Source: a virus (taxonomy: Duplodnaviria > Caudoviricetes). Taken from it: a stretch of DNA of 64,000 nucleotides. Shown here piece after piece: positions 1 through 64,000 of the stretch; within the stretch, counting starts at the first letter, position 1; each line of letters starts with the position of its first letter. The translations under genes and the position numbers were made by a program. The stretch covers positions 32,001 through 96,000 of the IMG/VR virus record IMGVR_UViG_3300014043_000503. One strand, given 5' to 3'. The notes under the pieces were generated by a model that was not told the origin of the DNA, searched no databases, and worked only from the letters and a program-made list of their open reading frames with translations.

Positions 1-138
1 CTTGCTCCGTCCGTTGATGCCATCCGAACTGATGACCTTGACTCCCTTTGCGTTGTCGCGGAAGAGACCTCCCACGCATGTCGTTACAACCGCCTGACGG
101 CCATCCACGTTGATGACCTTGATTCTGTTTCGTGCCAT
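1..138 (-). CDS. small hypothetical protein (runs off window edge)
   Basis: ATG at 138 reads MARNRIKVINVDGRQ..., open to the window edge; same leader (aaaatcttacggatATGGC) as the neighbouring gene; not in ORF track. Confidence 0.6.
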   Translation of the reverse strand, partial: MARNRIKVINVDGRQAVVTTCVGGLFRDNAKGVKVISSDGINGRSK

Positions 139-150
139 ATCCGTAAGATT

Positions 151-312
151 TTAGATTGTTATTAAAACCGACTTTCCAGCCACGTGAGGGCCGATTTCAT
201 ACTTCACGTTATGGGCTGCCGCGCATTTGTGGAAGCCCTTGAGGTTGCTGCTCTCGATTACCACCGAACCCTCAGTCAGAAGCTCGGTGAACTGCTTTAT
301 TAAGTTTGCCAT
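151..312 (-). CDS. 53-aa hypothetical early protein
   Basis: Hand-translated MANLIKQFTELLTEGSVVIESS...VLITI*; conserved leader caaaatcttacggatATG. Confidence 0.6.
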   Translation of the reverse strand: MANLIKQFTELLTEGSVVIESSNLKGFHKCAAAHNVKYEIGPHVAGKSVLITI

Positions 313-335
313 ATCCGTAAGATTTTGATGTTATG

Positions 336-366
336 AAAAAGGGGAAGCCTCAAAGAAGCCTCCCCT
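336..366 (-). terminator. rho-independent terminator
   Basis: GGGGAGGCT..GGCTTCCCC stem followed by T-tract on minus strand, just after the 387..995 stop. Confidence 0.6.
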
Positions 367-386
367 GCAATGTGGCGATCCGTGCG

Positions 387-995
387 CTATGCGCTCTTTG
401 CCTTCTCGTACTCAGCCTTGGTCATGGGGGTGATACCCTTACCGAAGAGAGCCTTAACCTGCTTCTCTGCGTTGGCCTTGCTGAACAACCAGGCTTTCGC
501 CCAGTTTTTATAGCCTCCGCCCAACTGAGCCAACTCCTTATGGAGCAGCATCGTTGCGCCTACCTCCACGTTCTCGCCAGCCTCGTTCTTGCCGATGCCT
601 ACGGTTGTGTCGCTGAACACAAGGAAAGCCTTGTCTGAGTAGTCAACGAATCGGATGCCTAACTTAGCCACCTTCTTCGCGTCGGTCTTGGCGTCAAGCT
701 GAGGAACCTCCACACCCTTCACTTTCAGCACCTTGGATGCAGCCTCCTCTCTCTTCTTGAGAATGTACTCCTCCTTGGACACCTTCACGCTCTTCTTCTC
801 CTTGGCGTTCTTGGCAGCCTTCTTGGGAGCGGACTTCTTCAGCGCGTCCCTGTTCTTCTTGGCGGTCTCTGCGATGAAGCTTTGCAGCTTGGCCTTGATA
901 GCTGAAATCTCGGTTTCTGACTTAGCATTCTTGAATGCTGCGTTAATAATCTCTGATGCAGATACGGTCTGCTTGCCGTTCTTGGTCTGTGCCAT
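387..995 (-). CDS. Lys/Ala-rich basic hypothetical protein
   Basis: 202-aa ORF, AT-rich leader, very basic composition. Confidence 0.75.
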   Translation of the reverse strand: MAQTKNGKQTVSASEIINAAFKNAKSETEISAIKAKLQSFIAETAKKNRDALKKSAPKKAAKNAKEKKSVKVSKEEYILKKREEAASKVLKVKGVEVPQLDAKTDAKKVAKLGIRFVDYSDKAFLVFSDTTVGIGKNEAGENVEVGATMLLHKELAQLGGGYKNWAKAWLFSKANAEKQVKALFGKGITPMTKAEYEKAKSA

Positions 996-1080
996 AGTCT
1001 TTAAAATTTTTGATTGTTTGTAAAAATTGAATTATCTCGCTGCCGTCAGTTTATACACCCTCGGCAATGGAGTGTTTCGC

Positions 1081-1239
1081 TTAATGTCTTTTATCCCAAC
1101 GCTGAAGCATGACGCCCAGCATTACGCAAGTCGCTATAAATGAGCAAAGGCTCATAATTGCAGCGGCTACTCCGTCCGTGAATATCAGCACCTCCGTCAG
1201 AGCGAAGAGTGCTATCACAGTAAGTTCAATACGTCTCAT
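1081..1239 (-). CDS. small membrane protein
   Basis: Hand-translated 52 aa MRRIELTVIALFALTEVLIF..., two hydrophobic stretches, overlaps upstream stop. Confidence 0.5.
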   Translation of the reverse strand: MRRIELTVIALFALTEVLIFTDGVAAAIMSLCSFIATCVMLGVMLQRWDKRH

Positions 1240-1561
1240 AGCTCAGTATGTCTGTTTCATAGTGGTAAAAATCCTCCCAATCGCCTCCGTTGAGAGAATC
1301 GATTTTGTGATATTCTGGAGTCTGCATAAATACGTCAAACCACAAATCATTGTCATCGTTTGAGTAGAATCTGTGCAACCCCTCCATGAGAGCATTTGCA
1401 TACTGCCGCTCAAAGGATAAGCTCTCCCTGATGCTGTATGCGTGAGGATAGAATGCCGACTCCGTTCCGTCTGCTGAAACGTCTGCCGCCATATAGATTT
1501 CGTGGCTGCCGAGATAGTAACCCAGCAGCAACGCAACTGTGATTGTAATTAACTGTTTCAT
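1226..1561 (-). CDS. hypothetical protein with N-terminal signal/anchor
   Basis: MKQLITITVALLLGYYLG N-terminus, acidic body. Confidence 0.65.
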   Translation of the reverse strand: MKQLITITVALLLGYYLGSHEIYMAADVSADGTESAFYPHAYSIRESLSFERQYANALMEGLHRFYSNDDNDLWFDVFMQTPEYHKIDSLNGGDWEDFYHYETDILSYETY

Positions 1562-1591
1562 GCCGTCTCGATTTTATGTTTCAGGTTCTTG

Positions 1592-1882
1592 TTAGCTTTT
1601 AAAAACCGCCTCTACTCCGCAAAATGTCTGCCAATAGTCCACGGGTTCCTCATGCAGAGGCTCAGCGTGCGCTAAAAATACGGGGCATTGTTCTGCAAAT
1701 TGCTGAGGCGTGCCAACCCACGCATAGTATTCGAAATCTCCCAAATCAGACTTTAAGTCCTTCTCGATTCTGAAATAATGGCCTCCGTTATAGTCTGGCG
1801 TCTGTACGATTGCAAACGCCTTGCCATTGTTCACCATGTTTGCCTTTGCGTAAACGCTGAGGCTGAAATTTTTCTGTTTCAT
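1592..1882 (-). CDS. hypothetical protein
   Basis: 96-aa ORF in co-directional cluster. Confidence 0.65.
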   Translation of the reverse strand: MKQKNFSLSVYAKANMVNNGKAFAIVQTPDYNGGHYFRIEKDLKSDLGDFEYYAWVGTPQQFAEQCPVFLAHAEPLHEEPVDYWQTFCGVEAVFKS

Positions 1883-2025
1883 AGCTCTGCAATATTCTCG
1901 CTACCATACTCCGCCTCCATGTCAGCCATAGCGATTTTGGCTGCATCAGACATTTGCTCTACTGTAACACTTGCGATGGCTGCCATAGCGATAATGGCTG
2001 CTCTCTTAAACTGTTTTGCTTTCAC
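1879..2025 (-). CDS. 48-aa hypothetical protein (GTG start)
   Basis: MKAKQFKRAAIIAMAAIAS...; ATGA overlap with next gene; leader caaaatcttacaatcGTG. Confidence 0.5.
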   Translation of the reverse strand: MKAKQFKRAAIIAMAAIASVTVEQMSDAAKIAMADMEAEYGSENIAEL

Positions 2026-2244
2026 GATTGTAAGATTTTGATTGTTAGACAAAAGGCTGCACAGATTGACTCCATGCAGCCCGAAATTGAATTGAATCAG
2101 CCGGCACCTACTCTCCGCCCGATGCCGTAGGGCGTGAAGATATGCGCTCCACCTGACGGCTACCTCTATTCGCCATTGTCAGATAAGGTTCTTTCGGTCA
2201 GTTCTATCCCAGAGACCTCACCTCTGTATCGCTATTGAATCAGC

Positions 2245-2712
2245 CTACCTCCAGCCATGCTCCCGCGCGATCACACGCTCCCGATACTGTGCGTCAACTG
2301 CATCCTGCCTCGATTTGGCAATCCGCGTCAGCTCATTGTACCTCGCCTCGCATCTCTCTATCCGCCAGCCCTTGCTCCTCGCGCATGAAACGCCCCTGCA
2401 AGTACCCCTGTCCTTCGGCTTCAGCTTGCACTTGCGCGTCCTCTCTCCCATGCCAGCATGGAATATCTCGCTGGTAGTCCGCTCCATGCCCATGCCGCCC
2501 TCGAAGTACAGCAATGCCGCCTCGATTGACACCCTGCGAAACCTCGCCTCCGCATTCTTCCTCGCATTACGCACCACCGCCGCCCTGTTACGCGCGACGA
2601 TATCATCACTCAGGGGCTTCTTGCCCGCCTTCTGCTCCGCGAGAACCTGGTTCTTCACGGACGCCAACTGTTCGGGGGTAAAGTAATCCCCCAACGTTGC
2701 AACTATACGCAT
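2245..2712 (-). CDS. Arg-rich hypothetical protein
   Basis: 155-aa ORF with leader caatcttacagtcagATG like its neighbours. Confidence 0.55.
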   Translation of the reverse strand: MRIVATLGDYFTPEQLASVKNQVLAEQKAGKKPLSDDIVARNRAAVVRNARKNAEARFRRVSIEAALLYFEGGMGMERTTSEIFHAGMGERTRKCKLKPKDRGTCRGVSCARSKGWRIERCEARYNELTRIAKSRQDAVDAQYRERVIAREHGWR

Positions 2713-2807
2713 CTGACTGTAAGATTGATTGATAGTGCATGGGGAGCCACCGACCAGGCCCCGCCACCGCCACGTTTCCGCTCGGTGTCATGCTCCGTCC
2801 GCGTGCG

Positions 2808-3413
2808 TTACTTCACCGTCACTGCCACATACTCCTCCGTTATATCGTCATAGACGTACTTGTCAGCCGACTTGAACTCAGCCTCCGACTTGGCGATGCG
2901 CGCCTGCGTCTCCTCGATGAAGTGTGACTGTGATATGCCGTCCGCAAACGTCTGTACGCGCCAACTGTTATCCCCAACTTTCGCAGGCATCCACCTATTC
3001 AGCGGAATGTATTCTCCGTCTTCATTCTTCGTGAACAGAGCCTTACGCACCTTGTTCTTGCCAATGGTTACGTACTGTCTCACATTCTTACAAACCCGTA
3101 GCCGTCCGTCTTCCATGAGAAGAGGATTCCACGCACCCTTGAGTGCTGCAACCGTCACCGCGCCAGCATTGCCGACGGGTACACCCATCTGTTGCAGGAA
3201 CGCACCGATTTCCATGTACACGTACTTATTGTCCTTGTCCTTACCGACGCGCACCAGTTCGTGAGACTCGCCGCACATTGATTTGCGCACCTGATTGAAG
3301 GTGCTGCTCTTCTTGTGCAAGTCACGCGCTGCCATGTGCGCACCGTCAAGGTTCATAGACTCGTAGTGAGAAACCACATTCTTAACACTCTGATTTTTTG
3401 CATTCTTTTTCAT
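2808..3413 (-). CDS. hypothetical early protein
   Basis: 201-aa ORF, first gene after a TAnnTTTG promoter. Confidence 0.75.
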   Translation of the reverse strand: MKKNAKNQSVKNVVSHYESMNLDGAHMAARDLHKKSSTFNQVRKSMCGESHELVRVGKDKDNKYVYMEIGAFLQQMGVPVGNAGAVTVAALKGAWNPLLMEDGRLRVCKNVRQYVTIGKNKVRKALFTKNEDGEYIPLNRWMPAKVGDNSWRVQTFADGISQSHFIEETQARIAKSEAEFKSADKYVYDDITEEYVAVTVK

Positions 3414-3512
3414 AATCGTAAATTTTAAAAGTGAATAATATTTTTAACTACAAAGTGAGTGAAAAAGATTTGAACTTTAAAATTTGCAAAGGAAAAATGA
3501 AAAGGAAAAATA

Positions 3513-3575
3513 TCAAAATATATCGTTTGCAAAGTGCTCGCATAAAGCAAACACTTTGCAAAGATATATTTTTGA
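3513..3575 (-). promoter_or_regulatory. Bacteroidetes -7 promoter element (TATCTTTG) inside a ~24-bp inverted repeat
   Basis: Arms tcaaaatatatcgtttgcaaagtg (3513-3536) and cactttgcaaagatatatttttga (3552-3575); caaagata at 3559-3566. Confidence 0.55.
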
Positions 3576-6046
3576 AAAGGAAAATTTGAGTTTTCGTTTG
3601 CGTTTTCATTTGATAGAAAAAAGTAACAAATACTTTTTATAGCTCTATCCGGTAACTATCTTTTTAAGGGGCTATCTAATTAATAAATCAAATAGCGCAC
3701 AACAATTTGGCAACCACACAAAAACCATATATAAACGATATATGGAAAGTGAATAACTTGTGAACTTGCAACCAAACTATAAAGATAGCATATAATTGCA
3801 AGTTCATTTCGTTTTTTGGTATGCTTTCCCTTTTTGTAGATATATTTGTTATCTGCTTTAAATATCATATTTTGTTGTTTGGTTGCAAGCCAAACAAATA
3901 CGATACTTAATTAAGAAACGCGCCTATTAAACGCGCTACACTCGTATAGGTGTTACCCTATCACTATACACAAAGAAAAACGCTTTAAACTGATTTTCGT
4001 TTGCCACAAATACCAAATCATTTTGCATATGATTTAATATTTGTTGGTGTTATTTGTAGGTATCCAACCAATTAAAAACCTTTTTCTTTGTAGGCTAAAA
4101 GCCCAAAAAGGGAGATACATTAAAATGTATCATTATTGCCTCAAAAAGCACTTACCACCAAAATTACATTTGTTTTATTTCCACTATCGTTTGGGTTTTC
4201 CACGTTTATTTTATACGTCCGGAAAGCTTTCTAACCACAAAAAGCTTTTTGCCCTTTTGCATAAATCTTAAGCAATTATTTATTATTTGTATCACTCTCT
4301 TTTCCTTTGCTCTTAAATAGCTTTTTCACTTGATACTTTGTTTATCAGGGCTTATTTGGCTATCACCCCCAAAAATCGGCTTGTTCGGTACATTTAAACC
4401 TAATACAAACATTTTTCAAGTGCTTTTTTATTTCCCCTTGTAGTTTCAGATGGACTAAAACCAAAAAAGATGGTTAACCTTTCCCCTTTCCAAAGGTAGT
4501 CTTTAGATAAAACCAAAGGGAGAGCGACACATTATTAAATAAACTTGTAACGCTAAAACTTTGCGCCTAATTTTGAAAACGTTTACCACTTAATCACTTA
4601 CAAAATACAAATCGTTTACCTTTGTAGGAATATTCCAAAATTAAACCGATAACAAATAAACTTTAGGCAATCACCCGATATTTACCGCTTTTAAATAGCG
4701 CCTAAATTTGTAACGCTTATTTGCTGATTTTTTCAAATCACCTAAAACAAATGTAATGAAATCAAAGAGCACACAACCTTTTTGTGGTTGCAATACGATG
4801 ATACATTATATTTATATAGAGTGTAACAAAAAAGGGAGATATTTTTTAATTATTTTGTAATTTACTGATTTTCAAATAGTTAGGAAAAGCAAATTTTTAA
4901 TTGTATTGTGTAATATTACATAAGGTAAAAAGAAAAAGTTTAGTACAAAAGTGAAACTGGATGAAAAAAGCAAAAATGGTTAAAGTTTTTGATATGTTAG
5001 AAATGGAACAATTTTGCACACAAAAGCCCTGAAAATCAAGCACCTAAAAGGGAGCAAAATTTTTATAACTGAGCACTCATGTAATACTTTTTTACCACCA
5101 CCACACCGAGCGGAGATACCCCCACACTCGCGTACCTTATATATAAGCATAATAGGTTCACTTTCTACAATAGTGAAACTATTTTCCAGAGAGAGGCCCG
5201 GAAAGTACCGAAAAATAAGGGGGAGGGTGTCGGTTGCACTGAAAACCCAACACACAAATTTTTGCCATTTTTGAATTTGAAAAATTTTAACTTAACGTGC
5301 TTTTCCCAGCCCCAAAATGAAACGGCCGATTAATAATATTATAGTATAAATACAACAGATGTTCCAGCTTTGAAAATTGTCCGATTTCTAACCTCCATAA
5401 TCACCAAAACCACCAAAAAATCTTACTTCCTGATCCTATAAAACCCACTCCAGAAAATCCCAAAAATTCTGGGGATCTGAATTTCAAATCCAAAATCAAT
5501 TTGTAAAAAATATTCTTAACATCGCCAAATTGCCGCGAAATCTTGCGCGTGCTGGCTTCAAATATATCTGGTGGACAACTTATCCACCCATCATAAAAAA
5601 GCCGCTCAGAACGAAAATTTCGAGGTCTTGCCACCCACTCCATCCACAAAACTTCAATCAGACACCAGATTTTCTTTCCTCTCAGCCCCTTTCACACCTC
5701 CAGCCATCAACTACACCTCCTGAATAACTTCAAACGCTCCAGACGAAAAATTTCAGAGATAACAAAAAGGCTGGTGATCTTCCCATATCTTTCCCAAACA
5801 ATTCCCAGAACGTTCCAAAACCATTCCAAGACCATTCCAAAAAAAACAAAATCACAAAATTAAATCTGAGATTGCCATAATCGGCAATAAACATAACAAT
5901 TTATCAACGATCAGCAAAATATAAAAAGCATTCTCTAAAATTTAAAGAACGGTCATAAACAAAAAATAATTCCTGAGAGTTAACCTAACAATAATATCTC
6001 AGCTATAAATCATAAAAATATTAATTGCTGGAAGTCAACCTATATG

Positions 6047-6099
6047 ACCTTACATAACCTTACCTTACCTTTACATAACCTTTCCTTAACTTAACCTTA
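6047..6099. repeat. degenerate ACCTT pentamer tandem repeat
   Basis: accttacataaccttaccttacctttacataacctttccttaacttaacctta. Confidence 0.7.
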
Positions 6100-6263
6100 T
6101 CTACTCTCAGAAAATAAATATACTGGAAGTAAACCTGGGAGTAAGCATAACGTTCAATACTTAACCTTCACTTAACTCATGAGCGGGCGAGCGCGCACGC
6201 GCGAGCGACTATCAATTTTAAAAATAATATTTCAATATTAAATAATATCAATATATGTTATCG

Positions 6264-6340
6264 TTGTACTCCTGAGGACAATGGTCGGCGTAGTATTGTA
6301 CTCAGGAGGACAATGGTATTGTACTCAGGAGGACAATGGT
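6264..6340. repeat. three ~23-bp iteron/operator-like direct repeats (candidate origin)
   Basis: TATTGTACTCAGGAGGACAATGG exact at 6294-6316 and 6317-6339, variant at 6264-6285; internal dyad ATTGT.CTC..GAG.ACAAT. Confidence 0.75.
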
Positions 6341-6867
6341 CATGCAAAATTATCTTGCTCATCGTCGGAAATACTTGCATTACCACATCTCGCTTCTGGA
6401 ATATTTTTCTTGATCAACCTTTCGACATATTCAAAATCAACAGCGTTCAGGTTAACTCCTTCCAGCTCTTTCTTCAATCTGTCTGGCTCGATATTGCCAA
6501 ACCTATTAATTGTCATGACTATCATGTCAACCGCATCAGTTGATACGGTATAGTAAAAATTGTTTCCGCCACCTTTGAAATGCCTAATCAGTATTCCCAT
6601 GCTTCTCAGACTTATCAATATTTTATTGATCGTTGTTTTGCCAATATGAAGTCTTTTGGAAATCGCGTCGTATTTAACATAGCTCCATCCGTTCATTTGA
6701 ACAAATCTGGTGATATACAAATATATCGCAAAGCTTTCAATTCCCAGAAAATCCATCAGAATAGGTATGGTATAGCAATATGGTTTTGCCACACCATCTT
6801 TCCCATAGTGCCATTCACGAAACCTTTTCGCTTCCTTGGCGTCTTTTTTTAATATCTGATCTTCCAT
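6340..6867 (-). CDS. winged helix-turn-helix protein (replication/regulatory)
   Basis: YDAISKRLHIGKTTINKILISLRSMGIL HTH pattern; paralog of next gene. Confidence 0.7.
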   Translation of the reverse strand: MEDQILKKDAKEAKRFREWHYGKDGVAKPYCYTIPILMDFLGIESFAIYLYITRFVQMNGWSYVKYDAISKRLHIGKTTINKILISLRSMGILIRHFKGGGNNFYYTVSTDAVDMIVMTINRFGNIEPDRLKKELEGVNLNAVDFEYVERLIKKNIPEARCGNASISDDEQDNFA

Positions 6868-6933
6868 GTTCCAACAAATAAAAGGGTAACTTTTGCCTTA
6901 AATATCTTTCAAAATATTTAGAACAACATCCAG

Positions 6934-7425
6934 TTACTCATCATCACAATCACTATCGGGAATTTCACAGCTTGCTTCAGGAATTGACTGTATGATAATT
7001 TCTTTCAGGTAATCAATGCTGGCAGTTCCAAGATTTATTCCGGCAAGCGCGTCCCTGATTTTCCATACAGGTATCCAGTAGAACATGTCGGTTATCTTAA
7101 CTATCGTGTTTTCTGCGGATACTGATATTGTGTAATAGTAGTTGCCACTGCCTTCTTCGATATGTCTGTGTATAATCCCCATATTACGCAATGATTTTAA
7201 CGTCTTGCTTATGGTTGCCCTGCTGATTCTAAGCTTATTCATGATGTCATCATACTTGAGGTAGCAGCGTTCTTCCTTATACCTTGAATAATTGATGAGT
7301 GTATAAAACGCAAGCTGTCTGCTGTCCAAAAATACTGTCATAATGGATAGCTGAATGAAAGAATCCTTTTGATTGATAAGCCAGTTGCGGTATTTTACCG
7401 CTTCTTCAATGTTGTTTTTAGCCAT
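6934..7425 (-). CDS. winged helix-turn-helix protein
   Basis: YDDIMNKLRISRATISKTLKSLRNMGII; shares NxYYT and IPEAxC motifs with 6340..6867. Confidence 0.7.
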   Translation of the reverse strand: MAKNNIEEAVKYRNWLINQKDSFIQLSIMTVFLDSRQLAFYTLINYSRYKEERCYLKYDDIMNKLRISRATISKTLKSLRNMGIIHRHIEEGSGNYYYTISVSAENTIVKITDMFYWIPVWKIRDALAGINLGTASIDYLKEIIIQSIPEASCEIPDSDCDDE

Positions 7426-7548
7426 TTTTTAAAGTTTTTGAATTATTAATTAATTTACTGCAAAGTTCAAAAATTGAATTACGCACCCTATAATAGTAAA
7501 TATTGGAAACAAATATTTGATTTTTGGCATTTTATTTTGAAAATTTTT

Positions 7549-7952
7549 CTATTATGAAGTGTTCCAACATTTTTTATGTTTTGAGAATTACGCACCGTGC
7601 CCAGCATTTCATTTTAATGTTGGGCGCTTTCTTTAGACATTGTAACAGCATTTTAATTGCATTTTATAATTTTAAATCCGAGAAACCGCCATGACTGTGA
7701 AGCCGTGGCGGTTTCATTTTGGAAAAAGTCGGTGGATCCGTCAACATCCAGGCAGTCGGATGACTATTATATGTCAGCTATAGATTTAGGAATATGTGTA
7801 ATAGTTATTGGATTTTAAGATTTTGAAATTTCAATCGTGGCGGCTCAGGCTGTGAAGTCAGGACGCCACGCTTTTTCATTTACGATCATTTATTTTTTAT
7901 CATATTTCATTTGTTTTTTGCGGAGGTGTCTGTGAAGATGCCTCCGTTTTTC
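7549..7952 (+). ncRNA. putative small-RNA array (U-rich segments ending in CTGTGAAG-loop hairpins)
   Basis: CTATTAT motifs at 7549 and 7764; GC-rich hairpins 7682-7715, 7836-7870 and 7921-7946 with identical CTGTGAAG loop plus T-tracts; no ORF of note. Confidence 0.45.
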
Positions 7953-8031
7953 CATATAAAAAGCCAGGGCACCCTTTCGGAGAACCCCAGCCAAGAAAAC
8001 ATGGTAAAAGAAAAAATTGGTCGGCGATAAG

Positions 8032-8104
8032 TGGCCAGTAAGGGACTCAAACCCTTATCTACGCTTTAGGAGAGCATTGTTCTGTTCGGTTGAACTAACC
8101 AGCC
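8032..8104 (-). tRNA. tRNA-Arg(CCT)
   Basis: Cloverleaf: acceptor GGCTGGT/ACTGGCC, D stem GTTC/GAAC, anticodon arm ATGCT-CTCCTAA-AGCGT, T arm AAGGG-TTTGAGT-CCCTT; no encoded CCA; atypical D and T loops. Confidence 0.8.
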
Positions 8105-8160
8105 TCAAAGAATATTAGAAAAATTCCAGCCGATTTCGTTTGTATCCGACCATGTTTTTT

Positions 8161-8272
8161 CTATTATATGACAAGTAGTTTTTTCATAAAGAGTTAATAG
8201 ATATTTTTCATTGGTTAAAAATTAGGTTAATAATGAAAGGCGAGGACTGTGAAGCCCCCGCCTTTCGGTTTT
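8161..8272 (+). ncRNA. putative small RNA (fourth CTGTGAAG hairpin unit)
   Basis: CTATTAT at 8161, ~65-nt U-rich body, hairpin GAAAGGCGAGGAC-TGTGAA-GCCCCCGCCTTTC at 8235-8266. Confidence 0.45.
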
Positions 8273-8289
8273 GATATATATATGGTAAA

Positions 8290-8691
8290 TCATGGGATTG
8301 TGCCCTCAGGATCCTCGCCGTCTGAAGCCCCGGCCTCTCCGTCTGTGCTTTCGACGGCTACGATGTCGGCCACGGAAGCGAGACCTTCCTGAACCTTCCT
8401 CAGCAGGATCTCAGCCACGTCACCCTTGATGTCGGTTCCAATGGCCTCGTTCCTCACCTCGGGCATAGGCGGCCTCCTGTGAGGGAAGTCGAACGTGCCG
8501 CACCAAGAGGGCCTGTGCATCCAGTCTGGGTGCAGGAACTCTTCGAATGTCATTGCCGTGCTGCTGATGCTCAGGTACGAGCCTTTCTTCTCAAGCGACA
8601 CATAGTTGTCAACAAGGCTCTCCAGCTCGTCCGCTATCAAGGCCAGCTTCTTGACCTTGCCAATCAGTTCAGTTATCTCTTCCTTGGTCAT
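8290..8691 (-). CDS. hypothetical protein
   Basis: 133-aa ORF preceded by CTATTAT motif (8710-8716, minus). Confidence 0.65.
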   Translation of the reverse strand: MTKEEITELIGKVKKLALIADELESLVDNYVSLEKKGSYLSISSTAMTFEEFLHPDWMHRPSWCGTFDFPHRRPPMPEVRNEAIGTDIKGDVAEILLRKVQEGLASVADIVAVESTDGEAGASDGEDPEGTIP

Positions 8692-8729
8692 CTTTCAATC
8701 TTTTTGCATATAATAGAAAAATGTGAGCG

Positions 8730-9035
8730 TCACTTTTGCAGCGGGTTGTTGAAACCCTTGAGCTTCCAGCCGTCTTTTTCGCGGTAAACCTTCTGGAACA
8801 GCTCTATCAGCTCCACCATCTCGGAATCCGTCAGCCTCCCGGCGGCGAAATACACGCATCCGTCTATCTTCCTGCAATCCTTGACGGTCATCTCCTCGAT
8901 GTATATCCGTGGCTTGCCGTCCTCACCGACCCTCACCTTCTGCTTGAAATGATCAAGCGGGGCGTTCAGGCTCACAGCCCTGTATCCGGCTGCAAGGTCG
9001 TTGTACTCAAAATGAATCTTCGTTCCAGGTTTCAT
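8730..9035 (-). CDS. hypothetical protein
   Basis: 101-aa ORF, ATGA overlap with upstream gene. Confidence 0.65.
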   Translation of the reverse strand: MKPGTKIHFEYNDLAAGYRAVSLNAPLDHFKQKVRVGEDGKPRIYIEEMTVKDCRKIDGCVYFAAGRLTDSEMVELIELFQKVYREKDGWKLKGFNNPLQK

Positions 9036-9592
9036 ATTCCGTTGTCGCTAAGTTTGTGTGCAAATGTGTATTCCTCATCCTCTGCAGGGTCGTCGTGCCA
9101 GCTGTAGATAGTCTCCATCTTCTTCCTGACGTCCTTTGGGATGTCATTGACGTTCCTGTCGCCCATCATCTTCCTCAGGGCCGCTGCAGCCCCTGGCTTC
9201 TTGCCGTCCAGGAAATCGTTGAGGGCCTGTACCGACTTGAAGTCGATGACCTTCTCGATCCTCTTCTTGTTGTTGTACATCTTCCTCTTGACTACGATGC
9301 CCATGCTCTCCAGCCTTCCTATCGTATGGTGTACGAGGACTTCAGAGCATCCGAGGTATTCAGCCATCACCCTTTGCCTTACGATGCAGCTGCCGTGTTT
9401 GCGCTGGTGCCTGAAGATTACTGAGAAAGCCTTCAGCTCCATCTTGTCAAAATACTCGATCAGCACGTTCGGGATCGGGGTCACGTCACCGGTAAACACC
9501 TTGCTGCTCCTTATCGTGTATGCGATATCCGCAACCGGCATTACGATTTCGTTTTCCAGTTCGTTGATTGTCTTCTTCTGAATTACGTCCAT
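9032..9592 (-). CDS. winged helix-turn-helix protein
   Basis: QRVMAEYLGCSEVLVHHTIGRLESMGIV HTH; resembles the 6340 and 6934 proteins. Confidence 0.65.
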   Translation of the reverse strand: MDVIQKKTINELENEIVMPVADIAYTIRSSKVFTGDVTPIPNVLIEYFDKMELKAFSVIFRHQRKHGSCIVRQRVMAEYLGCSEVLVHHTIGRLESMGIVVKRKMYNNKKRIEKVIDFKSVQALNDFLDGKKPGAAAALRKMMGDRNVNDIPKDVRKKMETIYSWHDDPAEDEEYTFAHKLSDNGI

Positions 9593-9684
9593 AACAAATA
9601 CTTAAAAAATTCTTTAATTAATAGAATAAAATCTTGCCGCAAGTGGAAATTTTTCTTATTTTTGCAGGGGTAAAGGAAATAATT

Positions 9685-10542
9685 ATGGAAAAGACAATGG
9701 AACAGGTCGCGAGGCATCTGGCACTCAGGGCTTACTGCGACGATGACTGGGAGGCTATCAGGGAAATGTTCAAGGGGCGTTTCGGAAAGCTTCCCAGAAG
9801 GGCCATGAGGCCGAAGGGCAAGGAAACCCTTCAGGCTTTCGAGGTCTGGATGAGGGAGGGGCTTGCGGATGGCGACGTGGTCAGGATGGGAGAATACGTC
9901 GGCATTCTCTCTGACAGGGTTTCAAGCCGGTATCTTTCCGCCTTCAGGCTGGGTGAGGGTCATATCGTGGTGGCTGAGAAGATCGTGCTGGATCCCTTGG
10001 AGCCTGTTGACGATGATGTGGTTGAATCCTTCGTGAGCCAGCTGAGGGAGTTCGGCTACAGCTTCAGGGTTTCCATGTCAGCCGTCGTTCCCATCACGCT
10101 CGTCCCGGCTTTCACGAGGGTTTCCTATGACGGCAAGTGTGGAATCATAGGGGGCTACGTGAACAGTACGGTCAGGATGCTTGTGGAGGTTGACGGTGAC
10201 AGGCTGAACCTTGATGCGGAGTATCCTGTCTTCAGCATCGACTTCAAGAATGCCAGCCCCAGGGAGATACGGCTCATAGACCGCGTGCTCCTTGCAAACG
10301 GCCTGAGGTATGATGCAGCGTCGAGGGAACTGAGGAAAGCCGTGTCGAGGGTCGGCAACGGTGAGAAGTTCTGGTATATCAATGAGAACTTCGGCGTGTC
10401 AGCTGCCATCGAGAGACACACCAAGACGCAGGATCTCAGGTATCGCAACGGGAACTACTTCCTTTCATTGTCAAGCGCGATGGATTTCCAGAAGAGGCTT
10501 GCCGAGCTTGTGAAGGGGTATGAAAAAGGGACTGGCGATTGA
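9685..10542 (+). CDS. hypothetical phage protein
   Basis: Start moved to ATG 9685 downstream of TATTTTTG promoter (9657-9664); C-terminal FWYI...DLRYRNGNYF motif. Confidence 0.7.
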   Translation: MEKTMEQVARHLALRAYCDDDWEAIREMFKGRFGKLPRRAMRPKGKETLQAFEVWMREGLADGDVVRMGEYVGILSDRVSSRYLSAFRLGEGHIVVAEKIVLDPLEPVDDDVVESFVSQLREFGYSFRVSMSAVVPITLVPAFTRVSYDGKCGIIGGYVNSTVRMLVEVDGDRLNLDAEYPVFSIDFKNASPREIRLIDRVLLANGLRYDAASRELRKAVSRVGNGEKFWYINENFGVSAAIERHTKTQDLRYRNGNYFLSLSSAMDFQKRLAELVKGYEKGTGD

Positions 10543-10580
10543 CCAGTCCCAAACAGCAAAAAATGAAACCAAAGGCAGCC

Positions 10581-11336
10581 TCACGGCTGTTTGTCTATGA
10601 CGGAAGCCTGTCCAAGCTCCCCGTTCAGCTTCCTTATCTTCTCAGCGGAGAATGAATACTGGGTTATCGGCCATTGCTTCCTACCCTGAAGGCATGAAAG
10701 CAGCCTCTTCTCTGATATATAGAAATAATCCTTGTATATCCTTGCAAATTCCCTGAAGTATCGTTCCTCCTTGCCGTCTTCAAGGGTGTGCTTCTGACAG
10801 TACTTCATCCAGCAATATACCAGCACCTCCACATCGGTCAGCAGATCCCAGCCGTCCTTGGTTCCGTCTGCCAGCTTCATGATGGCATCTGAATAGCGCC
10901 TGTTGTCCTGGAACGTCAGCTTTATGTCTTCGGGTTCCTCCTCAGTCACGTTGTTGAAGAGTTCCTTCGTTATCGTCACGTCACCGTCCTGTACGGTCTT
11001 GATGGTGTCGGCAAGCTTCGCATAGTCGATGCTGCCAGCCTTCCTTATGGAATACGGCTTTCCGAATATCTCCACCGCGCTCTCACTCTCGGCAGCCTCG
11101 CGAAAGTCTGAGAGGCATTCCCTCAGCATCAGTTTCAGCATGTGCGCCGGAACGGTCATCCCGAACAGGTCATCCGGCTTCTGTTTCCCCGTCTCATCGT
11201 CATCTTCTGCAAAGAGGATATCCGAGAGAGACGATATGAGATAGGCCGTGAACAGCATGTACGGGTTCCCGCTTATATCCCTCGTCCTGTGCAGCATCAG
11301 GTAGAAGTCGTTTACGGAATAGGCTTTGTACTTCAT
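10581..11336 (-). CDS. hypothetical protein
   Basis: 251-aa ORF in leftward operon. Confidence 0.7.
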   Translation of the reverse strand: MKYKAYSVNDFYLMLHRTRDISGNPYMLFTAYLISSLSDILFAEDDDETGKQKPDDLFGMTVPAHMLKLMLRECLSDFREAAESESAVEIFGKPYSIRKAGSIDYAKLADTIKTVQDGDVTITKELFNNVTEEEPEDIKLTFQDNRRYSDAIMKLADGTKDGWDLLTDVEVLVYCWMKYCQKHTLEDGKEERYFREFARIYKDYFYISEKRLLSCLQGRKQWPITQYSFSAEKIRKLNGELGQASVIDKQP

Positions 11337-11337
11337 G

Positions 11338-11721
11338 TCAGTTTGCTTTTTGGTTTATGTTTATTTCAACGGCCTTCCTTCCCAGCTTCTCAAGCTCGCT
11401 GATCAGCCCGAGCCTTACGCCTTCGCTTTTCTTGGCCTGCTCAAAGACGATATCCATGAAGACGTTGAACAGCCTGATAGCCGGATTTTCGTTCTCGTCA
11501 TTCTCAATGCAAAGGTTCAATATCTCCGAATATGCCCCGCCGATATAGTTCATGTCCTTGTAATCACCCTTGTTGCAGCTGTCGAGGACGGACACTATGC
11601 CGCTCTTCTTGTGGATTGCGACGGCTGAGTAGGCGTATTCGTCACCGAAGATGTCAATGACCTTCTTGATGGCAGATTCCATTCTTTCCTGTTCCTTTTT
11701 CTTTGATTGGGTCTCTTTCAT
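11338..11721 (-). CDS. hypothetical protein
   Basis: Start re-called at MKETQSKK (11721), overlapping the upstream stop. Confidence 0.6.
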   Translation of the reverse strand: MKETQSKKKEQERMESAIKKVIDIFGDEYAYSAVAIHKKSGIVSVLDSCNKGDYKDMNYIGGAYSEILNLCIENDENENPAIRLFNVFMDIVFEQAKKSEGVRLGLISELEKLGRKAVEININQKAN

Positions 11722-12371
11722 TTTCTCTTTGATTTTGAGTTGTTTATGATTCTTTGTTTTAATTTCCTGTCCTTTCCGAAATCCACCTCCTTGAGATAGT
11801 CCCAGAAATCCCTTATCTCCGTTCCGAAGTTCAGGAATGACGGACACATCTCGTCGCCCGTCCTCCAGTCCTTCGGAATCCTTGAGATGATTTCGGCCTC
11901 ATCCTCGTCCCACCACTTGTAGAACAGGCAATGATACCTGTCCATGCAGTAGCGGTTCTTGCAGATGCCACCCCTCTTGCGAAGTATCCTGTAGGCCCTT
12001 GGCGTTATGATCCAGGCGGTGTCAGGCAGTTCTTCGCGGAAATTCTCAGGCACCGTTCCTATGAGCCATGCGTCGTTTGTGCTGACGGCCGTGAAGTCCT
12101 TTCTCATGATGCAGAACTTCTTTCCGTCCATCCCGAGCATTGCCGGCCTTTTCATCCTACCCTGTTCGGGCAGCAGGAGGTAGCACTTGCCGCCAATCAC
12201 GTCGTACTTCCTTTTCTTCCTGACGATTCCAGACCAGAAGGCGCATTCCCAGCACAGGCATTCCTTGAGCATTTTCCTATGCACCTTGGATGACCTGCTG
12301 AAGTATAGGTCTGGTATGCGCTTCCCGCATTTCTCGCAGACTATATACGTGATGGTCAGCGTCCGCTTCAT
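11718..12371 (-). CDS. Cys-rich hypothetical protein (possible Zn-binding)
   Basis: CEKC, CWEC and CKNRYCMDRYHC motifs. Confidence 0.7.
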   Translation of the reverse strand: MKRTLTITYIVCEKCGKRIPDLYFSRSSKVHRKMLKECLCWECAFWSGIVRKKRKYDVIGGKCYLLLPEQGRMKRPAMLGMDGKKFCIMRKDFTAVSTNDAWLIGTVPENFREELPDTAWIITPRAYRILRKRGGICKNRYCMDRYHCLFYKWWDEDEAEIISRIPKDWRTGDEMCPSFLNFGTEIRDFWDYLKEVDFGKDRKLKQRIINNSKSKRK

Positions 12372-12955
12372 GCGCTGATGGAGTTGAATATCTCGTCCGT
12401 CTCCTGCTTCCTCAGGCCGATATATACCTGTGTGATCTTGATGCTTGAGTGGTGGAAGATATAGTTCAGCCTTATCAGGGCCTCGTCGGTTCTGCCCATC
12501 TTGTCATAGACGTACCGCCCGAAGGTCTTCCTGAAGGTGTGCGAGGAGAAGTTTCCTATCTTCAGCGAGTATTTTTCCTTCCACTGCTTGCAGAGCCTGT
12601 TGATGTACTGCCTTGAGACGGAGCTTCCCGTAATCGGTGAGTAGAGGATGCACTTGTCGCGTATGGGATATCCGGCAAGCTCATACAGGTTTGCCAGCCT
12701 TTCAGACACGCTCTTGCTGATGGGGATGCTCCTTGTCTTCTTGGTCTTCTTTTCCGTGATGATCACGCTGTCCCTGTCCAAGACGTCCATCCATCTGATG
12801 TTAAGTACGTCTGAGATACGCAGCGCGAGGCAGAAGGAGAGCAGGCAATATGCGCATTGCTTGTACTTTCCGTCTTTCTCCAGGCAGTCGAGTAGTCTCT
12901 GAAACTCTTCGTAGGACAAATAGTCCGCTGTTGTAATTGAATTTTTCTTGCTCAT
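12368..12955 (-). CDS. short tyrosine recombinase (catalytic domain only)
   Basis: LRISD, HTFRKTFG and HSSIKITQVY catalytic R-H-R-H-Y motifs; TAATTTTG promoter at 12986-12993. Confidence 0.85.
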   Translation of the reverse strand: MSKKNSITTADYLSYEEFQRLLDCLEKDGKYKQCAYCLLSFCLALRISDVLNIRWMDVLDRDSVIITEKKTKKTRSIPISKSVSERLANLYELAGYPIRDKCILYSPITGSSVSRQYINRLCKQWKEKYSLKIGNFSSHTFRKTFGRYVYDKMGRTDEALIRLNYIFHHSSIKITQVYIGLRKQETDEIFNSISA

Positions 12956-13147
12956 TTTTGTTTCACTTTTGCTTTGTTACGGCGGCAAAATTAAGCATTG
13001 CCCGAGACAAAAGCAAGCGATTGCGCTTTTATTGTTGTTAATTGTTGTTAAGCGGTTGTATTCGGTTGGTTTATAGAGAGGTACGCGAAAAAAATTAAAA
13101 AGGTGCTGCCGTCAAGACAACACCTGTCACGATAGTCTGGGAGCAAG

Positions 13148-13591
13148 CTATTTCGTACCGCTGTGTCCGAAACCGCCCTCTCCCCTCTCGGTCTCTTCAA
13201 GCTCGTCAACCGGAACCCATTCAACGGTCTCACATCTTGCCACGACCAACTGGGCGATCCTGTCACCGTTCCTGATGATGAAATCCTCAAATCCGTGGTT
13301 AATGAGGATAACACCCACATCACTCCTATAGTCCGCGTCAATCGTGCCGACTCCATTCAGTACGGCAACACCGAACTTGATGGCCAGTCCGCTTCTTGAT
13401 CTTACCTGAGCCTCGTAGCCTTCAGGAAGCTGGATTCTTATCCCAGTTGGAATAAGTGCGCGGCCACCCGGCTTGAGAAGGACATCTTCCTTCAGGTTGG
13501 CACGCAAGTCCATTCCTGCGCTTCCTGGCGTTGCATACTCCGGCAATGGGTTTGCAGAGCAGTTAATTACTTTAATCTTGATTTTTTCCAT
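13148..13591 (-). CDS. dut: dUTP diphosphatase
   Basis: SAGMDL, RSRSGLA, GTIDADYR, RIAQLV and RGEGGFGHSG motifs of trimeric dUTPase. Confidence 0.95.
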   Translation of the reverse strand: MEKIKIKVINCSANPLPEYATPGSAGMDLRANLKEDVLLKPGGRALIPTGIRIQLPEGYEAQVRSRSGLAIKFGVAVLNGVGTIDADYRSDVGVILINHGFEDFIIRNGDRIAQLVVARCETVEWVPVDELEETERGEGGFGHSGTK

Positions 13592-13947
13592 TCCTTATAA
13601 TTGTTTGATTTGACATAGTTGAACCTGTTGGTGTATTGGCTTTCAGGGATTATCTGCTTCGGCTTCATCTTGGACGTGAGGTAGATCGGATAGTCGTTTC
13701 CCAGCACCTCGTCAAAGTCTATCAGCCTGAGAACCCCGATGTCATCGAAGTCTATGATGATTTCGTCGGGGATGCTCCTGACGTACAGCTTCCTGACAGC
13801 CACGACCTCACCCTTACACGCCCTTCTCAGCACTTGCGGGGTGACGTTGAGTATTTCAGCAGCCGTCGATATGGAGTTAAATATTGCCACAAGCTTCAGG
13901 TTTCCGTCGAAGGCCGCTATCTTCTTTGCCGTGAAGTCACCCATCAT
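13567..13947 (-). CDS. NUMOD1-like HTH DNA-binding protein
   Basis: DGNLKLVAIFNSISTAAEILNV...LRRACKG pattern. Confidence 0.55.
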   Translation of the reverse strand: MMGDFTAKKIAAFDGNLKLVAIFNSISTAAEILNVTPQVLRRACKGEVVAVRKLYVRSIPDEIIIDFDDIGVLRLIDFDEVLGNDYPIYLTSKMKPKQIIPESQYTNRFNYVKSNNYKEWKKSRLK

Positions 13948-14393
13948 TCATCTCGCTGTTTGATAAGTTCCTTGAGGAATTCGGTGGGCACCCTTGATAC
14001 TGTGAGTGACATTACATGGTGGTCGCTGTAGGCCACCCCGTCGGTCATCGCGTCCGAGAAGATCTGCATCATGTGGAGGAACCCGCTTGGGTCTGCGAAC
14101 ATGAGGAATATGAATGCGAGGTACTGGTTCATGAGCAGGTGCCTGCTTGGTGTCAGATACCACAAGGTTCCGGGTTCTACCATCCCGCTCTCAATCAGCC
14201 GTGACACATAGATCTTGTTGAACTTCTGGAACGTCTCAAACGAGAATGAAAGTTCAAAGGTCTCGCAATACTCGGTGGCATCAAACACCATCGTACCGTC
14301 TGGAACCTCACCGAAATGCAGTTGCGGGAAGTCCAGCAGCGCGGATTCGGTGAACGTCACGTCTTTCTTCAGGTCGTTCAGCTTCCAGTTCAT
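13944..14393 (-). CDS. hypothetical protein
   Basis: 149-aa ORF, ATGA-coupled to both neighbours. Confidence 0.7.
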   Translation of the reverse strand: MNWKLNDLKKDVTFTESALLDFPQLHFGEVPDGTMVFDATEYCETFELSFSFETFQKFNKIYVSRLIESGMVEPGTLWYLTPSRHLLMNQYLAFIFLMFADPSGFLHMMQIFSDAMTDGVAYSDHHVMSLTVSRVPTEFLKELIKQRDE

Positions 14394-14917
14394 AGCGGTC
14401 TCCGTTTAGCCTCAACGACTTCAGGCAGCATGAAGAGCGAATCGGCATTGTCGAGCTTGTTGCTGACCACCTTGAAACTGTCTGAGGTCATTTTGTACTT
14501 CTTGTTCATGTAGTCCTTCAGGTATCTGTCAGCGGCAGCACTCGTGGATGCAGGGACAAGGTATTCCTCGGTCGAATCCTTCTCATCCTCGCCACCGAAT
14601 ATCTTCACTTTGATAAGGAAGAACCCGGCCTGCTCATCGTCGAAGAAAGACTCTGAGAGTCCGCAGGTGATGTTCTCTTCCTCTGCCACGGAGTCGTTCA
14701 GGAGGATGTTTCCGAGGACTATCTTTGTCTTGATAATCTCGTAATCGCATTCGTCGTACCTTGAGAACTCTCGCTTCTCGATGATTGAGTTCACAAGTTT
14801 CTCAGCGTCCGTGTAGTTTGCACATTGGGCAAGCAACTCCAGTTTCTTCTTTGTAAGATCGCCGTTTTCCTTCTCGCCCGTATAGGAAAACTTGAATCTG
14901 AAAATCGAATATCTCAT
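14390..14917 (-). CDS. DUF4494-like Bacteroidetes protein
   Basis: ENGDLTKK..LL.Q..NYTDAE and FFLIKVK..EEYLVPA duplicated pattern. Confidence 0.6.
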   Translation of the reverse strand: MRYSIFRFKFSYTGEKENGDLTKKKLELLAQCANYTDAEKLVNSIIEKREFSRYDECDYEIIKTKIVLGNILLNDSVAEEENITCGLSESFFDDEQAGFFLIKVKIFGGEDEKDSTEEYLVPASTSAAADRYLKDYMNKKYKMTSDSFKVVSNKLDNADSLFMLPEVVEAKRRPL

Positions 14918-15103
14918 AATTTTAAAGTTTAAAACGCCCTATAATAGAATAGTTGGAAACAGGAAATTTTTGGAAAGCCTATAAAATATGTTAATTTGAG
15001 AGGAAAAATCGGAAACAGGAAAATAGTCTGGCTTGTTTCCCAGCGCTTCCTACAGGAAATAGAAAGGTCGATTTTTGTCTATTACCTTTAAAAATTTATC
15101 GAC

Positions 15104-16513
15104 ATGAGAAAGAGAACCGACAACATATCGACTGGCGATTTCTTTGCCACCCATCCGATAGTGTCTTACTACAACGAAGTCAAGAAGACAATCAACGACT
15201 ATGTGCAGGAGCTCATCAGGCACAACCGCTACAAGAGCATCGTGAACCAGTCGGAGGACGGCTATGTCCTTGATGACAGGGGAAGGCTGATAGACCTCTA
15301 TGATTCCTGCATCCTTCAGGACGCCCACCTTCTCGGAACCATCGAGACCCTTTCCTCGTACCTCATAGGCGAACAGTACATGCTTGCCAGGAGGAGCGAG
15401 GGCGGCAAGTGGAAGATGGACGATGACGAGACGGCGAAGATACAGGGAACCCAGTTCGAGAAGATCATCACGGGTATCATGTATGCCGTGTTCTACGGCT
15501 ACACCCTCATTGAGATCAAGCAGGACATCGACCCTGAGACCGGAAGGCTGAAGGAGGTGAACCTGATTGAGAGGAGGAACGTTCTCCCCGGCCAGCACCG
15601 CGTGGTTCTCAGGGAACATGAGTGGGATCCTGGCTACAACATTGACGATAAGCGATTCAACAAGAACTACGTGCTGATTGACACCGGCGGCCTCGGCCTT
15701 TTCTCGGCCACCACCCCGCTCGTGCTCGCCAAGAAGTTCACCATTGCCAACTGGGTTAACTTCGCCCACACCTACGGCCAGCCCATCATCCACGGAAAGA
15801 CGAATGCCGAGGACGAGGCGAGCCGCAAGAGGCTGGCAGGCTCCATTGCCAATGCAGCCCAGAAGAAGGTGCTTGTCACGGGAAAGGAGGATGAGGTTGA
15901 CGTGAAGACGTTCGTCACCTCCAACTCTGAGCAAATATACGACAAGCTGAAGGCCCATGCCAACTCCGAGATTTCAAACCTCATCCTCGGTTCCGAGTCG
16001 ATGGCCGGTGCAACCCAGTCCTACGTCGGCTCCACCAAGGCGCATGAGGACATTTTCCGTGCAAGGCTGAAGAAATACCGCCGTGTCATTGAGAACTACA
16101 TGAACGAGAAGGTCATCCCAGTCCTGAAATACTGGGACATCATAGCCGATGACGTATGGTTCAAGTATCGCAAGCGTGTCGAGATGTCGGACGAGAACAA
16201 GATCAAGCTCTATGACGTGCTGACCAACAAGTACAGGGTTGACGCTGACATGATCGAGGATGAGTTCGGTGTCATGGTCGGCGAGCAGTTCAATGACATG
16301 GAGGGCATGCTCGGAGAGACCGGGACGGCTGGGCTTGCTGAAGGTGAGAGCGAAAACGACCACCATATCATGAGCGACGAGGAATACATGAGGCGATATG
16401 GCCATCCGAGGGGTGTCAAGAAATCCACTTCCAACAAGGACAACAACAAGAACACCGAGGAAACCGAGGAGGTAGAGGACAGGATAAATTTTCTAAGAGG
16501 GATGCAGGGATAG
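15104..16513 (+). CDS. portal protein, DUF935/Mu gp29-like
   Basis: DAHL, W.NFAHTYGQPIIHGK and NSEISNLILG motifs; first gene of head module. Confidence 0.75.
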   Translation: MRKRTDNISTGDFFATHPIVSYYNEVKKTINDYVQELIRHNRYKSIVNQSEDGYVLDDRGRLIDLYDSCILQDAHLLGTIETLSSYLIGEQYMLARRSEGGKWKMDDDETAKIQGTQFEKIITGIMYAVFYGYTLIEIKQDIDPETGRLKEVNLIERRNVLPGQHRVVLREHEWDPGYNIDDKRFNKNYVLIDTGGLGLFSATTPLVLAKKFTIANWVNFAHTYGQPIIHGKTNAEDEASRKRLAGSIANAAQKKVLVTGKEDEVDVKTFVTSNSEQIYDKLKAHANSEISNLILGSESMAGATQSYVGSTKAHEDIFRARLKKYRRVIENYMNEKVIPVLKYWDIIADDVWFKYRKRVEMSDENKIKLYDVLTNKYRVDADMIEDEFGVMVGEQFNDMEGMLGETGTAGLAEGESENDHHIMSDEEYMRRYGHPRGVKKSTSNKDNNKNTEETEEVEDRINFLRGMQG

Positions 16514-16542
16514 GCTCCTGTATCTCTAAGATATACGATGCC

Positions 16543-17400
16543 TTGAACAAGAACAGCAAGGAGGAGAACGATGCCGACTATGCCGAGCTCCTTGCCCTTT
16601 TTATTGCCTTGCTGAAGGTGATGGGCGATGAGAAGAAACGCATTGCAGCGCTTCAGGCTTTGGCTGCAAAGAGGGCCTATCACGGTATCAAGTATGCTGC
16701 AAGGGCTTTCAGGATGGTTCCAGAAGAAGTCAAGCTGCTGCTGAGGAATACCGAGGACAATACGCTGACGAAGGAGGATATTGAGAAGCGTGACAGGCTT
16801 GTGGCCGCCGTTGACAATATCATAGCCTTTTCCGTAGCGGAGGAATACCAGCTCTATAGGAAGGCCGATGCCGTGGACGGTGTGGACTTCAACGACATAG
16901 ACTGGAACGACCCTGACGAGATGGCTGAATACTATGACCTTTGCGAGACCTACAACAAGCGGTATGCAGCCGTTGAGAACTCCGACATAGAATATGCCAT
17001 GACCGTTGCATGGAGCTGGATTCACTGGGGAGCCAACCAGCTCATAACCTACTGGACTCAGAACGATGACCGCGTGAGGCCGTGGCACTTTGCGCTTCAG
17101 GGATATTCTGCAAGGAGGGATGATTTCCCCGAATGGATGATACCGCCTATTGAGTGGGGCTGCCGCTGCTTCCTCATCATTGGCGACGATGAATACTACA
17201 ATAAGCTGAACGTGAAGCAGGTTGTCGGCAAGGCTCCTGAGAAGCCGAAGCAGATAGACGGCATCTTCAGCGAGAGCGTTGCGAAGTGCGGGAGGATATT
17301 CGGGGAGAAGCATCCGTACTTCACCATCAAGTCATCCGACAAGGATATGCTTCAGGAAATGGTTGACAACATAAAGAAGGAGTGGTATGGCAACACCTAA
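16543..17400 (+). CDS. head morphogenesis protein, Mu gpF/SPP1 gp7-like
   Basis: DDRVRPWH...PPIEWGCRC...HPYF motifs. Confidence 0.8.
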   Translation: MNKNSKEENDADYAELLALFIALLKVMGDEKKRIAALQALAAKRAYHGIKYAARAFRMVPEEVKLLLRNTEDNTLTKEDIEKRDRLVAAVDNIIAFSVAEEYQLYRKADAVDGVDFNDIDWNDPDEMAEYYDLCETYNKRYAAVENSDIEYAMTVAWSWIHWGANQLITYWTQNDDRVRPWHFALQGYSARRDDFPEWMIPPIEWGCRCFLIIGDDEYYNKLNVKQVVGKAPEKPKQIDGIFSESVAKCGRIFGEKHPYFTIKSSDKDMLQEMVDNIKKEWYGNT

Positions 17401-18034
17401 GAAAAGCTCCGCGTTCATCTTCAATCTCACGAAGGGAAAGAAGAAGACCTTTGAGATCACCTTCGACCAGATGGCGACCCAGATAGCGAACCTTCCAGAA
17501 TACGTTAGGCTTGCGAGCCTCAACTTCACAGTTGACCTCAGCAGGAAGGCGAGGGATGTCTTTCAGGAGCGCTTTGACAAGAATTATCAGGGATTCCATG
17601 ACCGCTGGGCAAAATTGGCGGATGCAACGGTAAGGAAGAGAAAGTGGATGATGAATAAGTTTCCAAGTTTCACTGAGGGAGCTTCAGAGAAAATCCTGAC
17701 CAACTTCGGCACGCTGAGAAGGTCGATCAAGATAAACGACAGCCTTGGATACAATACGCCCACAAGGACGATGCGCAGGGTATATACCGACCCCAGGGAA
17801 TTTGCCAACTCACCGATTCACAAGGGATTCAACTATGCCGGAATCATGCAGACTGGAAGACCCGCTGGCAATGGAAGAGTGAAAGCCATCCCTGCAAGGC
17901 CGTTCATGGGACACCACAGGTTCATAGATGAATGGAGTGAAGAGCGGATAGACAAATACCTTCTCAGGTCAGTGTTTACCGAGACTGGAGGCTTTGGCAT
18001 GAAGGGTGATCTTCCATTTAACATCAAAAAATAG
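17387..18034 (+). CDS. virion morphogenesis/tail completion protein (Mu gpG-like)
   Basis: W..L...T, G.LRRSI, YA and IPARPFMG motifs. Confidence 0.7.
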   Translation: MATPKKSSAFIFNLTKGKKKTFEITFDQMATQIANLPEYVRLASLNFTVDLSRKARDVFQERFDKNYQGFHDRWAKLADATVRKRKWMMNKFPSFTEGASEKILTNFGTLRRSIKINDSLGYNTPTRTMRRVYTDPREFANSPIHKGFNYAGIMQTGRPAGNGRVKAIPARPFMGHHRFIDEWSEERIDKYLLRSVFTETGGFGMKGDLPFNIKK

Positions 18035-18042
18035 GTAGCGCA

Positions 18043-18798
18043 ATGAAAGTAGATAAGACAACAGGTAAGATTGAGGGGGCCGTAGAGACCCCGGCCATCG
18101 AGGAGCATGTGACCCAGATACAGGTTCCGACAACGGGCATCATAGCCGCTCTCAGGGCTGTCAGGGAAATCCTCTCAAACATCAGGTGGGAATACGGAAA
18201 CCCCGAAAGTCCACTTATATTCAAGACCGTCCAGCATGATGACGGACAGTTTGAGAGGATTGTGAGGAAGGGCGCGAACCTTGAGGACGGCATCGGTTTC
18301 CCAGCCGTTTTCTACCACATCATTGACGCGCGCTGGCTGAAGGAGACCAACCGCCAGAGCGAGATACGCGCAGACCTCAGGGTAAGGTATGTCCTTAACC
18401 GCCTGAACGTGCATGACAATTTCGACACCGAGACTGAAGGGCACTATGTCATGGAGCGCATCAAGCAGGAAATGGAGCTTCACCGCCTGGAATATGAAGC
18501 GCTCACCAAGCATTGCCTCCTTAATTATTACTATAAGTACGAGAGCTTTGACGATAGCCTGCAGCCATGGGGTATCTCATGGGACTTGTGGGTGGAGGAA
18601 TCTAACGTATGGGTGGAGCGCAACAAGCGTAACGTGCATATCGTATTCCCGCCGTTTGCCAACCATTCAGACCAGACTGATCCTGAGACGATGAATCCCG
18701 AAGGCCATACCTACGAAGACCATCCGAGGGAACTTGACGCTGCATCCGAGTATGTCATGGGCGGTGTCGAGAACACGGATGCGGATGGCGGCGAATAG
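18043..18798 (+). CDS. putative neck/tail terminator protein
   Basis: Position and size; FPAVF motif. Confidence 0.45.
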   Translation: MKVDKTTGKIEGAVETPAIEEHVTQIQVPTTGIIAALRAVREILSNIRWEYGNPESPLIFKTVQHDDGQFERIVRKGANLEDGIGFPAVFYHIIDARWLKETNRQSEIRADLRVRYVLNRLNVHDNFDTETEGHYVMERIKQEMELHRLEYEALTKHCLLNYYYKYESFDDSLQPWGISWDLWVEESNVWVERNKRNVHIVFPPFANHSDQTDPETMNPEGHTYEDHPRELDAASEYVMGGVENTDADGGE

Positions 18799-18853
18799 CC
18801 CCGAAAGCCCTTTGCCGTCAAGACCTTGCAGAAATACATGTAAAAATTTTTTA

Positions 18854-18860
18854 CTATTAT
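18854..18860 (+). promoter_or_regulatory. phage-specific CTATTAT promoter motif (representative copy)
   Basis: Same motif a short distance upstream of many structural and accessory genes (see findings). Confidence 0.6.
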
Positions 18861-18876
18861 AGGGAAAAACACCAAA

Positions 18877-20142
18877 ATGGCACAAAAAGAATTTAAGTAC
18901 ATCAAGGGAGCCTATGAACAGGGTATGCCAGCCGACATATGCTTCTACTGTGATGTCGAGAGCTGGAACTGCGAGGATTTCCTCTGGGAGTTCCACTACC
19001 TTGAAAACTACGTCATGCCCTCAATCATCAGGATCCACATCAATTCAGGTGGCGGCAGGGTCGTTGACGGCATGAGCGTGTTTGCAGCCATCCAGAACAG
19101 CAAGTATCCGACACATACCATCAACGACGGCATTGCCGCCTCGATGGGTTCCATCATCTGGGCAGCAGGAAAGGAGATGTTCATGAAGGACTACGCCCTG
19201 CTGATGATCCACAATCCATTCATGGAGATGGGTGCGGCAGACGAGAACTCGAAGGCCGCCATTGAAGCCTTCAAGAACCAAATCAGCATCATCTACCAGA
19301 AGCGTTTCGGGATGTCTGAGGAGGAAGTCAAGGACATCATGGACGGAAAGGAGGGTGTTGACGGTACGTGGATGACCGCCCAGCAAGCCATTGAGAAGGG
19401 TTTCATCGACCAGCTTCACATCATCGAGACCCCTGAGGTTGTCAGGCAGAGGGTTGCCGCAGCCGTTGAGGGCGTGAGGAACGTGAAGGCCATTTCACTC
19501 GTGATGGAATCCGAAAGCGAAATCTGGAACAAATCCGAAAATCATATTGTTGAACCAAAAAAAGAGAAAATGACAGAAAAGGACATCAAGGTTTTTGCCG
19601 CTCAGGTCGGAATGGCTGAGGGTGAAATCACCGAAGAGAAGGTTTCTGCCCGTCTCGCCCAACTCATGAAGGCCGAATCTGAGGCCAAGGCTTCAGCCAA
19701 GGAGCTTCTGGAGGCAAGGGACGAGCTGAAGACCGTGAAGGCCGATTTCGACAAGGTTAGCATCGAGCTTACCGGAGCCAAGAAATCGGTTGAGAATCTG
19801 ACAAACGACCTCAAGTCTGCCAAGGACGAGCTTCAGAAGTATCGCGACGCAGAGGCAGAGGCTTTGAACAAGTCTATCGAGGAAAAGGTCGATGCCGCCA
19901 TTGACGTGTGCAAGATCGGCAAGGAAGACCGTGAGACGTGGATTGAGATGTTCAGGAACAACTTCGAGCTTGCCGAGAAGACCCTTGCCACCATCCCAGC
20001 CCGCGAAGACCTCTCAGGAAAGCTGAACACACCTGAAGCCAAGGACAAGGCCAAGGAAGGCATGAAGACCGAGGAGGAGAAGGTGAAGGAAGTTGTTGAC
20101 AACACCGTCGGCAAGGACTTCAAGTTCCGTAAGTTGAGCTAA
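18877..20142 (+). CDS. ClpP-type prohead protease with C-terminal scaffold-like coiled coil
   Basis: HINSGGG.V, GIAASMGS, LMIHNP and TWMTAQQAIEKGFID motifs. Confidence 0.85.
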   Translation: MAQKEFKYIKGAYEQGMPADICFYCDVESWNCEDFLWEFHYLENYVMPSIIRIHINSGGGRVVDGMSVFAAIQNSKYPTHTINDGIAASMGSIIWAAGKEMFMKDYALLMIHNPFMEMGAADENSKAAIEAFKNQISIIYQKRFGMSEEEVKDIMDGKEGVDGTWMTAQQAIEKGFIDQLHIIETPEVVRQRVAAAVEGVRNVKAISLVMESESEIWNKSENHIVEPKKEKMTEKDIKVFAAQVGMAEGEITEEKVSARLAQLMKAESEAKASAKELLEARDELKTVKADFDKVSIELTGAKKSVENLTNDLKSAKDELQKYRDAEAEALNKSIEEKVDAAIDVCKIGKEDRETWIEMFRNNFELAEKTLATIPAREDLSGKLNTPEAKDKAKEGMKTEEEKVKEVVDNTVGKDFKFRKLS

Positions 20143-20176
20143 AAATCATTCAAAATCAAATTAAATTATTCAAGTA

Positions 20177-21286
20177 ATGGCTACATTCAGTTTTGGCGCC
20201 GGTACGAGCAATTACAATGGTGAGGTTCTTGAGGATCTTCTCACCTATACCGCGCAGGAAAATGAGACCTACAAGGAGGGACTCATTCATATCAAGTCGG
20301 GTATCCAGAAGAAGTACACCCTGCCATCCATCCAGCTTGGAACCATCATCCAGGATCGCAAGGCCACTCCCCTGTCGCCCAATTTCTCGGCTGCAACCCC
20401 CACCGTGGACGCAACACGCATGGGTCTTTCCATTGACAGCCTGGGTACTTACACCTTCGCTGAGCGTTATCTGGAGCCTGAGGACTTCATGATCTACATC
20501 GAGTTCAATCCCCGCGACTTCGAGGACTACTACAAGCCCTTCCAGCCCACTGGCACGCTTGTGTTCCGCGAGCTTGACCCCAAGGTGCAGGCTACCATGC
20601 TCCGTCTGCTGATGGAGCGCAAGAACCAGTACATCAACCATGCCATCTGGTGCGCAGCCAAGAATGCAAGCAAGTACACCGGCACGGCTCCTTCTTCTGG
20701 CAGTGCTGCTGCTGAGATTGGCGCCAACGACGTTGCAGGCCCCATGAAGTATTTCGACGGAGCCATCGCACGCATCCTCCAGAACGCCGTCGCAGCATCC
20801 GACAGCGAGGACGCACGCAGCGGCAAGGTCGTCATCACCGGCTCTACCTTGTTTGCTGACGGTCAGGCTGTCGAGGCAGAGCTCTTCGCCATGCACGAGG
20901 CTACTCCGAAGCAGATCCGCAAGAACCCAGGTCTCGTCTATCTGATGGACTACAAGTCTTGGGATGCCTACTCGAAGTACGTCTCTGCAAAGACCTACAA
21001 GTACACCGACAACACTCAGGAGAACCAGTTCCGTTTCCGTGGCAAGCGCATCATCCCGATGGTTGCACTTCCCGACGATACCATCGTCCTGGGTAACTTC
21101 ACCTCTGGAGTCGATTCTAACCTCTGGATGGGCGTTGACTACGCAGACGCTGAGAACGTCGTGCAGATCGACAAGCTCCAGAACAACTCAGAGCTTTACT
21201 TCTTCAAGGCCCTCTTCAAGATGGACGTGAACATCGTGAAGCCCTCTGAGATCGTCGCCCACGTTCCTTACACCTATGCTCCTTAA
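20177..21286 (+). CDS. major capsid protein
   Basis: 369 aa directly after protease; strongly biased high-expression codons. Confidence 0.7.
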   Translation: MATFSFGAGTSNYNGEVLEDLLTYTAQENETYKEGLIHIKSGIQKKYTLPSIQLGTIIQDRKATPLSPNFSAATPTVDATRMGLSIDSLGTYTFAERYLEPEDFMIYIEFNPRDFEDYYKPFQPTGTLVFRELDPKVQATMLRLLMERKNQYINHAIWCAAKNASKYTGTAPSSGSAAAEIGANDVAGPMKYFDGAIARILQNAVAASDSEDARSGKVVITGSTLFADGQAVEAELFAMHEATPKQIRKNPGLVYLMDYKSWDAYSKYVSAKTYKYTDNTQENQFRFRGKRIIPMVALPDDTIVLGNFTSGVDSNLWMGVDYADAENVVQIDKLQNNSELYFFKALFKMDVNIVKPSEIVAHVPYTYAP

Positions 21287-21321
21287 CCGGGGAGCATAGG
21301 CTTCATTTAAGAACCTAAAGA

Positions 21322-21750
21322 TTGCAAGATATGGCAAGAAAAGCAAGTACAAAGAAGGATGAGCAGGAGACCAAGGTTGAGAATCCCGAAGTCAATGCTC
21401 CCGAAACCAAAGAAGAAGTGACGGAAGAGACCAAGGCTGAAGAGACCGAGGCCACCGCTCCAGAGACCAAGGTCGAAGAGCCTGAGGCTACAGCCCCCGA
21501 GACCAAAGAGGAGGAAAAGGCACCTGAGGAGACGAAGGGCGAGAAATCCCCCGAAAAGGAGAAAGAGGCTGAGAAGACGGAGGAAGAGCCTGTCATTCCA
21601 AAGAACGTAGATGCAGTTCTGAAGCTGTATCCTAACTATCGGAAGCTGTGGGTTGACGCAAGGGGAATCCGCAAGTTCCCTGAGAAAACCCCCAAGGCAC
21701 TTCTCGATGGTTGCACTCTTTACACCAACCCGTATTTCAACAACCAGTAA
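21322..21750 (+). CDS. acidic low-complexity protein with (A)PETK repeats
   Basis: ETKVENPEVNAPETK / ETKAEETEATAPETK / ETKVEEPEATAPETK repeats, C-terminal YTNPYF. Confidence 0.65.
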   Translation: MQDMARKASTKKDEQETKVENPEVNAPETKEEVTEETKAEETEATAPETKVEEPEATAPETKEEEKAPEETKGEKSPEKEKEAEKTEEEPVIPKNVDAVLKLYPNYRKLWVDARGIRKFPEKTPKALLDGCTLYTNPYFNNQ

Positions 21751-21765
21751 TAAAAATTCAAGCAA

Positions 21766-23136
21766 ATGCCTACAAACACTAATTTGGGTGGTGTCTTCAT
21801 GAAGGACACTGACGGCAATCTGAACACCGGTACATACCTGAGTTCCGAGAACGTCTGTGGTATCATCTTTGACACCAAGGTCGTTGGAGGTCTCGCAGCA
21901 GCTCTCGGAAGCGGCGATGCTGCCACCAACTTTGCAAATGGCAATGTGGTTGAACTGAACACGATGGACGATATTGCCGCAGCAGGTATCACCTCGTCCG
22001 TCATGTGCGGTCTGCCATTGTTCCATCTGACCCAATTCTTCCAGCTGGCAGGCGACAATCAGCGTTTGTTCGTGAGCTTCATGGACTCCACGTCCGATGC
22101 AAGCTTCACGGCTATTGAGCAGATGCAGCTGGCAGCCAAGGGTCTTATCTATCAGATCGGCGTATGGACAGGTGAGGCTATCGCTACCGCTCCTGAAGGC
22201 AATGGCGACTACAACGTAGTTACCAACGGAGTCCTCTCCAAGCTTCAGGCACAGGCAGAGGTTCTCGGCGGCAGGATCGGCCAGACGAACTTCGAGGGCA
22301 ATGCCCCCGTCAACATCGTCCTCACGGCTCCCATCATCAATGCCGCCACGTGCGACTACAACAAGCTCCCCGACCTGACATCCCTGAATATGCCGAAGGT
22401 GACTATGCTCGTCGGTCAGGCTGCAGGCAAGGAAGTCCACGACATCCAGCTTGCCCTTGCAACGTCCGTCGGCGAGACTACGAGCTATGCACTCGTCGGC
22501 TGCGTCGGTGCAGTCCTCGCTTGCCTGGCCGTTGCTCCAGCTGATGAGAGCATTGCCCACGTTGAGAACTTCAACATGGCTCAGGCAATGACGTCTGCGG
22601 AGCTCGGTTTCGGCAACCTTACCGTTACGAGCGGAGCCTACAATGCCGCTGCATCGTTCACCAACATTGACACCATCGGTTACACCAAGCGCAACACCAA
22701 GCTCCACCAGAAGGGCTATGTCTTCCTGACCACCCTCGACGGCATTGAGAACGGCGTGTTCGCTTCCAGTGACCAGACTCTCTCTACGGGCGACTACCGC
22801 CTTATCTCCCGCTGCCGTGTGATGCACAAGTCTCGCAGGGTTGTCCGTCGCTCCCTCCTCCCCTACGTCAACCAGACCTGGGAAGTTGACTCAGCCACGG
22901 GAACGCTCGGTGAGGATGACATCACCATCATCTCCAACACGGTTTACAGGGCCATTGATAACAACATGGTTCAGCCCGGCACCTCGAATCCGCAGATCAG
23001 CGGCCGAGAGGTTGTCATCGACCCGAATCAGGACATCCTGTCCTCCGATCAGCTGTTGATCACCTACAAGCTGGTTCCGAAGGGTACTACGGCTGCCATC
23101 TATGTTACCGAAGGGTTTAGTTCAAGCATTGGTTAA
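21766..23136 (+). CDS. tail sheath protein 1 (DUF2586-like)
   Basis: KGYVFL, DY..ISR.RVMHK..R..R and IDPNQDILS sheath C-terminal motifs; precedes tube. Confidence 0.75.
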   Translation: MPTNTNLGGVFMKDTDGNLNTGTYLSSENVCGIIFDTKVVGGLAAALGSGDAATNFANGNVVELNTMDDIAAAGITSSVMCGLPLFHLTQFFQLAGDNQRLFVSFMDSTSDASFTAIEQMQLAAKGLIYQIGVWTGEAIATAPEGNGDYNVVTNGVLSKLQAQAEVLGGRIGQTNFEGNAPVNIVLTAPIINAATCDYNKLPDLTSLNMPKVTMLVGQAAGKEVHDIQLALATSVGETTSYALVGCVGAVLACLAVAPADESIAHVENFNMAQAMTSAELGFGNLTVTSGAYNAAASFTNIDTIGYTKRNTKLHQKGYVFLTTLDGIENGVFASSDQTLSTGDYRLISRCRVMHKSRRVVRRSLLPYVNQTWEVDSATGTLGEDDITIISNTVYRAIDNNMVQPGTSNPQISGREVVIDPNQDILSSDQLLITYKLVPKGTTAAIYVTEGFSSSIG

Positions 23137-23155
23137 ACCATAAAAACTACAGATA

Positions 23156-23650
23156 ATGGCAACATACATCAATCACGTCGCATACTCCTGGAGTATGATT
23201 CAGTTGAAGACCACGCTTGCCGGTGATGCCGGTGGTGAAAGCGGTCTGCTCATCGACGCCACTGCTATCAACTGGAACGTTAACCGTCAGGTTGACAACA
23301 TCTACGGTCTGGGAGGTCAGCCCCGTGGCCGTGGCTTTGGAAACGTTGAGTATTCGGCTTCCATCACGCTCCCCTATGCCACTCAGGTTACGCTCCGTGC
23401 GAAATCCGAGAACGGAACCCTGATGGGTCTGGGTGACTTCGATCTCGTCGTGAGCTTCACCAACGATCTCTCCCAGTCGGCCAACACCGAGACGATCACC
23501 CTGTCAGAGTGCTTCTTCACCCAGGGAGGCATGAGCGCACAGCAGAACGATACTTCTCTCACACAGGAGTTTGACTTGCATCCGTACCGCATCTTCAACC
23601 CCAAGGCGCAGTCAACTGCCACTTGGTCGTTCGAAATGTACAGCAAGTAA
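23156..23650 (+). CDS. tail tube protein
   Basis: IN..AYSW, IYGLGGQPRGRGFGNVEYSASITL motif. Confidence 0.75.
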   Translation: MATYINHVAYSWSMIQLKTTLAGDAGGESGLLIDATAINWNVNRQVDNIYGLGGQPRGRGFGNVEYSASITLPYATQVTLRAKSENGTLMGLGDFDLVVSFTNDLSQSANTETITLSECFFTQGGMSAQQNDTSLTQEFDLHPYRIFNPKAQSTATWSFEMYSK

Positions 23651-23669
23651 CAACGGTTTGCTTAGACCA

Positions 23670-23703
23670 AAGAGGATATCTTTCGGGATATCCTCTTTTT
23701 TTT
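23670..23703 (+). terminator. rho-independent terminator
   Basis: AAGAGGATATC-TTTCGG-GATATCCTCTT plus T-tract. Confidence 0.8.
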
Positions 23704-23780
23704 CGTGATTTTTTAAGGAAAGTCCTTCACGCATTCTATTATAAAGCGATTTTAAGTCAAACCGTTTAAACATTTATTCT

Positions 23781-24251
23781 ATGGAAGAAACAATGAAAGC
23801 ACAGGAGACCGCAGGTGAGAACGTGGCTCCGGCAGTAGAGAACGCAAACCCTGAGAAGGAAGTTGAAACCGGCTCAATCAGCGGCGACCTGAAGGGGCTT
23901 ACGGACGAAATGCGTCAGGCCATCAGCGCGAAGATCGCTGAAATCAAGAAGGAGAAGAAGCTGAAGCGCGTCTATGCCATCGTCGTGTTCGGTGACGATG
24001 AGGACGAGAAGGATGTCTATGTGGGCTACTTCAGGCGTCCTGACTTCCCGACCTACACCATGTTCTCCATGAAAGCCGCCAACGACCCCATCCAGGCATC
24101 GAGGATGCTTGCCCAGAACTGCTTCGTGGCAGGTGACAAGGAACTGGTGGACGATGATGACCTGTTCTCGTTCGGACTGGCAGCGCACATCACCGCCCTC
24201 ATCGAAGGAAGGGACTCTGAACTGGTAAAAGGTTCGAGCGTTGGCAAGTAA
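23781..24251 (+). CDS. tail assembly chaperone (G-like)
   Basis: Between tube and TMP; GYFRRPD and NCFVAGD motifs. Confidence 0.65.
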   Translation: MEETMKAQETAGENVAPAVENANPEKEVETGSISGDLKGLTDEMRQAISAKIAEIKKEKKLKRVYAIVVFGDDEDEKDVYVGYFRRPDFPTYTMFSMKAANDPIQASRMLAQNCFVAGDKELVDDDDLFSFGLAAHITALIEGRDSELVKGSSVGK

Positions 24252-24436
24252 AGGATGACGGGCTTCGCCAGCGCTACATCTTCATAGCGTACTACTTCCC
24301 CCACATAAGGATTGAAGAGCTCGACGATGAGCAGTTTGCCTTCTGGTCTGAGAATGCGCTCTACATGCACAGCCAGGTATTACAGGGAATGCAGGCTCAG
24401 GCTTTAGGAGCGGCTTTCGGGGGAGCGGCTAAATAG
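24230..24436 (+). CDS. -1 frameshift extension of tail chaperone (GT-like)
   Basis: Start-less open -1 frame RFERWQVKDDGLRQRYIFIAYYFPH...AAK* entered at G GTA AAA G (24224-24231). Confidence 0.6.
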   Translation, partial: RFERWQVKDDGLRQRYIFIAYYFPHIRIEELDDEQFAFWSENALYMHSQVLQGMQAQALGAAFGGAAK

Positions 24437-24439
24437 GGT

Positions 24440-25790
24440 TGAGAGTTTTGATAACCGCCAGCCCTTTTTCTAAGGAACTGCAAACCTGTCTTTTGTCAGA
24501 CTGGATTTACTGCATTGGCGTTTCATAGGGTGTCTGTTGACATTGCCCTCACCGCCCAGAACCCCGTTTCCTTACGGGGTTTTATTTTTTATCGCAACCA
24601 AAGCTTGAGGGTGCAAGCCAAACTGCAATATGTTCTTAGCTGCATTGACATCCCTGTCATGATGTTCTCCACATACAGGACACGTCCATTCTCTCACTTT
24701 AAGGTTTTTCACTTCTTTATTTTGATGACCACAATTACTGCATATTTGTGAACTTGGATCAAAACGCCCAATAAACACAATGTTTTTCCCACGCCATTCA
24801 GCTTTATAGGTCAACTGTCTTACAAATTCATTCCAGGCAACGTCTGATATGCTTTTTGCAAGATGGTTATTTTTCAGCATTCCGCTAATGTTTAAGTCTT
24901 CCAGACACACAGTGTCATAATTCTTAATAAGGTTCGTTGACAGTTTATGAAGATAATCAACCTTTTGGTTTCTTACCTTTCTATATTGCCTTGCAACTTT
25001 TAACCTTAATATTTCATGACGCTTAGAGTGTTTATCGGTTCTTGCGAATTTTTGCTGAAGCCTTTTTAGTTTCTTTTCTCCACATTTAAAATGTTTTGGA
25101 TTAATATACTTTGTACCATCAGAAAGTATGGCAAAATCCTTGATTCCCAAATCAATACCAATGGCAGTTTCTTCTTGTATCTTGACTTTCGATACAATGG
25201 GATTGTCATCATCAACTGTGATTGAGCACCAATAATCGCCACATCTATCCTTATATACAGTTAACGTTCCTATTTTACAGGCAGATAGGTCAAATTTACG
25301 GTTTTTACACAGTTTAACCCAACCCACCTTTGGAATCTTTACCTTGTAATTGTCAAAATCAAAATGTACATTATTTATAAATTTACAAACACTCTTTGAA
25401 TGTTTCTTTGATTTAAATCTTGGAAAATCCGCTTTTGCTTTGAAAAATCTTGTAAAGGCATTATCGAGATTTCTCAATGACTGCTGCAACACGTTTATAG
25501 AGCATTCATTAAGCCATTTTGTTTCTTCTTGTTGCTTTAGAACCGTAAGTTCTTTAGCAAGCTGGATGTAAGTGAGATTTTTCTTGCTTTCTTTGTAAGC
25601 ATTGATTTTACGATCAAGACCCCAATTATATATGAAACGGGCACACCCGAAGAATTGGGACAACATACGTTGCTGTCTCACAGTCGGTTTAATCTTGTAT
25701 TTATACGCCCTTTCCATAATAGAAAACTTAAATTTTTTATTCTAATAGTATCTCAAGCCAACGAATATTTACAATCAATGTATTTTTTAA
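24440..25790 (-). mobile_element. TnpA-less tnpB element (ends approximate)
   Basis: AT-rich tnpB antisense to the tail operon; no tnpA; no canonical end hairpin recognised. Confidence 0.55.
24572..25717 (-). CDS. tnpB: TnpB RNA-guided endonuclease (IS200/IS605 family)
   Basis: [17 protein letters not shown] / EDLN / [10 protein letters not shown] RuvC triad intact, CSNC..CPVC zinc ribbon. Confidence 0.92.
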
Positions 25791-25860
25791 GTTTTGTTAG
25801 CAAGGTTTGAAAATAAATAAATGGAGACTATCAAATCTATTATATAAAAATTATACCACA

Positions 25861-27186
25861 ATGCCCGGATTAGGAAAGGTAACACTTGGAACCGTCAGCG
25901 ACAATTCATATATCAACATATCGTTTGACGAAAGTATTTGCGGAATGCTGTTTGACTACAGTTCAGACAGCGGTGTTTTTGACGCTCACCAGCTGATAGC
26001 CACCAACTTTGCGGACGGCCAGACTGTCGTTCTGAACGGTCTCGGTGACGCTGAAGGCTACGGTCTGCTGGATGAGAGCTTCATGTACGGCATCCCAGCC
26101 TACCATATCAGGAGGTTCTATGAGTTTGCCGACGATGATGCCGAGCTTTATGTCATGTTCGCCTCCTGCATCGCTGAATCTCAGGTATATACGCCAGACT
26201 TCAGCTGCATCCAGACCATGCAGAGGGCCGCGAAGGGAAAGATATTCAACCTCGGTATCTGGACGGAGCAGAGCGTATGGCAGATGAACGGAGAGGAAAT
26301 AGGCTTCACCCCGCTCATAGGAAACATACAGTCTCAGGCCATGGAGCTGTGCGGAGGCGACGGCATGTTTGCCAACAACGTATCTCCGCTAACCGTCATC
26401 CTCAATGCCAACACGTCTTCCATTTCCGGCTCTGACAGTAGGGAGGTGGATTTCAAGCACCTGCCCTATGCCAATTCGCTCGAATGCAACAAGGTAACGC
26501 TTCAGATAGGCCAGGAATCCTCGGACAAGATACACTCCATGCAGCTCTCAACGGTCTCGTTGACACCCGTGGGGCTGATGGGCGTTGCACTCGGATTCCT
26601 CAACAGGGCGTCGGCTGAGGAAAGCATGGGCTTCGTAAAGAAATACGATATCAACGTAAACGACACCCTCCCAGACGTTGAGCTTGGATTCGGGAACGTC
26701 AGCGTGGGAGGCGACAACTACTACACCCCGCTATCAGACGTCAACAGGTTCCGCCAGAACATCATGTCTGAAAGCGGCTACGTGTTCCCGACCAGCTATA
26801 TCCCAAATGAAGGATCGCTGTACTTCAACAACGACCAGACCCTTTCCGAGAAGGACTTCAAGTACATATCAAGGAACAGGGTCATGAGCAAGGTGAAGCG
26901 CATCATCAGGAGCATCATGCTCCCGATGGTCAACGGCAGCCTCCTCGTGAACCATAAGACCGGCTACCTTGACAATGCCGAGATTACGGTCATCATGAGC
27001 AGGATTATCAGCGCGCTTGACGAATACCTCATCAATCCTGAAGGCCAGCTGCAAGTGGGCGGCAGGTGGGTTGACATCCCATTGGATCAGAAAGTGCTTG
27101 AAACGGATTCTATCAGCATGACCGTCCAGATCGTACCGCTCGACACCTCCGAGGTAATCAAGTTTGAAGACACGTATAGCATTTAA
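25861..27186 (+). CDS. tail sheath protein 2 (paralog of 21766..23136)
   Basis: Start re-called at MPGLGKV after CTATTAT; colinear motifs CGMLFD, MQRAAKG.I..GIWT, ELGFGN, DQTLS..D...ISR.RVM.K. Confidence 0.75.
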   Translation: MPGLGKVTLGTVSDNSYINISFDESICGMLFDYSSDSGVFDAHQLIATNFADGQTVVLNGLGDAEGYGLLDESFMYGIPAYHIRRFYEFADDDAELYVMFASCIAESQVYTPDFSCIQTMQRAAKGKIFNLGIWTEQSVWQMNGEEIGFTPLIGNIQSQAMELCGGDGMFANNVSPLTVILNANTSSISGSDSREVDFKHLPYANSLECNKVTLQIGQESSDKIHSMQLSTVSLTPVGLMGVALGFLNRASAEESMGFVKKYDINVNDTLPDVELGFGNVSVGGDNYYTPLSDVNRFRQNIMSESGYVFPTSYIPNEGSLYFNNDQTLSEKDFKYISRNRVMSKVKRIIRSIMLPMVNGSLLVNHKTGYLDNAEITVIMSRIISALDEYLINPEGQLQVGGRWVDIPLDQKVLETDSISMTVQIVPLDTSEVIKFEDTYSI

Positions 27187-27211
27187 TCACCAAAAAAAAT
27201 AAGCATATATA

Positions 27212-30200
27212 ATGGCAGATAGGGTTTATTCAGTCAGATATGACATTGTTGCTGAAGCAGGCAAGGCTATAGAAACATTCAATTCCTTGCAGAATCCGCT
27301 TTATAATTTAAAGCGAAATTCGCAAAAGCTGTCTTCCAGCCTTATGACAACGGTAGAGCGGCTTAATACGCTTAAAGAGACTTTGGACAAAATCTCAAGC
27401 ACGAGCAGAAATATAGAAATAAGCGTTACCTTTGATATTGCCTCCTTTAATAGAAACCTGAAAGAAATGGAGCTAAACGCAAGGGCTTCTGCAAACAGGA
27501 TCAGGGGTACGTTTGAATCTGTTTTCAAGGATACTCATGGTGATTACATGAAAAAGCAATCTCTTCTCGGCACGCCAATAGAGCAGGGCGTGTCTTCGGG
27601 AGACAAGGAGTTGAGAAAGAGGCTAAAAAAGGAAAACAAGACTATGCAATCCCTTATTGGTAAAATGAGGGAAGCGAGAAAGCAGGCTGATATTTATACT
27701 ATAGCAAAAAGAAATCTGGCCGGTAATGTCAGCGAAAAAGATGCTATCAGCTCAATTTCGAGCATATGGAAGGGCTTTGGCAAAACATCACTGGCCAGTT
27801 TAAAAAAGAAGATAAGAGAAGGAGTTTATGATACGACTGTCTTATTGGATAAGGCTGAGAAAGACTTGTGGAGGTCTTTGAATGCAGGGGCGCTTGCTCC
27901 TTTGGAGAATGGTTCTTTTTTGAACCTTGTCGATGTGGCAAGAGATAATACTGACAAGATATTTAAAGCTATAGAAGAAAGAAGGAAGTCAAATATTGCA
28001 AATATAGCGTCAGTTCAGAAAGAGCAAAAGGATATTGCAAAGAATACAAAGCCGTTAATGGGTAGCCAAAAGGTTGTTCCGGGGCAACCTTTCCTTTCTG
28101 AAATATCAACCAATCCAAGGGAAATAGCAAAAATCAGCGAGGCATATACAAAAATGCTCAGGAATATCTCTAAGATAGGCAACAAGAACATTTCCGTAAA
28201 TGTACGTGGCAACTACAGAAGTCACATGGAAAGCCTTGCTGAATTTGCCAAGACAATGCCGTTATTGAAAAGTAGGACAGTTAAAGTTAACGTAAACGTA
28301 AGCGGTCTTTCAAAAACAAGTCTTTCAAAAATAAAGGAACTGAGTGGGATAACCGACAAGAAAGTCCCGGTTTCCCTTACATTGTCATACAAGAATGCAA
28401 GAGATCAGGTTCCACGTACCCTTGGCGTGCTTCAGAGGATCATCGCTGAAAGGGGAGGTGTAAAGGTTCCGCTCACTATAGACCGTACAAAGGTCGGTGG
28501 GCAGCTCAATAGCCTTGTCAGGAACCTCAGGACGCTTATAGCTGAGAACAGGCTGACAATCCCGGTCAACCTTCAGAGCCTTGACATGAAGAAGCCTAAG
28601 AACGTGCCGACCATTAACGTGAAGGCGAAGGTTACTGGCCTGACGAGTGCCGTGAGGGAGGCTAACAAGGCATTCCAGGAGAGGGTGAGGAACATGAAGA
28701 ACTCCCCTGCCCTTAAAATACCCATACAGCTGAAGTGGGGCGACAAGGAGAACAACATGAGGGCTCAGATCAAGCGTATGCAGTCTTCGATCCCAGCCCT
28801 GAAGGTAAGCGTTGACCTGACGCTTGCGAAAGCCCAGATAGATGACCTTGCAGCCTATATCCAGAGAAAGGGTATCATCAACATGGGTGCCATGTCAGGG
28901 CCTAAGTCTCAGGGGCCGTTCAGGAACTACAGGCCAGGCTCAGGTGAATCGTTCGCTGCTGGCGCTGTCGGTGGCGGAAGAAGAGGTTCTGGAGGTGGTG
29001 ACAGCGGAGGCCGTGTATATGGCGGCGGAGGCGAAGGCAGCAACTTCCTGACAAGGCTGAGAAGGTTCGCATACCCACTCACAGGAAACCTTTCCTACGG
29101 TGCATCATCCCCGATGGCCCTGCAGATGTTCAAGGATATGCCTGTGATGATGGGTGTGGGCGGTGCCATCGGTGCCGTGACGAACGGTATCGGACAGGCA
29201 TTCGAATATCAGGACACAATGCGAGTGGCAAGGTCTATCCTCGAAAGGAGCTATAAGGGCAACAACTTCGAGAAGGACTACAGGAACATGGAAATGACCG
29301 CGAGGAACGTTGCGAGGAATACCAAGTTCACAGGCAAGGAGGCTGCTGATGCCGTCCGCTTCATGGCTATGGCAGGACTGGACATCCCGAAGATCAACAG
29401 CTCCATCAAGCCTATCGCGGACATCGCCCTCATCGGCAGGAACAACCTCGGTGACATTGCCGACATCATGACCAACGTCCAGACCACCTACAAGATACCG
29501 GCAGACAAGATGGAGCGCATGGCAGACGCTATGGCCAACACCTTCACCAAGACGAACGTCGATATGATGATGATTGCGGAATCCCTGAAGTATGCGGGCG
29601 GTATCGCTCAGCTTACGGGAACGTCGCTCGGTGATTCGCTCGCCATGATCGGCATCATGGGTAACAACGGTATCCAAGGCTCGATGGCCGGTACTTCAAC
29701 CCGTATGATGATGCAGAACATGATACGCCCGAACAAGGGTCAGGCTGCCATGTGGAAGAGCCTCGGCATCAGCACCACGGACGAGCATGGCTTCGTGAAG
29801 GATCCAATCAAGCTCCTTGGTGAGCTGAAGGGCTACGTTGACAAGAAATACGGAAGCAAGGAATACATGGAGCTCGGAAAGGGCGAGGAGTTCAAGAACA
29901 AGGCTCTGGGAACGCTTGTCTCCAACATGTTCCGCGTCACCTCTACGGCTGGCGTGGCTGCCCTGCTGCGTGACTATGACAAGCTGGTAGAGCTTTCGGA
30001 ATCCAACAAGAGCAGTTCCATCAACGGACTCTCAAGCCGTCTCTCAGGCTTCCAGCAGAATGAGGTGAAGGGTCTTGTCGCAAAGGTTTCCTCGTCGCTT
30101 CAGGAGCAGATACTCCAGATTATCGAGAAGAACACGGGCTGGATCAAGCAGAAGCTCATAGAAGCTAACGAGTGGATGAGCTCGCCCGAGACAAAGAGCA

Positions 30201-32995
30201 AGCTCGAAAGCCTTATCGAGACGCTGAAGAACATCGTTGACGGGTTCATAAACGTCGGCAGGGTCGCTCTCTGGGCCTATGAGAAGTTTAACAGCATCAA
30301 GATATTCGGAAACGGTCTGGTGGATTTCCTTATCAAGTTCCAGCTGTATATGACGGCCATTGGTTCTACGCTCAGGCTTGTCCTCTCACCACTTAATATC
30401 TTCAGCGGATTCAACTTCGGTGGAGGTATGGGCGCTGCTGGTGCTGTTTCAAGCATAGGCAGAATAATGGCTTCTTCTAAGCCCAGGGTAATTGCCAATG
30501 CGATTGGGCAAAGAGTGTATAATACTGAGAATGATGGCCTTGCTCCAATTACTACTGTATATAACTCAGGAAGTTATAAAAGGCCGTACTCTCGTGGATG
30601 GTACTCACCACTTGGGCAAATGCCCGTTGTTCTTGGCCCTATTGGTGCGAGAAATCTTAGGGACGAACAACAAGCATTAGCTACAATAAGCCCGATACAG
30701 CAACGAATGGCCATGTATCAGAGGTCGCGTAGCTATATGACAAGGGGGATGACAAAAAAACAGAAAGCACTTCAATATGCGTCAATAGACAGGCAGGTTG
30801 CCGCAATGCGTTCGCAAATCGCATCAGCAAGAACGGCAGCATATAATGAAACGCTTGCTTATGGCATAATGTCAAATGCATTCCCGCTTCTTTATCGTAG
30901 GACATCTCCAGTTATTCATGGAAGAACGACGGTGCCTTTTGCTTATAACAGAGAGATGAGACCTATGCCATTCTATCAGTATGCAAAAAATGCATCTGCA
31001 ATCAAATATGGAGGCGCCCCTATAGCAGAATATGCAGGTGAATATAGAAAAAGAGCCGGTATGTATGCGACTATGGCATTATCCGGAAAAAACTATAAAA
31101 AGCACGCTGAGCATATGAGGCTTGCTGAAATGTATAGAAAGGCAGCGCAACAAGCGGAATGGATGCAAATACAAGAAAGAAAAGCAGCTTTAGAAAGAAT
31201 GAAAAAAGCTGCAATGGCTTCAAGAAGACCTCAGCAGCTTCTTGATTCTGAATTAATTTCTGCGTTCATTATGAGCAGAGGGTTTAAGAGAAGCAAGGGG
31301 TTGATTGGCGAATCTTTGAGGGCTAATTTTAGAGCTGGCAGGGCTATGGGTGCTTTCAGGGGCTTAGGAGGCATCAAGAACAGTCTTATTTCAAGTTTGA
31401 CAACTGGATTCATGGGGTTGTCAAAGGCTATGGGGCTTGTGCTCAGTCCTATTGGTTTGGCTACAGCTGCTATCACAACCCTTGGAGCGGGCGCTTACTA
31501 CCTTTACAAAAAAGAGAAAGAAGGTAGAGAGGGAGCGCAAAGAACTATGAACCATTTAAAAAAGGTTCAGGAGCTAACCAATAGCAGGAATGGTGGTGGT
31601 GATTTATCATCGCTTCCAGAATCATCTCCGCTTCATGTTGGCGTAGCTTGGGTAAATAGAAATAAGAACGTTATTAGTCAAAGTTCCATAAAGGGAAATT
31701 CATTATTAAAAAATAATCCGTATTTTAGAGATGTTGTTGATCCTGACAGGGGTGTTCTTGCAAATAGCAAAAGATATAGGGCCTACAGAAAAGAATTATA
31801 CGATAAATACATTGCAAATGGATGGAATGTATATGGTGACAACATAATAGATGAATCGACATTTAATAACGGAAATACATGGTATAAATCCCTCCAAGGA
31901 GCATCTATGCTTCAGGGATCAAATTCCAATCGCGTAAGAGCTTGGGAAAAATATATATCAAATCAAGCAGCGAGAATTTCTGCCATAAAAGATGTCGGTG
32001 AGCGCAATAAGGCTTGGGGAGAACTTGAAAAAAGAGTCAATGAGGTTTCAGAAAAATACAAGTTGCAAGCCCAAAATCTGCAATCCGTTATTGTCTTACA
32101 AGAAAAATATGGAGGTAATTTAAAGAACATAGGTCAAGCTGCAATTCTAAACACTTCAGAATATAGGATAGCAGAGGCTAAAGCTATTGCTAACCTTATG
32201 ACGAATATGGGTAACAATGCAGTCGGTCATTTTATTGCTTCTCACGTTCTTGATGCTGGAATTAAAGACAAAACTGGAGCAGCTATAAGGGCGTTAATTA
32301 GTGATATGCCCATTGGAGTTGCAAATGATTTTGGCCAATCATATAAAACAAATTTATCATTTGATAAGAGTGGCAATATTGATTGGAAAAAGTTACAAGA
32401 GACACTTGAAAAGAATGGTATTGATTTTAAGCTTACTGTAGATAATAAAATATCTGTCTTGTCTTCTTTATTAGCACAAATTAAGGGGAATCCTTATTAT
32501 GCTAAGGTAACTGAATATCTACAAAAGATATTGAATGCTCAATTAGCAGTTACGGAAGCTGAAAACACCCTTAAAAGACTGAATAGCGTTGATTTCTGGA
32601 GAGGTTTGTTTGACGGTATTATCGACGGGCCGAATCCAGTCAGAGAAATGCAGCGAAATACAGAAAGCAAAGTCAAAGAGGATGTTAAAAAGTGGAATAG
32701 TGATGATGGCGGATATATACGCCGTCCAAGAATGTTTAGAAGTCCGTTTGCCGATTATGCTAATAAAGCCTCTTACTCGACAACTGAAAGCATGGGCAAT
32801 AATAAATATATAACAAATGCGAGCTATGGTAAAGGCTATAACACCAGGCAGAATGTTGTTGTTAATGTTGGCGGCATTACAGTCAATAATGATGCTGACA
32901 TAAATGAAATTGAAGAGAGAATTGAAAGAGGGGTTGTTACTGCAATGAGGGCAGTGATGACCGACCAAAGCAATGATTCAATCTACAATATCTAA
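27212..32995 (+). CDS. tape measure protein
   Basis: 1927 aa; TP901-type core (TKFTGKEAADA..MAMAG, GIQGSMAGT); hydrophobic segment ending near 31500. Confidence 0.85.
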   Translation: MADRVYSVRYDIVAEAGKAIETFNSLQNPLYNLKRNSQKLSSSLMTTVERLNTLKETLDKISSTSRNIEISVTFDIASFNRNLKEMELNARASANRIRGTFESVFKDTHGDYMKKQSLLGTPIEQGVSSGDKELRKRLKKENKTMQSLIGKMREARKQADIYTIAKRNLAGNVSEKDAISSISSIWKGFGKTSLASLKKKIREGVYDTTVLLDKAEKDLWRSLNAGALAPLENGSFLNLVDVARDNTDKIFKAIEERRKSNIANIASVQKEQKDIAKNTKPLMGSQKVVPGQPFLSEISTNPREIAKISEAYTKMLRNISKIGNKNISVNVRGNYRSHMESLAEFAKTMPLLKSRTVKVNVNVSGLSKTSLSKIKELSGITDKKVPVSLTLSYKNARDQVPRTLGVLQRIIAERGGVKVPLTIDRTKVGGQLNSLVRNLRTLIAENRLTIPVNLQSLDMKKPKNVPTINVKAKVTGLTSAVREANKAFQERVRNMKNSPALKIPIQLKWGDKENNMRAQIKRMQSSIPALKVSVDLTLAKAQIDDLAAYIQRKGIINMGAMSGPKSQGPFRNYRPGSGESFAAGAVGGGRRGSGGGDSGGRVYGGGGEGSNFLTRLRRFAYPLTGNLSYGASSPMALQMFKDMPVMMGVGGAIGAVTNGIGQAFEYQDTMRVARSILERSYKGNNFEKDYRNMEMTARNVARNTKFTGKEAADAVRFMAMAGLDIPKINSSIKPIADIALIGRNNLGDIADIMTNVQTTYKIPADKMERMADAMANTFTKTNVDMMMIAESLKYAGGIAQLTGTSLGDSLAMIGIMGNNGIQGSMAGTSTRMMMQNMIRPNKGQAAMWKSLGISTTDEHGFVKDPIKLLGELKGYVDKKYGSKEYMELGKGEEFKNKALGTLVSNMFRVTSTAGVAALLRDYDKLVELSESNKSSSINGLSSRLSGFQQNEVKGLVAKVSSSLQEQILQIIEKNTGWIKQKLIEANEWMSSPETKSKLESLIETLKNIVDGFINVGRVALWAYEKFNSIKIFGNGLVDFLIKFQLYMTAIGSTLRLVLSPLNIFSGFNFGGGMGAAGAVSSIGRIMASSKPRVIANAIGQRVYNTENDGLAPITTVYNSGSYKRPYSRGWYSPLGQMPVVLGPIGARNLRDEQQALATISPIQQRMAMYQRSRSYMTRGMTKKQKALQYASIDRQVAAMRSQIASARTAAYNETLAYGIMSNAFPLLYRRTSPVIHGRTTVPFAYNREMRPMPFYQYAKNASAIKYGGAPIAEYAGEYRKRAGMYATMALSGKNYKKHAEHMRLAEMYRKAAQQAEWMQIQERKAALERMKKAAMASRRPQQLLDSELISAFIMSRGFKRSKGLIGESLRANFRAGRAMGAFRGLGGIKNSLISSLTTGFMGLSKAMGLVLSPIGLATAAITTLGAGAYYLYKKEKEGREGAQRTMNHLKKVQELTNSRNGGGDLSSLPESSPLHVGVAWVNRNKNVISQSSIKGNSLLKNNPYFRDVVDPDRGVLANSKRYRAYRKELYDKYIANGWNVYGDNIIDESTFNNGNTWYKSLQGASMLQGSNSNRVRAWEKYISNQAARISAIKDVGERNKAWGELEKRVNEVSEKYKLQAQNLQSVIVLQEKYGGNLKNIGQAAILNTSEYRIAEAKAIANLMTNMGNNAVGHFIASHVLDAGIKDKTGAAIRALISDMPIGVANDFGQSYKTNLSFDKSGNIDWKKLQETLEKNGIDFKLTVDNKISVLSSLLAQIKGNPYYAKVTEYLQKILNAQLAVTEAENTLKRLNSVDFWRGLFDGIIDGPNPVREMQRNTESKVKEDVKKWNSDDGGYIRRPRMFRSPFADYANKASYSTTESMGNNKYITNASYGKGYNTRQNVVVNVGGITVNNDADINEIEERIERGVVTAMRAVMTDQSNDSIYNI

Positions 32996-33000
32996 AAGTA

Positions 33001-33025
33001 AGGCTGGCGAAATACGTCAGCCTTA
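33001..33025. terminator. probable bidirectional terminator
   Basis: AGGCTGGCG-AAATA-CGTCAGCCT between convergent genes. Confidence 0.65.
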
Positions 33026-33032
33026 TTATTTG

Positions 33033-33269
33033 TCATTCTATTTCAACCCATGCAGTATCGACTCTTAACGGTGAATCTTCAGGAAGAGTAGATAGGTCAA
33101 AGTCACCATTATTGTTATTTGTCATCTCTTTTACTTTTTCCAAATGATCAAATGTTCGTTTTACACCTTCTTTGGCTCTCACTTCTCCTTTATATAGAAA
33201 ATGCCCCACAATACAGGCTAAAACAAAGAAAAAGGAAATCGCTAAAGCCAAAATAGTATTCTTTTTCAT
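33033..33269 (-). CDS. membrane-anchored tape-measure-mimic protein (moron)
   Basis: N-terminal TM helix then 30/51 identical residues to TMP segment 31502-31654; own TATATTTG promoter at 33294-33301. Confidence 0.8.
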   Translation of the reverse strand: MKKNTILALAISFFFVLACIVGHFLYKGEVRAKEGVKRTFDHLEKVKEMTNNNNGDFDLSTLPEDSPLRVDTAWVEIE

Positions 33270-33419
33270 ATCTTTCAGGTTTTAAGTTTTCGGCAAATAT
33301 ATTTCGAAATATCAGAATTTCCAAAAAGAAAGCGAAAATTTTGTATTCTTTCACAACTTAAAACGATTTTGCCCTTCCCAAAACTTTCTTTTTGTTTATT
33401 TTTTCTTTTAGAAATAAAC

Positions 33420-34058
33420 AACTGCTGGGGACAGCTGGAGAGCAGCATTCCCTTACCCGCAAATGTTGGTTTGCGGTTTGAAGGGATATTATGACTTACT
33501 CTCCGAGGTCGTTACAACTGCAGTACGACGAGCCTTGTATGAGCGCAACATTTGCAGCCGTCTTTTTAGGTTACTGGATTCACCATCAGACTGTCACTAC
33601 TTACACAAATTGGACTGTGCATTTGCGTCGCAGGTTCATTCAGGAGTCCTTTCCTGTGAGTTCCACCACCCCGCTCATCTTGCAAGTTTCCGGCCTGCAA
33701 GCCCTTCCCGTGGTGCCGCCTTTACTAACTCTTCTTCCCTGGCGGTCTCGCTCGCTCCCGGTGGCGCTGAATACCCGTCGGTTTCCCTCTCCGCTTTCAA
33801 AACCTTACTCCTGCCTTTTGAAACCCGTTCAAATACAGTTTCGGTTTATCCATCCCTCAGATTGGTACTCATTAGCGAGCCAGTCGTCTATCGGATCCCA
33901 GCTTGCCATCGCTTTACAGTTGCGGAGTAATCTCGACGCAAAAGGCAGGCCCCGGCCTTCCCCGATGTTTGTGAGTGGAGCTTACTATCAGACGACGGAG
34001 TTCACACCACTAAGGTTTTCTTGAGAACAAAGGCTAACCGTTATGAACCTTGATTTTT
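33420..34058 (-). ncRNA. large structured ncRNA (ROOL/GOLLD-sized, family unassigned)
   Basis: CTATTAT promoter motif at 34063-34069 (minus); GC-elevated island with several long-range 7-11 bp complementarities and many local hairpins; no credible ORF. Confidence 0.65.
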
Positions 34059-34180
34059 TTGCATAATAGTAGCCTTGTCTTTCAAATCTTGCAGCATTGG
34101 CCTTGATTTATATTTTATTAACAAGGTTTGAAAATAAATGCCATTGCCAAACATGACTATTATTTAAAAAAATTGAAGTA

Positions 34181-35266
34181 ATGGCAAAATCAGGATTCAT
34201 AAAGCTGACGGACGACGTGCTTCAGAGCGGAGCAAGCTCAGCCATCAGCGCAACGGCCTCCATCGGCATAGACTGGCTGAACACTCAGTTTGGCAGCGGA
34301 TTCAGGAGTAGCGGCACGAAGTTCTACTGGAATAAGGACATGCACGGCGGGATACTTGACGTCGTGGTGAGCAGTGCGTTTACGACCATGAGCGGCATGC
34401 TGAAAGACTATGCCCTGGAACAGTATAAGAACCTGATAGGGCTGAACAAGAAAGGCAATGTCAATGGAACCAACGAGGCTGTAAAAATCATCAGCGATAA
34501 CTTCAAGACCCCGACTGACCAGGTTAAAGGGAGCGAATACGGCATTGTCTCGATAGGTGACGGCAAGACTATCTCTGCTCTTGATTGTTATGGAAACAGA
34601 TGTGTCGATGCCATCATGCTGAAAATACCCCTGAAGACACCTATCAACATTACAAGGAAGATTGCAAGAAGCAACGGAGACAGTTCTGCCGGAAGCTATA
34701 AGGAAACAATATCCAGCAAATACCTCGTCTGGTATGACTGCACGGCCATCGTAGCCCCCAACAGCAAGAAGAACATCCTCGTTACGAAGGTGAGCGGAAG
34801 GGACTACAGCCGAAAGGAATTTATCTCGAACGGTGACATAGAGTTCTCAGTCTCTGGCAGGCTCAACAGCAACATTGCCGACGTGTATCCTGAGAACGAG
34901 GTGAAGAAGTTCAAGCACATCATGGACTACAAGGGGCTGATAGAGGTGAACAACCAGGTTCTCAATACGCTGGGCGTGGAGAAGATATTGGTTCTGGACT
35001 GGGACATCAGCCCCCAGAAGGGATATAAGAACATGCTGGAGTATTCCTTTCACGGCATAGGCATCATGCCGTCCGTGGAGGTCAAGGCTTCAGAGGACAC
35101 CGTTACCTTCATCAACTCTGCCATTGCATCCGGTTCTTCTGAAAGGACAGGCTGGAGTGCCCTTCTCAGCAACAAGCTTGAGGGCTTGAAGGAGGCATCC
35201 GTAGGCATACTTGACCAGGGTGCATCCACCGCGATAGGAATACTTGACAACGACTATATACTTTAA
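34181..35266 (+). CDS. baseplate/tail tube initiator-like protein (DUF6046-like)
   Basis: KKNILVTKVSGRDYSRKEFISNGD...YPENEV motif; first gene after TMP. Confidence 0.55.
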   Translation: MAKSGFIKLTDDVLQSGASSAISATASIGIDWLNTQFGSGFRSSGTKFYWNKDMHGGILDVVVSSAFTTMSGMLKDYALEQYKNLIGLNKKGNVNGTNEAVKIISDNFKTPTDQVKGSEYGIVSIGDGKTISALDCYGNRCVDAIMLKIPLKTPINITRKIARSNGDSSAGSYKETISSKYLVWYDCTAIVAPNSKKNILVTKVSGRDYSRKEFISNGDIEFSVSGRLNSNIADVYPENEVKKFKHIMDYKGLIEVNNQVLNTLGVEKILVLDWDISPQKGYKNMLEYSFHGIGIMPSVEVKASEDTVTFINSAIASGSSERTGWSALLSNKLEGLKEASVGILDQGASTAIGILDNDYIL

Positions 35267-35269
35267 GCA

Positions 35270-36772
35270 ATGCCGGCACAGGGAGGTTTCAAGGACAACG
35301 GGATATACAGGTTCTACGGTAGTGAATACGACAAGCTCTATCTTGCGGCTTGTCAGATAAGGATATGGCTCCCGAGCGAAGAGCGCAAGATGGCTACCAC
35401 ATATACCGAAGTGACCAGCGTTGAGATTCAGACATCCTACAAGGATCCTGTCTCGACGGCAACGGTCGTATTGCCGAGGGGTTCCGTGATGAAGGTAATC
35501 AAGCAAGACAAGGATGTTGTCACAGGAAGCGGAACGGCCCTGAATGAAGAGGACAGCTACCTTGCCCATACCGAGGTGGTCACTGACGGAACCACCAAGG
35601 ACGTTACGGGAAAGGGGATCCTCAATGCAGCTCCCACGAAGGCAGACTACGGGCTTGTGAAGACCTCAGACACCAAGAGAGTAGGTGAGAATGAACTGGC
35701 CGTCGGGAACAGGATCGAGATACAATGCGGCTATGTGGAGACCGAGGAAGACCTTGAGAGGGTGAGGAACGGAGCTGACATGGTCTCTGGCATGCAGGTG
35801 CTCTTCACGGGTACTATCATCGGCTGCTCAACGACATCGCCATTCAAGCTGGAATGCGAGGGAGGGCTTGCTGTGCTGAAGAAGATCACCAGCAAGAAGC
35901 AGGTCGTGAAGGATAACCTTACTATCAAGGATCTGTTCGGTAGTGACGGACTGAACCTCCTTGCAGGCTCCGGGCTGGAAGTGTCAGAGCGTTCACTTAA
36001 CTCAGGCATAACGGTCGGAACCATCGATTTCATGGCCAGCACCACCGTCTTGGAGATTATCAAGAAGCTGAACGAGAGGGGTATCATGACATGGCTGAAC
36101 GAGGAGGGAAAGGTGGAGTTTGGCGTGAACCTCTACATGAACGGAGTGGAGGAAACCGACCCGAAATCAATAGCTTACGGAAACAAAGAAAGGCTGCTCA
36201 TCCAGTTTGACTGGCATGTGGCACAGGATAACCTTTCCGTGACGAGGGTTGAGAAGAACTACATCGCTGTCAGGGCAAAGGCCCAGGTGGATGACAGCCA
36301 CGTCATCAGCGTGCTCGCAAGGAAGGGCGACAAGGATGAATGGATATTCCAGAACGTGAGGGACGTGAAGTATAAGAAATACAAGAAGAAGGCCGGAGGA
36401 ACCACGGTCTATGAAAGGACGCAGTCAAAGGACAGCTCGCTTGACGGCTATACCATCGTAAGGTTCACCTCCACCACGGCAAAGAACATGGAGGAGCTGA
36501 AGAAGGAAGCCCTCGCCTATTGGGGCAAGGTCAACCCGAACGCAATGGAGGGAACCGTTTCCGTGTTCGGTGACTGTAACGTAAGGGTTCCGTCCGTCGT
36601 CGGCCTCGTGGATCCCAGGAATCCTGAGAAGGAGGGTTTCTATCTCGTGGAATCCGTGTCCGTTGAGTTCTCGGTCGAGTCGGGCTACAGAAGGAACGTC
36701 AAGTTCTCCCACAAGCTCGGAGGCTTTGATGACGGGACGACGTATATACCAGATAACGTAATCGGCATATGA
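35270..36772 (+). CDS. baseplate hub protein (Mu gpP/late control D-like)
   Basis: V.SVEI..S......TATV.LP, GNRIEIQCGY, LFTG.I and G.YLVESV motifs. Confidence 0.6.
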   Translation: MPAQGGFKDNGIYRFYGSEYDKLYLAACQIRIWLPSEERKMATTYTEVTSVEIQTSYKDPVSTATVVLPRGSVMKVIKQDKDVVTGSGTALNEEDSYLAHTEVVTDGTTKDVTGKGILNAAPTKADYGLVKTSDTKRVGENELAVGNRIEIQCGYVETEEDLERVRNGADMVSGMQVLFTGTIIGCSTTSPFKLECEGGLAVLKKITSKKQVVKDNLTIKDLFGSDGLNLLAGSGLEVSERSLNSGITVGTIDFMASTTVLEIIKKLNERGIMTWLNEEGKVEFGVNLYMNGVEETDPKSIAYGNKERLLIQFDWHVAQDNLSVTRVEKNYIAVRAKAQVDDSHVISVLARKGDKDEWIFQNVRDVKYKKYKKKAGGTTVYERTQSKDSSLDGYTIVRFTSTTAKNMEELKKEALAYWGKVNPNAMEGTVSVFGDCNVRVPSVVGLVDPRNPEKEGFYLVESVSVEFSVESGYRRNVKFSHKLGGFDDGTTYIPDNVIGI

Positions 36773-37614
36773 AGGAAAAATACAGGGTACTGAGAAGCGA
36801 TATCGAGGAGAACTTCAGGAAGATGATCCTCGGTAAGCTGGGCAACAAGAGGGGTCTGCCCCTTGGAAGCGAGATAGTGCACGGCTATGTGTGCGGTATC
36901 AATGATGACATGACCGTTGACGTGCAGGAGTTCGACACTGAGGAGACCGAGGACTGGGACTATCAGCCCATAGGCTTCCACAAGGGCGTGCGCCTCAACT
37001 CGACCGCTGACATGAAGGACGGCTACGTGCTCATACCCCAGATGTATTCGGAGGTGGCCATCAGCAGGGATCCCGATACGATGGAGGAGTTCATAGTAGG
37101 CTATTCAAGCATCGGCGACATAAGGCTGAAGGCAGTTGACAAGGTTGAGATATGCGTTGAGGAGGTGGAGCCTTTCAAGGAGACCAAGGAAGGTCTCGAC
37201 AAGGACTATTTCGAGCTTGAGAAGACCGGGAAGAAGGCTGGCATCAGATGTACTTCAAAGGAGGGCGGCAAGATAGAGGAGTTCGTGGACGATGGCTATA
37301 CGAGGACGGTCACTAAGGACGAGGACAAGATAGTGTTCGGCGATGTCACCATTACGAGGAAAAGCGACGGAAACATCAGCGTGGCATCGGGCAGCGCGAC
37401 CATAGAGGTCAAGAGCGACGGCACGATGGAGTTTGACGGAAATTCTAACTGGATGGTCAAGTATAACGAGCTCCAGCAGTTCCTCAACAAGCTCCTTAAC
37501 CTCATAGGAACCGGGACGGCTGGCGGCTCTCCCCTCACCACGGCACCGCAGATCATGGCGATGGCCTCAGAGATACCCAATTTCAAATCAGCTAAACTCA
37601 AACTTGGACAATAA
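36769..37614 (+). CDS. baseplate spike-like protein (gpV-like)
   Basis: OB-fold-like N-terminus (TVDV, VRL, IP..YSEV) followed by beta-rich repeats. Confidence 0.5.
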   Translation: MKEKYRVLRSDIEENFRKMILGKLGNKRGLPLGSEIVHGYVCGINDDMTVDVQEFDTEETEDWDYQPIGFHKGVRLNSTADMKDGYVLIPQMYSEVAISRDPDTMEEFIVGYSSIGDIRLKAVDKVEICVEEVEPFKETKEGLDKDYFELEKTGKKAGIRCTSKEGGKIEEFVDDGYTRTVTKDEDKIVFGDVTITRKSDGNISVASGSATIEVKSDGTMEFDGNSNWMVKYNELQQFLNKLLNLIGTGTAGGSPLTTAPQIMAMASEIPNFKSAKLKLGQ

Positions 37615-38129
37615 TGGCAGCAAACGACACCAACCTACAGGCATTCGCATTGCTTGACACCTCGCCCCAGCTTGGATTGGCCATAGCTGGTGTACTTATC
37701 GATTCAGCTACCAACACCCTCATATCACAGGGCAAGACCTCACCCTCCAGCAGCGATATTCAGCAGATGGTGGAGAACTGGACGGGGAACAGCGGCGGCC
37801 TGCAGAAGCAGTTCCTTGAAAAACTGGTGCATGACACCGAGATCAAGTTCACCTATGCAGCTAACATCATAGACGCGATTACGGCCCAGCTTGCGGCCAT
37901 CAATGCCTTGTCAGCCATCACGTCGGCCAATGCCCCTGAGGTTCTTACGCTATCTCAGGCAACTGCAAACGTTATGAAGATACAGATAAAGGCTGAGCTT
38001 AGCTGCGCCATAATAGCCCTTTCAGACGTTATCAAAAACTATATAGAGATGAACAAGGCTATACCGTCCTCAGTCTCTACCTACGTCGCAAAGGCTAACG
38101 CGGCAAAGGCAACAGTCGGACTTTCATAA
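37614..38129 (+). CDS. hypothetical helical protein
   Basis: 171-aa ORF coupled to upstream stop. Confidence 0.65.
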   Translation: MAANDTNLQAFALLDTSPQLGLAIAGVLIDSATNTLISQGKTSPSSSDIQQMVENWTGNSGGLQKQFLEKLVHDTEIKFTYAANIIDAITAQLAAINALSAITSANAPEVLTLSQATANVMKIQIKAELSCAIIALSDVIKNYIEMNKAIPSSVSTYVAKANAAKATVGLS

Positions 38130-38160
38130 ATAACGGCCATTTTTTCTATTACATATTAAG

Positions 38161-39543
38161 ATGGCAAAGGATATACTTATCGACATTGACGAGAGGGACG
38201 TGCTTGTAGGGAACGAAGGTGCGGGCACGAGGACGTTCTTTGACGTCATCTGGGGTGACATACTGGATGGCGATGACGGCAGCAAGCTCTATGCGAACGT
38301 CGTTATCCCCACCAACCACATCAATACGCTCACCCCTGGAAGCGACGGGTGCTACTACATGTACATCAAGTCCGACTACATGCCTTCGAACAGGTATTTC
38401 TACTTCAGGTTCGTCTATAGCGCCGAGGTATATAGGCCGATATCCGACTTCGACGCCAACCTCCCGAGCGAGGCCCCGGCATATTCCTACGTCTTCACCG
38501 ACGAATATGCGAGGAAGATCATGGCTTCCCAGCTGATGATGGTGAACGTTGACGGCTACTACCTGATACGCTTCTACAAGAGCGGCTACGACATATTTGA
38601 CAGGGCCTACCTGTACGACGGCCTTGAGACTGATTTCCTCTCAGGATACAGCGATGACCAGAGCGCCCAGGTGCTTGCCATCTGTGACGCGGGGAAGCAT
38701 TACCGCTACCCCACCACCGGCATCGGCATCACGGACTACATCAATTCCGTAGTCACCAACTCGGATATTGCCGGGAAGATACTTAGCCAGTATGAATCGG
38801 ACGGCGTCTCGGTAAGCGATGCGTCGTTCACATCGGCAACCGGCAGGCTTCAGGTGGAGCTTGCAGCCAAGGAACCTGACGTGGAGGCCGTTCCCCTCAT
38901 ATCCATCGACAAGCTGGACATGAGCATCATATCAGCCATGACGGACAGCTATATGAGGGCCATGAACTACATGGATACATCGAACAAGGAGCTGTTCCTC
39001 TCGCTGATGGCCGAATATGAGGAGTATATCGGACTGGTGTTCCTCAATGACAGCACCTCCACCATGCACCTGCTTACGGAGACAGTTGAGGAAGGCCAGA
39101 TACTTAACGCGGACGGTACGGCGAGCGCGTCACCGAGCTATACCGTAGTCACCGTCAGCATGGAATCGGGCGTTTTCGTGGTCTTTGACGTACCACACTA
39201 CAATTCCGACGATGAGCATCCAGTCATGTGCCTGTACGACTCATACGGTACGATGGTGTTCGCCGATACCGTGGGGGCTGACAGGAGCCTTGGGAACGAA
39301 TACATGCAATGCGCCTACATAGCCAAGCCGTGCATCATGAAATACTGCATACTCACTGAAGACTATGAGGCCGGACACGGCATCTTCCAGCTTGAGGATA
39401 CCTGGGACAACTACAAGAACATCGCCATCATCCCGGTGGATTCGATTACCGGAGATGTGAGCGGACTGATATACGTCGGCTCCAACATAACCGACATCGT
39501 AGAGAACGTGAACAGTGGTGAAATCATAACGAACCGAGTCTAA
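38161..39543 (+). CDS. structural protein with possible gp25-like baseplate wedge segment
   Basis: MAKDILID start and G..YRYPTTGIGITDYINS motif; CTATTAC upstream. Confidence 0.5.
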   Translation: MAKDILIDIDERDVLVGNEGAGTRTFFDVIWGDILDGDDGSKLYANVVIPTNHINTLTPGSDGCYYMYIKSDYMPSNRYFYFRFVYSAEVYRPISDFDANLPSEAPAYSYVFTDEYARKIMASQLMMVNVDGYYLIRFYKSGYDIFDRAYLYDGLETDFLSGYSDDQSAQVLAICDAGKHYRYPTTGIGITDYINSVVTNSDIAGKILSQYESDGVSVSDASFTSATGRLQVELAAKEPDVEAVPLISIDKLDMSIISAMTDSYMRAMNYMDTSNKELFLSLMAEYEEYIGLVFLNDSTSTMHLLTETVEEGQILNADGTASASPSYTVVTVSMESGVFVVFDVPHYNSDDEHPVMCLYDSYGTMVFADTVGADRSLGNEYMQCAYIAKPCIMKYCILTEDYEAGHGIFQLEDTWDNYKNIAIIPVDSITGDVSGLIYVGSNITDIVENVNSGEIITNRV

Positions 39544-40139
39544 TGAGCAGCGTCATCAGCATAGGAAAGAAGCCCGTATATAGGGGTGTCTATAACTCCA
39601 CGGTCAAATACTACAGTGAGAACATGGTGGCCATGTGCGCCTGCATGTTCCAGTGCGTAGCCCCGTCCATCGTCGGGGTTCCCCCAATCACCATAGACGG
39701 CAGCGGCAGGGCCTCGTTCGCCAATACGTCTTCGTGGAACGTGGTCATAGACAACCTATCGCTCTACAACAACATAACCTACGTGGAGGAAAAGACGAGC
39801 CTGATCAGGAACACCGTGGATGAGTTCGTCGTGACCATCTCGGACGATTGGGCTGAGGACACCGACTATGTGGTGGGGAACTACGTGATCAGGGGAGGTG
39901 CCCTGTATGAATGTATCTCGGCACATAACTCCGGAAGCACGTTTGACCCGACGAAATGGGAGCAGACCACCATCGCGAACATGGTTGACACCCTCAGCGC
40001 GGACATCATAAGGCTCGCCAATGCCATATCGAGCATCGTGGATTCAGACATCTACCTTACCGAAAGCGAGTATGAGGCACTCGTGGAGGCCGGTGAGGTT
40101 GATCCTGACAAGAGATACTTTACCTACGAGGACGAATGA
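39543..40139 (+). CDS. tail-associated protein with CBM5/12-like module
   Basis: WAEDTDYVVGNYVIRGGALYECISAHNS...PTKW; C-terminal LTESEYEAL...DPD..Y motif. Confidence 0.55.
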   Translation: MSSVISIGKKPVYRGVYNSTVKYYSENMVAMCACMFQCVAPSIVGVPPITIDGSGRASFANTSSWNVVIDNLSLYNNITYVEEKTSLIRNTVDEFVVTISDDWAEDTDYVVGNYVIRGGALYECISAHNSGSTFDPTKWEQTTIANMVDTLSADIIRLANAISSIVDSDIYLTESEYEALVEAGEVDPDKRYFTYEDE

Positions 40140-40312
40140 TATACAGGAACGGTCAGGAAACGACGGGCATCTACCATGCAGGCAGGGCTATAACCGCAGT
40201 ATATACTGGGTTAAGGCTCGTATGGCAGAACGTCAGGAGTTGCTTTGGCAAGGGTTACTGGATAGACGAGAAGCCGTGGGACGATTCCGACGGCTGGAGT
40301 GACGGAATTTAA
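40136..40312 (+). CDS. 58-aa tail-fibre-associated protein
   Basis: Hand-translated MIYRNGQETTGIYHAGRAITAVYTGLRLVWQ...PWDDSDGWSDGI*; ATGA overlap. Confidence 0.6.
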   Translation: MIYRNGQETTGIYHAGRAITAVYTGLRLVWQNVRSCFGKGYWIDEKPWDDSDGWSDGI

Positions 40313-40325
40313 AAAACAAGATATA

Positions 40326-43300
40326 ATGGCAAAGAAGGATTTATATACCGAGGATATTGACAAGCACGTGAACTGGAACGGTGACGAGACCACCGGCGGC
40401 AAGAAAGTCCGTGGCGACAAGGTTCAGAAGTTTATCAAGGACACTTTCGAGGGGAAGGTCGGGTACGTACATACCGACACCGAGGAAGCGAGGTGCTACG
40501 CCTTTGCCGATGAGGAGGAGTACAAGAAGTGGGAGGCGGACGGAAGACCTGAGGGTGCCTATATCTCGACATGGGAAGCCCCTGCCAACTATTCCGCTGA
40601 GATTATCGACAACGACGGTGCTGCCATCAGGTACGTGGCCGTTGACGATAAGGACGTGTATCTCAACTTCACTCCCAGGATCACCAACAAGAGCGGCCAG
40701 AACACCAACGAATCCGTAACCGTCACGATCACCTACTCCAACAACGGCACGAACGTCACGGTGACGAACAACTACATATCAGGAACCTCGGTATCAATCC
40801 TGATGGACAGCTACCTTCAGGTCGGCACCAACTCCATTACCATCAAGGTGACTGGTGCAAGCTCAAAAGCAACGACCTCCATCGGTATCACGGTGTACAA
40901 GCTTGCCCTTACCCTTACCTCCACCTTTGCCTTCAACAGCATGTTCCCGACTGGGTATATCAACGTGCCCTACCACCTTGAGGGAAACGGAACCAAGACC
41001 GTAGAGATATTCCTTGACGGCACAAAGGTAGGTGATTCAAGCACCTATTCAACAAAGACTGATAACTCATTCAACGTCAATGCGGTAACTGCTGGTGTGC
41101 ATACCATTCAGTTAAGGGCTTTCATTGACAATAACGGTACGGCATTCTATTCCAGGACGCTGTATTTCCAGGTAGTCGTTGGCGAGATTGACCGTGTCGG
41201 CTTTGCCATGAGCGCAGAGCTTCCAAGGGGCGGGCTTATCACGTCTGACAATTCGGTAGCCCTGACAGGCGAGCAGTTTGCGAGGATCAATTTCGACTGG
41301 GCCATCGTCACTTCAAGGAGCGCCACCTATTCCGTGGTGTTCAACGATGGCACAAGGGACGTAAGCTCCGTTACCACCTCAAGCGGCCAGCTCCATACGT
41401 TCACCTATCTCTCCAAGACCGCAGGCGTAGTCACCATCAGGGTTTCCTACGGCTCGGAGGAACTGGAGATACCCATCACGTTCGTAGAGAGCACGCTGAA
41501 GATAAGCGACTATACCAACGACCTTATCCTTGACCTTTCCGCTGAAGGGCGTTCCAACAGCGACACGGACAAGGACAGCTGGATATCGAACGGATATGCC
41601 TCTACCTTCAGCAACTTCGCATGGAGCAAGAGGAGCGGCTGGAACGGACAGGCCCTCGTGGTTTCAAACGGCGCGACGCTCGACGTGAACATCAGACCGT
41701 TCTCATTCAACCCGACATCGAGGGGAACGACCATCGAGATAGAGTTTGAGACTGCCGACGTTGAGGATGAGGAGGCCGTAATCTGCCGTTGCGGTGCCGG
41801 TTCGAACGGCCTTACCATCACCCCGGTAAACGCTACGCTGGCGGCAACCGGAGGCTCCAAGATATTCACTGAGTTCAAGAACGACGAGCGCATCAGGCTT
41901 GCATTCGTCATCAACCCCTATTCGGGCGTAACGGACTCGAAGCTCCTGTATATCGTCAACAACGGTATCAATGAGCGTGGAAGATCCTATGCCACCCAGA
42001 ACGACTTCAATATCTCAGACACGCTCCATTTCTATTCAACTGGGGCGACCATCAAGATATACAATATCAGGATCTACCAGCAGGCCGTTCCAGTGAGCAA
42101 CCTGCTGGATAACCGCATCATCAGCTCAGACAACATATCATCCCTGTTTGAGAAGAACGACATCTATGAGGACGGCAAGGTGTCTCTGACGAAGCTGAGG
42201 AACATGATCCCCGTCATGTGCATCACCCACATCAACAGGAGCGGAAACCCCTCGCTGCTCTCACTCAGCGACAAGGACACGCGCTCCTACAACAACGTGG
42301 AATACACGAACCCGTTTGACCCGACGAGGAACTTCACGGCCTTCAACATGCGCTGGAGGCTCCAGGGTACTTCATCGCTCAAGTATCCGAGGAAGAACTT
42401 CAGGTTCTACACCAAATACTGCGACTATCTCTATGATGCTAACGGAATCGAGATCACCAGCAAGAAATACTCGTTCAAGGTCGGTTCCATCCCGGTGAAC
42501 TGCTTCTGCCTGAAGGCCGATGCAGCGGAATCCTCAGGAACGCACAACACCGGTATTGCAAGGCTCGTGAACGATGCCATGAAGAACATGAGGATATCAT
42601 CGAGCGTGGCAGCCAAGTACGGAAAGTCATACGACACCGAATACCTTGGCAAGACGCAGGCCCAGATAAACGCTGAGAACAACGGCTACGAATACGACGT
42701 GAGAACCTGTATCGACGGTTTCCCGATCGTGATCTTCTACCGCTATTCCGACGTGAGCGACTGGATCTTCCTCGGCCAGTACAACTTCAACAACGACAAG
42801 TCAACGGAGGACGTGTTCGGCTTCACAGGAGAGAATGCAACAGGCCATTCGGAGTGCTGGGAATGCCTTGACAACACCAATCCCAACGCCCTCTTCACGG
42901 ACATCTCAAACTGGTATGAGGACGTCACGGACGAGGAAGGGAGCACCGTCAAGGGCTGGGAGCGCGCATTCGAGGCCCGCTATCCCGATGATGGCTCAGA
43001 CGCTAACACGGCCAATCTCTATACGTTCGCCACATGGCTCGTAGGCTCAACCGTAGGCTCCGCAAAGTTCACGGCTGAGAAGTGGGAGCACATGGACGTA
43101 TGGAAGATGGCAGCCTACTACGTCTATCTGATGAGGTTCGCAGGTGCCGACCAGTTTGTGAAGAACTCCATGCTGACAACCGAGGACGGCGAGCATTGGT
43201 ACTACATCAACTACGATAACGATACGGTCATGGGTCTGGAGAACAACGGAGACCTGACGATCCCCTTCAATGCAGACCGCCAGACGCAGGCAGCCGACAT

Positions 43301-46300
43301 GACATACGTATTCGCAGGACACAACTCAAAGCTCTGGAACTGCCTTGAGGGTGACGCTGAGTTTATGAACATCGTGAAGGACGTTGACCAGGCACTCTAC
43401 GGCTACTACAACTATGAGTCTTGCTGCAGGATGTTCGATGAGGAGCAGTCTGACAAGTGGTGCGAGGCCATCTACAACGAGAACGGACGCTACAAGTATA
43501 TCGAGCCATACCTTGCCGGAACCGACTACCTTGCCATGCTTCAGGGTTCGCGTAAGTCACACCGTCACTACTGGCTCTCACACCGTTTTGAGATGCTGGA
43601 TGCACGGTGGGGCACGGGCAGCTTCATCCAGAACTCCATCGAGTTCAAGTGCAATACCGGAACGGTGGTGACGGCTGAAAAGAAGCTCACCATCATCGCC
43701 GGAAAGAAGCTCAACTATGCCTGGGGCCTTGATAACGCAATCTATGAGCACACCGGCGTCCTCGATGCGAACGAGACCAAGGTGTTCATCCCATACGACC
43801 AGGGCGTGAGGGAACTCGCCATCGGTAACTCCGTATGTATCTACCCAGCCCCCTGCATCGAGGGCATAGACGTGTCTGACTTTGCCGACACCATGCGAGA
43901 GATACACTTCTCAAAGGCGGCAAACGGATTCACCGGCTGCTACCTGAAGAGGCTCATCATCGGAGGCGCTTCGGTAAACAACCAGCTCGACTTCAACATG
44001 GACGGCCTGACAGCCATCGGAAGCGTGGAGTATATCGACGTGAGGGGATTCCACAGGATGACCTCGCTCGACCTCTCAACGCTCATCAACCTCCATACGT
44101 TCCTTGCAGAGAACAGCGGTATCACCTCGTTCATCCCATCCTCAGGCTGCGTGCTTGAATCGGTTTCGCTCCCATCCAGCATCCAGACGCTTGAGCTTGT
44201 GGACGTGACTATCCCGACCGTCAATACGTTTGCATACACCCCGACCAGCGCCCTCCAGTACCTCACCCTCAGGAACGTGAAGGGTGATGGCATTGACTCG
44301 CTCGCCTTCATCATGACATGGCTGAATGCCATCGGAGATGACGAGGAAAGGCTGGCAGAGGTTGAGCTTATCGCAACCAACGTGGCTTGGAGCAACGTAA
44401 CGGTCGAACAGCTGTTTGCCATCGGAAAGATCGGGAACAGGACGCTCTCAGGCGTGGCATCGCTCTCGACCACACCGAGCGATGAAGACCTGCAGAAACT
44501 CATCGAGCTTTACGGGACAGACTGCTTCAAGTCTGACGCGCTGTTCATGATCGACGCTGAAGGAGGTACGCTTTTCTACGGCCCCAGCACCCTGAAGTCC
44601 GGAGAGGAAAGCTACTACGGCTATATCGGATTCCCCATCACGGGAGGCTCTTCACAGTATTCGCTACTTATCCCGGGAGGTGTGTACAACGAGACTACGA
44701 GGCTATATGAATACGATACCGTGACGCTGAACCCTGAGACCGGCCTTCTGCTTACGACTGAAAGCGGGACGGACTGCGATTTCGTCATCAGGGCCAAGTC
44801 GAACTTTGACGAGAGCGTCTATTTCGAAAAGCAGGTAAGCGTCAAGGCAAGGTCTTATCCCCAGAGCGTCACCCTCACCGTTGACAGGGAGAACATCAAC
44901 AGCACCTCACAGGAATGTATCTTCACGGCAGAGCTTTCCCCTGAGGTGTTTGACGGAACCATAAGCGTCGCATGGAGCTGGAACGACAACAATTTCTACA
45001 AGATATCGGAATGGAAGGTTGACAACAACACATATTGTGCCAAGTTCGGTACGGTGTATATCTCAGACAAGCTGCTTGAGGTAGATGTGACGGCCACCTT
45101 CACAACCTATATCGGAGGCGTCGTCGCGGCTTCGTCCTATGTCGTGGTCAGCAACAAGACGATCGCCATGACGAGCAGGACGAACCATGAGGCAATGGCG
45201 GCTACATACGCGGCTGGATTCAGCAACAGCAGCAGGGTCTTCAGCACCGAGGAGGCCAGGGCCGTGAAGAGCCTTGGCATGGCCTATGCCGGATCAGACA
45301 TCGTGACCTTTGACGAGTTCAAGTATTTCACGGGTCTCACCTCCATTCCTGCAGGTGCGTTTGCAGGGTGCCTGAGCCTTGAGGAAATCACCATCCCGGC
45401 TTGTCAGGCCACCATCGGAGATGCGCTCTTTGAAGGCTGTGCATCCCTTGAGAAGATAACGCTCAACCATCCTTCATGGAGCAACAGGTATCTCGGAAGC
45501 GGAACCGTATTGTCTGAGTATGCCGTAGGAGCTGAGAACACCAACCTCAGGAGTTTCGACGGCATCATATACGACGTGCTGGGAACGGAGCTCTATGCAG
45601 TACCGGCCAACATCACGGAGATAGCGTTCGAAAGCACCATGACCGCCATCCATGCAGGCGCGATGGCTTACTGTGACATAGAGGAAGTGACCATACCGAC
45701 AGTCATTACAGTCGTTCCCGATCAGATGTGTAAGGGCTGCACTTCCCTTGTCACGGCCATCCTCTCGACTGGAACCGTAAGCGTTGGCGCAAAGGCTTTC
45801 GAGGGCTGCGCTGCGCTGAAGAAGCTTGAGGTAAGGACGGCATCAGTACCTACCCTCGTCAATGCGGATGCGTTTACTGGAACGCCCATCAACGGAGGCG
45901 CGGGCTATATCTATGCGACTACCGATACATGGGGGGACTTCAAGGCCGCTACCAACTGGATCACATATGCCAGCAACATCATCGCTTACATCATCTTTGA
46001 GGACGCTGAGGTCAGCAGGATATGTTGCACGACCTGGGGTGACTATATCGAGGTGAAGGTGACTACTGTCATTACCGACGAAAGCGACGTGGTGAACATC
46101 ACGACCGTCACCACCCCCGTATCCATGAGAAACACCACCGCTACAAGGGGAACCTCGGTCACTGAGACATCTACGAGGGCCAAGACTTCTGAAGATACGG
46201 CAGGCTCTACGACCACTACCACAAAGACACCCGTCAGCATGACAACCATGCAGGCTGCTGCTGTAAGTTCTATTGGGACTATTGTTAACGTTCTCGGACA

Positions 46301-46661
46301 CTTAAAGATTGTAGATGTCACACGTACATTCCCAACAACGGTTCCTATTTACGGACTGATAGCAGTTTATACAATCAAAACAGCGGATTGCTCTGTTGTT
46401 TTCAATACTGACACCAGCCACACTATACGATTGTTCATGTGGAATATGTATTGGGGCTATATTGACGGTGGTGGCTCATATAGAGTTATTACAACGTGGA
46501 GAAGTATTGGCGATAATAAGTATTTAACATTCTTCGATGATTCACGTTCTAATCCTTATGTTGATGTTTACGTCAACTTTTCAACCATTAACGGTTATCA
46601 ACCACAAAACTATAAAACAGGCTATGTATTTGCCCTTGTCGATAGCAGAAATCTTGAATAA
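40326..46661 (+). CDS. giant tail adhesin/receptor-binding protein (Ig-like, LamG-like, CotH-like and BspA-type LRR regions; switchable C-terminus)
   Basis: Start re-called at MAKKDLY; QGTSSLKYPRKNF / YNFNNDKS / YDNDT motifs; LTSIPAGAFAGCLSLEEITIP LRRs; GC drop at 46270. Confidence 0.8.
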   Translation: MAKKDLYTEDIDKHVNWNGDETTGGKKVRGDKVQKFIKDTFEGKVGYVHTDTEEARCYAFADEEEYKKWEADGRPEGAYISTWEAPANYSAEIIDNDGAAIRYVAVDDKDVYLNFTPRITNKSGQNTNESVTVTITYSNNGTNVTVTNNYISGTSVSILMDSYLQVGTNSITIKVTGASSKATTSIGITVYKLALTLTSTFAFNSMFPTGYINVPYHLEGNGTKTVEIFLDGTKVGDSSTYSTKTDNSFNVNAVTAGVHTIQLRAFIDNNGTAFYSRTLYFQVVVGEIDRVGFAMSAELPRGGLITSDNSVALTGEQFARINFDWAIVTSRSATYSVVFNDGTRDVSSVTTSSGQLHTFTYLSKTAGVVTIRVSYGSEELEIPITFVESTLKISDYTNDLILDLSAEGRSNSDTDKDSWISNGYASTFSNFAWSKRSGWNGQALVVSNGATLDVNIRPFSFNPTSRGTTIEIEFETADVEDEEAVICRCGAGSNGLTITPVNATLAATGGSKIFTEFKNDERIRLAFVINPYSGVTDSKLLYIVNNGINERGRSYATQNDFNISDTLHFYSTGATIKIYNIRIYQQAVPVSNLLDNRIISSDNISSLFEKNDIYEDGKVSLTKLRNMIPVMCITHINRSGNPSLLSLSDKDTRSYNNVEYTNPFDPTRNFTAFNMRWRLQGTSSLKYPRKNFRFYTKYCDYLYDANGIEITSKKYSFKVGSIPVNCFCLKADAAESSGTHNTGIARLVNDAMKNMRISSSVAAKYGKSYDTEYLGKTQAQINAENNGYEYDVRTCIDGFPIVIFYRYSDVSDWIFLGQYNFNNDKSTEDVFGFTGENATGHSECWECLDNTNPNALFTDISNWYEDVTDEEGSTVKGWERAFEARYPDDGSDANTANLYTFATWLVGSTVGSAKFTAEKWEHMDVWKMAAYYVYLMRFAGADQFVKNSMLTTEDGEHWYYINYDNDTVMGLENNGDLTIPFNADRQTQAADMTYVFAGHNSKLWNCLEGDAEFMNIVKDVDQALYGYYNYESCCRMFDEEQSDKWCEAIYNENGRYKYIEPYLAGTDYLAMLQGSRKSHRHYWLSHRFEMLDARWGTGSFIQNSIEFKCNTGTVVTAEKKLTIIAGKKLNYAWGLDNAIYEHTGVLDANETKVFIPYDQGVRELAIGNSVCIYPAPCIEGIDVSDFADTMREIHFSKAANGFTGCYLKRLIIGGASVNNQLDFNMDGLTAIGSVEYIDVRGFHRMTSLDLSTLINLHTFLAENSGITSFIPSSGCVLESVSLPSSIQTLELVDVTIPTVNTFAYTPTSALQYLTLRNVKGDGIDSLAFIMTWLNAIGDDEERLAEVELIATNVAWSNVTVEQLFAIGKIGNRTLSGVASLSTTPSDEDLQKLIELYGTDCFKSDALFMIDAEGGTLFYGPSTLKSGEESYYGYIGFPITGGSSQYSLLIPGGVYNETTRLYEYDTVTLNPETGLLLTTESGTDCDFVIRAKSNFDESVYFEKQVSVKARSYPQSVTLTVDRENINSTSQECIFTAELSPEVFDGTISVAWSWNDNNFYKISEWKVDNNTYCAKFGTVYISDKLLEVDVTATFTTYIGGVVAASSYVVVSNKTIAMTSRTNHEAMAATYAAGFSNSSRVFSTEEARAVKSLGMAYAGSDIVTFDEFKYFTGLTSIPAGAFAGCLSLEEITIPACQATIGDALFEGCASLEKITLNHPSWSNRYLGSGTVLSEYAVGAENTNLRSFDGIIYDVLGTELYAVPANITEIAFESTMTAIHAGAMAYCDIEEVTIPTVITVVPDQMCKGCTSLVTAILSTGTVSVGAKAFEGCAALKKLEVRTASVPTLVNADAFTGTPINGGAGYIYATTDTWGDFKAATNWITYASNIIAYIIFEDAEVSRICCTTWGDYIEVKVTTVITDESDVVNITTVTTPVSMRNTTATRGTSVTETSTRAKTSEDTAGSTTTTTKTPVSMTTMQAAAVSSIGTIVNVLGHLKIVDVTRTFPTTVPIYGLIAVYTIKTADCSVVFNTDTSHTIRLFMWNMYWGYIDGGGSYRVITTWRSIGDNKYLTFFDDSRSNPYVDVYVNFSTINGYQPQNYKTGYVFALVDSRNLE
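46270..46279 (+). repeat. shufflon crossover site 1 (CTATTGGGAC)
   Basis: Inside adhesin gene, encodes S-I-G-T. Confidence 0.8.
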
Positions 46662-47086
46662 TTACAAATCATATATCACAGTAAATCCACAGTATGACGT
46701 ACTTGTAAGCTTAGAATAAAAAGTCCAAGACGAATCATATCCAGTGGCACCAACAGGCACATGAAACTCGTTTGTTCCTGAATTTCTTGTATTATAACCT
46801 GTTGATGTAGCTGAAGCGTTACCGAATATATATCCATTATCTGCTGTTTTAGGAACTGTCTGCGGATAACACAATATTTTCTTGAGCCTCGGAGTATTTG
46901 CAAATGATCCGTTTCCAAAGCGATTTACGGAAGCTGGAATCCAAATCTCAGTTAATTGGCTACATCCATTAACAAATGAACGTCCCATAGTCTTTAGTTT
47001 AGAAAAGTATATAAGCTCCCTGAAAGTAACTATCTTTGTATTATTAGTGAATACAGTTGTTGAACTTGTGTTTGCAGTCCCAATAG
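46662..47086 (-). other. silent C-terminal cassette B (LRR), starting at crossover site 2 (47077-47086)
   Basis: Open frame SIGTANTSSTTVFTNNTKIVTFRELIYFSKLKTMGRSF... continuous with track ORF 46662..46988. Confidence 0.8.
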
Positions 47087-47096
47087 AGCTACAATC

Positions 47097-47623
47097 CTAT
47101 TGGAACTCTAATCAACAAAATAATAAACATTGCTAATAGCCACTTTCCAGAGGGTGTATATTTTACAGGATTATCTACGACTTGGACAAATGGTCTTAGA
47201 GGCAACACGGGATTGGTAGAGTTATATATGCCAGACCACATATTGTATCTTAACCTTAATTATTTTATTTACTACGACACTGTTTTAAAGAAAATACATA
47301 TTCCAAGAAACCTCGTTGAATGGACTGGCTACCAAACACTATTATTTAATGCAAAACCGTCCGTTCCGATTGATTTCCCTGAAAGTTGCAAAAAGCTTAA
47401 CTTTAAGTCCAGTAGCGATAAATCGGTTTCAAAATGTGATGTCATATTGCGTTCCCAAACATTAGTTGATGTCCAGCCCTCTTCCTACACCAACATATTT
47501 GCAAATGATGTAAATATATATGTTCCAAGTGTTTTGATAGATAGCTACAAAGCATTAAACCCATTTGCTAATCGTAACGTATATGCTATAGAGGGTTCTA
47601 AATATGAAAATGTGATATATTAA
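47097..47623 (+). other. silent C-terminal cassette C, starting at crossover site 3 (CTATTGGAAC 47097-47106)
   Basis: Open frame PIGTLINKIINIANSHFPEGVYFTGL... continuous with track ORF 47213..47623. Confidence 0.8.
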
Positions 47624-47646
47624 AAACTATGCGGCGAGTACACGGG

Positions 47647-48152
47647 TTAAACTGTGTACTCACTCATAGACTTAATCTTAGAAGCAATGCCAGACCAAAC
47701 GGAAGCGGCCTTGTATGCGCTCACGCTTTCATCTGGAACATAGACGGCAGTTAACTTTGTGAGATAGTTATTACTTCCGAGATCCGGAGGCGTGACGGCT
47801 CTACAAATAACTATAAAATTCTTTTGGTTTGTATCATAAGGTTGAAGAGAATAACCATTCATTGTTTTCATAGTTGACGGAAAATCAATCAGCGTTATGT
47901 TTCTACTTTCCCAACACCACCTGCCATAAGTGGTAGTTAAACCTTCATTAAATTTCAAAGTTGTTAGATTTAGACAATGTCTGAAACAGTATGAATTAAC
48001 CGATGTTCCTATATTTCTCAGACTTGTTGGGAATATAATTTCTGCAATACCACTTCCTTCAAAAGCACCATTGGCCAGCGTAGTTAAGTTGAAGAACATA
48101 AATTCATGGAACTTGCGGATTGTGGTATTGTTACGGAACGCCGTCCCAATAG
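47647..48152 (-). other. silent C-terminal cassette D (LRR), starting at crossover site 4 (48143-48152)
   Basis: Open frame PIGTAFRNNTTIRKFHEFMFFNL... continuous with track ORF 47647..48099. Confidence 0.8.
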
Positions 48153-48156
48153 GACG

Positions 48157-49146
48157 TTACCTGAATGCTTTCCTTATTTCCTTATTAATTGTCCTGTCCT
48201 TTATTGTCGTATATACCTGGGTTGTATTGATTGATGTGTGACCTAAGATAGAGGCAATGACAGGCATATTCACACCCTTCAGCAACAACAGCGTAGCCAA
48301 AGTATGTCTTGCACAATGGAAGCTGATGTGTTTTTTTATTCCTATCCTGTTTGTTATCCGCTCAAGTATGATGTTCGTCCTGGCATTGGACGGTAATCGG
48401 AACAGTCTGCCTCGCCCTACATCTTCGGTCATGCCAATAGCCTTGCCTCCGAACATTCTTGATATCGGCACCCTGACTTCCCTATCCGTCTTCTTCATTC
48501 TTATCACCAGCCATTTGTGACGATATAGTGACTTGATATTTGACCGTTGGACGCGCTGGATATCTGAGAAACGCAAGCCCGTATAGACCGAGAACAGGAA
48601 GCCCCTCGCCACTTCCTTCTCGTCGCCGTCCAGCCTGTCAACGGAATTTTCAATCTTCTTTATCTCGCCCTCAGTCAACGTGTTCTTTTTCGTCTGTTCC
48701 TGATGTATGTGGTATTTCCTGAATGGGTTCGTCAGCATGATATCATTGTCGATGGCGAGGTTGACGTAGCGCTTGAAGATTTTCATGAACTTGGCTAACG
48801 TATTTGCTGCATATCCCAGCGATTTCACATAGCTGTCAAATTCAAGGATAAACTCATAGGTAATGTCGCTGAAGGTAAAGTTATATCGGAATCCTCTCAG
48901 CACGTCCAGCGTATTCTGATGATTGCATATCGTTCCCTTTGAAAGCCTGAGAGCGTGTATCTGTTGCTGCATCCATTCAGGAAATGAACGGTTATCCCTT
49001 ACTGCAAGATGTTCGGGGTTATCAGCCAGCAGGTTAATACCCCCCACCCTTTTCGTATAATATTTGTCGTTAACCTGGATCTGGATGAGCGCGTTGGTGC
49101 CTGAAAGCTTTGCGGCAATGTCGTTGATGATTGATGATATGTCCAT
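48157..49146 (-). CDS. tyrosine recombinase (putative shufflon invertase)
   Basis: TGLRFSD, FHCARHT and LGHTSINTTQVY motifs with SAM-like N-domain; stop codon 4 bp from site 4. Confidence 0.88.
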   Translation of the reverse strand: MDISSIINDIAAKLSGTNALIQIQVNDKYYTKRVGGINLLADNPEHLAVRDNRSFPEWMQQQIHALRLSKGTICNHQNTLDVLRGFRYNFTFSDITYEFILEFDSYVKSLGYAANTLAKFMKIFKRYVNLAIDNDIMLTNPFRKYHIHQEQTKKNTLTEGEIKKIENSVDRLDGDEKEVARGFLFSVYTGLRFSDIQRVQRSNIKSLYRHKWLVIRMKKTDREVRVPISRMFGGKAIGMTEDVGRGRLFRLPSNARTNIILERITNRIGIKKHISFHCARHTLATLLLLKGVNMPVIASILGHTSINTTQVYTTIKDRTINKEIRKAFR

Positions 49147-49293
49147 GATGTCTGATGTTTTTGATGTTAATGAAGCGCAAATAAAGCGATAATATCCCTA
49201 TTCAGACCATTTCATTAACCATTTTTACCATGAATTTTCAAAATCATAATCCCGCAAGCCAAAAAAGACTATTATAGTACAAAACGAAATCGA

Positions 49294-49911
49294 ATGGTTA
49301 TCGAAGGGAATCACATCATTGCCGACGAGGGGAAAGTCCTCAGGAGAAAATCTGACAAGCGGGTGTTCAACAGGGAACTCTGGCTTGGGAAGGCTTTCTA
49401 CGTCAACGGCAAGAAACTCGCCGAGCCGGTGGATGAGAAGCCGTCAGACTATGAGGACGTTGAGGAGGCCGCTGCCATAGCCGAATATGACAAGATGATT
49501 GCCATGAGGAAGGCGAAGATAGAGATGATAACGGCCTACGACCTTTCCTCTGCCGTCAACGGATTCACGTTCAACGGTATCAGGATGTGGCTCGACAAGG
49601 CCACGAGGATGAGCCTGAGGAACAGCGTGGAGATCACGAAGGCAGCCGGTGGGACATCATACGCATTCTGGTGGGACATGGACAAGTACGAGATTGAGTG
49701 CGACCTGTTCCTTGAGATGCTTTCAGCCCTTGAGATATACGCCATCAACTGCTATGCCACCACCGAGAGGCACAAGTCTGAGGTCAATTCCCTCTGCGAC
49801 CTGATGGACATCGAGGTATATGACATAACGGTGGGTTATCCCCCGCAACCAGTATTCAAGAATGACAATAAAGTACGCATACAGGAGAATCAGGAGAAGG
49901 TGGAAGAGTAG
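49294..49911 (+). CDS. DUF4376-like tail fibre-associated protein
   Basis: YD.SSAVNGF..MWLDKATR...LEIYA..CY..T..H...YDIT.GYP motif. Confidence 0.6.
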   Translation: MVIEGNHIIADEGKVLRRKSDKRVFNRELWLGKAFYVNGKKLAEPVDEKPSDYEDVEEAAAIAEYDKMIAMRKAKIEMITAYDLSSAVNGFTFNGIRMWLDKATRMSLRNSVEITKAAGGTSYAFWWDMDKYEIECDLFLEMLSALEIYAINCYATTERHKSEVNSLCDLMDIEVYDITVGYPPQPVFKNDNKVRIQENQEKVEE

Positions 49912-50137
49912 GATGCCCATCTTCTTTCGCTGGCTTTCGATGGCTGCAGCCGGAGTATCGGCCGTGGCCCTTGCCGTCAATACGTCCATGACTGAAGGCG
50001 GCGCTGAGATTCCCGCATGGTGGTCGGCGATATACCCATACCTCATAGGCATAGGGGCTGGCATAGTGGCCACCAGCAAATTCACGATGGTACACAAGAA
50101 CAACAGGAACAATGAGCTGGATCACGGAGAGCCATAG
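49862..50137 (+). CDS. putative holin
   Basis: Basic N-terminus RWKSRMPIFFRW plus two TM segments. Confidence 0.5.
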   Translation: MTIKYAYRRIRRRWKSRMPIFFRWLSMAAAGVSAVALAVNTSMTEGGAEIPAWWSAIYPYLIGIGAGIVATSKFTMVHKNNRNNELDHGEP

Positions 50138-50351
50138 GTATCTGCATTTGATAGGAGGGGTCATCATAGGTCTCCTCTCGCTGGGTTCATGGTACACGGC
50201 ATTGGTAAGCGGTGTCGGTATCGCATCGGCCCTTGAGTTCAAGGACGTGGACTGGAAGGGGAGCTGGGACTGGGTTGACTGGATCTTGACAATAGCCGGA
50301 ACCGCGATAGGTTTTGGCACAGTATTCACCATAAAAACGTTTTTAATATGA
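50112..50351 (+). CDS. small membrane protein
   Basis: HLIGG..LEFKD..WDWVDW..T.AG hydrophobic pattern. Confidence 0.6.
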   Translation: MSWITESHRYLHLIGGVIIGLLSLGSWYTALVSGVGIASALEFKDVDWKGSWDWVDWILTIAGTAIGFGTVFTIKTFLI

Positions 50352-50590
50352 AGGATTTGATTAACTGGATCTATGCCATCATAGGCATTGTCCTTGCGGT
50401 TGGTTCTGCATTGAATGAGGGTATCGGCACCGGAGCATGGGCTGGAGTGGCCTATGCGCTTGCCTTCGGAATCATCATCGGATTCGGGGAGAAGCTGATG
50501 CGCCAGATTTCATGGAAGACCGTCGGCCTGCGTTGCGCCTTCTGCGTTGCAGCCGCCATCGTAGCCGCCATCGCATGTACGTTCATCTGA
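50348..50590 (+). CDS. small membrane protein (3 TM)
   Basis: Hydrophobic 80-aa ORF with ATGA overlap. Confidence 0.6.
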   Translation: MKDLINWIYAIIGIVLAVGSALNEGIGTGAWAGVAYALAFGIIIGFGEKLMRQISWKTVGLRCAFCVAAAIVAAIACTFI

Positions 50591-50692
50591 ACTTGCTACG
50601 CTTCTTGTGTCGCCGGGACATGGTTTCATACCGTGCCCCGGTTTTTAATGCCATGAGACAAAAATAACTATTATATAAAAAATTCAGACAGG

Positions 50693-51583
50693 ATGCCAGT
50701 ATATACCGTAAGGACAGGTGAGAATATCTATGACGTTGCCGTAAACCTATATGGCAGCATAGAGGGTATATTCGACCTCCTTGTTTCCAACCAGGAAGCC
50801 ATCAACGGCTCTCCCCTGACAATGGACACGGAACTGAAGAGCGGCATGAAGCTCAGCTACCATGAGGATTTCATCATCAATCAGGGCATAAGGAAATGGC
50901 TTGCGGACAATGGTGAGATCGTGAGGAACGGAGACCACAGGTACGGCCATCAGGATACGCTCGAAGCCGTCACTGAGTTTATCGGTAAGCATAATGCGGG
51001 GCTTGTGGAGAGGGCGATCCAGCAATGGCCCTCGGTATATGACGGAAAGAATTTCCTTGAAAACCCTGACGTGGAGGAGGAAGAGGCTTTCTACAGGTAC
51101 ATGCACGCCTTCTATATCGGCTCAGGCGCATCCGAAATCGAGGTTGCAACAAACAACTACATATACGTGGTACATGGCGACGGCATCCTGGAAAGCTATA
51201 TCCCATCCTATGACGAGATAAAGGAATGGGAGAAATCCATCGTCTCGCCAAGACTCATCATCAAGCAAATCGGTGAGCTGTGCAGCCTTACCACGAGGAT
51301 CAGGTTCAACACCATCCTTGGGATAGACTGGGGCGACAACACACCCTATGAGTTCTACGGCTACAGCCAGCAGCCCATTACGGTTGAGCATAACTTTGAC
51401 GGTGCAGGCAGCCATGAGGTAAGGCTGTTCGGAAACTTCCAGCTCTACGGCCTTGACCTTACCGGGGCAAGCGGCAGGCACTACCCTCTCGACTCTATCA
51501 CAATCATAGGAGGCGAAGTACATTCGCTCTATGAATCCGAAAGCGACATCAACACCCTATTCATCTTTACTGAAGAGACATAA
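50693..51583 (+). CDS. baseplate protein with LysM/tail-X-like N-terminus
   Basis: YTVRTGENIYDVAVNLYGSIEG..LL..N; C-terminal IDWGD PKD-like motif. Confidence 0.6.
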   Translation: MPVYTVRTGENIYDVAVNLYGSIEGIFDLLVSNQEAINGSPLTMDTELKSGMKLSYHEDFIINQGIRKWLADNGEIVRNGDHRYGHQDTLEAVTEFIGKHNAGLVERAIQQWPSVYDGKNFLENPDVEEEEAFYRYMHAFYIGSGASEIEVATNNYIYVVHGDGILESYIPSYDEIKEWEKSIVSPRLIIKQIGELCSLTTRIRFNTILGIDWGDNTPYEFYGYSQQPITVEHNFDGAGSHEVRLFGNFQLYGLDLTGASGRHYPLDSITIIGGEVHSLYESESDINTLFIFTEET

Positions 51584-52524
51584 TGAGCAGATCAATAAGC
51601 CAGATATACGCCGAGGCTCTGGCGACGAGGAACAGCTACCTCCAGATTACAGACCTCGACAGCGGCAGGACGTCAAGCAAGATGTCCATCATGAACCTCC
51701 TGACGTATGTGATGGCCTCATTGATTTACACCTATGAGACCATACTCGACTACTTTGAAGTCAACATCGCACAGCTCCTGTCAGCGAGGATCAACGGTAC
51801 GCCCGAATACTACGTTGCCATGTCGAAGCTGTTCCAGTTCAACTCAAACACCGAGACGGGCGACCAGCTTATCTTCGATGAGGAGACGCTGAAGCTGAGG
51901 TATGCGACCGTCAACGCGGACAACAGGATCATCTCACAGGCGGCATACGACAACTACAACCCCAACGACTCGACCGAGGGAATCTACCTGAAGGTATGCC
52001 GCAACAACACCTCACAGGACGAGATAGACATGGGAACCCCATACAGCCCGCTCACGAACGCACAGCTGACGGCCTTCAGGTCTTATATCAGCTCCATCAA
52101 GTTCCTCGGGGCCAAGATATACCCCATATCAGTACCGGGCGACATCCTCACCATCACGTCGTGCGAGGTCATCTACAACGACCTGTACATCACCGAGGAA
52201 CAGGCTTTCAACAACGTGAGGAACGCGCTCGTTTCATACCTCGGAAACCTTGCCTATAACGGATATGTGTATTACCAGGCCATCATAGATGCCATCCAGA
52301 ATGCGGAGTACATCGTCAGCGTATCGGCAGGGGCCATTATAAATATCCTGAAGTACAACCCGTCAACGAACTCATACGAAGGCGAGGCTGTCCAGCTTTC
52401 CAACAGGTCGAAAGCCTATGCCGGATATGCCAAATGGATCGACCAGAACGGAGATTCGACCATCATCCACGCGGCCACGTCAGAAGAGACCGGAATAACA
52501 TTCGTGCCAAATTCCAGAACATAA
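51583..52524 (+). CDS. baseplate J-like wedge protein
   Basis: MSRSISQIY.., GTPEYY..FQ and PLT..QLTAF.SY...KF.G motifs. Confidence 0.6.
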   Translation: MSRSISQIYAEALATRNSYLQITDLDSGRTSSKMSIMNLLTYVMASLIYTYETILDYFEVNIAQLLSARINGTPEYYVAMSKLFQFNSNTETGDQLIFDEETLKLRYATVNADNRIISQAAYDNYNPNDSTEGIYLKVCRNNTSQDEIDMGTPYSPLTNAQLTAFRSYISSIKFLGAKIYPISVPGDILTITSCEVIYNDLYITEEQAFNNVRNALVSYLGNLAYNGYVYYQAIIDAIQNAEYIVSVSAGAIINILKYNPSTNSYEGEAVQLSNRSKAYAGYAKWIDQNGDSTIIHAATSEETGITFVPNSRT

Positions 52525-52527
52525 GAC

Positions 52528-53106
52528 ATGATACTGAGTCCTGAGAAATACCAGATAGACAACGCGAGGGCCATATGCAGGCTACTTCCGTTCTGGATAA
52601 GGGGGAGGAGGATGATCCTCTTCCTCGAAGCTGTCTCGCACCCCTTGAAGAAGGTTCACGACGCATTCAAGGAATGGGCATACGAAAGGCTGATAGACGC
52701 TACGATAACCTCACAGCAGATATCCCTCGTATGGTTCCTGAATCACAGGCTGAGGAAATACTTCATCAACCAGGGCGACTCATTCAGGATCACCTCGGAC
52801 GCATTCTCGGAGGGTGAGATCGTCTATAATTTCTCAGAGAACTTCCTTACAGGGAACCATTACGCCTATGACTACGGGGAGGAGGTGGAGCCTGCTACCG
52901 AGAACATGCTCCTGAAGAACTTCAACGAGGGCGTGACCTACAACGCCGACATCATCATCATAGCCCCGGACATAGTTGAGACTGAGGAATACGGTAAGGA
53001 GAACTACAAGAACGAGATAAGGAGGTACATAGACTCCTACATTACCGTTCCAGACAAATACGAAGTATTAACCATAAGCGACATAGACAGTAATGAAGGA
53101 ATATAA
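52528..53106 (+). CDS. baseplate I-like wedge protein
   Basis: LLPFWIR..., TSQ.ISL..FLN motif; follows J-like gene. Confidence 0.5.
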   Translation: MILSPEKYQIDNARAICRLLPFWIRGRRMILFLEAVSHPLKKVHDAFKEWAYERLIDATITSQQISLVWFLNHRLRKYFINQGDSFRITSDAFSEGEIVYNFSENFLTGNHYAYDYGEEVEPATENMLLKNFNEGVTYNADIIIIAPDIVETEEYGKENYKNEIRRYIDSYITVPDKYEVLTISDIDSNEGI

Positions 53107-54067
53107 AAGCAAGGAAGGTGGAAGACACCTGTTCAACGACGATATCCACAACCTGCAGGAACTTGCGCTCTCCGTCACTGAGATGTTCAGGAACTCAGGG
53201 CAGAAATTCGTCATCAACGGCTGTAACGTAACCGTGGCCAACAGCGCACAGGGAACCGTCATAACCGTAAGCGAGGGCTATGTATGGCTCGGAAACAAGA
53301 TCAGGAAGGTTGAGCAGCGCGTCATGACCAACGTCACCTTCCCGATATATATCCGCTCCGTAAAGGAAGAGGGGCCGCAGCTGACCTATGCCAACAACAC
53401 GACAGGAAGCGGCTCTGAGGAATACACAAACTACAAGGCAGCCGTGATGACCAATACCGAGACGGCCCCTGCGGATTCCGACTCGATCCAGAGCGACAGC
53501 GCGAACAGCAACCAGTTCCCGTCTCTCAGGAGCGCCTTCTTCAACCAATACTCGCTTATCAAGAGCACGAACACCGAGCAGAAGGTGTCATCGCCCACGA
53601 GGTTTGAGGGAACCATGTACATGACGACGCCGTACATAGTCAATCCCACTAACCCCCAGCAGTCGGCGAGGATGACGGTTGACACGAGCGGAAACCTCAC
53701 CATCCTGCTCGGCTCTGCAACGAACGCCTACAGGCTCGTCTTTGAGAAGGCAAGCGGAAATCTCTCGCTCAGGAACAGCGCGAACAACATCATCTGGAGG
53801 ATAGGAACCGGCACCATCATATCGAGCGGCCTCAACCTACAGGTTACGCCCATTGCCGTCTCAGCCGTCCCCACCGCGACCACGCTCAAGTATGAGGACG
53901 AGAACGGCAACCAGCAGAACTTCAGGCAAGGCATGATGGCCATGTACGGGAGCGGGGCTGAGACACAGTTCTACATACTGAGGGGTATCGTAAACGGACA
54001 GGCCCAGTGGTCAAGGATGACTACCGAGGACGATCCCGACTATGAAGCCTACATGGTTCACAAATAA
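53093..54067 (+). CDS. tail fibre-like structural protein
   Basis: GGRHLFNDDIHNLQ, VINGC and VSEGYVW N-terminal pattern; follows baseplate wedge genes. Confidence 0.55.
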   Translation: MKEYKSKEGGRHLFNDDIHNLQELALSVTEMFRNSGQKFVINGCNVTVANSAQGTVITVSEGYVWLGNKIRKVEQRVMTNVTFPIYIRSVKEEGPQLTYANNTTGSGSEEYTNYKAAVMTNTETAPADSDSIQSDSANSNQFPSLRSAFFNQYSLIKSTNTEQKVSSPTRFEGTMYMTTPYIVNPTNPQQSARMTVDTSGNLTILLGSATNAYRLVFEKASGNLSLRNSANNIIWRIGTGTIISSGLNLQVTPIAVSAVPTATTLKYEDENGNQQNFRQGMMAMYGSGAETQFYILRGIVNGQAQWSRMTTEDDPDYEAYMVHK

Positions 54068-54082
54068 ACTGGAGGACTGGAA

Positions 54083-54349
54083 ATGTACAAAGCGAATTTC
54101 GACCTTACAACCGAGAACAATACCGGCCAGAGGCATGACACGCTCCTTAACCGGCAGTTCAACATACCGACCTTCGAGGAGGCTCCGAATGAAGAGACCT
54201 CATCATACACCGACGTTGACGGCACTACCGTTGAGTTCCATATAGGTGATGAGGTGAGGGTCGTTCAGCCACTCTCAACGACGGGCTACGTCTTCTACAA
54301 GCTGTATGACATAGGCTCCGGGGTCTATAACTGGATTCAAATCGGATAG
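54083..54349 (+). CDS. small structural protein (stand-alone shared module)
   Basis: 88 aa, homologous to flanking gene termini. Confidence 0.65.
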   Translation: MYKANFDLTTENNTGQRHDTLLNRQFNIPTFEEAPNEETSSYTDVDGTTVEFHIGDEVRVVQPLSTTGYVFYKLYDIGSGVYNWIQIG

Positions 54350-54351
54350 CG

Positions 54352-56247
54352 ATGGCACACAAGGGAAACATAAATGGAACGAGGAAAGACCTTCTCCTGC
54401 AAAGGAGGTGGACGGTTCCCACATTGCCTTCAGCCCCCACTACTAGCACGTGGGCATGGAATGACAATGGCTATATCGTCAGCTTCAGGATAGGCGAACA
54501 GGTAAGGGTTGCCGATGAAAGCCAGGAATCGGGATATCAGTTCTGGAAGCTCTACGACATCAAGGCCAACGGCGACAGGATATGGGCGCCCATCAATTCG
54601 TGTGCCGTGTCCATACATGTGTTCAGGGTCATCGAGAACGATTGCGGAACGGGGCAGTCCATCAAGGGGGTTGCAAGGATAACCATCACCAGCCCTGATG
54701 ATGACAGGGATCTCAACTTCACATGGAACGGACAGGACGTGTCGTACTACCTGAAGAAGAATGCGAGATACACATGCACGCCCGGAGCAGCCGGCGACTA
54801 TACCATCCCAGGCTCATTCTCCTTTACCACAAGCAATGCAGACCCGCTGAAGGTCATCCATGAAATCACCTACAACTTCAGGTCTGAGAACGTGGAGGTG
54901 ATGGTGACGAAGGCAAATGACACGGATATAGAGGCGGTTCCCGTAAGCATCGTATCACAGGGCAGCGTGCTTGCTACGAAATCAATAAATACCGTATCGT
55001 CAGCCTATACGCTGCTCGGCGACGTACTGTTCAACAAGAGCTATTACCTGCTCGTGGGAGGCTCCACGTTCTGCTGGTCTGGAACCCTGTTCTCATCATT
55101 CAGGACTACCGAGAGGACGGCAAGCGCAAACACCTACAGGATTAGCCTGCCGTTCACCGACGAGCGCATTGACGTCATCATAAAGCACACGACATCGAAC
55201 GGGGAGGTGTTTTTTGACCCTGAGGACGTTGAGGACTACAAGGACACGGACATCTATATCCAGACCCTTGCGACGAAAAACTCACAATACGAGGGCAATG
55301 CCACGAACGAGGACATAGTGACGGACAGCAAAAGCGCGCCGTACAGGAACAGGATCACGCCCATATCCTCCGATCCGAGGAATACTGCGTCGATACAATA
55401 CAGGATCGCGAAATACCTGCTCCCGGGAAACTACGTGATAGTGGGCTCCTCTACATTCCGTATCAGATCGGCCACCAAGGATTTCCTGTATTCGGATTTC
55501 TACCAGCTCCAGTCTCCCGTCACGAAGCAGCTGACCGAGAACGATAACATCATAGAGTTCCAGTGGAACCTCATATATACATTCCTTATCGTCGAAAGCA
55601 GTGACTCGCGCACGCCATCCATCAACGTCAGGAAGACAAGCTCTGGAACGTCGATGAACGTGTCAAAGACCCCTGAAAATCGCATCGCGTCATTCGGCAT
55701 GATACCCGTTCCTGGCGACTACTCAATCTCATTTGCCGACATCCCATACACATACAAGGGCGTTGACACATTCCTCAGTTGTAGTGACATAGACATAAGC
55801 CCGAGCAAGCGCAGCTCAAAGAAATATCGCGTAAGTGGCGACGAATATTCATATTGGCACCACTATACCTATGACTACACATTCACTGCAGAAGGAAAGG
55901 ATGTCACAATATATGTAACAATTACGCCGGATGAATTTGGCGAATCGCTTCCGTATGGAACTATTTTAGATGTTGACTCAAGCAGGCTTAATAGGCACAT
56001 GGGGCAATTTCAAATAAAATATACCAATGGAAGCGGAACCTATAATGAATATTGTGATATGTATATAAAAGATTTTTCTTCTGATAACACCTGTACTTTA
56101 CAAAAAACATTGGAGGGACGTATATCTACATTACCAGTAAACGTAATAGGTGTATCAATGTCAATCGGAGTAAGCTATACAATCGGTGGAACGCAAACAG
56201 ATGAAAACGGAGAAAGATATCTTAGAACTATAAGAGCAACAACTTAA
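54352..56247 (+). CDS. beta-rich putative tail appendage protein
   Basis: 631 aa, S/T/Y-rich, AT-rich 3' end. Confidence 0.6.
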   Translation: MAHKGNINGTRKDLLLQRRWTVPTLPSAPTTSTWAWNDNGYIVSFRIGEQVRVADESQESGYQFWKLYDIKANGDRIWAPINSCAVSIHVFRVIENDCGTGQSIKGVARITITSPDDDRDLNFTWNGQDVSYYLKKNARYTCTPGAAGDYTIPGSFSFTTSNADPLKVIHEITYNFRSENVEVMVTKANDTDIEAVPVSIVSQGSVLATKSINTVSSAYTLLGDVLFNKSYYLLVGGSTFCWSGTLFSSFRTTERTASANTYRISLPFTDERIDVIIKHTTSNGEVFFDPEDVEDYKDTDIYIQTLATKNSQYEGNATNEDIVTDSKSAPYRNRITPISSDPRNTASIQYRIAKYLLPGNYVIVGSSTFRIRSATKDFLYSDFYQLQSPVTKQLTENDNIIEFQWNLIYTFLIVESSDSRTPSINVRKTSSGTSMNVSKTPENRIASFGMIPVPGDYSISFADIPYTYKGVDTFLSCSDIDISPSKRSSKKYRVSGDEYSYWHHYTYDYTFTAEGKDVTIYVTITPDEFGESLPYGTILDVDSSRLNRHMGQFQIKYTNGSGTYNEYCDMYIKDFSSDNTCTLQKTLEGRISTLPVNVIGVSMSIGVSYTIGGTQTDENGERYLRTIRATT

Positions 56248-56261
56248 AAAGCAAATAGACA

Positions 56262-56486
56262 ATGAAAGTAATCAGATTCGGAAATGACTACGTTCAGCAG
56301 CAGATAGCAGCGGGCAACGTAAAGGCCGCAAGGCAGAGTATCGTAAACATCGAGGACTATGGTAGAGTACAACCTGAGGAAGCCAAGGTCGTTGAGCCAG
56401 TTGTCGAAGGAGGAAAGGTCGATGGCGGTGAGAAGACCACAAAGGCCGAAGCAAAGAAAAAAGGAAAGGACAAGGGCAAAGCCTAA
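56262..56486 (+). CDS. small hypothetical protein
   Basis: 74-aa ORF with AT-rich leader. Confidence 0.55.
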   Translation: MKVIRFGNDYVQQQIAAGNVKAARQSIVNIEDYGRVQPEEAKVVEPVVEGGKVDGGEKTTKAEAKKKGKDKGKA

Positions 56487-56775
56487 GAGGGCGAGCCTTG
56501 CAGAGACACCGGTAGGTTACCTTATCCAGCACGTATGCCCCGTGGAATGGAGCATGCTGGAGATGCTTATGGAGCAGAGGGTGAGGATAACCCCTGCATT
56601 CATCGACCAGTTTACGAGGAAGTCTGACAATCCTTTCTTCACGACGAGGGAGTTCAGGGAAGCCATGGCCGACTTCAGGAAGCACGGCTTCAGGACACCA
56701 AAGAAGAAAGGGTTTAACCTTGACGCCGAGATAAAGTACATCATCGAGCGCATGAACCAGAGAAAAACGGGCTGA
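56359..56775 (+). CDS. hypothetical protein (start uncertain)
   Basis: 3' two-thirds has phage-like codon use; followed by hairpin 56769-56798. Confidence 0.5.
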   Translation: MVEYNLRKPRSLSQLSKEERSMAVRRPQRPKQRKKERTRAKPKRASLAETPVGYLIQHVCPVEWSMLEMLMEQRVRITPAFIDQFTRKSDNPFFTTREFREAMADFRKHGFRTPKKKGFNLDAEIKYIIERMNQRKTG

Positions 56776-56814
56776 CAGTCAAATGAACTGTTCAGCCCGC
56801 CATCTTATGAACTT

Positions 56815-58114
56815 CAAGCGAAAATCCCTATCCTTCAGGTATTGGTAAAAGCCTACAAAGTTAATTAATTGTAAACCAATACAATACACCGTTTTAACTG
56901 TTTTTATATATAATATCCAATATTATCCTTGTTATTATTTTACCTAATTATTATCTTTGCACCATGATTACGTACAAATATAAATTATATCGCACCAAAA
57001 ACACGAAACATCTGGATAAGATGCTTTGCGAAGCTTGTTTTGTATGGAATCATGCTTTGGCCTTGCAGAAGCGGTACTACTGCCTGTATCACAAATACAT
57101 CGGCATCGGTAAGATAAAAGCCCACTTTGCCAAGCGGATTCATCGTAACCTTCTACATAGCCAAACCACACAGGAAATTCTTGAACGCCTCGATACCGCC
57201 TATCAGCGTTTCTTTGAGCGACTGGCCAAGCGTCCACCGAAGTTCCGCAAGGCGAAGGATTTCACATCCATCGTGTTTAAACAGGGCGGCTATTCCCTGA
57301 ATGGCAACGTCATAACGGTGAATACCATCAAGAAACGCTTCAAGTTCTCATTAAGCCGTCCGTATGCCGGAAAGGTTAAGACCCTCACCGTCAAACGCAA
57401 TCCGCTGGGAGAATATTTCATCGCCATGGTGCTTGACAAAGACCCTGTCGCCATCCGAAAGACACATAATGGTGCATCGGTAGGCATCGACTTCGGCTTG
57501 AAGACATACATGACAATGAGCGACGGAACAAAGGTTAAAAATCCTCAGTTCCTGAAGACCACTCTCCCCAAGGTACAGCGTGCCTCTCGCAATCTTTCAA
57601 AGAGCGCATCGCACAGTCATCATCGCAAGAACCGACGGATGGAGCTTGACCGTATCCATGAGCGTATCGTGAACAAACGGACTGATTTCCAGTGGAAACT
57701 ATGCCATAAACTGTGTCGTCAGTATGACCACATCTACATCGAAGATCTCCAGTTGAAGGGTATGACAGCCCTCTGGGGCAGAAAGATGAATGATCTCGCA
57801 CACGGAGCTTTCATCAACAGACTGGAGTATGTGGCTACCAAGTACGGTGTAACCGTCCATAAGATTGACCGCTGGTATCCCTCATCAAAGACGTGTACGT
57901 GCGGATATGTCAACAAGCAGCTTCAATTGAAGGATAGATATTGGACTTGCCCTGAGTGTGGCGCAGTCCATGACCGTGACCTTCTCGCTGCCCAGAATAT
58001 TCTTCGGCAGGGCATTGCCGAATTGGAGAGCACCAGTAAGACACCTTCCGCAAGGAGGGCGCATGTGCGCCTGCATCCAAGAATCTCACGTATTCATGCG
58101 TGAGAGTATGTCAT
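56815..58114 (+). mobile_element. IS1341-like tnpB-only element
   Basis: Right-end hairpin CTCACGTATTCATGCGTGAG followed by AGTATGTCA; left-end-like hairpin near 56820-56850; no tnpA. Confidence 0.65.
56964..58103 (+). CDS. tnpB: TnpB RNA-guided endonuclease (IS200/IS605 family)
   Basis: YKYKLY, GIDFG / IEDL / DRDLLAAQNI RuvC triad, CTC..CPEC zinc ribbon. Confidence 0.92.
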   Translation: MITYKYKLYRTKNTKHLDKMLCEACFVWNHALALQKRYYCLYHKYIGIGKIKAHFAKRIHRNLLHSQTTQEILERLDTAYQRFFERLAKRPPKFRKAKDFTSIVFKQGGYSLNGNVITVNTIKKRFKFSLSRPYAGKVKTLTVKRNPLGEYFIAMVLDKDPVAIRKTHNGASVGIDFGLKTYMTMSDGTKVKNPQFLKTTLPKVQRASRNLSKSASHSHHRKNRRMELDRIHERIVNKRTDFQWKLCHKLCRQYDHIYIEDLQLKGMTALWGRKMNDLAHGAFINRLEYVATKYGVTVHKIDRWYPSSKTCTCGYVNKQLQLKDRYWTCPECGAVHDRDLLAAQNILRQGIAELESTSKTPSARRAHVRLHPRISRIHA

Positions 58115-58125
58115 GAAACGGCAAA

Positions 58126-58686
58126 TTACTTGAAAAACACCTTCGGCACATGCTTCAGGTCTTCATCATCCCTCCATGTGGATTCGTTGTACCTGACACC
58201 GGGGATGGCCACGTCCATGTAGTAGAAGTCGGTCATCGCATATACCTTCCTCCTGAAGACCTTCGAGGCCACACTCTGAAGGATGGCATTGGCAATCACG
58301 GAGCATACGACTATCTTCTTGGGCGAGCACTTTTCGATGGCCACCTTCGTAATGGCCGAGAGCCTGATGGGGTTGATCGTGACCGGCGAGAGGATGGCCA
58401 GCGTATCTATCTTCACAGGCTCTATGATGGACGTGAAATACTCGGAATCCCTGAACCAGAACGGGGCATAGCTTACCCTACCCTTTATGGCGGACGCAAA
58501 GCCGCTGACGATGTGCCCGAAGTCCCTCACGTCGGCTGCTATGAGCGTCCTGCCGGTCGTTCCCATCCTCCTGTTCAGGCAGGACGCAAACGCAAAGCCA
58601 GCCTCATGGAGCGTATTGCATGCGGATTCACGATCCCTGACATCCCAGAAAGACAGGCCGTCATTATTCCAGCTAACCCTTATCAT
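58126..58686 (-). CDS. hypothetical protein
   Basis: 186-aa ORF in leftward operon. Confidence 0.6.
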   Translation of the reverse strand: MIRVSWNNDGLSFWDVRDRESACNTLHEAGFAFASCLNRRMGTTGRTLIAADVRDFGHIVSGFASAIKGRVSYAPFWFRDSEYFTSIIEPVKIDTLAILSPVTINPIRLSAITKVAIEKCSPKKIVVCSVIANAILQSVASKVFRRKVYAMTDFYYMDVAIPGVRYNESTWRDDEDLKHVPKVFFK

Positions 58687-58850
58687 CTGTTTCTCATCTT
58701 TGAAAACATGACACGTCTTTCCTTCCTATTAGGCCCCTTGTTGACCGTTGAGGGATTGAACATGAAACCGTCCCTGCCAAGCTGCTCGCTCGTTGCTATC
58801 AGCCTTCCTCCCCTTGTGTAGAGGTTGGCGTTCTTATTTAGCTTCCCCAT
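58683..58850 (-). CDS. 55-aa basic hypothetical protein
   Basis: Hand-translated MGKLNKNANLYTRGG...KMRNR*; fills gap with ATGA overlap. Confidence 0.5.
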   Translation of the reverse strand: MGKLNKNANLYTRGGRLIATSEQLGRDGFMFNPSTVNKGPNRKERRVMFSKMRNR

Positions 58851-59436
58851 ACTCGATACCCTTGAACCTTATGTACCACTCAACAAAATCCTGAAGCTTG
58901 AAACCCGCTATATTGGCGATGGTTTCCAGGCGTGCTACGACGGCGTTTATGCAGGTGTCGATGCCTACGAACCTGATGCCAGAGACGAATACGAAGATAA
59001 CGTCATAGAGAATCCTTGAGATATCGTCCATGAGCACCTTGTAGTTACGCTTCCTGCCTATCACGCCGCCCACCATCATTACGCTGAAATGGTTTATCTC
59101 GTCTGCACTGGAATCCTTCAGCTTCGAGGAAGAGAACTTCTGGATGGCAATAAGGTAATAGACGGCCTCGGCGATGGATTCCTCAAACGTGCCGTACACA
59201 TGCTCCAGGTATTCGCTCCTGAAATCCTCGTCCCCCATCGCATCCATACACAGGGCATCCAGGGCATCCGGGCCCTCCGCACAGAACGAGCTGCTTTCAA
59301 ACCTCATTAGGGCTTCAGATACGGTTCCGATGATCCTGATATACAGGTATTCATTGTCAACGTCCTTGAAGTCTGCTTCAATAAGTGAGGCAAGCTTGAT
59401 AGCGATCCTTTTCTTGTCAATCGTGTTAATATCCAT
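58834..59436 (-). CDS. hypothetical protein, possibly degenerate MazG-like fold
   Basis: VSEA...TFEESIAEAVYYL helices; TATCTTTG promoter at 59520-59527. Confidence 0.55.
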   Translation of the reverse strand: MDINTIDKKRIAIKLASLIEADFKDVDNEYLYIRIIGTVSEALMRFESSSFCAEGPDALDALCMDAMGDEDFRSEYLEHVYGTFEESIAEAVYYLIAIQKFSSSKLKDSSADEINHFSVMMVGGVIGRKRNYKVLMDDISRILYDVIFVFVSGIRFVGIDTCINAVVARLETIANIAGFKLQDFVEWYIRFKGIEYGEAK

Positions 59437-59721
59437 ATAAATGATTCTAAAAGGAAATTGAGTTGAATCACTTACAAGAAAATGCTGGGATCAAGAAATA
59501 CAATGAATTGAACTCGCTGCAAAGATAGCGAATAAAACCCAACCTGCAAAGGGGATTAACATTATTTACCGAGATTTTCTAATCACAACATCTCCAATAG
59601 ACATTACCAGCCACTAATAACTTTCCAAGACATTCACTTGCCTCTAAAAAAAGACAAGGAACCATTAGCAACCTCCAGTTGCTTGCTTGTTATTACTTAT
59701 TAAGTTTTGGAAACACTGTTT

Positions 59722-60714
59722 TTATCCGTGCATCTCATTGCTTTTGGTCTTCGGTCTGTACCCTTTCTTATATCTCCAGACATCATCATGGACACCGTAG
59801 ATGTTGCCCATCCTCCTGTAGAACTTGGAGTAGTTCTTGCCCTTTCCCAGATATACGTGGCCGCCCATATAGACATGCTTCATCAGTCTCGGGTTCGGGA
59901 CTATGAAATCCTCGTGCGTCAGTTGCTCGTGCTCGATTTCGTAGTCAAAGTCAAGAAACTTCGTGATGCTTTTTTTCGAAGTGATAAGTCCGCTTTCGAT
60001 GAGGGACTTCACAAGGCGAGAGATTTGGTATCTTGATAACTTGATACCGTCGTGCCGATCCGCGATAGCCTGGTAACTGATTCCTGCGTTCAGGTAGTCG
60101 ATGCTTTCCATACCCTTCTCATTGACTCGGGAGTGCTCTTTCTTACCATATTTGCGGTTAAAGGTAACGAACATCTTCCTCCAGTTCCTGAGCTGGTGTA
60201 GGATGGATAGCTTCAGTATGACATCGTGAATGTCCCGGAACGTCTGCTTCTTGCCGTCGCTCCTGAATTGCAGGTAGCGGTCGGCGTCGCACAGGTATTC
60301 CGTCATTTGTTCCAATTTCCTTTCCTTTTCCCACTCGTCTTCTATGTCGCTGGAATAGTGCAGCCTCCTGATCAGGTCGCTGTTGTCCCTTTTCAGGAAG
60401 ATTTGCGGCCCGCCTTCCTTGTGGACGATGTGGAGCATTGCGTTCTTGCGGCCACCCCTTGAGATTTTCCTTGCCCTGAGGTGGTTGCCGTCGATATACA
60501 CCAGTCCTGAGGACAGTCCGTCTTCCAGAATCTCCTTGGCCTTTGCGTAGTTGCAATGGCAGGTTCTCATCAATTTCCTGATGGAAAAGTCGTACATGAC
60601 CGAGTTGGTGTAGTTCATTTTGATAATGACAGAAAGAGTAAGAGCGTTGAGGTTTCTTTCACTCTCAACGGCCTTGTTCAGATTCGTAATTGATATGTTG
60701 ACTTTTTCTGCCAT
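59722..60714 (-). CDS. two-wHTH replication-initiator-like protein
   Basis: Start re-called at MAEKVNI; SIRKLMRTCHCNYAKAKEIL and SYQAIA..SRYQISRLVKSLIESGLI HTH motifs. Confidence 0.6.
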   Translation of the reverse strand: MAEKVNISITNLNKAVESERNLNALTLSVIIKMNYTNSVMYDFSIRKLMRTCHCNYAKAKEILEDGLSSGLVYIDGNHLRARKISRGGRKNAMLHIVHKEGGPQIFLKRDNSDLIRRLHYSSDIEDEWEKERKLEQMTEYLCDADRYLQFRSDGKKQTFRDIHDVILKLSILHQLRNWRKMFVTFNRKYGKKEHSRVNEKGMESIDYLNAGISYQAIADRHDGIKLSRYQISRLVKSLIESGLITSKKSITKFLDFDYEIEHEQLTHEDFIVPNPRLMKHVYMGGHVYLGKGKNYSKFYRRMGNIYGVHDDVWRYKKGYRPKTKSNEMHG

Positions 60715-61100
60715 TATTCTGTTTTTAAAAGCCAAGCCCGCCAGTCGTTTGAGGAATAATGGAAAGCAAGCGAACAGGCGGGCTTGCGTGGGAATCGGGT
60801 CTTGCAAAACCCTTTCATTCCCGAGATCCGATGCAAAGATAGGAATAATATAATAAAGTTGTATCGTTTGTTAACAATTTTTACCAACATTTTCTAAAAT
60901 ATTGATTTCATGTACTTTATTTATATATATAGGTATTGTTCCGTAAAATTTTTACGTCTTGTTTATCTGTCTATAAACCAGGCGGTTATGGGCGTTTAAC
61001 TTATTTTACCAAAGTTTTCCACCGTTTTTTAGACGCATGATTAAAAAATTCTTTATCTTTGCAACCGAAAACAAAAAACATTTTTTCTTATGACGTAGAT

Positions 61101-61598
61101 ATGATTAAAGGTAAGGGACGTATCCGCAAGTATGGCGGTGTCCTCCAGCAAACTGAATTGAGGGAAGCGTTGCAGAAGCTGAAGGACAATGAGGACTACG
61201 AGTTCCTGATTGTCGATTCCCAGAAGAACAACAAGATTCCCTGTACGACGTACCTATTCTCAGTGGTCTTGCCGCAGATCTCACAAGCACTGCCGGATCA
61301 TCCGACCACTACCGCTCTCTACAAGTATTTTGAGGACATGTTCGCCCCTGTCCATACTTGTACAATCAACGGCCAGGAATATGAATACTGGCAGTTAAGG
61401 GACGAAAGAGTAAGTGATGTGGATGGTGTAATTGAGAAAATCATCCAGTACGCAAGGAACAAGTGGAACATCGAGATTGTTGAGGAAGGTGAATTGAGAA
61501 GACCTGAAAACCGCGAGTTCTTTGCAGCAGCCTACAAAAATCAAGAAATTGATTGGGGCAGATTCCTCTCAGCAAGATTAAACAAAAGCCATGAGTGA
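61101..61598 (+). CDS. NinB/DUF1367-like recombination accessory protein (tentative)
   Basis: YLFSVV..I...LY.YF..MF...IEKI..YA pattern; TATCTTTG promoter at 61054-61061. Confidence 0.45.
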   Translation: MIKGKGRIRKYGGVLQQTELREALQKLKDNEDYEFLIVDSQKNNKIPCTTYLFSVVLPQISQALPDHPTTTALYKYFEDMFAPVHTCTINGQEYEYWQLRDERVSDVDGVIEKIIQYARNKWNIEIVEEGELRRPENREFFAAAYKNQEIDWGRFLSARLNKSHE

Positions 61599-63030
61599 GA
61601 ATCTCAAAAAAGGTATCAGCCGCCTTGAAGCGCTGAGAATGACCGCCCAGACCTACAAGGGCGCGCTTGAAAAACAAAAGGAGGAATCCCAGAGAAGCAG
61701 TATTGAATACTTCAGAACGCCCGATGACGGCACGTACAATATCCGTGTGCTGCCCATCGCGCCTGTCATCAATGAGAATGGAGAGGTGGAGCCGTTGAAG
61801 CGTGTTGGCTACGACTACCCCATCCGCATCCAGTATCTGAAGATTGAGCGTCCGGCGGTGAAGGGAAAGCAGCCGAAGCCCATTGTCGTGCCTGTGATCA
61901 ACACCACGTTCAAGGGCACCGGTTTCGGTGTCGGATATCCCGTTGATATTATCGACAAGTATGTTTCCATTGCCAAGGAGATTGCCAGCAACGAGGGTGA
62001 CGAAGCCCTGCTGAAGAAGCTTGGCGAGAACTCCTATTCCGGTGGTCTGAAGTGGCAGGCCGTAAGAGCCATCTATGTGCTTGACCTTGATGACAAGCGC
62101 AAGATAAAGCTGTGGCAGCCCAGCTATTCACAGTATATGAACCTGCGTGATGCCGAGATCTCCGTATGGGAGAAGCTGAACGCGAAGCTCCAGAAGAAGG
62201 ATGAGAACGCCGAGGCCCCGTCTCCACTGTCTGACTTTGCCGAGTCATATCCCGTTGAGATCATCCGCAAGAACAACAACGGAAAGACCGAGTACCAGTT
62301 TACAATCGACACCGTAAGCGACCCGGACGAGCTTTCCGAGAAGGAGATTGACGCATTGTTTGACGCACCTCGCATTCCGGATATTGTCTATCGCTACAGC
62401 CGACGTCAGTTTGAGGCTACGCTCGTCTTCCTGAAGCAATGCGACAAGAAGTGGGAGCTTGACGTATGCGATGACGATGAGTTCATCGAGGCCAAGAACC
62501 AGCTTGAGGCAGCACTTTCCAAGGATGACCAGTCTCACTTCGATATCAATGCCTCTACCGACAAGGATTCCGGCAAGAAGGGAGAGATTACCCTTGATTC
62601 CATGTATGCCCTGCTTGACTCCATCGAGGCACAGGATCTGGGTAAGGATTCAGAGGAATACCAGGATCTCCGCGCCCAGATAAGCCAGTTCATCAATGAC
62701 AATGAGCTTGACGTGCGCTATTCTCACAGCAAGACCAACAAGTCGCTGCTGGAGGAGATTGAGCAGGCACTTGAGGAAAAGGAGTCTGGAGCCGTTGCCA
62801 AGGAGCCTGAGAAGAAGGAAGAGAAGAAGGAGGAAAAGGAAGAAGCCCCGGCTGAGACCCCAGCTGAGGAGCCAGCAAGAAAGCGTCGCTCAAAGCCCGC
62901 TGAAGAACCTCAGCCGGAGAAGGAGCCGGAGCCGGAACCAGAGCCTGATAAGAAGGAAGAGGAGCCGGCAGAGGAACCAAAGCCGGTTGACGAGCAGCCT
63001 GTACGTCGCCGCCGTCGTAGGGCTGAATAA
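61591..63030 (+). CDS. gp32-like single-stranded DNA-binding protein with long acidic/Pro-rich tail
   Basis: G.Y.IRVLP N-terminal motif, G.TEY motif, acidic tail; next to SbcD-like gene. Confidence 0.55.
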   Translation: MSENLKKGISRLEALRMTAQTYKGALEKQKEESQRSSIEYFRTPDDGTYNIRVLPIAPVINENGEVEPLKRVGYDYPIRIQYLKIERPAVKGKQPKPIVVPVINTTFKGTGFGVGYPVDIIDKYVSIAKEIASNEGDEALLKKLGENSYSGGLKWQAVRAIYVLDLDDKRKIKLWQPSYSQYMNLRDAEISVWEKLNAKLQKKDENAEAPSPLSDFAESYPVEIIRKNNNGKTEYQFTIDTVSDPDELSEKEIDALFDAPRIPDIVYRYSRRQFEATLVFLKQCDKKWELDVCDDDEFIEAKNQLEAALSKDDQSHFDINASTDKDSGKKGEITLDSMYALLDSIEAQDLGKDSEEYQDLRAQISQFINDNELDVRYSHSKTNKSLLEEIEQALEEKESGAVAKEPEKKEEKKEEKEEAPAETPAEEPARKRRSKPAEEPQPEKEPEPEPEPDKKEEEPAEEPKPVDEQPVRRRRRRAE

Positions 63031-63108
63031 TCTCATTTATGTTTTTTGTTTTGATGTTAGGGCACGGCATGTCGTTGTGTCGTGCCCGCCTTTTAAATAC
63101 ATGAGACT

Positions 63109-64000
63109 ATGGCAAAACCGTGTTTATTACTGCTTAACGACCTTCACGCTGACAAGGATAATCTTGGTGAGTTTGTCAAGAACTGGAACGAGGCGCTTGA
63201 CGTGTGCTCACAGCACGGCATCAGGGAAATGGTTATCGGGGGTGACGTGTTCACTTCCCGCGCAGCCCAGCCCCTTAGCGTGCTGAAGACCGTCAGGGAT
63301 TGCTTCAGGATGGCGCATGGCACTGTCGATATCATAACCATTGCGGAGGGAAACCACGACAAGGTTGACCAGGAAGACATATTCGGATATAATCACCTGT
63401 TTTCCGACATCGAGGGCGTGTGCGTCGTTGACATCTACGATTCCATCTTCCTGAACATCTATGATGCGGAAAGCGAGGTGGGCCTGTATGTGATGAGCTA
63501 CTTCCCGGAGAACGGTTCATTCATTGAGAAATATGAGCAGATGGTGAAGGAAAGCGACATTGCGGACGATGATATCCTCTATATCCATGAAGGTATCCAC
63601 GGAGCGCTTGGCGACTTTGACATCCCATCAGAGCTTCCTAATGACATGTTCGGAATCTTCTCGAAGGTTCTTGTCGGCCACTATCACAACCGTTGCAGGA
63701 TCAAGGATACGAACATTGAGTATATCGGCTCTTCCCGTCAGCACAATTTCGGCGAGGACGAGGAAAAGGGATATACTATCCTCTATTCAGACGGCAAGAC
63801 CAAGTTTGTCAAGAACAAGGTCAACACCAGATACATTACGCTGTCAGTCAATGCAACCGACATTGACGAGGGCTGGCTTACGCAGTTGAAGGCAGACGAT
63901 GAGATGCCCTACAAGGTTCGCGTCAAGGTCAGCTGTACGGATGCGCAGGCCAAGGCGTTCGACAAGCAGAGGCTCATAGATGCCGGAGCCAACAAGGTGG
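63109..64000 (+). CDS. SbcD/Mre11 (T4 gp47-like) metallophosphoesterase, truncated by window
   Basis: Hand-read NDLH, GGDVF, EGNHDK, VGHYH and YIGSSRQHNFGE motifs; absent from ORF track. Confidence 0.85.
   Translation, partial: MAKPCLLLLNDLHADKDNLGEFVKNWNEALDVCSQHGIREMVIGGDVFTSRAAQPLSVLKTVRDCFRMAHGTVDIITIAEGNHDKVDQEDIFGYNHLFSDIEGVCVVDIYDSIFLNIYDAESEVGLYVMSYFPENGSFIEKYEQMVKESDIADDDILYIHEGIHGALGDFDIPSELPNDMFGIFSKVLVGHYHNRCRIKDTNIEYIGSSRQHNFGEDEEKGYTILYSDGKTKFVKNKVNTRYITLSVNATDIDEGWLTQLKADDEMPYKVRVKVSCTDAQAKAFDKQRLIDAGANKV

What the first reader, a model, noticed from the sequence alone, without database searches (positions are those of the whole stretch)
7549..8272. Array of putative small RNAs antisense to translation-start regions, each capped by a CTGTGAAG-loop hairpin
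Seen: four hairpins with different stems but the identical loop C-TGTGAA-G (7695, 7850, 7930, 8247), followed by T-rich tracts, and three CTATTAT promoter motifs (7549, 7764, 8161). Three of the four 50-65 nt spacers before the hairpins are U-rich with repeated CAT triplets. Their reverse complements read like stacked Bacteroidetes start regions: ttaaaattataaaATGcaattaaaATGctgttacaATGtctaaa; aaaacaaATGaaatATGataaaaaataaATGatcgtaaATGaaaaa; and ttaaccaATGaaaaatatc...ctttATGAAAAAACTACTT (M-K-K-L-L, a typical signal-peptide start). On the minus strand the two frames checked (starts 8187 and 8211) stop within a few codons. A fifth unit follows the tRNA on the minus strand (anti-aagaaaacATGgtaaaa plus hairpin 7963-7992). 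Known: Bacteroidetes initiate at A-rich, SD-less regions. Inference: a multiplexed phage sRNA system silencing host mRNAs (possibly envelope/receptor or defence genes), with the invariant loop as a protein handle or processing signal. I know of no described system like this.
Basis: partly seen in the sequence, partly recalled or inferred. Interest (0 to 1): 0.78.

Follow-up and report, generated by a model that had tools for sequence, protein, structure and literature searches.

The report
Phage array of FopS-like small RNAs
A rumen Prevotella-type prophage carries a cluster of short non-coding RNA genes whose free ends mirror start-codon regions and whose terminators share one invariant 8-base cap; they resemble the known FopS translation-blocking RNAs of Bacteroides, but no transcript or target has been seen.

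Summary
Four plus-strand terminator hairpins (7682-7715, 7836-7870, 7920-7947, 8235-8266) have unrelated stems and the same apex, C-U-GUGA-A-G: a GNRA tetraloop on two fixed closing pairs. In 14 distinct hairpins from eight related phage arrays the cap has one substitution, while the stems covary.

CTATTAT is a real promoter element of this phage. It is enriched three-fold, lies mostly in non-coding DNA, and usually sits 12-38 nt before gene starts. Three copies in this gap have no ORF behind them, only terminators.

CAT and TTTCAT are enriched over dinucleotide shuffles when the phage family is pooled. For this window alone the enrichment is borderline.

The system is not undescribed. Unit 4 resembles FopS (Rfam RF04319), though below threshold, and FopS-like units on metagenome contigs. 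The FopS paper already mentions a phage copy, and this scan has noted FopS-like RNAs in other phages.

Most likely this is a phage-borne set of anti-start small RNAs with diversified seeds. It is unproven:
- no RNA run was listed;
- no host genome could be reached;
- the phage's own gene starts are not matched.

The "fifth unit" is only the tRNA trailer and terminator. I class it as a new variant of a known kind, of moderate interest.

The parts
7490..7496 (-). CTATTAT promoter element of the leftward HTH/replication-initiator-like gene (6934-7425). It is divergent from the array.
   Evidence: 64 nt before the ATG at 7425; gene family
7549..7555 (+). CTATTAT promoter element of units U0/U1, preceded by a T-run and kept in all relatives
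7562..7634 (+). U0, a predicted RNA of about 73 nt. Hairpin T0 (7597-7627) has no GUGA cap; its loop shows UUUCAUUUU and its tail is UUUCUUU. The start is inferred, not mapped.
   Evidence: In L019 and L010 a different hairpin occupies the same place.
7628..7720 (+). U1: a U-rich stretch with three CAU (7638, 7649, 7660), then capped terminator T1 (7682-7715, cap 7695-7702). It has no promoter of its own, so it is probably a read-through isoform of U0.
   Evidence: nearly identical in L019
7764..7770 (+). CTATTAT promoter element of units U2/U3
7777..7875 (+). U2, a predicted RNA of about 99 nt with no CAU, ending at capped terminator T2 (7836-7870, cap 7850-7857)
7871..7952 (+). U3: a 49-nt U-rich stretch with four CAU (7877, 7887, 7901, 7908), then capped terminator T3 (7920-7947, cap 7930-7937). 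The seed part is rearranged in the otherwise about 97% identical relative L019.
7962..8104 (-). Context, not a unit: tRNA-Arg(CCT) 8031-8104 with its own terminator 7962-7992 (GAAA loop).
   Evidence: In L012 and L018 this terminator carries the CUGUGAAG cap.
8161..8167 (+). CTATTAT promoter element of unit U4
8174..8273 (+). U4, a predicted RNA of about 100 nt. It has two anti-start seeds, GUAGUUUUUUCAUAAAG (8177-8193) and AUAUUUUUCAUUGGU...AGGUUAAUAA (8201-8234), then capped terminator T4 (8235-8266, cap 8247-8254). This is the FopS-like unit.
   Evidence: Rfam RF04319 24.3 bits, E 0.31 for the region against all families and 0.0097 for the whole phage against this one family

Best explanation
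The 860-bp gap between the leftward early/lysogeny block and the replication-initiator-like genes holds three rightward promoter-to-terminator units that encode no protein. Each promoter carries the phage's CTATTAT element.

The units should yield five short RNAs of about 70-175 nt. Two promoters have two successive terminators, which would give a short and a read-through form.

Each RNA has a U-rich 5' part, predicted to be only partly unpaired, carrying one to four UUUCAU-type boxes. These are the mirror image of the A-rich, Shine-Dalgarno-less AUGAAA starts of Bacteroidota. Each ends in a Rho-independent terminator capped by C-U-GUGA-A-G.

By analogy with FopS and GibS, the RNAs would pair across the start codon of mRNAs and block initiation. 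The likely targets are host envelope or transporter mRNAs that begin AUGAAAAA.

Related phages keep the terminator scaffolds and the cap but swap the seeds, which suggests retargeting.

The cap more likely serves termination, 3'-end stability or a shared RNA-binding factor than seed function, because in two relatives it also ends the tRNA gene.

Shown: the anatomy, its conservation, stem covariation, motif enrichment and the resemblance to FopS. Inferred: transcription, trans-pairing, host targets and the role of the cap.
For: - Hairpins and T-runs are on the plus strand only.
- The cap is invariant in 14 distinct hairpins of 5 stem types.
- The stems are 85% paired, against 63.5% in shuffles and 37-48% when partners are slid. 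The covariation score is 0.54 against 0.19.
- CTATTAT behaves as a promoter element across the phage, and the three array copies have no ORF within 1.4 kb downstream.
- No conserved small ORF was seen (read).
- CAT and TTTCAT exceed dinucleotide shuffles while ATG does not.
- U4 matches the Rfam FopS model over its full length, sharing UUUUUCAU-GGU, AGGUUAAUAA and a GUGA loop. L019's U4 scores 25.6 bits.
- L010 and L015 carry GUGUUUUUCAU, the exact 5' end of FopS.
- FopS blocks susC translation by pairing at the start codon (PMC11697453).
- Arrays with the same plan sit next to a 133-aa gene whose product is only 60-63% identical.
Against: - No transcript evidence is available.
- The FopS score is far below the Rfam gathering score (24 against 56 bits), and only one unit type hits it.
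- U2 has no CAU.
- Enrichment in this window alone is borderline.
- The CAU boxes are only about 10-65% unpaired in predicted folds.
- No target was found, and the phage's own gene starts match no better than they match shuffled seeds.
- G.U pairs exceed A.C cells only 17 to 10, so strand-specific RNA pairing is only mildly supported.
- The metagenome look-alikes were fished with a pattern taken from U4, so that similarity is partly circular.
Confidence: 0.55

Rival explanations
1. The cluster is an insulator. Stacked intrinsic terminators separate the leftward early operon with its tRNA from the replication genes. The short plus-strand transcripts are by-products, or act only through transcriptional interference, and their sequence does not matter.
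For: The hairpins are good terminators. T3 faces the tRNA terminator. In two relatives the same cap ends the tRNA gene, so the cap is not tied to seeds. U2 has no anti-start box.
Against: An insulator does not need three dedicated ORF-less promoters kept in relatives. Anti-start motifs are enriched. Unit 4 resembles FopS over the seed as well as the hairpin.
Confidence: 0.15
2. The RNAs act in cis on replication or immunity control. Small transcripts beside the initiator genes would activate or prime an adjacent AT-rich origin, or act as antisense to read-through into the initiator genes or to the pre-tRNA, as phage lambda oop RNA does next to its O gene (established knowledge).
For: The array lies directly upstream of two replication-initiator-like HTH genes and is divergent from their promoter. 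U4 is antisense to the stretch between the 133-aa gene and the tRNA. The region is AT-rich.
Against: No iterons or direct repeats beyond the 8-base cap were seen. In L019 and L015 the array stays while the initiator gene differs. Seeds turn over while scaffolds stay, which suits trans targets better.
Confidence: 0.12
3. The RNAs silence the phage's own mRNAs by pairing with their start regions. Earlier notes of this scan proposed this for other Bacteroidota phages.
For: Leads from notes e1-5867677 and e1-5779931. The phage's genes also have A-rich, SD-less starts.
Against: An ungapped complementarity scan of 253 candidate start regions of the 115-kb record gave best scores of 30-33. Shuffled seeds gave best scores of 28-32 on average and up to 40.
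Confidence: 0.07
4. CTGTGAAG is a DNA site, an operator or iteron, for a phage HTH protein, and the hairpins are incidental.
For: There are four same-strand copies of an invariant 8-mer beside HTH genes.
Against: Every copy sits exactly at the apex of an inverted repeat whose arms differ between copies and covary. A T-run follows on one strand only. The cap persists when the neighbouring HTH gene is replaced.
Confidence: 0.03

Closest known systems
FopS, the family of paralogous sRNAs of Bacteroides thetaiotaomicron (Rfam RF04319; PMC11697453)
   Same: Both have a single-stranded U-rich 5' seed containing UUUUUCAU, which pairs across the AUG of SD-less mRNAs, followed directly by a Rho-independent terminator with a GUGA loop. 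Both are multicopy. U4 aligns to the whole model. The paper notes a copy in a phage, and a true copy lies on viral contig L032 at 74.6 bits.
   Different: - The score is below the Rfam threshold, and only one unit type resembles the FopS seed.
- The units are clustered in one array with different seeds, not dispersed near-identical paralogs.
- The units are longer, about 100 nt against 65-70.
- They have the CTATTAT promoter, not the TTTG/TAnnTTTG type.
- The stems are longer and carry an invariant 8-base cap.
- The presumed host is Prevotella-like, not Bacteroidaceae.
GibS of B. thetaiotaomicron (described in PMC11697453; original paper cited there)
   Same: A trans-acting sRNA that pairs with translation initiation regions through the shared R1 seed.
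   Different: GibS is a single gene with two seeds and its own promoter motif. No sequence match was seen here.
MasB sRNA of B. thetaiotaomicron (PMC10994844)
   Same: The published northern probe implies that MasB contains GUCUGUGAAGAU, the same 12-base apex as hairpin T3. That piece folds into a capped hairpin.
   Different: This rests on a probe sequence only. The rest of MasB was not compared, and its targets and function are unrelated.
Prophage-encoded base-pairing sRNAs of enterobacteria, such as DicF of the Qin prophage (established knowledge, not tested here)
   Same: A phage-borne small RNA that blocks translation of a host mRNA by pairing at its start region.
   Different: DicF is a single RNA that depends on Hfq and targets Shine-Dalgarno sites. 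It is not an array and has no shared terminator cap.

Membership tests
FopS (Rfam RF04319) | Covariance-model score at or above the gathering score (56 bits) | tested here: not met
   U4 scores 24.3 bits and L019's U4 25.6 bits. The other units give no hit. A true FopS on L032 scores 74.6 bits.
FopS (Rfam RF04319) | Single-stranded 5' seed R1' (GUGUUUUUCAUGGUAUU...) | tested here: inconclusive
   U4 has AUAUUUUUCAUUGGU plus AGGUUAAUAA, and L019 has UUUUUCAUGGU. L010 and L015 have GUGUUUUUCAU. U1-U3 have other CAU boxes or none.
FopS (Rfam RF04319) | Rho-independent terminator directly after the seed, with a total length of about 65-70 nt | tested here: inconclusive
   The terminator is present. 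The predicted length is about 100 nt, but the 5' ends are inferred, not mapped.
FopS (Rfam RF04319) | Canonical Bacteroides promoter (TTTG at -33, TAnnTTTG at -7) | tested here: not met
   The units carry the phage's CTATTAT element instead. L032's FopS has TACCTTTG.
FopS (Rfam RF04319) | Pairs with susC-type start regions and blocks translation; bound by RbpB | not testable with these tools
   No host genome or RNA data could be reached. The phage encodes no RRM protein.
Intrinsic (Rho-independent) terminator | G+C-rich hairpin followed by a U-run on the transcribed strand | tested here: met
   All four have stems of -16 to -21 kcal/mol followed by T4-5 on the plus strand only.
Trans-acting sRNA gene (general) | Own promoter, terminator, no conserved ORF, conserved in relatives | tested here: met
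   Mini-frames are not conserved.
Trans-acting sRNA gene (general) | A discrete transcript is observed | not testable with these tools
   No RNA holder was listed.
Iteron origin or operator array | Repeated double-stranded binding sites with a common sequence beyond a short core and regular spacing | tested here: not met
   Only the 8-base cap is shared. The flanks differ and pair with each other, and the spacing is irregular at 155, 80 and 317 nt.

The most novel reading that the evidence does not exclude
This phage lineage runs a modular retargeting system: fixed capped terminator scaffolds onto which new anti-start seeds are swapped. It would silence several host envelope or transporter mRNAs at once, for example phage receptors, giving superinfection exclusion. 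The invariant C-U-GUGA-A-G cap would be a handle for a Bacteroidales-wide RNA factor also used by host sRNAs such as MasB.
Probability: 0.2. Interest if true: 0.8.

Novelty: new variant of a known kind. Interest (0 to 1): 0.5.

Why it matters
FopS-type RNAs control which nutrient transporters gut Bacteroidota make, and such outer-membrane proteins are candidate phage receptors. A temperate phage with its own multiplexed, fast-retargeting set of these RNAs would be reprogramming its host's surface or diet after transcription. That would also extend the FopS principle from Bacteroidaceae to Prevotella-type rumen bacteria. The invariant terminator cap is a concrete, testable lead to an unknown RNA-binding or processing factor in a phylum that lacks Hfq and ProQ.

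Tried and rejected
- **RNA evidence:** no RNA holder was listed for 7430-8290.
- **Relatives in public collections:** single-protein and alignment searches with the neighbouring genes, and patterns for the conserved leader and the T3 hairpin, found nothing in viral, metagenome or genome contigs. The portal gave one near-identical contig that stops short of the array. Relatives came only from exact-protein look-ups.
- **Tool closure:** This blocked a route to a host genome through portal homologues.
- **Host genome:** no handle could be obtained. Host target prediction and the test of whether the cap is common in the host were therefore not done.
- **Pattern scans:** seed plus cap, and promoter plus cap, in viral contigs gave only chance matches with no capped hairpin.
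- **blastn against GenBank phages:** no match, or chance matches only.
- **Phage-own targets:** none above shuffled controls. A first attempt with RNAduplex gave meaningless long-range duplexes.
- **The 133-aa neighbour as a possible RNA binder:** no Pfam or PHROG hit, and the structure model was too poor to search (pLDDT 55).
- **No RRM protein** in the phage.
- **Small-ORF reading rejected:** the frames are 2-13 codons long and not conserved.
- **CRISPR-like, retron or UG27-like array rejected:** there are no direct repeats, and the phage's UG27 array lies elsewhere.

Full report
**Setting**

The window is bases 32001-96000 of a 115-kb IMG/VR provirus record. Earlier notes of this scan assign it to cow-rumen Prevotella prophages; I did not test that assignment.

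The finding lies in an 864-bp gap (7426-8289) between two leftward genes:
- a 133-aa gene of unknown function (8290-8691);
- a 163-aa HTH, replication-initiator-like gene (6934-7425), followed by a second one.

The gap also holds a minus-strand tRNA-Arg(CCT) at 8031-8104, with its own terminator at 7962-7992.

**The observation**

CTGTGAAG occurs at 7695, 7850, 7930 and 8247 on the plus strand. The window has 8 copies against 2.1 expected. The other four copies are in coding DNA and are not in hairpins.

Each of the four is the apex of a stable hairpin followed by a T-run on the plus strand only.

Of about 25 credible intrinsic terminators in the whole record, only these four carry the cap. 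One terminator at the left end of the record carries CUGAGAAG. So the cap is not this phage's general terminator loop.

In 600 kb of unrelated metagenome loci, a covariance model of the capped hairpin found one distinct capped hairpin.

**Relatives**

Exact-protein look-ups for homologues of the two flanking genes gave related arrays:
- L008 is identical to the window.
- L019 is about 97% identical over most of the gap.
- L010-L018 are more distant; their 133-aa protein is only 60-63% identical to the window's.

All hold three to five plus-strand hairpins. There are five unrelated stem types in all, each capped by CTGTGAAG.

In an alignment of 14 distinct hairpins, the eight cap columns carry one substitution. 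The twelve stem pairs are 85% paired, against 63.5% in shuffles and 37-48% with slid partners. Eight of the twelve pairs change on both sides.

The structure is therefore real, and the cap sequence itself is under selection.

In L012 and L018 the tRNA terminator on the other strand also carries the cap. This argues that the cap serves termination, 3'-end stability or a general factor rather than seed function.

**Promoters**

CTATTAT occurs 35 times in the record against 11 expected. Twenty copies lie in the 11% of the record that is non-coding, and 13 lie 12-38 nt before a same-strand ORF start. These include the starts of the 133-aa gene and, at 64 nt, the 163-aa gene.

The three copies at 7549, 7764 and 8161 face right and have no ORF within 1.4 kb, only terminators 50-190 nt away. 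Relatives keep such elements before their units.

This gives three ORF-less transcription units:
- P7549 to T0 (an uncapped hairpin at 7597-7627), then T1;
- P7764 to T2, then T3;
- P8161 to T4.

U1 and U3 have no promoter of their own in this phage and would arise by read-through.

The minus-strand operon ends at 7962 and the initiator gene's promoter is at 7496. U0-U3 therefore lie in a stretch with no expected opposing transcription.

**Anti-start content**

No small ORF is conserved.

Against dinucleotide shuffles, CAT in this window's single-stranded parts is 12 against 9.1 (P 0.07). In 10 non-redundant pre-hairpin 60-mers from the phage family:
- CAT is 23 against 14.8 (P 0.0005);
- TTTCAT is 7 against 2.3 (P 0.0035);
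- ATG is not enriched.

The signal is real but modest. U2 has no CAU at all. In predicted folds the CAU boxes are only about 10-65% unpaired.

**What it resembles**

Rfam matches U4 (8201-8274) to FopS, RF04319, over the full model at 24.3 bits. That gives E 0.31 for the region against all families and 0.0097 for the whole phage against this one family. The gathering score is 56 bits. L019's U4 scores 25.6 bits.

Shared features are UUUUUCAU-GGU, AGGUUAAUAA, a GUGA loop and a U-run. U4 also begins with a second FopS-like box, GUAGUUUUUUCAU. A unit in L010 and L015 holds GUGUUUUUCAU, the exact FopS 5' end.

FopS sRNAs are 14 paralogs in B. thetaiotaomicron. Their 5' seed pairs next to the start codon of susC mRNAs and blocks initiation, and RbpB counteracts this (PMC11697453). 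[quoted passage not shown] I found one true copy on viral contig L032, at 74.6 bits.

A metagenome scan used a pattern taken from U4 and the related unit Ub of the relatives (for example L016). It returned, among many chance hits, about a dozen loci with the same seed followed by a terminator and no ORF: L109, L157, L168, L140, L189 and their copies. Their loops differ from the cap.

That similarity is partly circular, because the pattern fixed 20 bases. What the pattern did not fix is the terminator that follows each of these seeds and the lack of an ORF.

The published northern probe for MasB implies that this host sRNA holds GUCUGUGAAGAU, the 12-base apex of T3, in a hairpin.

**Evolution of the array**

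Hairpin scaffolds are kept while seeds are exchanged:
- The T3-type hairpin follows a four-CAU seed in the window, a rearranged seed in L019, a UUUCUUUCAUA seed in L010 and L015, and the U4-like seed in L012, L016 and L018.
- The type E hairpin of the relatives follows two unrelated seeds.

**Targets**

The phage's own 253 candidate start regions match the seeds no better than they match shuffled seeds.

Host silencing therefore rests on analogy alone.

**Verdict**

The best reading (0.55) is a phage-borne array of FopS-like anti-start small RNAs with diversified seeds and a constrained terminator cap. The rivals are:
- an insulator made of stacked terminators;
- cis control of replication or read-through;
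- silencing of the phage's own mRNAs;
- a DNA-binding site.

It is not a member of Rfam FopS by score or promoter type, but it probably works like FopS.

This scan has noted FopS-like RNAs in other Bacteroidota phages before. One unchecked note describes CTGTGAAG-capped hairpins with anti-start flanks in another genome. So this is a new variant of a known kind, not a new class.

Noticed in passing
L157, L168, L109 (metagenome loci), about 25-40 nt upstream of the TTTTTTCATAGGTTA seed: FopS-like units on metagenome contigs, whose organism I could not identify, are preceded by a sigma-54-type motif: TGGCACGCGGTTTGCA, and the weaker TGGCATGCTATTTGTA in L109. B. thetaiotaomicron FopS uses the housekeeping promoter instead.
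   Followed up: no
L012:142-187:+ and L018:5830-5875:+ (the window's minus strand): In two relatives the terminator of the tRNA-Arg gene carries the same CUGUGAAG cap, with three G.U pairs on that strand. In the window the same terminator has a GAAA loop.
   Followed up: partly
Supplementary file 5 of PMC11697453 (MasB northern probe): The probe sequence implies that the B. thetaiotaomicron sRNA MasB contains GUCUGUGAAGAU, identical to the apex of hairpin T3. The 36-nt piece folds as a capped hairpin.
   Followed up: partly
window 7703-7715 and 7836-7843: The 3' arm of T1 and the 5' arm of T2 share CGTGGCGG, so the outer stem of T2 is the stem of T1 with its arms swapped. This is either a trace of how the units arose or a possible alternative pairing between the two terminators.
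   Followed up: no
L010:329-1468:-: In one relative an IS605-family OrfB/TnpB gene sits between the array and the tRNA-Arg gene.
   Followed up: no
window 7597-7627, with L019 and L010 at the same place: The uncapped first hairpin T0 is replaced by unrelated hairpins in L019 and L010, while the tail TTTCTTTAGACATTG stays in L019. The L010 version pairs fully only with G.U pairs on the plus strand.
   Followed up: partly
G000:C1:655-700 (31.3 kb before the window's start): A two-way terminator at the left end of the record carries the one-base variant cap CUGAGAAG on the minus strand (28.8 bits with model R1).
   Followed up: no
L032:12849-12919:-: A bona fide FopS gene (74.6 bits, with a TACCTTTG -7 box) lies near the end of a 26-kb IMG/VR viral contig. 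This fits the remark in the FopS paper about a phage copy.
   Followed up: partly
window 7771-7849 and 8168-8246: The distance from the CTATTAT element to the cap is exactly 79 nt in both U2 and U4, although the sequences between them are unrelated.
   Followed up: no

What the first reader, a model, noticed from the sequence alone, without database searches (positions are those of the whole stretch)
31502..33301. Membrane-anchored mini-protein that copies a segment of the phage's own tape measure protein: candidate mimic-based superinfection exclusion
Seen: the 78-aa gene 33033..33269 is convergent with the TMP and has its own host-type promoter (TATATTTG, 33294-33301). It encodes a TM helix followed by LYKGEVRAKEGVKRTFDHLEKVKEMTNNNNGDFDLSTLPEDSPLRVDTAWV. 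This aligns without gaps to TMP LYKKEKEGREGAQRTMNHLKKVQELTNSRNGGGDLSSLPESSPLHVGVAWV (31502-31654), 30/51 identical. In the TMP this segment also directly follows a hydrophobic helix, so the topology is mimicked too. Known: TMPs help form the DNA-injection conduit and engage inner-membrane host proteins, and Sie morons such as HK97 gp15 and TP-J34 Ltp act on TMP-dependent entry without being TMP copies. Inference: a dominant-negative decoy that occupies the host partner or poisons the incoming TMP channel of kin phages. I know of no described example.
Basis: partly seen in the sequence, partly recalled or inferred. Interest (0 to 1): 0.9.

Follow-up and report, generated by a model that had tools for sequence, protein, structure and literature searches.

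The report
Tape-measure mimic gene captured by host
A family of cow-rumen Prevotella prophages carries a small membrane protein that copies one segment of the phage's own tape measure protein and changes in step with it, and the host bacterium has captured this gene into its chromosome and swaps its versions, which points to an untested mimicry-based block on phage DNA entry.

Summary
Observation confirmed: the 78-aa gene (33033-33269, minus strand) matches tape measure protein (TMP) residues 1431-1481 at 30/51, ungapped (E 9e-20). It is not a relic. In all eight non-redundant related phages examined it sits between the TMP and baseplate-hub genes with its own promoter and terminator motifs, under purifying selection (dN/dS 0.11-0.38). 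Its soluble part tracks the phage's own TMP allele: 55% identity to own versus 42% to other TMPs (permutation p about 1e-4); 6 of 8 match their own type best. New here: the host species (rumen Prevotellaceae, RUG030-like) holds a 0.65-1 kb piece of this phage region in its chromosome. Junctions are fixed but cargo varies: three configurations, two with tandem mimic genes, one read on 24 of 24 contigs examined. This looks like one capture followed by allele replacement through recombination. Best reading (0.6): allele-specific superinfection exclusion by TMP mimicry, co-opted by the host. No expression, binding or protection data exist. No TMP-derived exclusion protein was found in the papers searched. 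The scan noted a similar mimic in another Bacteroidales phage (e1-5849204, not checked here).

The parts
33033..33269 (-). Mini gene, 78 aa: N-terminal membrane anchor plus TMP-like domain
   Evidence: homologues; dN/dS
33198..33254 (-). Predicted transmembrane helix of the mini-protein (residues 6-24); not homologous to the TMP helix
   Evidence: AlphaFold model helical over residues 4-52, low overall confidence
33045..33197 (-). TMP-like domain of the mini-protein (residues 25-75)
   Evidence: 30/51 identity to TMP 1431-1481; allele tracking
33294..33325 (-). Bacteroidota-type promoter motif: TATATTTG (33294-33301) and TTTG (33322-33325), 20-nt spacer
   Evidence: TATATTTG conserved 22-25 nt before the start codon in all 13 copies examined; activity not tested
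32997..33027 (.). Terminator-like hairpin between the convergent TMP and mini stop codons
   Evidence: a hairpin of different sequence at this place in all 11 copies folded
27212..32995 (+). Tape measure protein, 1927 aa, contractile-tail module
   Evidence: PF10145 E 7e-35; PHROG TMP families; sheath genes upstream
31427..31483 (+). Most hydrophobic helix of the TMP (residues 1406-1424)
31502..31654 (+). TMP segment that the mini-protein copies (residues 1431-1481); at least five allelic types in the family
32891..32995 (+). TMP 3' end, homologous to the right arm of the host chromosomal cassette
34169..34341 (+). 5' end of the DUF6046 baseplate-hub gene, homologous to the left arm of the host chromosomal cassette
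33420..34070 (-). Optional insert upstream of the mini gene: candidate structured non-coding RNA of about 650 nt (separate element, absent from most relatives)
   Evidence: 76-78% identical copies in L019-L025; 22 compensatory pairs among 4 sequences; no Rfam family

Best explanation
The gene is a lysogen-expressed moron that gives allele-specific superinfection exclusion by copying the TMP. Shown: it is a conserved, selected, independently punctuated gene whose soluble domain is a paralogue of the segment just after the TMP's main hydrophobic helix; it tracks the TMP allele of its own phage; the host chromosome has captured it and holds several alleles. Inferred: the protein sits in the inner membrane (positively charged N-terminus inside, TMP-like helix probably periplasmic). 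When a related phage injects, its TMP crosses the inner membrane to build the DNA conduit; the mimic presents the same surface at the same height above the membrane and either joins the incoming TMP oligomer as a dead subunit or occupies the host protein that this segment docks on. DNA entry fails. I weight the dead-subunit mode above the receptor-competition mode (about 60:40), because close allele tracking is expected for a self-association surface. Phages escape by replacing the TMP C-terminal third together with the matching mimic. The host gains prophage-free immunity from a captured copy whose flanking phage fragments act as homology arms for allele replacement.
For: Homology and topology. 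Same position in all related phages: W, L007, L008/9, L018, L019/20, L021-26, L027, L028, L103-111. Distant relatives BS-TP1 and MT835494 have TMP abutting the hub gene with no insert, so it is an added moron. Conserved promoter motif and terminator hairpin; dN/dS 0.11-0.38 in six closest pairs. Cognate identity 55% versus 42%, permutation p 1e-4 over 8 phages and 1/120 over 5 TMP types. Cognate minis carry 21 of 58 type-unique TMP residues, against 16 in total over the four non-cognate sets. Natural swaps: L021 and L019 TMPs are 94-100% identical over about the first 1100 residues, 44-64% over the C-terminal part, and have different minis; W and L021 are 39-68% identical in the N-terminal 400 residues but 82-95% after the helix and share the mini type. 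Host capture: same species as the prophage host (98%; 97-98%); identical outer junctions around 655-, 955- and 981-bp cargoes; right arm matches the phage that donated the allele (93% to W, 99% to L018). Known exclusion proteins act on TMP-dependent entry (PMC3594210, PMC10883804).
Against: No expression, localisation, binding or plating data. Two of eight phages (L007, L027) carry a mini that does not match their own TMP type best. The eight phages are related and mosaic, so the permutation p overstates independence. Monophyly of the minis is not formally rejected (AU p 0.063). The side of the membrane on which either domain lies is inferred only. The chromosomal copies come from metagenome assemblies; one is truncated (L015) and the RUG030 genome has other cargo in the slot.
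Confidence: 0.6

Rival explanations
1. Membrane safeguard (immunity-like): the mini binds the phage's own TMP in the inner membrane, closing the entry channel after injection or stopping newly made TMP from damaging the membrane in late infection.
For: Also predicts allele tracking and a membrane anchor. Host capture could help cells survive entry.
Against: Phages with non-cognate pairs exist (L007, L027) and relatives lack the gene, so it is not essential. Opposite strand and a host-type promoter fit lysogen expression rather than late expression.
Confidence: 0.12
2. Tail-assembly interference: the mimic traps newly made TMP of a superinfecting phage on the membrane, so entry is normal but tails are not built (Tab/Tai-like outcome).
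For: Prophage protein Tab targets TMP and blocks tail assembly (PMC10884400). A self-association mimic could sequester TMP.
Against: Tab and Tai phages need a counter-defence gene to build their own tails; none was identified here although the mimic matches the phage's own TMP. The mimic domain is probably periplasmic (inferred), away from assembly.
Confidence: 0.1
3. Anti-defence decoy: the mimic soaks up host or rival-phage defence proteins that recognise the TMP.
For: TMP-binding defences exist: SNIPE (PMC13190303), Avs18 (PMC13581612). A decoy would track its own TMP.
Against: The host chromosome keeps and updates several alleles under purifying selection, which makes little sense for a protein that disarms host defence. 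Avs18 binds a central conserved TMP segment, whereas the copied segment is allelic.
Confidence: 0.08
4. Ordinary envelope-modifying moron or minor virion/lytic helper whose TMP ancestry is incidental, with similarity kept by occasional gene conversion between the inverted paralogues.
For: At type-unique shared residues codons are identical in 16 of 21 cases, and L103 has a 17-nt identical run, hinting at DNA-level copying.
Against: Overall silent identity is no higher in cognate pairs (49% versus 52%; four-fold sites 38% versus 46%), so copying is not recent, and matching persists at the protein level in five separate types.
Confidence: 0.08
5. Neutral relic of a partial TMP duplication; chromosomal copies are prophage debris or misassemblies.
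For: One chromosomal copy is truncated (L015); all chromosomal evidence is metagenomic.
Against: Intact frame, conserved promoter and terminator, dN/dS well below 1; identical junctions in 14 of the 16 chromosomal contigs checked from ENA and Logan assemblies, the other two holding one junction each.
Confidence: 0.02

Closest known systems
HK97 gp15 moron (superinfection exclusion; PMC3594210, PMC10883804)
   Same: Small membrane protein gene inserted next to the TMP gene with own promoter and terminator; exclusion depends on the incoming tail tube/TMP region.
   Different: gp15 is related to bacterial YebO, not to the TMP; it lies upstream of the TMP gene. Here the protein is a TMP paralogue, lies downstream and convergent, tracks TMP alleles, and moved from phage to host.
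TP-J34 Ltp, Tuc2009 Sie2009, P22 SieA, mycobacteriophage NBJ gp45 (PMC10883804; bioRxiv 10.64898/2025.12.12.693979)
   Same: Envelope proteins that block DNA entry; escape maps to the TMP (Ltp, gp45) or to ejection proteins (SieA).
   Different: None is described in the passages read as a copy of its target. Ltp is a lipoprotein; the mini family has no conserved lipobox.
Tab and Tai tail-assembly inhibitors (PMC10884400, PMC11364771)
   Same: Prophage-expressed; Tab targets the TMP.
   Different: They act on assembly, not entry, and come with a counter-defence gene; not described as TMP paralogues in the passages read.
Receptor-interference restriction genes derived from retroviral env, such as mouse Fv4 (own knowledge, not checked here)
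   Same: A host captures a truncated viral entry protein gene and is presumed to use it against that virus.
   Different: Eukaryotic, no homology; an analogy only. Allele replacement through flanking viral arms is not part of that model.
Allele-specific entry exclusion of conjugative elements (Eex/TraG) and orphan immunity arrays of gut Bacteroides (own knowledge, not checked here)
   Same: Paired alleles define exclusion groups; hosts collect alleles in tandem.
   Different: The exclusion or immunity protein there is not a copy of its target, and the systems are not phage tail-derived.

Membership tests
Moron (independent transcription unit inserted in a phage operon) | Insertion between genes that are adjacent in related phages | tested here: met
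   BS-TP1 TMP and hub genes are 3 bp apart, MT835494 12 bp apart, no insert
Moron (independent transcription unit inserted in a phage operon) | Own promoter and terminator; GC content differs from neighbours | tested here: met
   Motifs conserved in 13 and 11 copies; GC 34% versus 48% for the window, though the adjacent TMP 3' part is also AT-rich (31-42%)
Moron (independent transcription unit inserted in a phage operon) | Expressed from the repressed prophage | not testable with these tools
Injection-blocking superinfection exclusion proteins (HK97 gp15 type) | Small inner-membrane protein | tested here: inconclusive
   One strong hydrophobic helix in every copy; localisation predicted only
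Injection-blocking superinfection exclusion proteins (HK97 gp15 type) | Blocks DNA entry without blocking adsorption; escape maps to tail/TMP | not testable with these tools
   Needs experiments; only co-variation with the TMP allele was shown
Injection-blocking superinfection exclusion proteins (HK97 gp15 type) | Sequence homology to a described exclusion or defence family | tested here: not met
   No Pfam or PHROG hit; only chance-level PADLOC and NCBIfam hits; no informative Atlas match
Lipoprotein exclusion proteins (Ltp, Cor) | Conserved lipobox cysteine | tested here: not met
   Cys19 is absent from the 64-aa type and P0012, shifted in the alignment between types, and followed by more hydrophobic residues
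Tab / Tai tail-assembly inhibitors | Blocks tail assembly after entry; paired counter-defence gene | tested here: inconclusive
   No partner gene in the interval in most relatives; the rest of the genome was not searched for one; phenotype untestable here
Tape measure protein (parent gene) | PF10145 core, long helical ORF after tail tube and chaperone genes | tested here: met
   PF10145 E 7e-35 at residues 696-878; PHROG TMP hits; gene order

The most novel reading that the evidence does not exclude
A mimicry-based, allele-specific entry-exclusion system in which the inhibitor is a membrane-tethered copy of the phage's own DNA-injection protein, and which the bacterium has domesticated as a small chromosomal cassette that is updated, and extended in tandem, by recombination with phages through flanking phage homology arms: a recombination-refreshed, protein-level immunity locus.
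Probability: 0.4. Interest if true: 0.92.

Novelty: new variant of a known kind. Interest (0 to 1): 0.8.

Why it matters
How the tape measure protein builds the DNA conduit across the inner membrane, and how exclusion proteins stop it, is still unresolved. A natural 50-residue mimic that tracks TMP alleles points at the surface that matters, and gives a ready matrix of five or more cognate pairs for specificity tests. The exclusion proteins in the papers read are unrelated to their targets. The chromosomal cassette is direct sequence evidence that a bacterium captured a single phage tail-derived gene and repeatedly exchanged its alleles, which would be a simple form of updatable immunity.

Tried and rejected
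Searches of viral contigs with the mini protein, the TMP C-terminus and the 65-aa allele found nothing; the hub and TMP-core queries found one contig, L018. No match to the TMP C-terminal part among GenBank phages. In 401 genomes of the host genus only chance helix-level hits appeared, and 18 DUF6046 loci there had no mini-like ORF within about 1.5 kb. P0007 is a spurious repeat-protein hit. AlphaFold gave one long helix at low confidence (pLDDT 64, pTM 0.27), so no fold search was run. No relative among solved structures. Rejected: lipoprotein (no conserved lipobox); recent wholesale duplication (silent sites saturated); misassembly of the chromosomal cassette (same junctions in independent assemblies). 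The 65-aa ORFs called in L022/L023 lie inside the non-coding RNA candidate and are unrelated to the chromosomal 65-aa gene. Nine of ten literature searches bore on the mimic; none returned a TMP-derived exclusion protein, but the library omits most subscription papers.
Full report
Context. The window lies in a 115-kb provirus with a contractile-tail module: sheath, tube, chaperones, TMP (27212-32995, PF10145), DUF6046 baseplate hub. Its left flank is 98% identical to an uncultured rumen Prevotellaceae genome, RUG030, which identifies the host species. The nearest cultured relative found, Bacteroides phage BS-TP1, has the same tail gene order at about 32% sheath identity.

Observation. Confirmed as stated. 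The 78-aa ORF at 33033-33269 (-) aligns without gaps to TMP residues 1431-1481, 30/51 identical, E 9e-20. Third codon positions match at only 19/51, so the similarity is old and kept at the protein level. The mini-protein has one strong hydrophobic helix at residues 6-24, and the copied segment follows the most hydrophobic helix of the TMP; the two helices are not similar in sequence. A Bacteroidota-type promoter motif and a terminator-like hairpin bracket the gene.

It is a gene family. Profile searches gave about 24 clusters of 36-99 aa. Every phage context retrieved has the gene in the same place, between the TMP and the hub gene, on the opposite strand. TATATTTG lies 22-25 nt before the start in all 13 copies checked, and a terminator-like hairpin of varying sequence follows in all 11 folded. 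dN/dS is 0.11-0.38 in the six closest pairs. In BS-TP1 and MT835494 the TMP and hub genes abut, so the gene is an inserted moron. It has no Pfam or PHROG family, and only chance-level NCBIfam and PADLOC hits.

It tracks its own TMP. The copied segment occurs in at least five allelic types. If the mini were an old paralogue evolving independently, each mini would be equally distant from all TMPs. Instead mean identity is 55% to the own TMP and 42% to others; 4 of 40,320 permutations do as well, and 1 of 120 when collapsed to five types. Of 58 residues unique to one TMP type, the cognate mini carries 21; the four non-cognate minis together carry 16. The window's type shares a one-residue insertion and a tryptophan with its own TMP type only, and groups with it at 99/100 support. 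Natural swaps separate this from whole-genome kinship: L021 and L019 have TMPs 94-100% identical over about 1100 residues but different C-terminal parts and different minis, while W and L021 differ strongly at the N-terminus yet share the C-terminal part and mini type. The TMP C-terminal third and the mini therefore move as one specificity module. Caveats: the phages are related and mosaic; L007 and L027 carry non-cognate minis; the AU test does not reject mini monophyly (p 0.063). How the match is kept is open. Silent identity is no higher in cognate pairs (49% versus 52%), which argues for selection on the protein, but codons at type-unique shared residues agree in 16 of 21 cases, which hints at older gene conversion between the inverted paralogues.

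The host has captured it. A 97% identical protein lies in contigs of core bacterial genes (ribD-, prmC-, recX-, comF- and pyrE-like), with no phage genes nearby. These contigs are 97-98% identical to RUG030. The captured piece consists of 173 bp of the hub gene 5' end, the promoter, the mini gene, the terminator and about 105 bp of the TMP 3' end. Three configurations were found at this slot: a single window-type gene (655 bp; L003-L006), a 65-aa gene plus a 77-aa allele (955 bp; L010-L014), and a 65-aa gene plus an 84-aa allele (981 bp; L097-L102). For the last, the index lists 69 blocks, and all 24 contigs read show the chromosomal context. All three share the same outer junctions, which indicates one capture. 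The inner parts differ. The right arm matches the phage that carries the same allele (93% to this prophage for the window type, 99% to L018 for the 84-aa type). The 77-aa and 84-aa chromosomal genes are identical for the first 73 nt and then diverge, so a crossover inside the anchor-coding region replaced only the TMP-like domain. The simplest reading is allele replacement by homologous recombination with phage DNA (inference). Chromosome-versus-phage pairs show dN/dS 0.11-0.23. RUG030 itself holds unrelated cargo in the slot, so the cassette is polymorphic in the species, and it was not found in 401 genomes of the genus.

How it most likely works. Established: TMPs are proposed to form the injection conduit, and exclusion proteins HK97 gp15, TP-J34 Ltp and NBJ gp45 are escaped through the tail/TMP (PMC10883804, PMC3594210, bioRxiv 10.64898/2025.12.12.693979). 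Inferred: the mini is made in lysogens, sits in the inner membrane, and displays the post-helix TMP surface. It then joins the incoming TMP oligomer as a dead subunit or occupies its host docking partner, and DNA entry fails. Allele tracking fits an exclusion-group arms race. Host retention and updating of alleles fits a function that benefits the cell and argues against a lytic helper or an anti-defence decoy. Non-cognate pairs and relatives without the gene show that it is not essential for the phage's own tail. I put this at 0.6. Rivals: membrane safeguard 0.12, tail-assembly interference 0.10, anti-defence decoy 0.08, incidental moron 0.08, relic 0.02.

Comparison with known systems. It meets the sequence-level tests for a moron and resembles HK97 gp15 in position and build, but it is not homologous to any described exclusion family, and gp15 derives from bacterial YebO. 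It fails the lipoprotein test. Tab and Tai act on assembly and need a counter-defence gene. SNIPE and Avs18 recognise TMPs but are large host defence proteins. The literature searches returned no exclusion protein that is a copy of the TMP, and no chromosomal cassette of this kind; the library is incomplete. Earlier AI notes of this scan describe similar mimics in other genomes; a sequence look-up found no shared words with them, so they may be independent cases, and I did not verify them.

Verdict. Real, selected and more elaborate than first reported. The function is inferred, not shown. I class it as a new variant of a known kind (TMP-directed superinfection exclusion moron), with a 0.4 chance that it is a mimicry-based, recombination-updated host immunity cassette with no described counterpart that I could find. 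Interest 0.8. Expression analysis and complex prediction could not be run.

Noticed in passing
window 33420-34070 (-); L019:8599-9272, L021:8597-9270, L022:8606-9229: Candidate large structured non-coding RNA of about 650 nt upstream of the mini gene; 76-78% conserved, 22 compensatory pairs among 4 sequences (3 lineages), no Rfam family; single-sequence folding z-score is unremarkable (0.2). Present in only some family members.
   Followed up: partly
L019/L021/L022:9449-9910, L023:908-1369: In relatives the non-coding RNA candidate is followed directly by an RNase H gene (PF00075, E 3.5e-28); this prophage has the RNA but no homologue of that RNase H.
   Followed up: partly
L010:2577-2774, L097:5690-5887: A divergent 65-aa membrane protein precedes the mini in tandem chromosomal cassettes, with its own copy of the promoter; distantly related to the family (E 3e-12); no matching TMP type found.
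   Followed up: partly
L030:12028-14409: The RUG030 genome has a different 2.4-kb, three-gene cargo in the same chromosomal slot, next to a DUF4160/DUF2442 pair (reported as a toxin-antitoxin pair in PMC12065111): an insertion hotspot upstream of a pyrE-like gene.
   Followed up: partly
L015:2252-2362: Chromosomal mini truncated after residue 28 and joined to a different locus (ribosomal S30AE and histidine biosynthesis genes): rearrangement or misassembly.
   Followed up: no
window 25807-27186: A second tail-sheath-like gene (DUF2586, phrog_907) lies between the tail chaperone genes and the TMP, in addition to the sheath at 21766-23136; conserved in relatives (L008, L019, L021).
   Followed up: no
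window 24572-25717 (-): IS605-type TnpB gene inserted in the tail operon; absent at this place in L008, L019 and L021.
   Followed up: no
window 27212-32995: The TMP gene is a mosaic: GC 39-41% at the 5' end, 54-55% in the conserved core, 31-45% in the 3' part; N- and C-terminal parts reassort independently among relatives.
   Followed up: partly
G000:C1:25475-26758 (outside the window): Earlier scan notes report a reverse transcriptase with a hairpin array in this prophage and a recombinase shufflon at window 46260-49146; not examined here.
   Followed up: no

Follow-up and report, generated by a model that had tools for sequence, protein, structure and literature searches.

What fills the gap between the tape-measure and baseplate-hub genes of a Prevotella-type phage from the rumen or gut, and is its product a protein, an RNA or nothing at all? 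The window analysed here is a 64,000-nucleotide stretch that forms part of a 115-kb IMG/VR virus record, the remainder of which contains a DnaB-like helicase, a Pol III alpha split into two ORFs, and a terminase. In the window, a sheath gene (25807–27186, plus strand), the 1,927-aa tape-measure gene (27212–32995, plus) and a DUF6046 baseplate-hub gene (34181–35266, plus) follow one another, with further baseplate genes downstream, also on the plus strand. The 1.2-kb gap from the tape-measure gene to the hub gene holds a gene for a 78-aa small membrane protein (33033–33269, minus) and a compositionally distinct island. An earlier note, made from the letters of the sequence, had described this island as a large, ornate non-coding RNA embedded antisense in the tail module. 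The antisense placement goes too far, as the unit overlaps no tail gene and is an intergenic insert absent from close relatives.

The insert is best seen against two insert-free close relatives, the metagenome contig L006 and the IMG/VR contig L002, whose flank identities are 96% and about 86–93%. In both, 49 nt replace window positions 33326–34168 (843 nt), and both the small membrane-protein gene and the hub gene are present. L006 is 96% identical over 32900–33325, and the hub protein of L002 is 86–89% identical. Homology to these relatives resumes at ACAAGG (34120), where we set the right edge of the insert by eye. The left edge comes from X4, a low-coverage metagenome contig of a different study in which the 3′ part of the island is joined to unrelated DNA at 33380. 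Because the relatives' homology resumes at 34120 and X4 diverges left of 33380, we place the insert, hereafter the cassette, at about 33380–34119 (~740 bases). Searches of IMG/VR, the window and the genome of the phage itself did not turn up the X4 flank sequence. We rejected the idea that the insert is an invertible segment or a transposon bounded by terminal inverted repeats, as the flanking inverted repeat is only 73% complementary, which is not above chance. In L006 (843–1082), the hub gene is cut short past residue 54 and gives way to unrelated sequence, and the contig may be either chimerically assembled or a rearranged copy.

More distant relatives show the same junction in a closed form. 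The gap between the tape-measure and hub genes is 3 nt in Bacteroides phage BS-TP1 (L027, PQ571274.1; hub protein 35% identical), and it is likewise 3 nt in two Prevotella genomes (L047 and L048; hub 33–37% identical). Of the 391 Prevotella genomes sampled, only 2 had even a distant hub relative. The 3-nt junction in the distant relatives indicates that the 1.2-kb gap is derived, a predicted insert hotspot at which the tape-measure/hub junction was opened by successive inserts. Queries with the hub protein and the 500-aa baseplate protein retrieved one IMG/VR contig and one short metagenome contig only, and no genome contig matched either query.

The right edge of the island carries the leftward CTATTAT that the earlier note had pointed out (34063–34069), and the TATTAT within it resembles a −10 hexamer. 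The window has 18 copies of CTATTAT where 6.0 ± 2.5 would be expected, an enrichment of about threefold, and the motif lies 15–25 nt upstream of the start codons of the capsid, sheath, hub and other structural genes. The core of the predicted RNA promoter, ACTATTAT-gc-AAAAAAAT (34053–34070, minus; full string ACTATTATgcAAAAAAAT), is an inverted copy of the baseplate-hub promoter core (34156–34173, plus), from which it is divergent, and the two agree at 16 of 18 positions; over the wider promoter region the similarity is marginal (p ~0.05). A self-blastn of the island against the window matched only the promoter regions 25786–25818 and 50647–50682. Near-identity to L008, a variant of the island from another lineage, starts at 34050, just downstream of the predicted RNA start, and runs leftward. 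At the other end of the unit, an intrinsic-terminator-like hairpin (33409–33437, minus; 7 pairs, loop of 5) is followed by UUUAUUUCU. This hairpin is weak, with 2 G-U among its 7 pairs, and the region has no more terminator-like sites than chance would give, so the argument rests on its position at the 3′ edge of the unit. From the promoter copy, the start of the L008 identity and the terminator hairpin, we therefore predict a minus-strand, non-coding RNA of ~645 nt (33410–34056), whose 5′ end (~34056) would lie 6–8 nt past TATTAT and whose 3′ end would lie in the U-run after the terminator. It is the promoter motif that suggests possible late expression of this RNA. The sequencing runs listed with the stretch are all of DNA, and the four studies behind them sampled gut, rumen or unspecified metagenomes.

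Several further features lie around the divergent promoters. Between them is a 12-nt inverted pair, 34080–34091 / 34122–34133 (TTTCAAATCTTG / CAAGGTTTGAAA), which is 92% complementary, and its right arm (34122–34133) falls within a 33-nt stretch with 88% identity to 25786–25818, upstream of the second sheath gene. The pair may be a putative binding site of a late-gene regulator. The first ~15 nt of the predicted RNA (AAAAUCAAGGUUCAU) resemble codons 3–7 of the hub gene (AAAATCAGGATTCAT; window 34043–34070 versus 34156–34200), and an inverted duplication of the hub promoter together with the beginning of its gene may thus be the origin of the RNA promoter and 5′ end. We also considered whether the RNA could pair with the beginning of the hub mRNA, as an antisense or a mimic, and set the idea aside, since the hub sequence is altered in L008 and the RNA carries no compensating change.

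The unit lies upstream of the small membrane-protein gene (the 'TMP-mimic' gene of the earlier note) on the same strand, as had been described. That gene carries a TATATTTG element (33289–33296, minus) 24 nt 5′ of its ATG. TAnnTTTG is the Bacteroidota −7 promoter consensus. The TATATTTG element fits it and is kept in L002 and L006, both of which have the gene without the cassette, whereas the window has it with the cassette. The small gene has a putative host-type promoter, against the phage-type CTATTAT motif of the RNA unit. Because the small gene has its own TATATTTG element, conserved where the cassette is missing, the two appear to be independent units.

The island is best read as non-coding, and minus-strand stops, codon usage and family searches agree with the earlier note on this point. 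The minus strand has 10–11 stops per frame. A 26-aa ATG ORF on that strand was discarded as a candidate small peptide, as it gains a stop at codon 4 in L008. The plus strand has an open frame of 177 aa at 33491–34024 (161 aa from the ATG at 33539), which we judge to be spurious, and a second of 155 aa at 33463–33930 that overlaps it. Two overlapping open frames are typical of a C/T-rich strand, and we attribute the openness of the longer frame to this composition because the second frame shows the same. The codon-usage log-ratio of the plus-strand frames is −0.33 to −0.37 per codon, as compared with +0.24 to +0.65 for most phage genes. Neither Pfam nor PHROG families matched the plus-strand open frames, and Pfam matched none of the six frames of the island with stops read as X. 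Phage records searched by tblastn returned nothing for the 177-aa frame or for any of the three minus frames. For the 177-aa frame, a phmmer search of 1.84 billion representative proteins brought up the query alone, and with the word-indexed search, also run at shorter lengths, it had no relative among ~15 billion predicted proteins beyond its own copies; the 155-aa frame likewise had no relatives in the word-indexed protein search. AlphaFold2 gives the 177-aa frame a pLDDT of 32 and no predicted fold. A decayed protein gene was also considered and rejected, the six-frame family searches and tblastn being empty.

Codon-level conservation of the plus-strand frames, which the earlier note had named as a result that would count against its reading, is present as a weak signal in the 33491 frame. 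The three substitutions of L008 in this frame are all synonymous, with a chance of 0.184 × 0.39 × 0.315 = 0.023; this p ~0.02 applies before frame correction and becomes ~0.05 when either open frame may count. Since L008 first came up through an exact protein match, the comparison is biased to synonymous change; L008 is also the best non-source holder of the island by k-mers. A fourth substitution, in the X4 lineage, is non-synonymous and changes Pro to Leu in the 177-aa frame. The first 16 codons of this frame are removed by a 1-nt insertion in L008 and are shifted by indels in every other lineage.

The composition and the complementary segments of the island support a more qualified view of its structure than had been proposed. 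The GC elevation seen earlier (0.45–0.57) is real relative to the flanks (0.30–0.36) and disappears against the downstream baseplate genes (0.50–0.56). The distinctive trait of the island is its reversed GC and AT skew, with a minus strand that is 57% purine. All five long-range complementary pairs listed earlier are perfect Watson-Crick complements: 34043–34050 / 33632–33639 (8 bp), 34011–34019 / 33799–33807 (9 bp), 33939–33949 / 33810–33820 (11 bp), 33990–33996 / 33883–33889 (7 bp) and 33934–33942 / 33622–33630 (9 bp). Against 200 dinucleotide shuffles, the island has 7 perfect inverted repeats of at least 8 bp (2.2 ± 1.4 expected, p ~0.01) and 4 of at least 9 bp (0.47 expected, p ~0.005); an 11-bp inverted repeat is present in 4% of the shuffles. 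The excess of long complementary segments is real. Over its whole length the minimum free energy shows no excess stability relative to shuffles (z +0.35 for the minus strand and −0.61 for the plus strand). In a scan of 150-nt windows, significant stability is confined to the part with the 3′ hairpin and terminator (33350–33549), and the core of the island has no local excess. Outside the 3′ end there is thus no thermodynamic excess, and a generally 'ornate' fold is unproven.

The predicted fold is organised around a closed 5′ domain of ~420 nt (33632–34050, minus), as given by a single-sequence partition-function prediction. Its closing helix pairs 34050–34043 with 33639–33632 (P 0.95). Nested within it are a helix of 34018–34011 with 33807–33800 (P 0.83), one of 33949–33941 with 33818–33810 (P 0.95) and a 15-pair helix of 33776–33759 with 33673–33658 (P 0.90). 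Three of the pairs listed earlier are thus mutually nested in one predicted architecture (partition function, P 0.83–0.95). The other two do not fit into it: the 7-bp pair 33990–33996 / 33883–33889 would cross the nested helices, and the 9-bp pair 33934–33942 / 33622–33630 competes with them. The local hairpin noted at 33450–33485 is present as a 3′ hairpin of 6 + 7 bp (33449–33486, minus; P 0.95–0.98, local z −2.5 to −2.9), and its 13 bp precede the terminator-like hairpin.

Natural variation gives a limited view of this predicted fold. Three lineages only, with identity of at least 97%, were found in the public data searched. The first comprises the window and the identical copies L007 and L045; the second is L008, seen in runs X2 and X3, which differs over 33420–34050 by four substitutions and one insertion; the third is X4/X5, known for 33380–33707 only. 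Among protein-cluster members and contigs, there was one identical copy from another assembly, one copy probably from the source sample, and the L008 variant. The change at 33818 converts A-U to G-U in the minus-strand RNA and would give C-A in a plus-strand RNA, so that it keeps the 11-bp helix in the minus-strand RNA only. At position 33465 of the plus strand, a G>A change lies in the loop of the 3′ hairpin 33449–33486; the change at 33688 also lies in a loop, that of a hairpin drawn by hand and unsupported by the partition function. Two further changes, at 33898 and 33672, disrupt pairs located at the ends of predicted helices or adjacent to them. The ensemble change from the observed substitutions is +2.4 kcal/mol for the minus strand. 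In X4/X5, five of the six mismatches and all indels lie within 33465–33510, with one change in the next 197 nt (binomial p ~0.02), a pattern that suggests a variable linker beside a constrained core.

Low divergence by itself admits another reading. Identity to L008 is 98.9% in the island, 98.8% in the non-coding left flank and 96.4% in the hub gene (10 changes, 5 of them synonymous), while the spacer 34055–34180 is only 69% identical, with many indels. Because the non-coding left flank is as conserved as the island, a recent recombination block may explain the pattern as well as selection does.

Searches for known RNA families gave no assignment. The Rfam cmscan that the earlier note had proposed was run, with ROOL, GOLLD, OLE and the introns in view. 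At the gathering score of Rfam 15, a cmscan of the whole window found nothing for the island region, and at E ≤ 10 with lax filters, with queries of 1.5 kb and of the 686-nt island, it found nothing relevant. Covariance-model matches to ROOL (RF03087) and GOLLD are absent from all cmscan listings, even at E ≤ 10, as are OLE, group I/II introns, RNase P, tmRNA and the HEARO/IscB guide RNA. The earlier statement that group II domain V, RNase P and tmRNA signatures are missing is thus matched by empty cmscan and ARAGORN results, and of its suggestion of a ROOL/GOLLD-like or new large RNA, the first half finds no match at E ≤ 10 and the second accords with the lack of any known Rfam family. ARAGORN found 0 tRNA or tmRNA genes within 1.4 kb of the island; the sole tRNA of the window is at 8032–8104, 25 kb away. 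A TnpB remnant or guide region was rejected, the best E value in tblastn with both TnpB proteins of the phage being 0.058. By blastn, the island matched nothing in 50,697 phage records or in 72,556 plasmid records, and the 1,203 Bacteroidales genomes searched, sampled at genus, family and order level around a Prevotella MAG, yielded only two chance matches, both within coding genes. In IMG/VR, scans with four 16/17-mers taken from the island gave chance matches only.

We next considered which known kind of element the cassette resembles most. Phage morons are autonomous promoter-gene-terminator units between conserved late genes, as in lambdoid and HK97-type phages, and are classically expressed from the prophage, independently of the surrounding operon. 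Like a moron, the cassette is a discrete insert that separates two genes lying side by side in relatives, has its own predicted promoter and terminator in the form of the promoter-motif copy and the terminator-like hairpin, and differs from its flanks in composition and skew. It also adjoins another moron-like gene, that of the small membrane protein. Unlike a moron, it has as its cargo a predicted ~645-nt RNA without a reading frame and not a protein, and its promoter is of the phage late type and not the host type; expression in the prophage state is therefore not expected.

Taken with the facts that the island is an insert, lacks a coding signal, carries a copy of the promoter motif and a terminator-like end, and is enriched in complementary segments, these likenesses lead us to give about an even chance to the following reading: the cassette would be an RNA-only moron, a rare mobile promoter-RNA-terminator unit that encodes a ~645-nt non-coding RNA of no known family under a phage late-type promoter. 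A copy of the CTATTAT-type phage promoter (34070–34053, minus) would start transcription near 34056, and the transcript would stop at the hairpin and U-run at 33437–33409. The product would be a purine-rich RNA of ~645 nt with no usable reading frame. Its 5′ end would pair with 33639–33632 and close the multi-helix domain of ~420 nt, which would be followed by the lineage-variable linker (33486–33510), the stable 3′ hairpin and the terminator. Because the unit overlaps no gene, the RNA would act in trans and not as an antisense regulator of its neighbours. It would probably be made alongside the structural genes, as is known for other large phage-borne RNAs.

Against this stands the possibility that the island is non-functional mosaic filler, that is, foreign or decayed DNA brought in by illegitimate or promoter-homology recombination, with incidental transcription and an RNA that has no role. 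Homologues are absent from the phage, plasmid, Bacteroidales-genome, IMG/VR oligomer and protein searches, the folding energy is not above random, the equally low divergence of the left flank fits a recent exchange block, and the region is a hotspot with other inserts, all of which speak for filler. Against it speak the well-placed promoter copy and terminator-like end, the enrichment in long complementary segments, and the clustering of variation in a linker with one change in the next 197 nt; traces of a decayed protein gene are absent in any frame, and the cassette persists in three lineages from four studies. We regard filler as rather unlikely, though it deserves to be taken seriously. 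The island could instead act in cis, as a long leader or insulator feeding the small membrane-protein gene, or as a spacer modulating the divergent hub promoter. It lies on the same strand as, and directly upstream of, that gene, the weakness of the terminator makes read-through possible, and the inverted pair between the promoters looks like a regulator site. The small gene, however, has its own conserved promoter and is intact in the insert-free relatives, a length of ~645 nt far exceeds that of known leaders, and a U-run terminator stands between the two units, which leaves a cis-acting role improbable.

An orphan protein encoded by the plus frame 33539–34024 (161 aa), with the RNA features incidental, is about equally improbable in our judgement. 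The frame is open over 177 codons, shares the orientation of the late operon and tail genes, and carries the three synonymous L008 substitutions (p ~0.02). Its codon-usage score of −0.35 to −0.37, compared with +0.24 to +0.65 in phage genes, speaks against translation, and so do the second overlapping frame (openness following from C/T-rich composition), the lack of relatives among ~15 billion proteins or of a family match, the pLDDT of 32, the frameshifting of its 5′ part by indels in all other lineages, the Pro>Leu change in X4 and the retrieval of L008 by exact protein identity, which favours synonymous change. The frame moreover sits between the tape-measure terminator and the hub promoter, and plus-strand CTATTAT is absent between 31844 and 34157. 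Least credible of all, and in our view highly improbable, is that the island belongs, in divergent form, to a large RNA family already known (ROOL, GOLLD, OLE, a group I/II intron, RNase P or an IscB/TnpB guide RNA). The length of ~645 nt, the phage location and the rumen/gut origin do resemble ROOL/GOLLD (PMC5737381), and the same phage has two tnpB genes. Yet at E ≤ 10 and under lax filters the 686-nt query lists none of these families, neither TnpB protein gives a significant tblastn match, and the nearest tRNA gene is 25 kb away.

The comparison with ROOL and GOLLD remains useful for the RNA-only moron that we prefer. Both are non-coding RNAs of ~580–800 nt, often borne by phages or prophages and of unknown function (PMC5737381). 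ROOL (RF03087) was first seen in cow rumen data and occurs in three phyla (Weinberg et al. 2017, PMC5737381), often lies near tRNA genes or in prophages, and has conserved multistem junctions and pseudoknots (PMC5737381). The island shares their size range and phage setting. It differs in lacking a covariance-model match and adjacent tRNA genes and in its Bacteroidota-type host, and it is extremely rare, as compared with ROOL in three phyla. A more ambitious version of our reading, which we think unlikely as a whole, would make the island the first example of a new class of Bacteroidota-phage RNAs, large (~645 nt) and with a late-type promoter, a closed multi-domain fold and a trans action in virion production, for example as a self-assembling scaffold or cage like ROOL/GOLLD or as a decoy against a host defence, and would have it move between phages as an RNA-only moron. 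To our knowledge, large structured phage-borne RNAs are few (ROOL, GOLLD), with no established case in Bacteroidota phages. If a promoter-RNA-terminator cassette does move between Prevotella-type phages of the rumen, the notion of a moron would widen from proteins to include long RNAs, and the cassette, being compact and deletable, would lend itself to testing. For now, as one rare sequence, it is a lead and not a discovery.

Two minor observations concern the wider phage. The 115-kb record carries the label 'provirus'; in a scan of L010/L011, host genes were not evident at either end, and the long ORFs scanned had phage-like functions only among those recognised. The record may be a complete phage genome rather than an integrated one. 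A tnpB gene at 24572–25717 has its ATG inside a CTATTATG string (window 25716–25748), and a CTATTAG variant of the motif, 24 nt upstream of this ATG, resembles the RNA promoter (TACTATTAgaatAAAAAAT versus TACTATTAtgcAAAAAAAT).

Follow-up and report, generated by a model that had tools for sequence, protein, structure and literature searches.

A four-cassette inversion locus predicted to switch the C-terminal tip of a tail protein in a putative Bacteroidales myophage

The 3' end of a phage tail protein gene very probably belongs to a working multiple-inversion system (shufflon), in which a recombinase selects among four tips for one tail protein and the tips likely bind different host surfaces. 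The locus lies in a 64,000-nucleotide stretch of a Caudoviricetes virus (positions 32,001 to 96,000 of the 115,181-nt IMG/VR record IMGVR_UViG_3300014043_000503), hereafter the window, to which all coordinates refer. In the proposed mechanism, the adjacent tyrosine recombinase would pair two oppositely oriented copies of the core CTATTGGRAC, exchange strands inside this 10-bp core and flip the intervening DNA; the cassettes have neither promoter nor start. Recombination of site 1 with site 4 would install cassette D and that of site 1 with site 2 cassette B, with cassette C reached after two flips. Because all sites share the phase x-Ile-Gly-Thr, a flip involving site 1 would swap the last 130-175 residues of the 2120-aa protein, and flips at this site would therefore make a lysate a mixture of virions with different distal tips. 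The most likely targets of these tips are different structures on the surface of Bacteroidales hosts. The features of the locus are as follows.

40299..46268 (+): constant part of the gene for the 2120-aa tail protein (open reading frame, translation, LRR_5, phrog_14959/24896)
46269..46661 (+): cassette A, expressed in the assembly, non-LRR tip, 130 aa (frame)
46270..46279 (+): site 1 (CTATTGGGAC), crossover site within the expressed gene (contig end at 46279 in run X1)
46280..49235 (no strand): low-GC module of cassettes, recombinase and recombinase upstream region (GC profile; swapped as a single block in a related phage)
46662..47087 (-): cassette B, silent, LRR-type tip, 141 aa (frame and LRR_5)
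47077..47086 (-): site 2 (CTATTGGGAC; core scan)
47096..47623 (+): cassette C, silent, LRR-type tip, 175 aa (frame and hhalign)
47097..47106 (+): site 3 (CTATTGGAAC; core scan), 10 nt from site 2
47627..47669 (no strand): strong hairpin between the convergent cassettes C and D (direct folding)
47647..48153 (-): cassette D, silent in the assembly, LRR-type tip, 168 aa (frame, LRR_5 and unitigs of run X1)
48143..48152 (-): site 4 (CTATTGGGAC; core scan, contig break and junction unitigs in run X1), 4 nt from the recombinase stop
48157..49146 (-): tyrosine recombinase, 329 aa, presumed invertase (PF00589, PF13102, XerA alignment)

Results

Four in-frame sites delimit four alternative C-termini

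Scanning the window for CTATTGGRAC returned exactly the four sites listed, in the order + - + -, compared with a chance expectation of 0.24 (four matches were reached in none of 100 shuffles), and the whole 115,181-nt record holds no further copy. The positions of these sites had been reported in a first-pass annotation made from the letters alone, and they hold, as do the layout of the cassettes, the 10-nt spacing of the inner sites and the 4-nt gap to the recombinase stop. Site 3 departs from the other three at a single core position (A for G), and the core forms part of a partly palindromic 13-mer, GTYC-T-ATT-GGRAC. Sites, phases and cassettes can be read directly from the DNA: all four sites are in a common phase, giving S/P-I-G-T from the codon preceding each site, and the frames then remain open for 130 aa in A (to 46661), 141 aa in B (to 46662), 175 aa in C (to 47623) and 168 aa in D (to 47647), in agreement with the stop-free cassettes originally described. 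The stop codons of A and B abut as TAATTA. The silent frames B, C and D begin only 1-3 codons upstream of their own sites, with the first ATG, GTG or TTG at codon 34, 40 and 19, respectively. As in a shufflon, there are at least three short sites in alternating orientation, and the C-terminal segments are in frame with the constant gene and lack starts of their own.

A different reading would treat the repeats as a conserved coding motif, S-I-G-T, carried by four separate small genes, with the recombinase acting as the phage integrase and no programmed inversion taking place. SIGT is a conserved joint of BspA-type modules, occurring as ..AAAVSSIGT.. also in the related locus L050, and PHROGs annotates the recombinase as an integrase. 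The same 10-mer is nevertheless present in the non-homologous A tip, its synonymous positions are identical within a locus, and the cassettes run for 18-39 codons without a start although their frames open 1-3 codons before the site. Another integrase-like gene is located near the record end, and L050 encodes a separate 396-aa integrase besides its shufflon recombinase. Together with the inverted junctions described below, which contradict it, these observations leave the coding-motif reading hardly conceivable.

The composition of the DNA changes abruptly at site 1, as had been noticed at first pass, with GC falling from about 0.54 to 0.33-0.40 at 46270 and rising again near 49300. The hairpin between C and D folds at -23 kcal/mol (z -6.9) on the plus strand and at -18.5 kcal/mol (z -5.6) on the minus strand, where the U-run that follows makes it a likely terminator behind D; folding gave no comparable hairpin at the A/B junction. 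A consensus scan detected neither intrinsic terminators nor any excess of promoter-like sites. One additional candidate site, CAATCGGAAC at 47363 (-) inside cassette C, opens a frame of only 14 codons and was rejected because 10-mers of this type occur at chance level in the record (about 3.5 expected, 2 observed beyond the four sites).

Three LRR-type tips and one unrelated tip share a tail protein

The tail protein gene is positioned directly 3' of the tape measure and baseplate-hub genes. Its constant part contains an internal BspA-type LRR domain at residues ~1770-1894 (LRR_5, 72 bits), followed by a Thr/Ser-rich linker and the joint motif ..QAAAVSS ahead of site 1. A CBM_5_12 protein is encoded just upstream of the gene.

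Among the cassettes, D matches the Pfam family LRR_5 above the cut-off (44.2 bits) and B falls just below it (27.0 bits against 27.7), while the sole link of C to the LRR type is its match to a profile built from the LRR cassettes of the family (96.9% probability in hhalign). The A-type tip scores 0.3% against the same profile, and cassette A has no Pfam match. A is 55-71% identical to tips of three related loci (L002, L003 and L004), and B is 59% identical to a silent cassette of L003 (8189+). By sequence, then, B, C and D are classed as BspA-type LRR tips and A as an unrelated conserved tip, which upholds the initial assignment, including its more cautious wording for C. With an alignment of 5 sequences, AlphaFold gave only a poor model of the A-type tip (mean pLDDT 51), consisting mostly of beta strands. 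An Atlas look-up with cassette C led to LRR_5-bearing viral clusters, as low-ranked leads only.

The adjacent gene encodes a complete tyrosine recombinase

The gene next to site 4 had been called a tyrosine recombinase, and profile searches bear this out, with 70 bits to PF00589 (Phage_integrase; cut-off 27.1) and 68 bits to PF13102 (SAM_5). Alignment with XerA (4a8e) recovers the full catalytic set of R192, K219, H277, R280, H303 and Y312. None of the named NCBIfam recombinase families (FimB/FimE-type invertase, XerC/D, integron integrase) reached its cut-off; the best match was XerD (78.8 bits against 329.6), and the tyrosine-type DNA invertase model NF007370 gave 20.2 against 221. No serine recombinase (PF00239) was matched across the 115-kb record. 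The record contains two further tyrosine-recombinase-like genes. From the position beside the last site, which is kept in 20 or more related loci, and from the complete catalytic set, we infer that this recombinase is the invertase of the shufflon.

The closest GenBank recombinase (MT835728, 38% identical) lies beside an iteron-like repeat region with no cassette array, a context that makes it probably an ordinary integrase. A scan of genome contigs with the recombinase yielded only relatives of 28-34% identity, all but one from Bacteroidota and mostly from Bacteroidales, which are informative on the host phylum alone. The phage itself has a portal protein 51% identical to that of Bacteroides phage BS-TP1, with all matches to Bacteroidota phages, and carries two sheath-like genes; a PDB sequence search with the sheath-like protein returned no match. 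The original designation as a Bacteroidales myophage is plausible on these grounds.

About one third of molecules carry the inverted segment

Inversion was assessed in assembly-graph contigs and unitigs of the source run, X1, which is probably the sample behind the window and hence represents a single sample. The contigs of this run break exactly at sites 1 and 4, one ending at 46279, one spanning 46270-48152 and one beginning at 48143, and four junction unitigs of 50 nt connect them, as expected for a bubble in a k=31 graph with a shared core of 10 nt. Two unitigs match the reference arrangement (46250-46299, depth 12.5; 48123-48172, depth 16.5) and two are inverted, one joining the reverse complement of 48143-48172 to 46280-46299 (depth 8.8) and the other having 20 other letters ahead of the reverse complement of 48123-48152 (depth 6.2). 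At each of the two ends the inverted form accounts for a share of 0.33-0.35, and so the 1883-bp segment between sites 1 and 4 is flipped in about one third of the molecules, which fuses cassette D to the tail gene. All seven pieces from X1 match the window at 99% identity or more and differ from it in no other way, indicating that the flipped and unflipped forms are otherwise the same strain. Two stable sub-populations would look the same as ongoing switching.

No branch was seen at sites 2 or 3 in X1, where the 1883-nt contig passes straight through both, but contigs drop rare variants and the missing branch is no proof of absence. The inversion junctions anticipated in the first-pass annotation are thus present for the pair of sites 1 and 4 and were not seen at sites 2 and 3. 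Its claim of switching among four cassettes likewise holds directly for D. By comparison with a relative, B and C may be used in this phage as well: the expressed slot behind ..AQAALVSS is occupied in run X5 by a copy of cassette C with 90-95% similarity. A contig from run X4 matches the window to 46280 and resumes from 49235, with 2323 other letters between. Runs X2-X19 contain only 5-9% of the sampled words and were used only for such individual contig pieces.

Related loci carry permuted cassettes under selection

At least 22 further IMG/VR loci share this layout, with 2-11 cassettes lying between homologues of the recombinase and of the tail gene; the relatives have 2-12 sites. Relatives whose recombinases are 74-79% identical have 2, 6 and 11 cassettes in the same design, and the A-type tip is silent in L002 and expressed in L003 and L004; 18 more loci, with recombinases about 51-54% identical, carry 2-8 cassettes at CCATCGGRAC. 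Megablast of the locus against GenBank phages gave no match. The permutation of cassettes among relatives is seen directly: between L050 and L051, and between L052 and L056, segments that are 99-99.9% identical have moved and others are inverted, with the breakpoints at the sites. Alternative junctions in related genomes, on which the first-pass reading had been made to depend, are therefore present. The residue preceding I-G-T switches from P to S with position. C-N-ATYGGRAC is invariant over 24 sites, and two synonymous core positions are uniform within almost every locus and variable between loci (CTATTGG, CAATCGG, CCATCGG), a pattern to be expected were partner sites required to match where strands are exchanged. 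The silent cassettes show dN/dS values of 0.08-0.15, indicating that purifying selection acts on them.

These comparisons bear on the possibility that the inversion is real but past, leaving two fixed lineages (one with A on the gene, one with D) and a module that is a fossil or switches very rarely. Only two states, one site pair and one sample have been observed, and rates are invisible in contigs, all of which would suit such a history. It is nonetheless very unlikely, as the two forms in X1 show no strain difference beyond the flip, the recombinase is intact, the silent cassettes are selected and are permuted between near-identical relatives, and the cores are identical within each locus. 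A system that still switches accounts better for this pattern.

Discussion

Multiple inversion by a tyrosine recombinase is exemplified by the R64 shufflon (Rci, pilV), in which in-frame sites within the coding sequence exchange the C-terminus of an adhesin; its 19-bp sfx sites are conserved only in a short core and one arm. R64 differs in being a conjugative plasmid with a pilus adhesin, whereas a phage tail is concerned here, and by NCBIfam the present recombinase resembles known families only at a generic Xer/integrase level. The Gin, Cin and Min systems of Mu, P1 and p15B rely on serine invertases, together with an enhancer and Fis, to swap the C-terminus of a tail fibre, which changes host range. 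Their outcome resembles the one proposed here, inversion replacing the C-terminal part of a tail fibre, but the enzyme is unlike, with no PF00239 in the record.

The phenomenon is already known from other phages, through the Rin and BV01-like systems, and this locus is a real new example of it. The Rin shufflon of Bifidobacterium breve and B. longum prophages has 11-bp asymmetric sites and several C-terminal receptor-binding protein cassettes (Mavrich et al. 2018, PMC6109161). As here, a phage tyrosine recombinase without an arm-binding domain lies beside alternative C-terminal cassettes and a gene with a constant N-terminal part; direct repeats of the site are present there as well, and with them the same puzzle of how deletion is prevented (PMC6109161). 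Unlike here, the host is an actinobacterium, the phage a siphophage, and the tips resemble the TP901-1 receptor-binding protein rather than LRRs (PMC6109161). The rix core of Rin, TTCCCTAACCC, is absent from the cassette borders, and its one 1-mismatch match elsewhere in the window is at chance level. Closer in host is the BV01-like tail-fibre shufflon of Phocaeicola vulgatus, for which a preprint (Sept 2026, PMC13596623) describes a 10-bp core motif, three cassettes and six isoforms. According to the same preprint, a recombinase-flanked multi-cassette region overlaps the 3' end of the tail-fibre gene in a Bacteroidales temperate phage, and configurations were likewise quantified from reads; the motif there differs (TGGGAGAACT, with 14-18-bp extensions), and the fibre is carbohydrate-binding rather than tipped with LRRs (PMC13596623). 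Four matches to TGGGAGAACT with at most 1 mismatch were found in the window, at chance level and none in the locus. Given the 11-bp sites of Rin (PMC6109161) and the 10-bp motif described for the BV01-like system (PMC13596623), the initial impression that a 10-bp core is unusually short does not stand.

The same protein scaffold is diversified by other means elsewhere. Residues 130-1300 of the tail protein are 27-30% identical to the tail protein targeted by a diversity-generating retroelement (DGR) in hankyphage-type Bacteroides phages, and in BT-TP2 the 3' end of the gene is where the variable region and template repeat are located, immediately ahead of the reverse transcriptase. There, too, the C-terminus is diversified (PMC6199706, PMC12135933), and this location of the variable region in a homologue makes the C-terminus of the protein a recognised diversification target (PMC12135933). 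The hankyphage DGR changes one tip by reverse-transcriptase mutagenic homing, whereas here the recombinase would choose among prefabricated tips.

By analogy with these systems, and as proposed at first pass, the tips would set host range. The switch could instead work as described with tips that serve adhesion to mucus, feed particles or animal-host surfaces, or antibody evasion, and thereby gut persistence. BspA-like LRR proteins of Bacteroidota are general adhesins, one LRR domain is already present in the constant part of the tail protein, and the neighbouring CBM_5_12 protein would fit such a role. We consider this function unlikely in view of the position of the tail gene after the baseplate genes. 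In every characterised shufflon or invertible tail-fibre system of which we are aware (Mu, P1, p15B, R64), moreover, the swapped C-terminus sets receptor specificity. The homologue that is the DGR target in hankyphages is called a tail fibre (PMC12135933), again in keeping with host recognition.

More tentatively, and with somewhat more doubt than confidence, cassettes and recombinase may form a portable diversification module that is spread across Bacteroidales phages of very different backbones and always docks at the conserved ..AAV-S-S-I-G-T joint before an LRR module. Its backbones would range from the 115-kb myophage, whose fibre has 2120 aa, to phages with fibres of 1446 aa or split into 971+658 aa. 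The suggestion draws on a cassette GC of ~36-40% regardless of backbone GC (46-56%), on the different module found between identical boundaries in a relative, and on the lineage-specific matched cores. If it is true, lineage-matched cores would make co-resident shufflons orthogonal and, with DGRs acting on the same scaffold, the protein would act as a general adaptor through which gut and rumen phages vary their host range, a single phage having as many as 11 tips.

At this locus, assemblies of such phages either break or freeze, and the silent tips will escape annotation. Sites this short and recombinases this small might also find use as compact tools for DNA inversion. Since the same scaffold is diversified by DGRs in hankyphages, this C-terminus is a strong candidate for a host-recognition determinant, which is of use in predicting hosts and in selecting or engineering phages that target laboratory strains of Bacteroides or Prevotella. 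DNA inversion is also how Bacteroidales vary their capsules and surface proteins. The locus, whose family is present in many gut and rumen viral contigs, would be a phage-side counterpart of this variation, in which a single tail protein receives its tip from a prefabricated set of LRR and non-LRR types.

Recombination sites and silent cassettes

A motif scan of the window located four copies of the 10-mer CTATTGGRAC, against 0.24 expected by chance and with 0 of 100 shuffles giving four, and the complete 115,181-nt virus record holds no copy beyond these. At every site the sequence from the preceding codon onward reads S/P-I-G-T and the frame then stays open, defining one expressed cassette and three silent ones.

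Features of the shufflon locus
46270 (+), 47077 (-), 47097 (+), 48143 (-): recombination sites 1 to 4, CTATTGGRAC, from the motif scan
40299-46661 (+): 2120-aa tail-protein gene, whose current end is cassette A (130 aa, translation)
from site 2 (-): cassette B, 141 aa, open frame from the codon before the site
from site 3 (+): cassette C, 175 aa, open frame from the codon before the site
from site 4 (-): cassette D, 168 aa, open frame from the codon before the site
49146-48157 (-): tyrosine recombinase, 329 aa, Phage_integrase and SAM_5 domains

The silent frames of B, C and D open just 1-3 codons ahead of their sites, and ATG, GTG and TTG are absent from their first 18-39 codons. Motif counts and translations agree with the four in-phase sites and start-less cassettes described in the first-pass annotation, and its layout is likewise seen in the sequence: the stop codons of A and B adjoin (TAATTA), the inner sites lie 10 nt apart, site 4 is 4 nt from the recombinase stop, and GC drops abruptly from ~0.54 to 0.33-0.40 at site 1, rising again near 49300. 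The 13-bp near-palindrome (GTYCTATTGGGAC) is better formed at the outer sites. Cassettes C and D are separated by a strong hairpin that has a U-run on the strand of D.

The proposal that B, D and probably C encode leucine-rich repeat (LRR) tips unrelated to A is borne out, as D, like the constant part of the tail protein, matches LRR_5, B scores slightly below the cut-off, and C matches a profile of the family's LRR cassettes at 96.9% probability. For the A type the same profile gives 0.3%, no match; A-type tips form a separate conserved group, and the predicted model of A was too poor in quality for use.

Recombinase and genomic setting

Alignment of the recombinase to XerA (4a8e) recovered a complete catalytic set (R192, K219, H277, R280, H303 and Y312), and no curated cut-off was reached among NCBIfam models. 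No serine recombinase was found anywhere in the record, and the two further tyrosine-recombinase-like genes are both distant from the shufflon.

Other features of the setting
12368-12955 (-): second tyrosine recombinase, short (195 aa), catalytic domain only (PF00589, 68.9 bits), far from the shufflon
21766-23136 and 25807-27186: sheath-like genes (DUF2586; phrog_907, E 2.6e-17 and 4.7e-8), both in one tail module
39543-40139: small protein with a CBM_5_12 carbohydrate-binding module, coded directly ahead of the giant tail gene

The record is an IMG/VR provirus record in which the tail gene is preceded by genes for the portal, a protease, two sheath-like proteins, a 1927-aa tape measure and the baseplate hub. 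Portal searches match phages of Bacteroidota throughout, among them Bacteroides phage BS-TP1 (112 kb) at 51% identity, and all but one of the distant recombinase relatives in genomes belong to Bacteroidota, chiefly Bacteroidales.

Inversion in sequencing runs

Alternative junctions, the check proposed at first pass, are present in Logan contigs of one run from the probable source sample (X1), where junction unitigs show inversion between sites 1 and 4. The contigs break precisely at the outer cores, one ending at 46279, a 1883-nt contig spanning 46270-48152 and a third beginning at 48143, and the breaks hold four 50-nt unitigs. Two are the reference junctions (depths 12.5 and 16.5); a third (depth 8.8) joins the reverse complement of 48143-48172 to 46280-46299, fusing the recombinase-side flank to cassette A, and the fourth (depth 6.2), with 20 other letters followed by the reverse complement of 48123-48152, fits the tail gene fused to cassette D. 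The inverted share is 0.33-0.35 at either end. A 50-nt bubble is the k=31 graph outcome for two junction forms sharing exactly 10 nt, which places the exchange inside the core, and since no piece falls below 99% identity to the window, both orientations belong to one strain. No branching appears at sites 2 or 3 in these contigs, which lose rare variants.

In a bovine gut run (X5), the expressed gene's joint ..AQAALVSS leads into a copy of cassette C that is 90-95% similar. A relative in run X4 matches up to 46280 and resumes at 49235 with 2323 unlike letters in between, by its sequence an exchange of the entire low-GC module at the site, and run X2 carries a copy of D (98% identical) followed by other DNA in place of the recombinase.

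A family of related loci

Four IMG/VR contigs encode recombinases 74-79% identical to that of the window, and three of them share its layout, with two (L003), six (L004) and eleven (L002) cassettes; the fourth (L001) is cut off at the first site, 114 nt beyond the recombinase stop. Searching with a profile added ~27 loci with recombinases about 44-54% identical. Of 24 inspected, 18 have an array of 2-8 cassettes at CCATCGGRAC, bordered on one side by the recombinase stop and on the other by a tail gene of the same PHROG as the window's tail protein. Upstream of the site, the frame of this gene is open for ~520 codons, except in two loci with 13 and 72. One family member was found in an NCBI assembly (GCA_000759075.1). 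Several contigs (L001/L034, L039, L048, L049, L060 and L067) stop within the cassette array or just past the recombinase, which is where mixed orientations would be expected to break short-read assemblies. In L003, the recombinase gene and the first site are separated by a gene for a 305-aa HNH-type endonuclease (7131-8048, with 8050-8185). The C-terminal end of that recombinase is divergent, and a leftover of the ordinary 3' terminus (..RRAFR stop) directly precedes the site; the invertase gene seems to have received a homing-endonuclease insertion.

C-N-ATYGGRAC is shared by all 24 sites compared; conservation is weaker for the preceding R-Y-Y and the following K. In this motif, N and Y are synonymous codon positions that are uniform inside a locus and vary between loci (T/T in the window, A/C in L004, C/C in L002 and L003), a pattern that fits a requirement for partner sites to match over the stretch being exchanged. 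In L002, the recombinase gene ends in codons (4491-4535; ..RRAFR) that resemble many cassette starts (I-G-T-A-F-R; 83% identical over 18 nt of DNA), either by coincidence or as a possible relic site.

Comparison of loci captures cassettes in different positions. L050 and L051 differ in that a two-cassette unit (99.1% identical) has shifted from the recombinase side of the array to the gene side, with the remainder inverted; L052 and L056 differ in the same way at 99.9% identity, and the breakpoints in both pairs fall at sites. The residue preceding I-G-T is S beside the gene or recombinase and P at inner sites, switching when a cassette relocates. A-type tips occupy the expressed position in the window, L003 and L004, and a silent one in L002; dN/dS of silent cassettes is 0.08-0.15. 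Directly repeated neighbouring sites with tandem cassettes also occur (L002:4519/4973, L048:4711/5195, L052:8835/9319, L054:3316/3800 and L056:8864/9348), and recombination between such same-orientation neighbours would delete a cassette. Cassette regions are 36-40% GC in the window (46280-48142), L002, L003, L004, L046, L050 and L051 alike, against 54-56% or 46-47%, according to subfamily, for the constant part of the tail gene; the uniformity of the cassettes suggests a shared, mobile cassette pool, the alternative being that it reflects the codon bias of the tip domains.

Relation to known diversification systems

Hankyphage-type Bacteroides phages have a large tail protein to which residues 130-1300 of the window's tail protein align at 27-30% identity. 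In one of these phages, BT-TP2, a reverse transcriptase gene comes after the homologous tail gene, and a 112-nt repeat (90% identical) shared by the tail gene 3' end and the spacer preceding the reverse transcriptase is, judged from sequence, a DGR variable-region/template-repeat pair. The tail fibre is reported as the protein diversified by the hankyphage DGR (PMC12135933), and together these observations make the C-terminus of this tail-protein family a recognised diversification target.

Tail-protein shufflons with tyrosine recombinases are already known, including Rin with 11-bp sites (PMC6109161) and a BV01-like Phocaeicola phage shufflon with a 10-bp motif, for which read data served to quantify the configurations (PMC13596623). 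The window locus uses neither motif, and the literature searched gave no published account of the present family, with LRR tips and S-I-G-T sites. We conclude that the window locus is a real shufflon and that its reading as a tip-switching system is supported; catalysis by this recombinase, use of B and C in this phage and an effect on host range are putative. The new aspect is a documented family of loci within an already known kind, the phage tail-protein shufflons.
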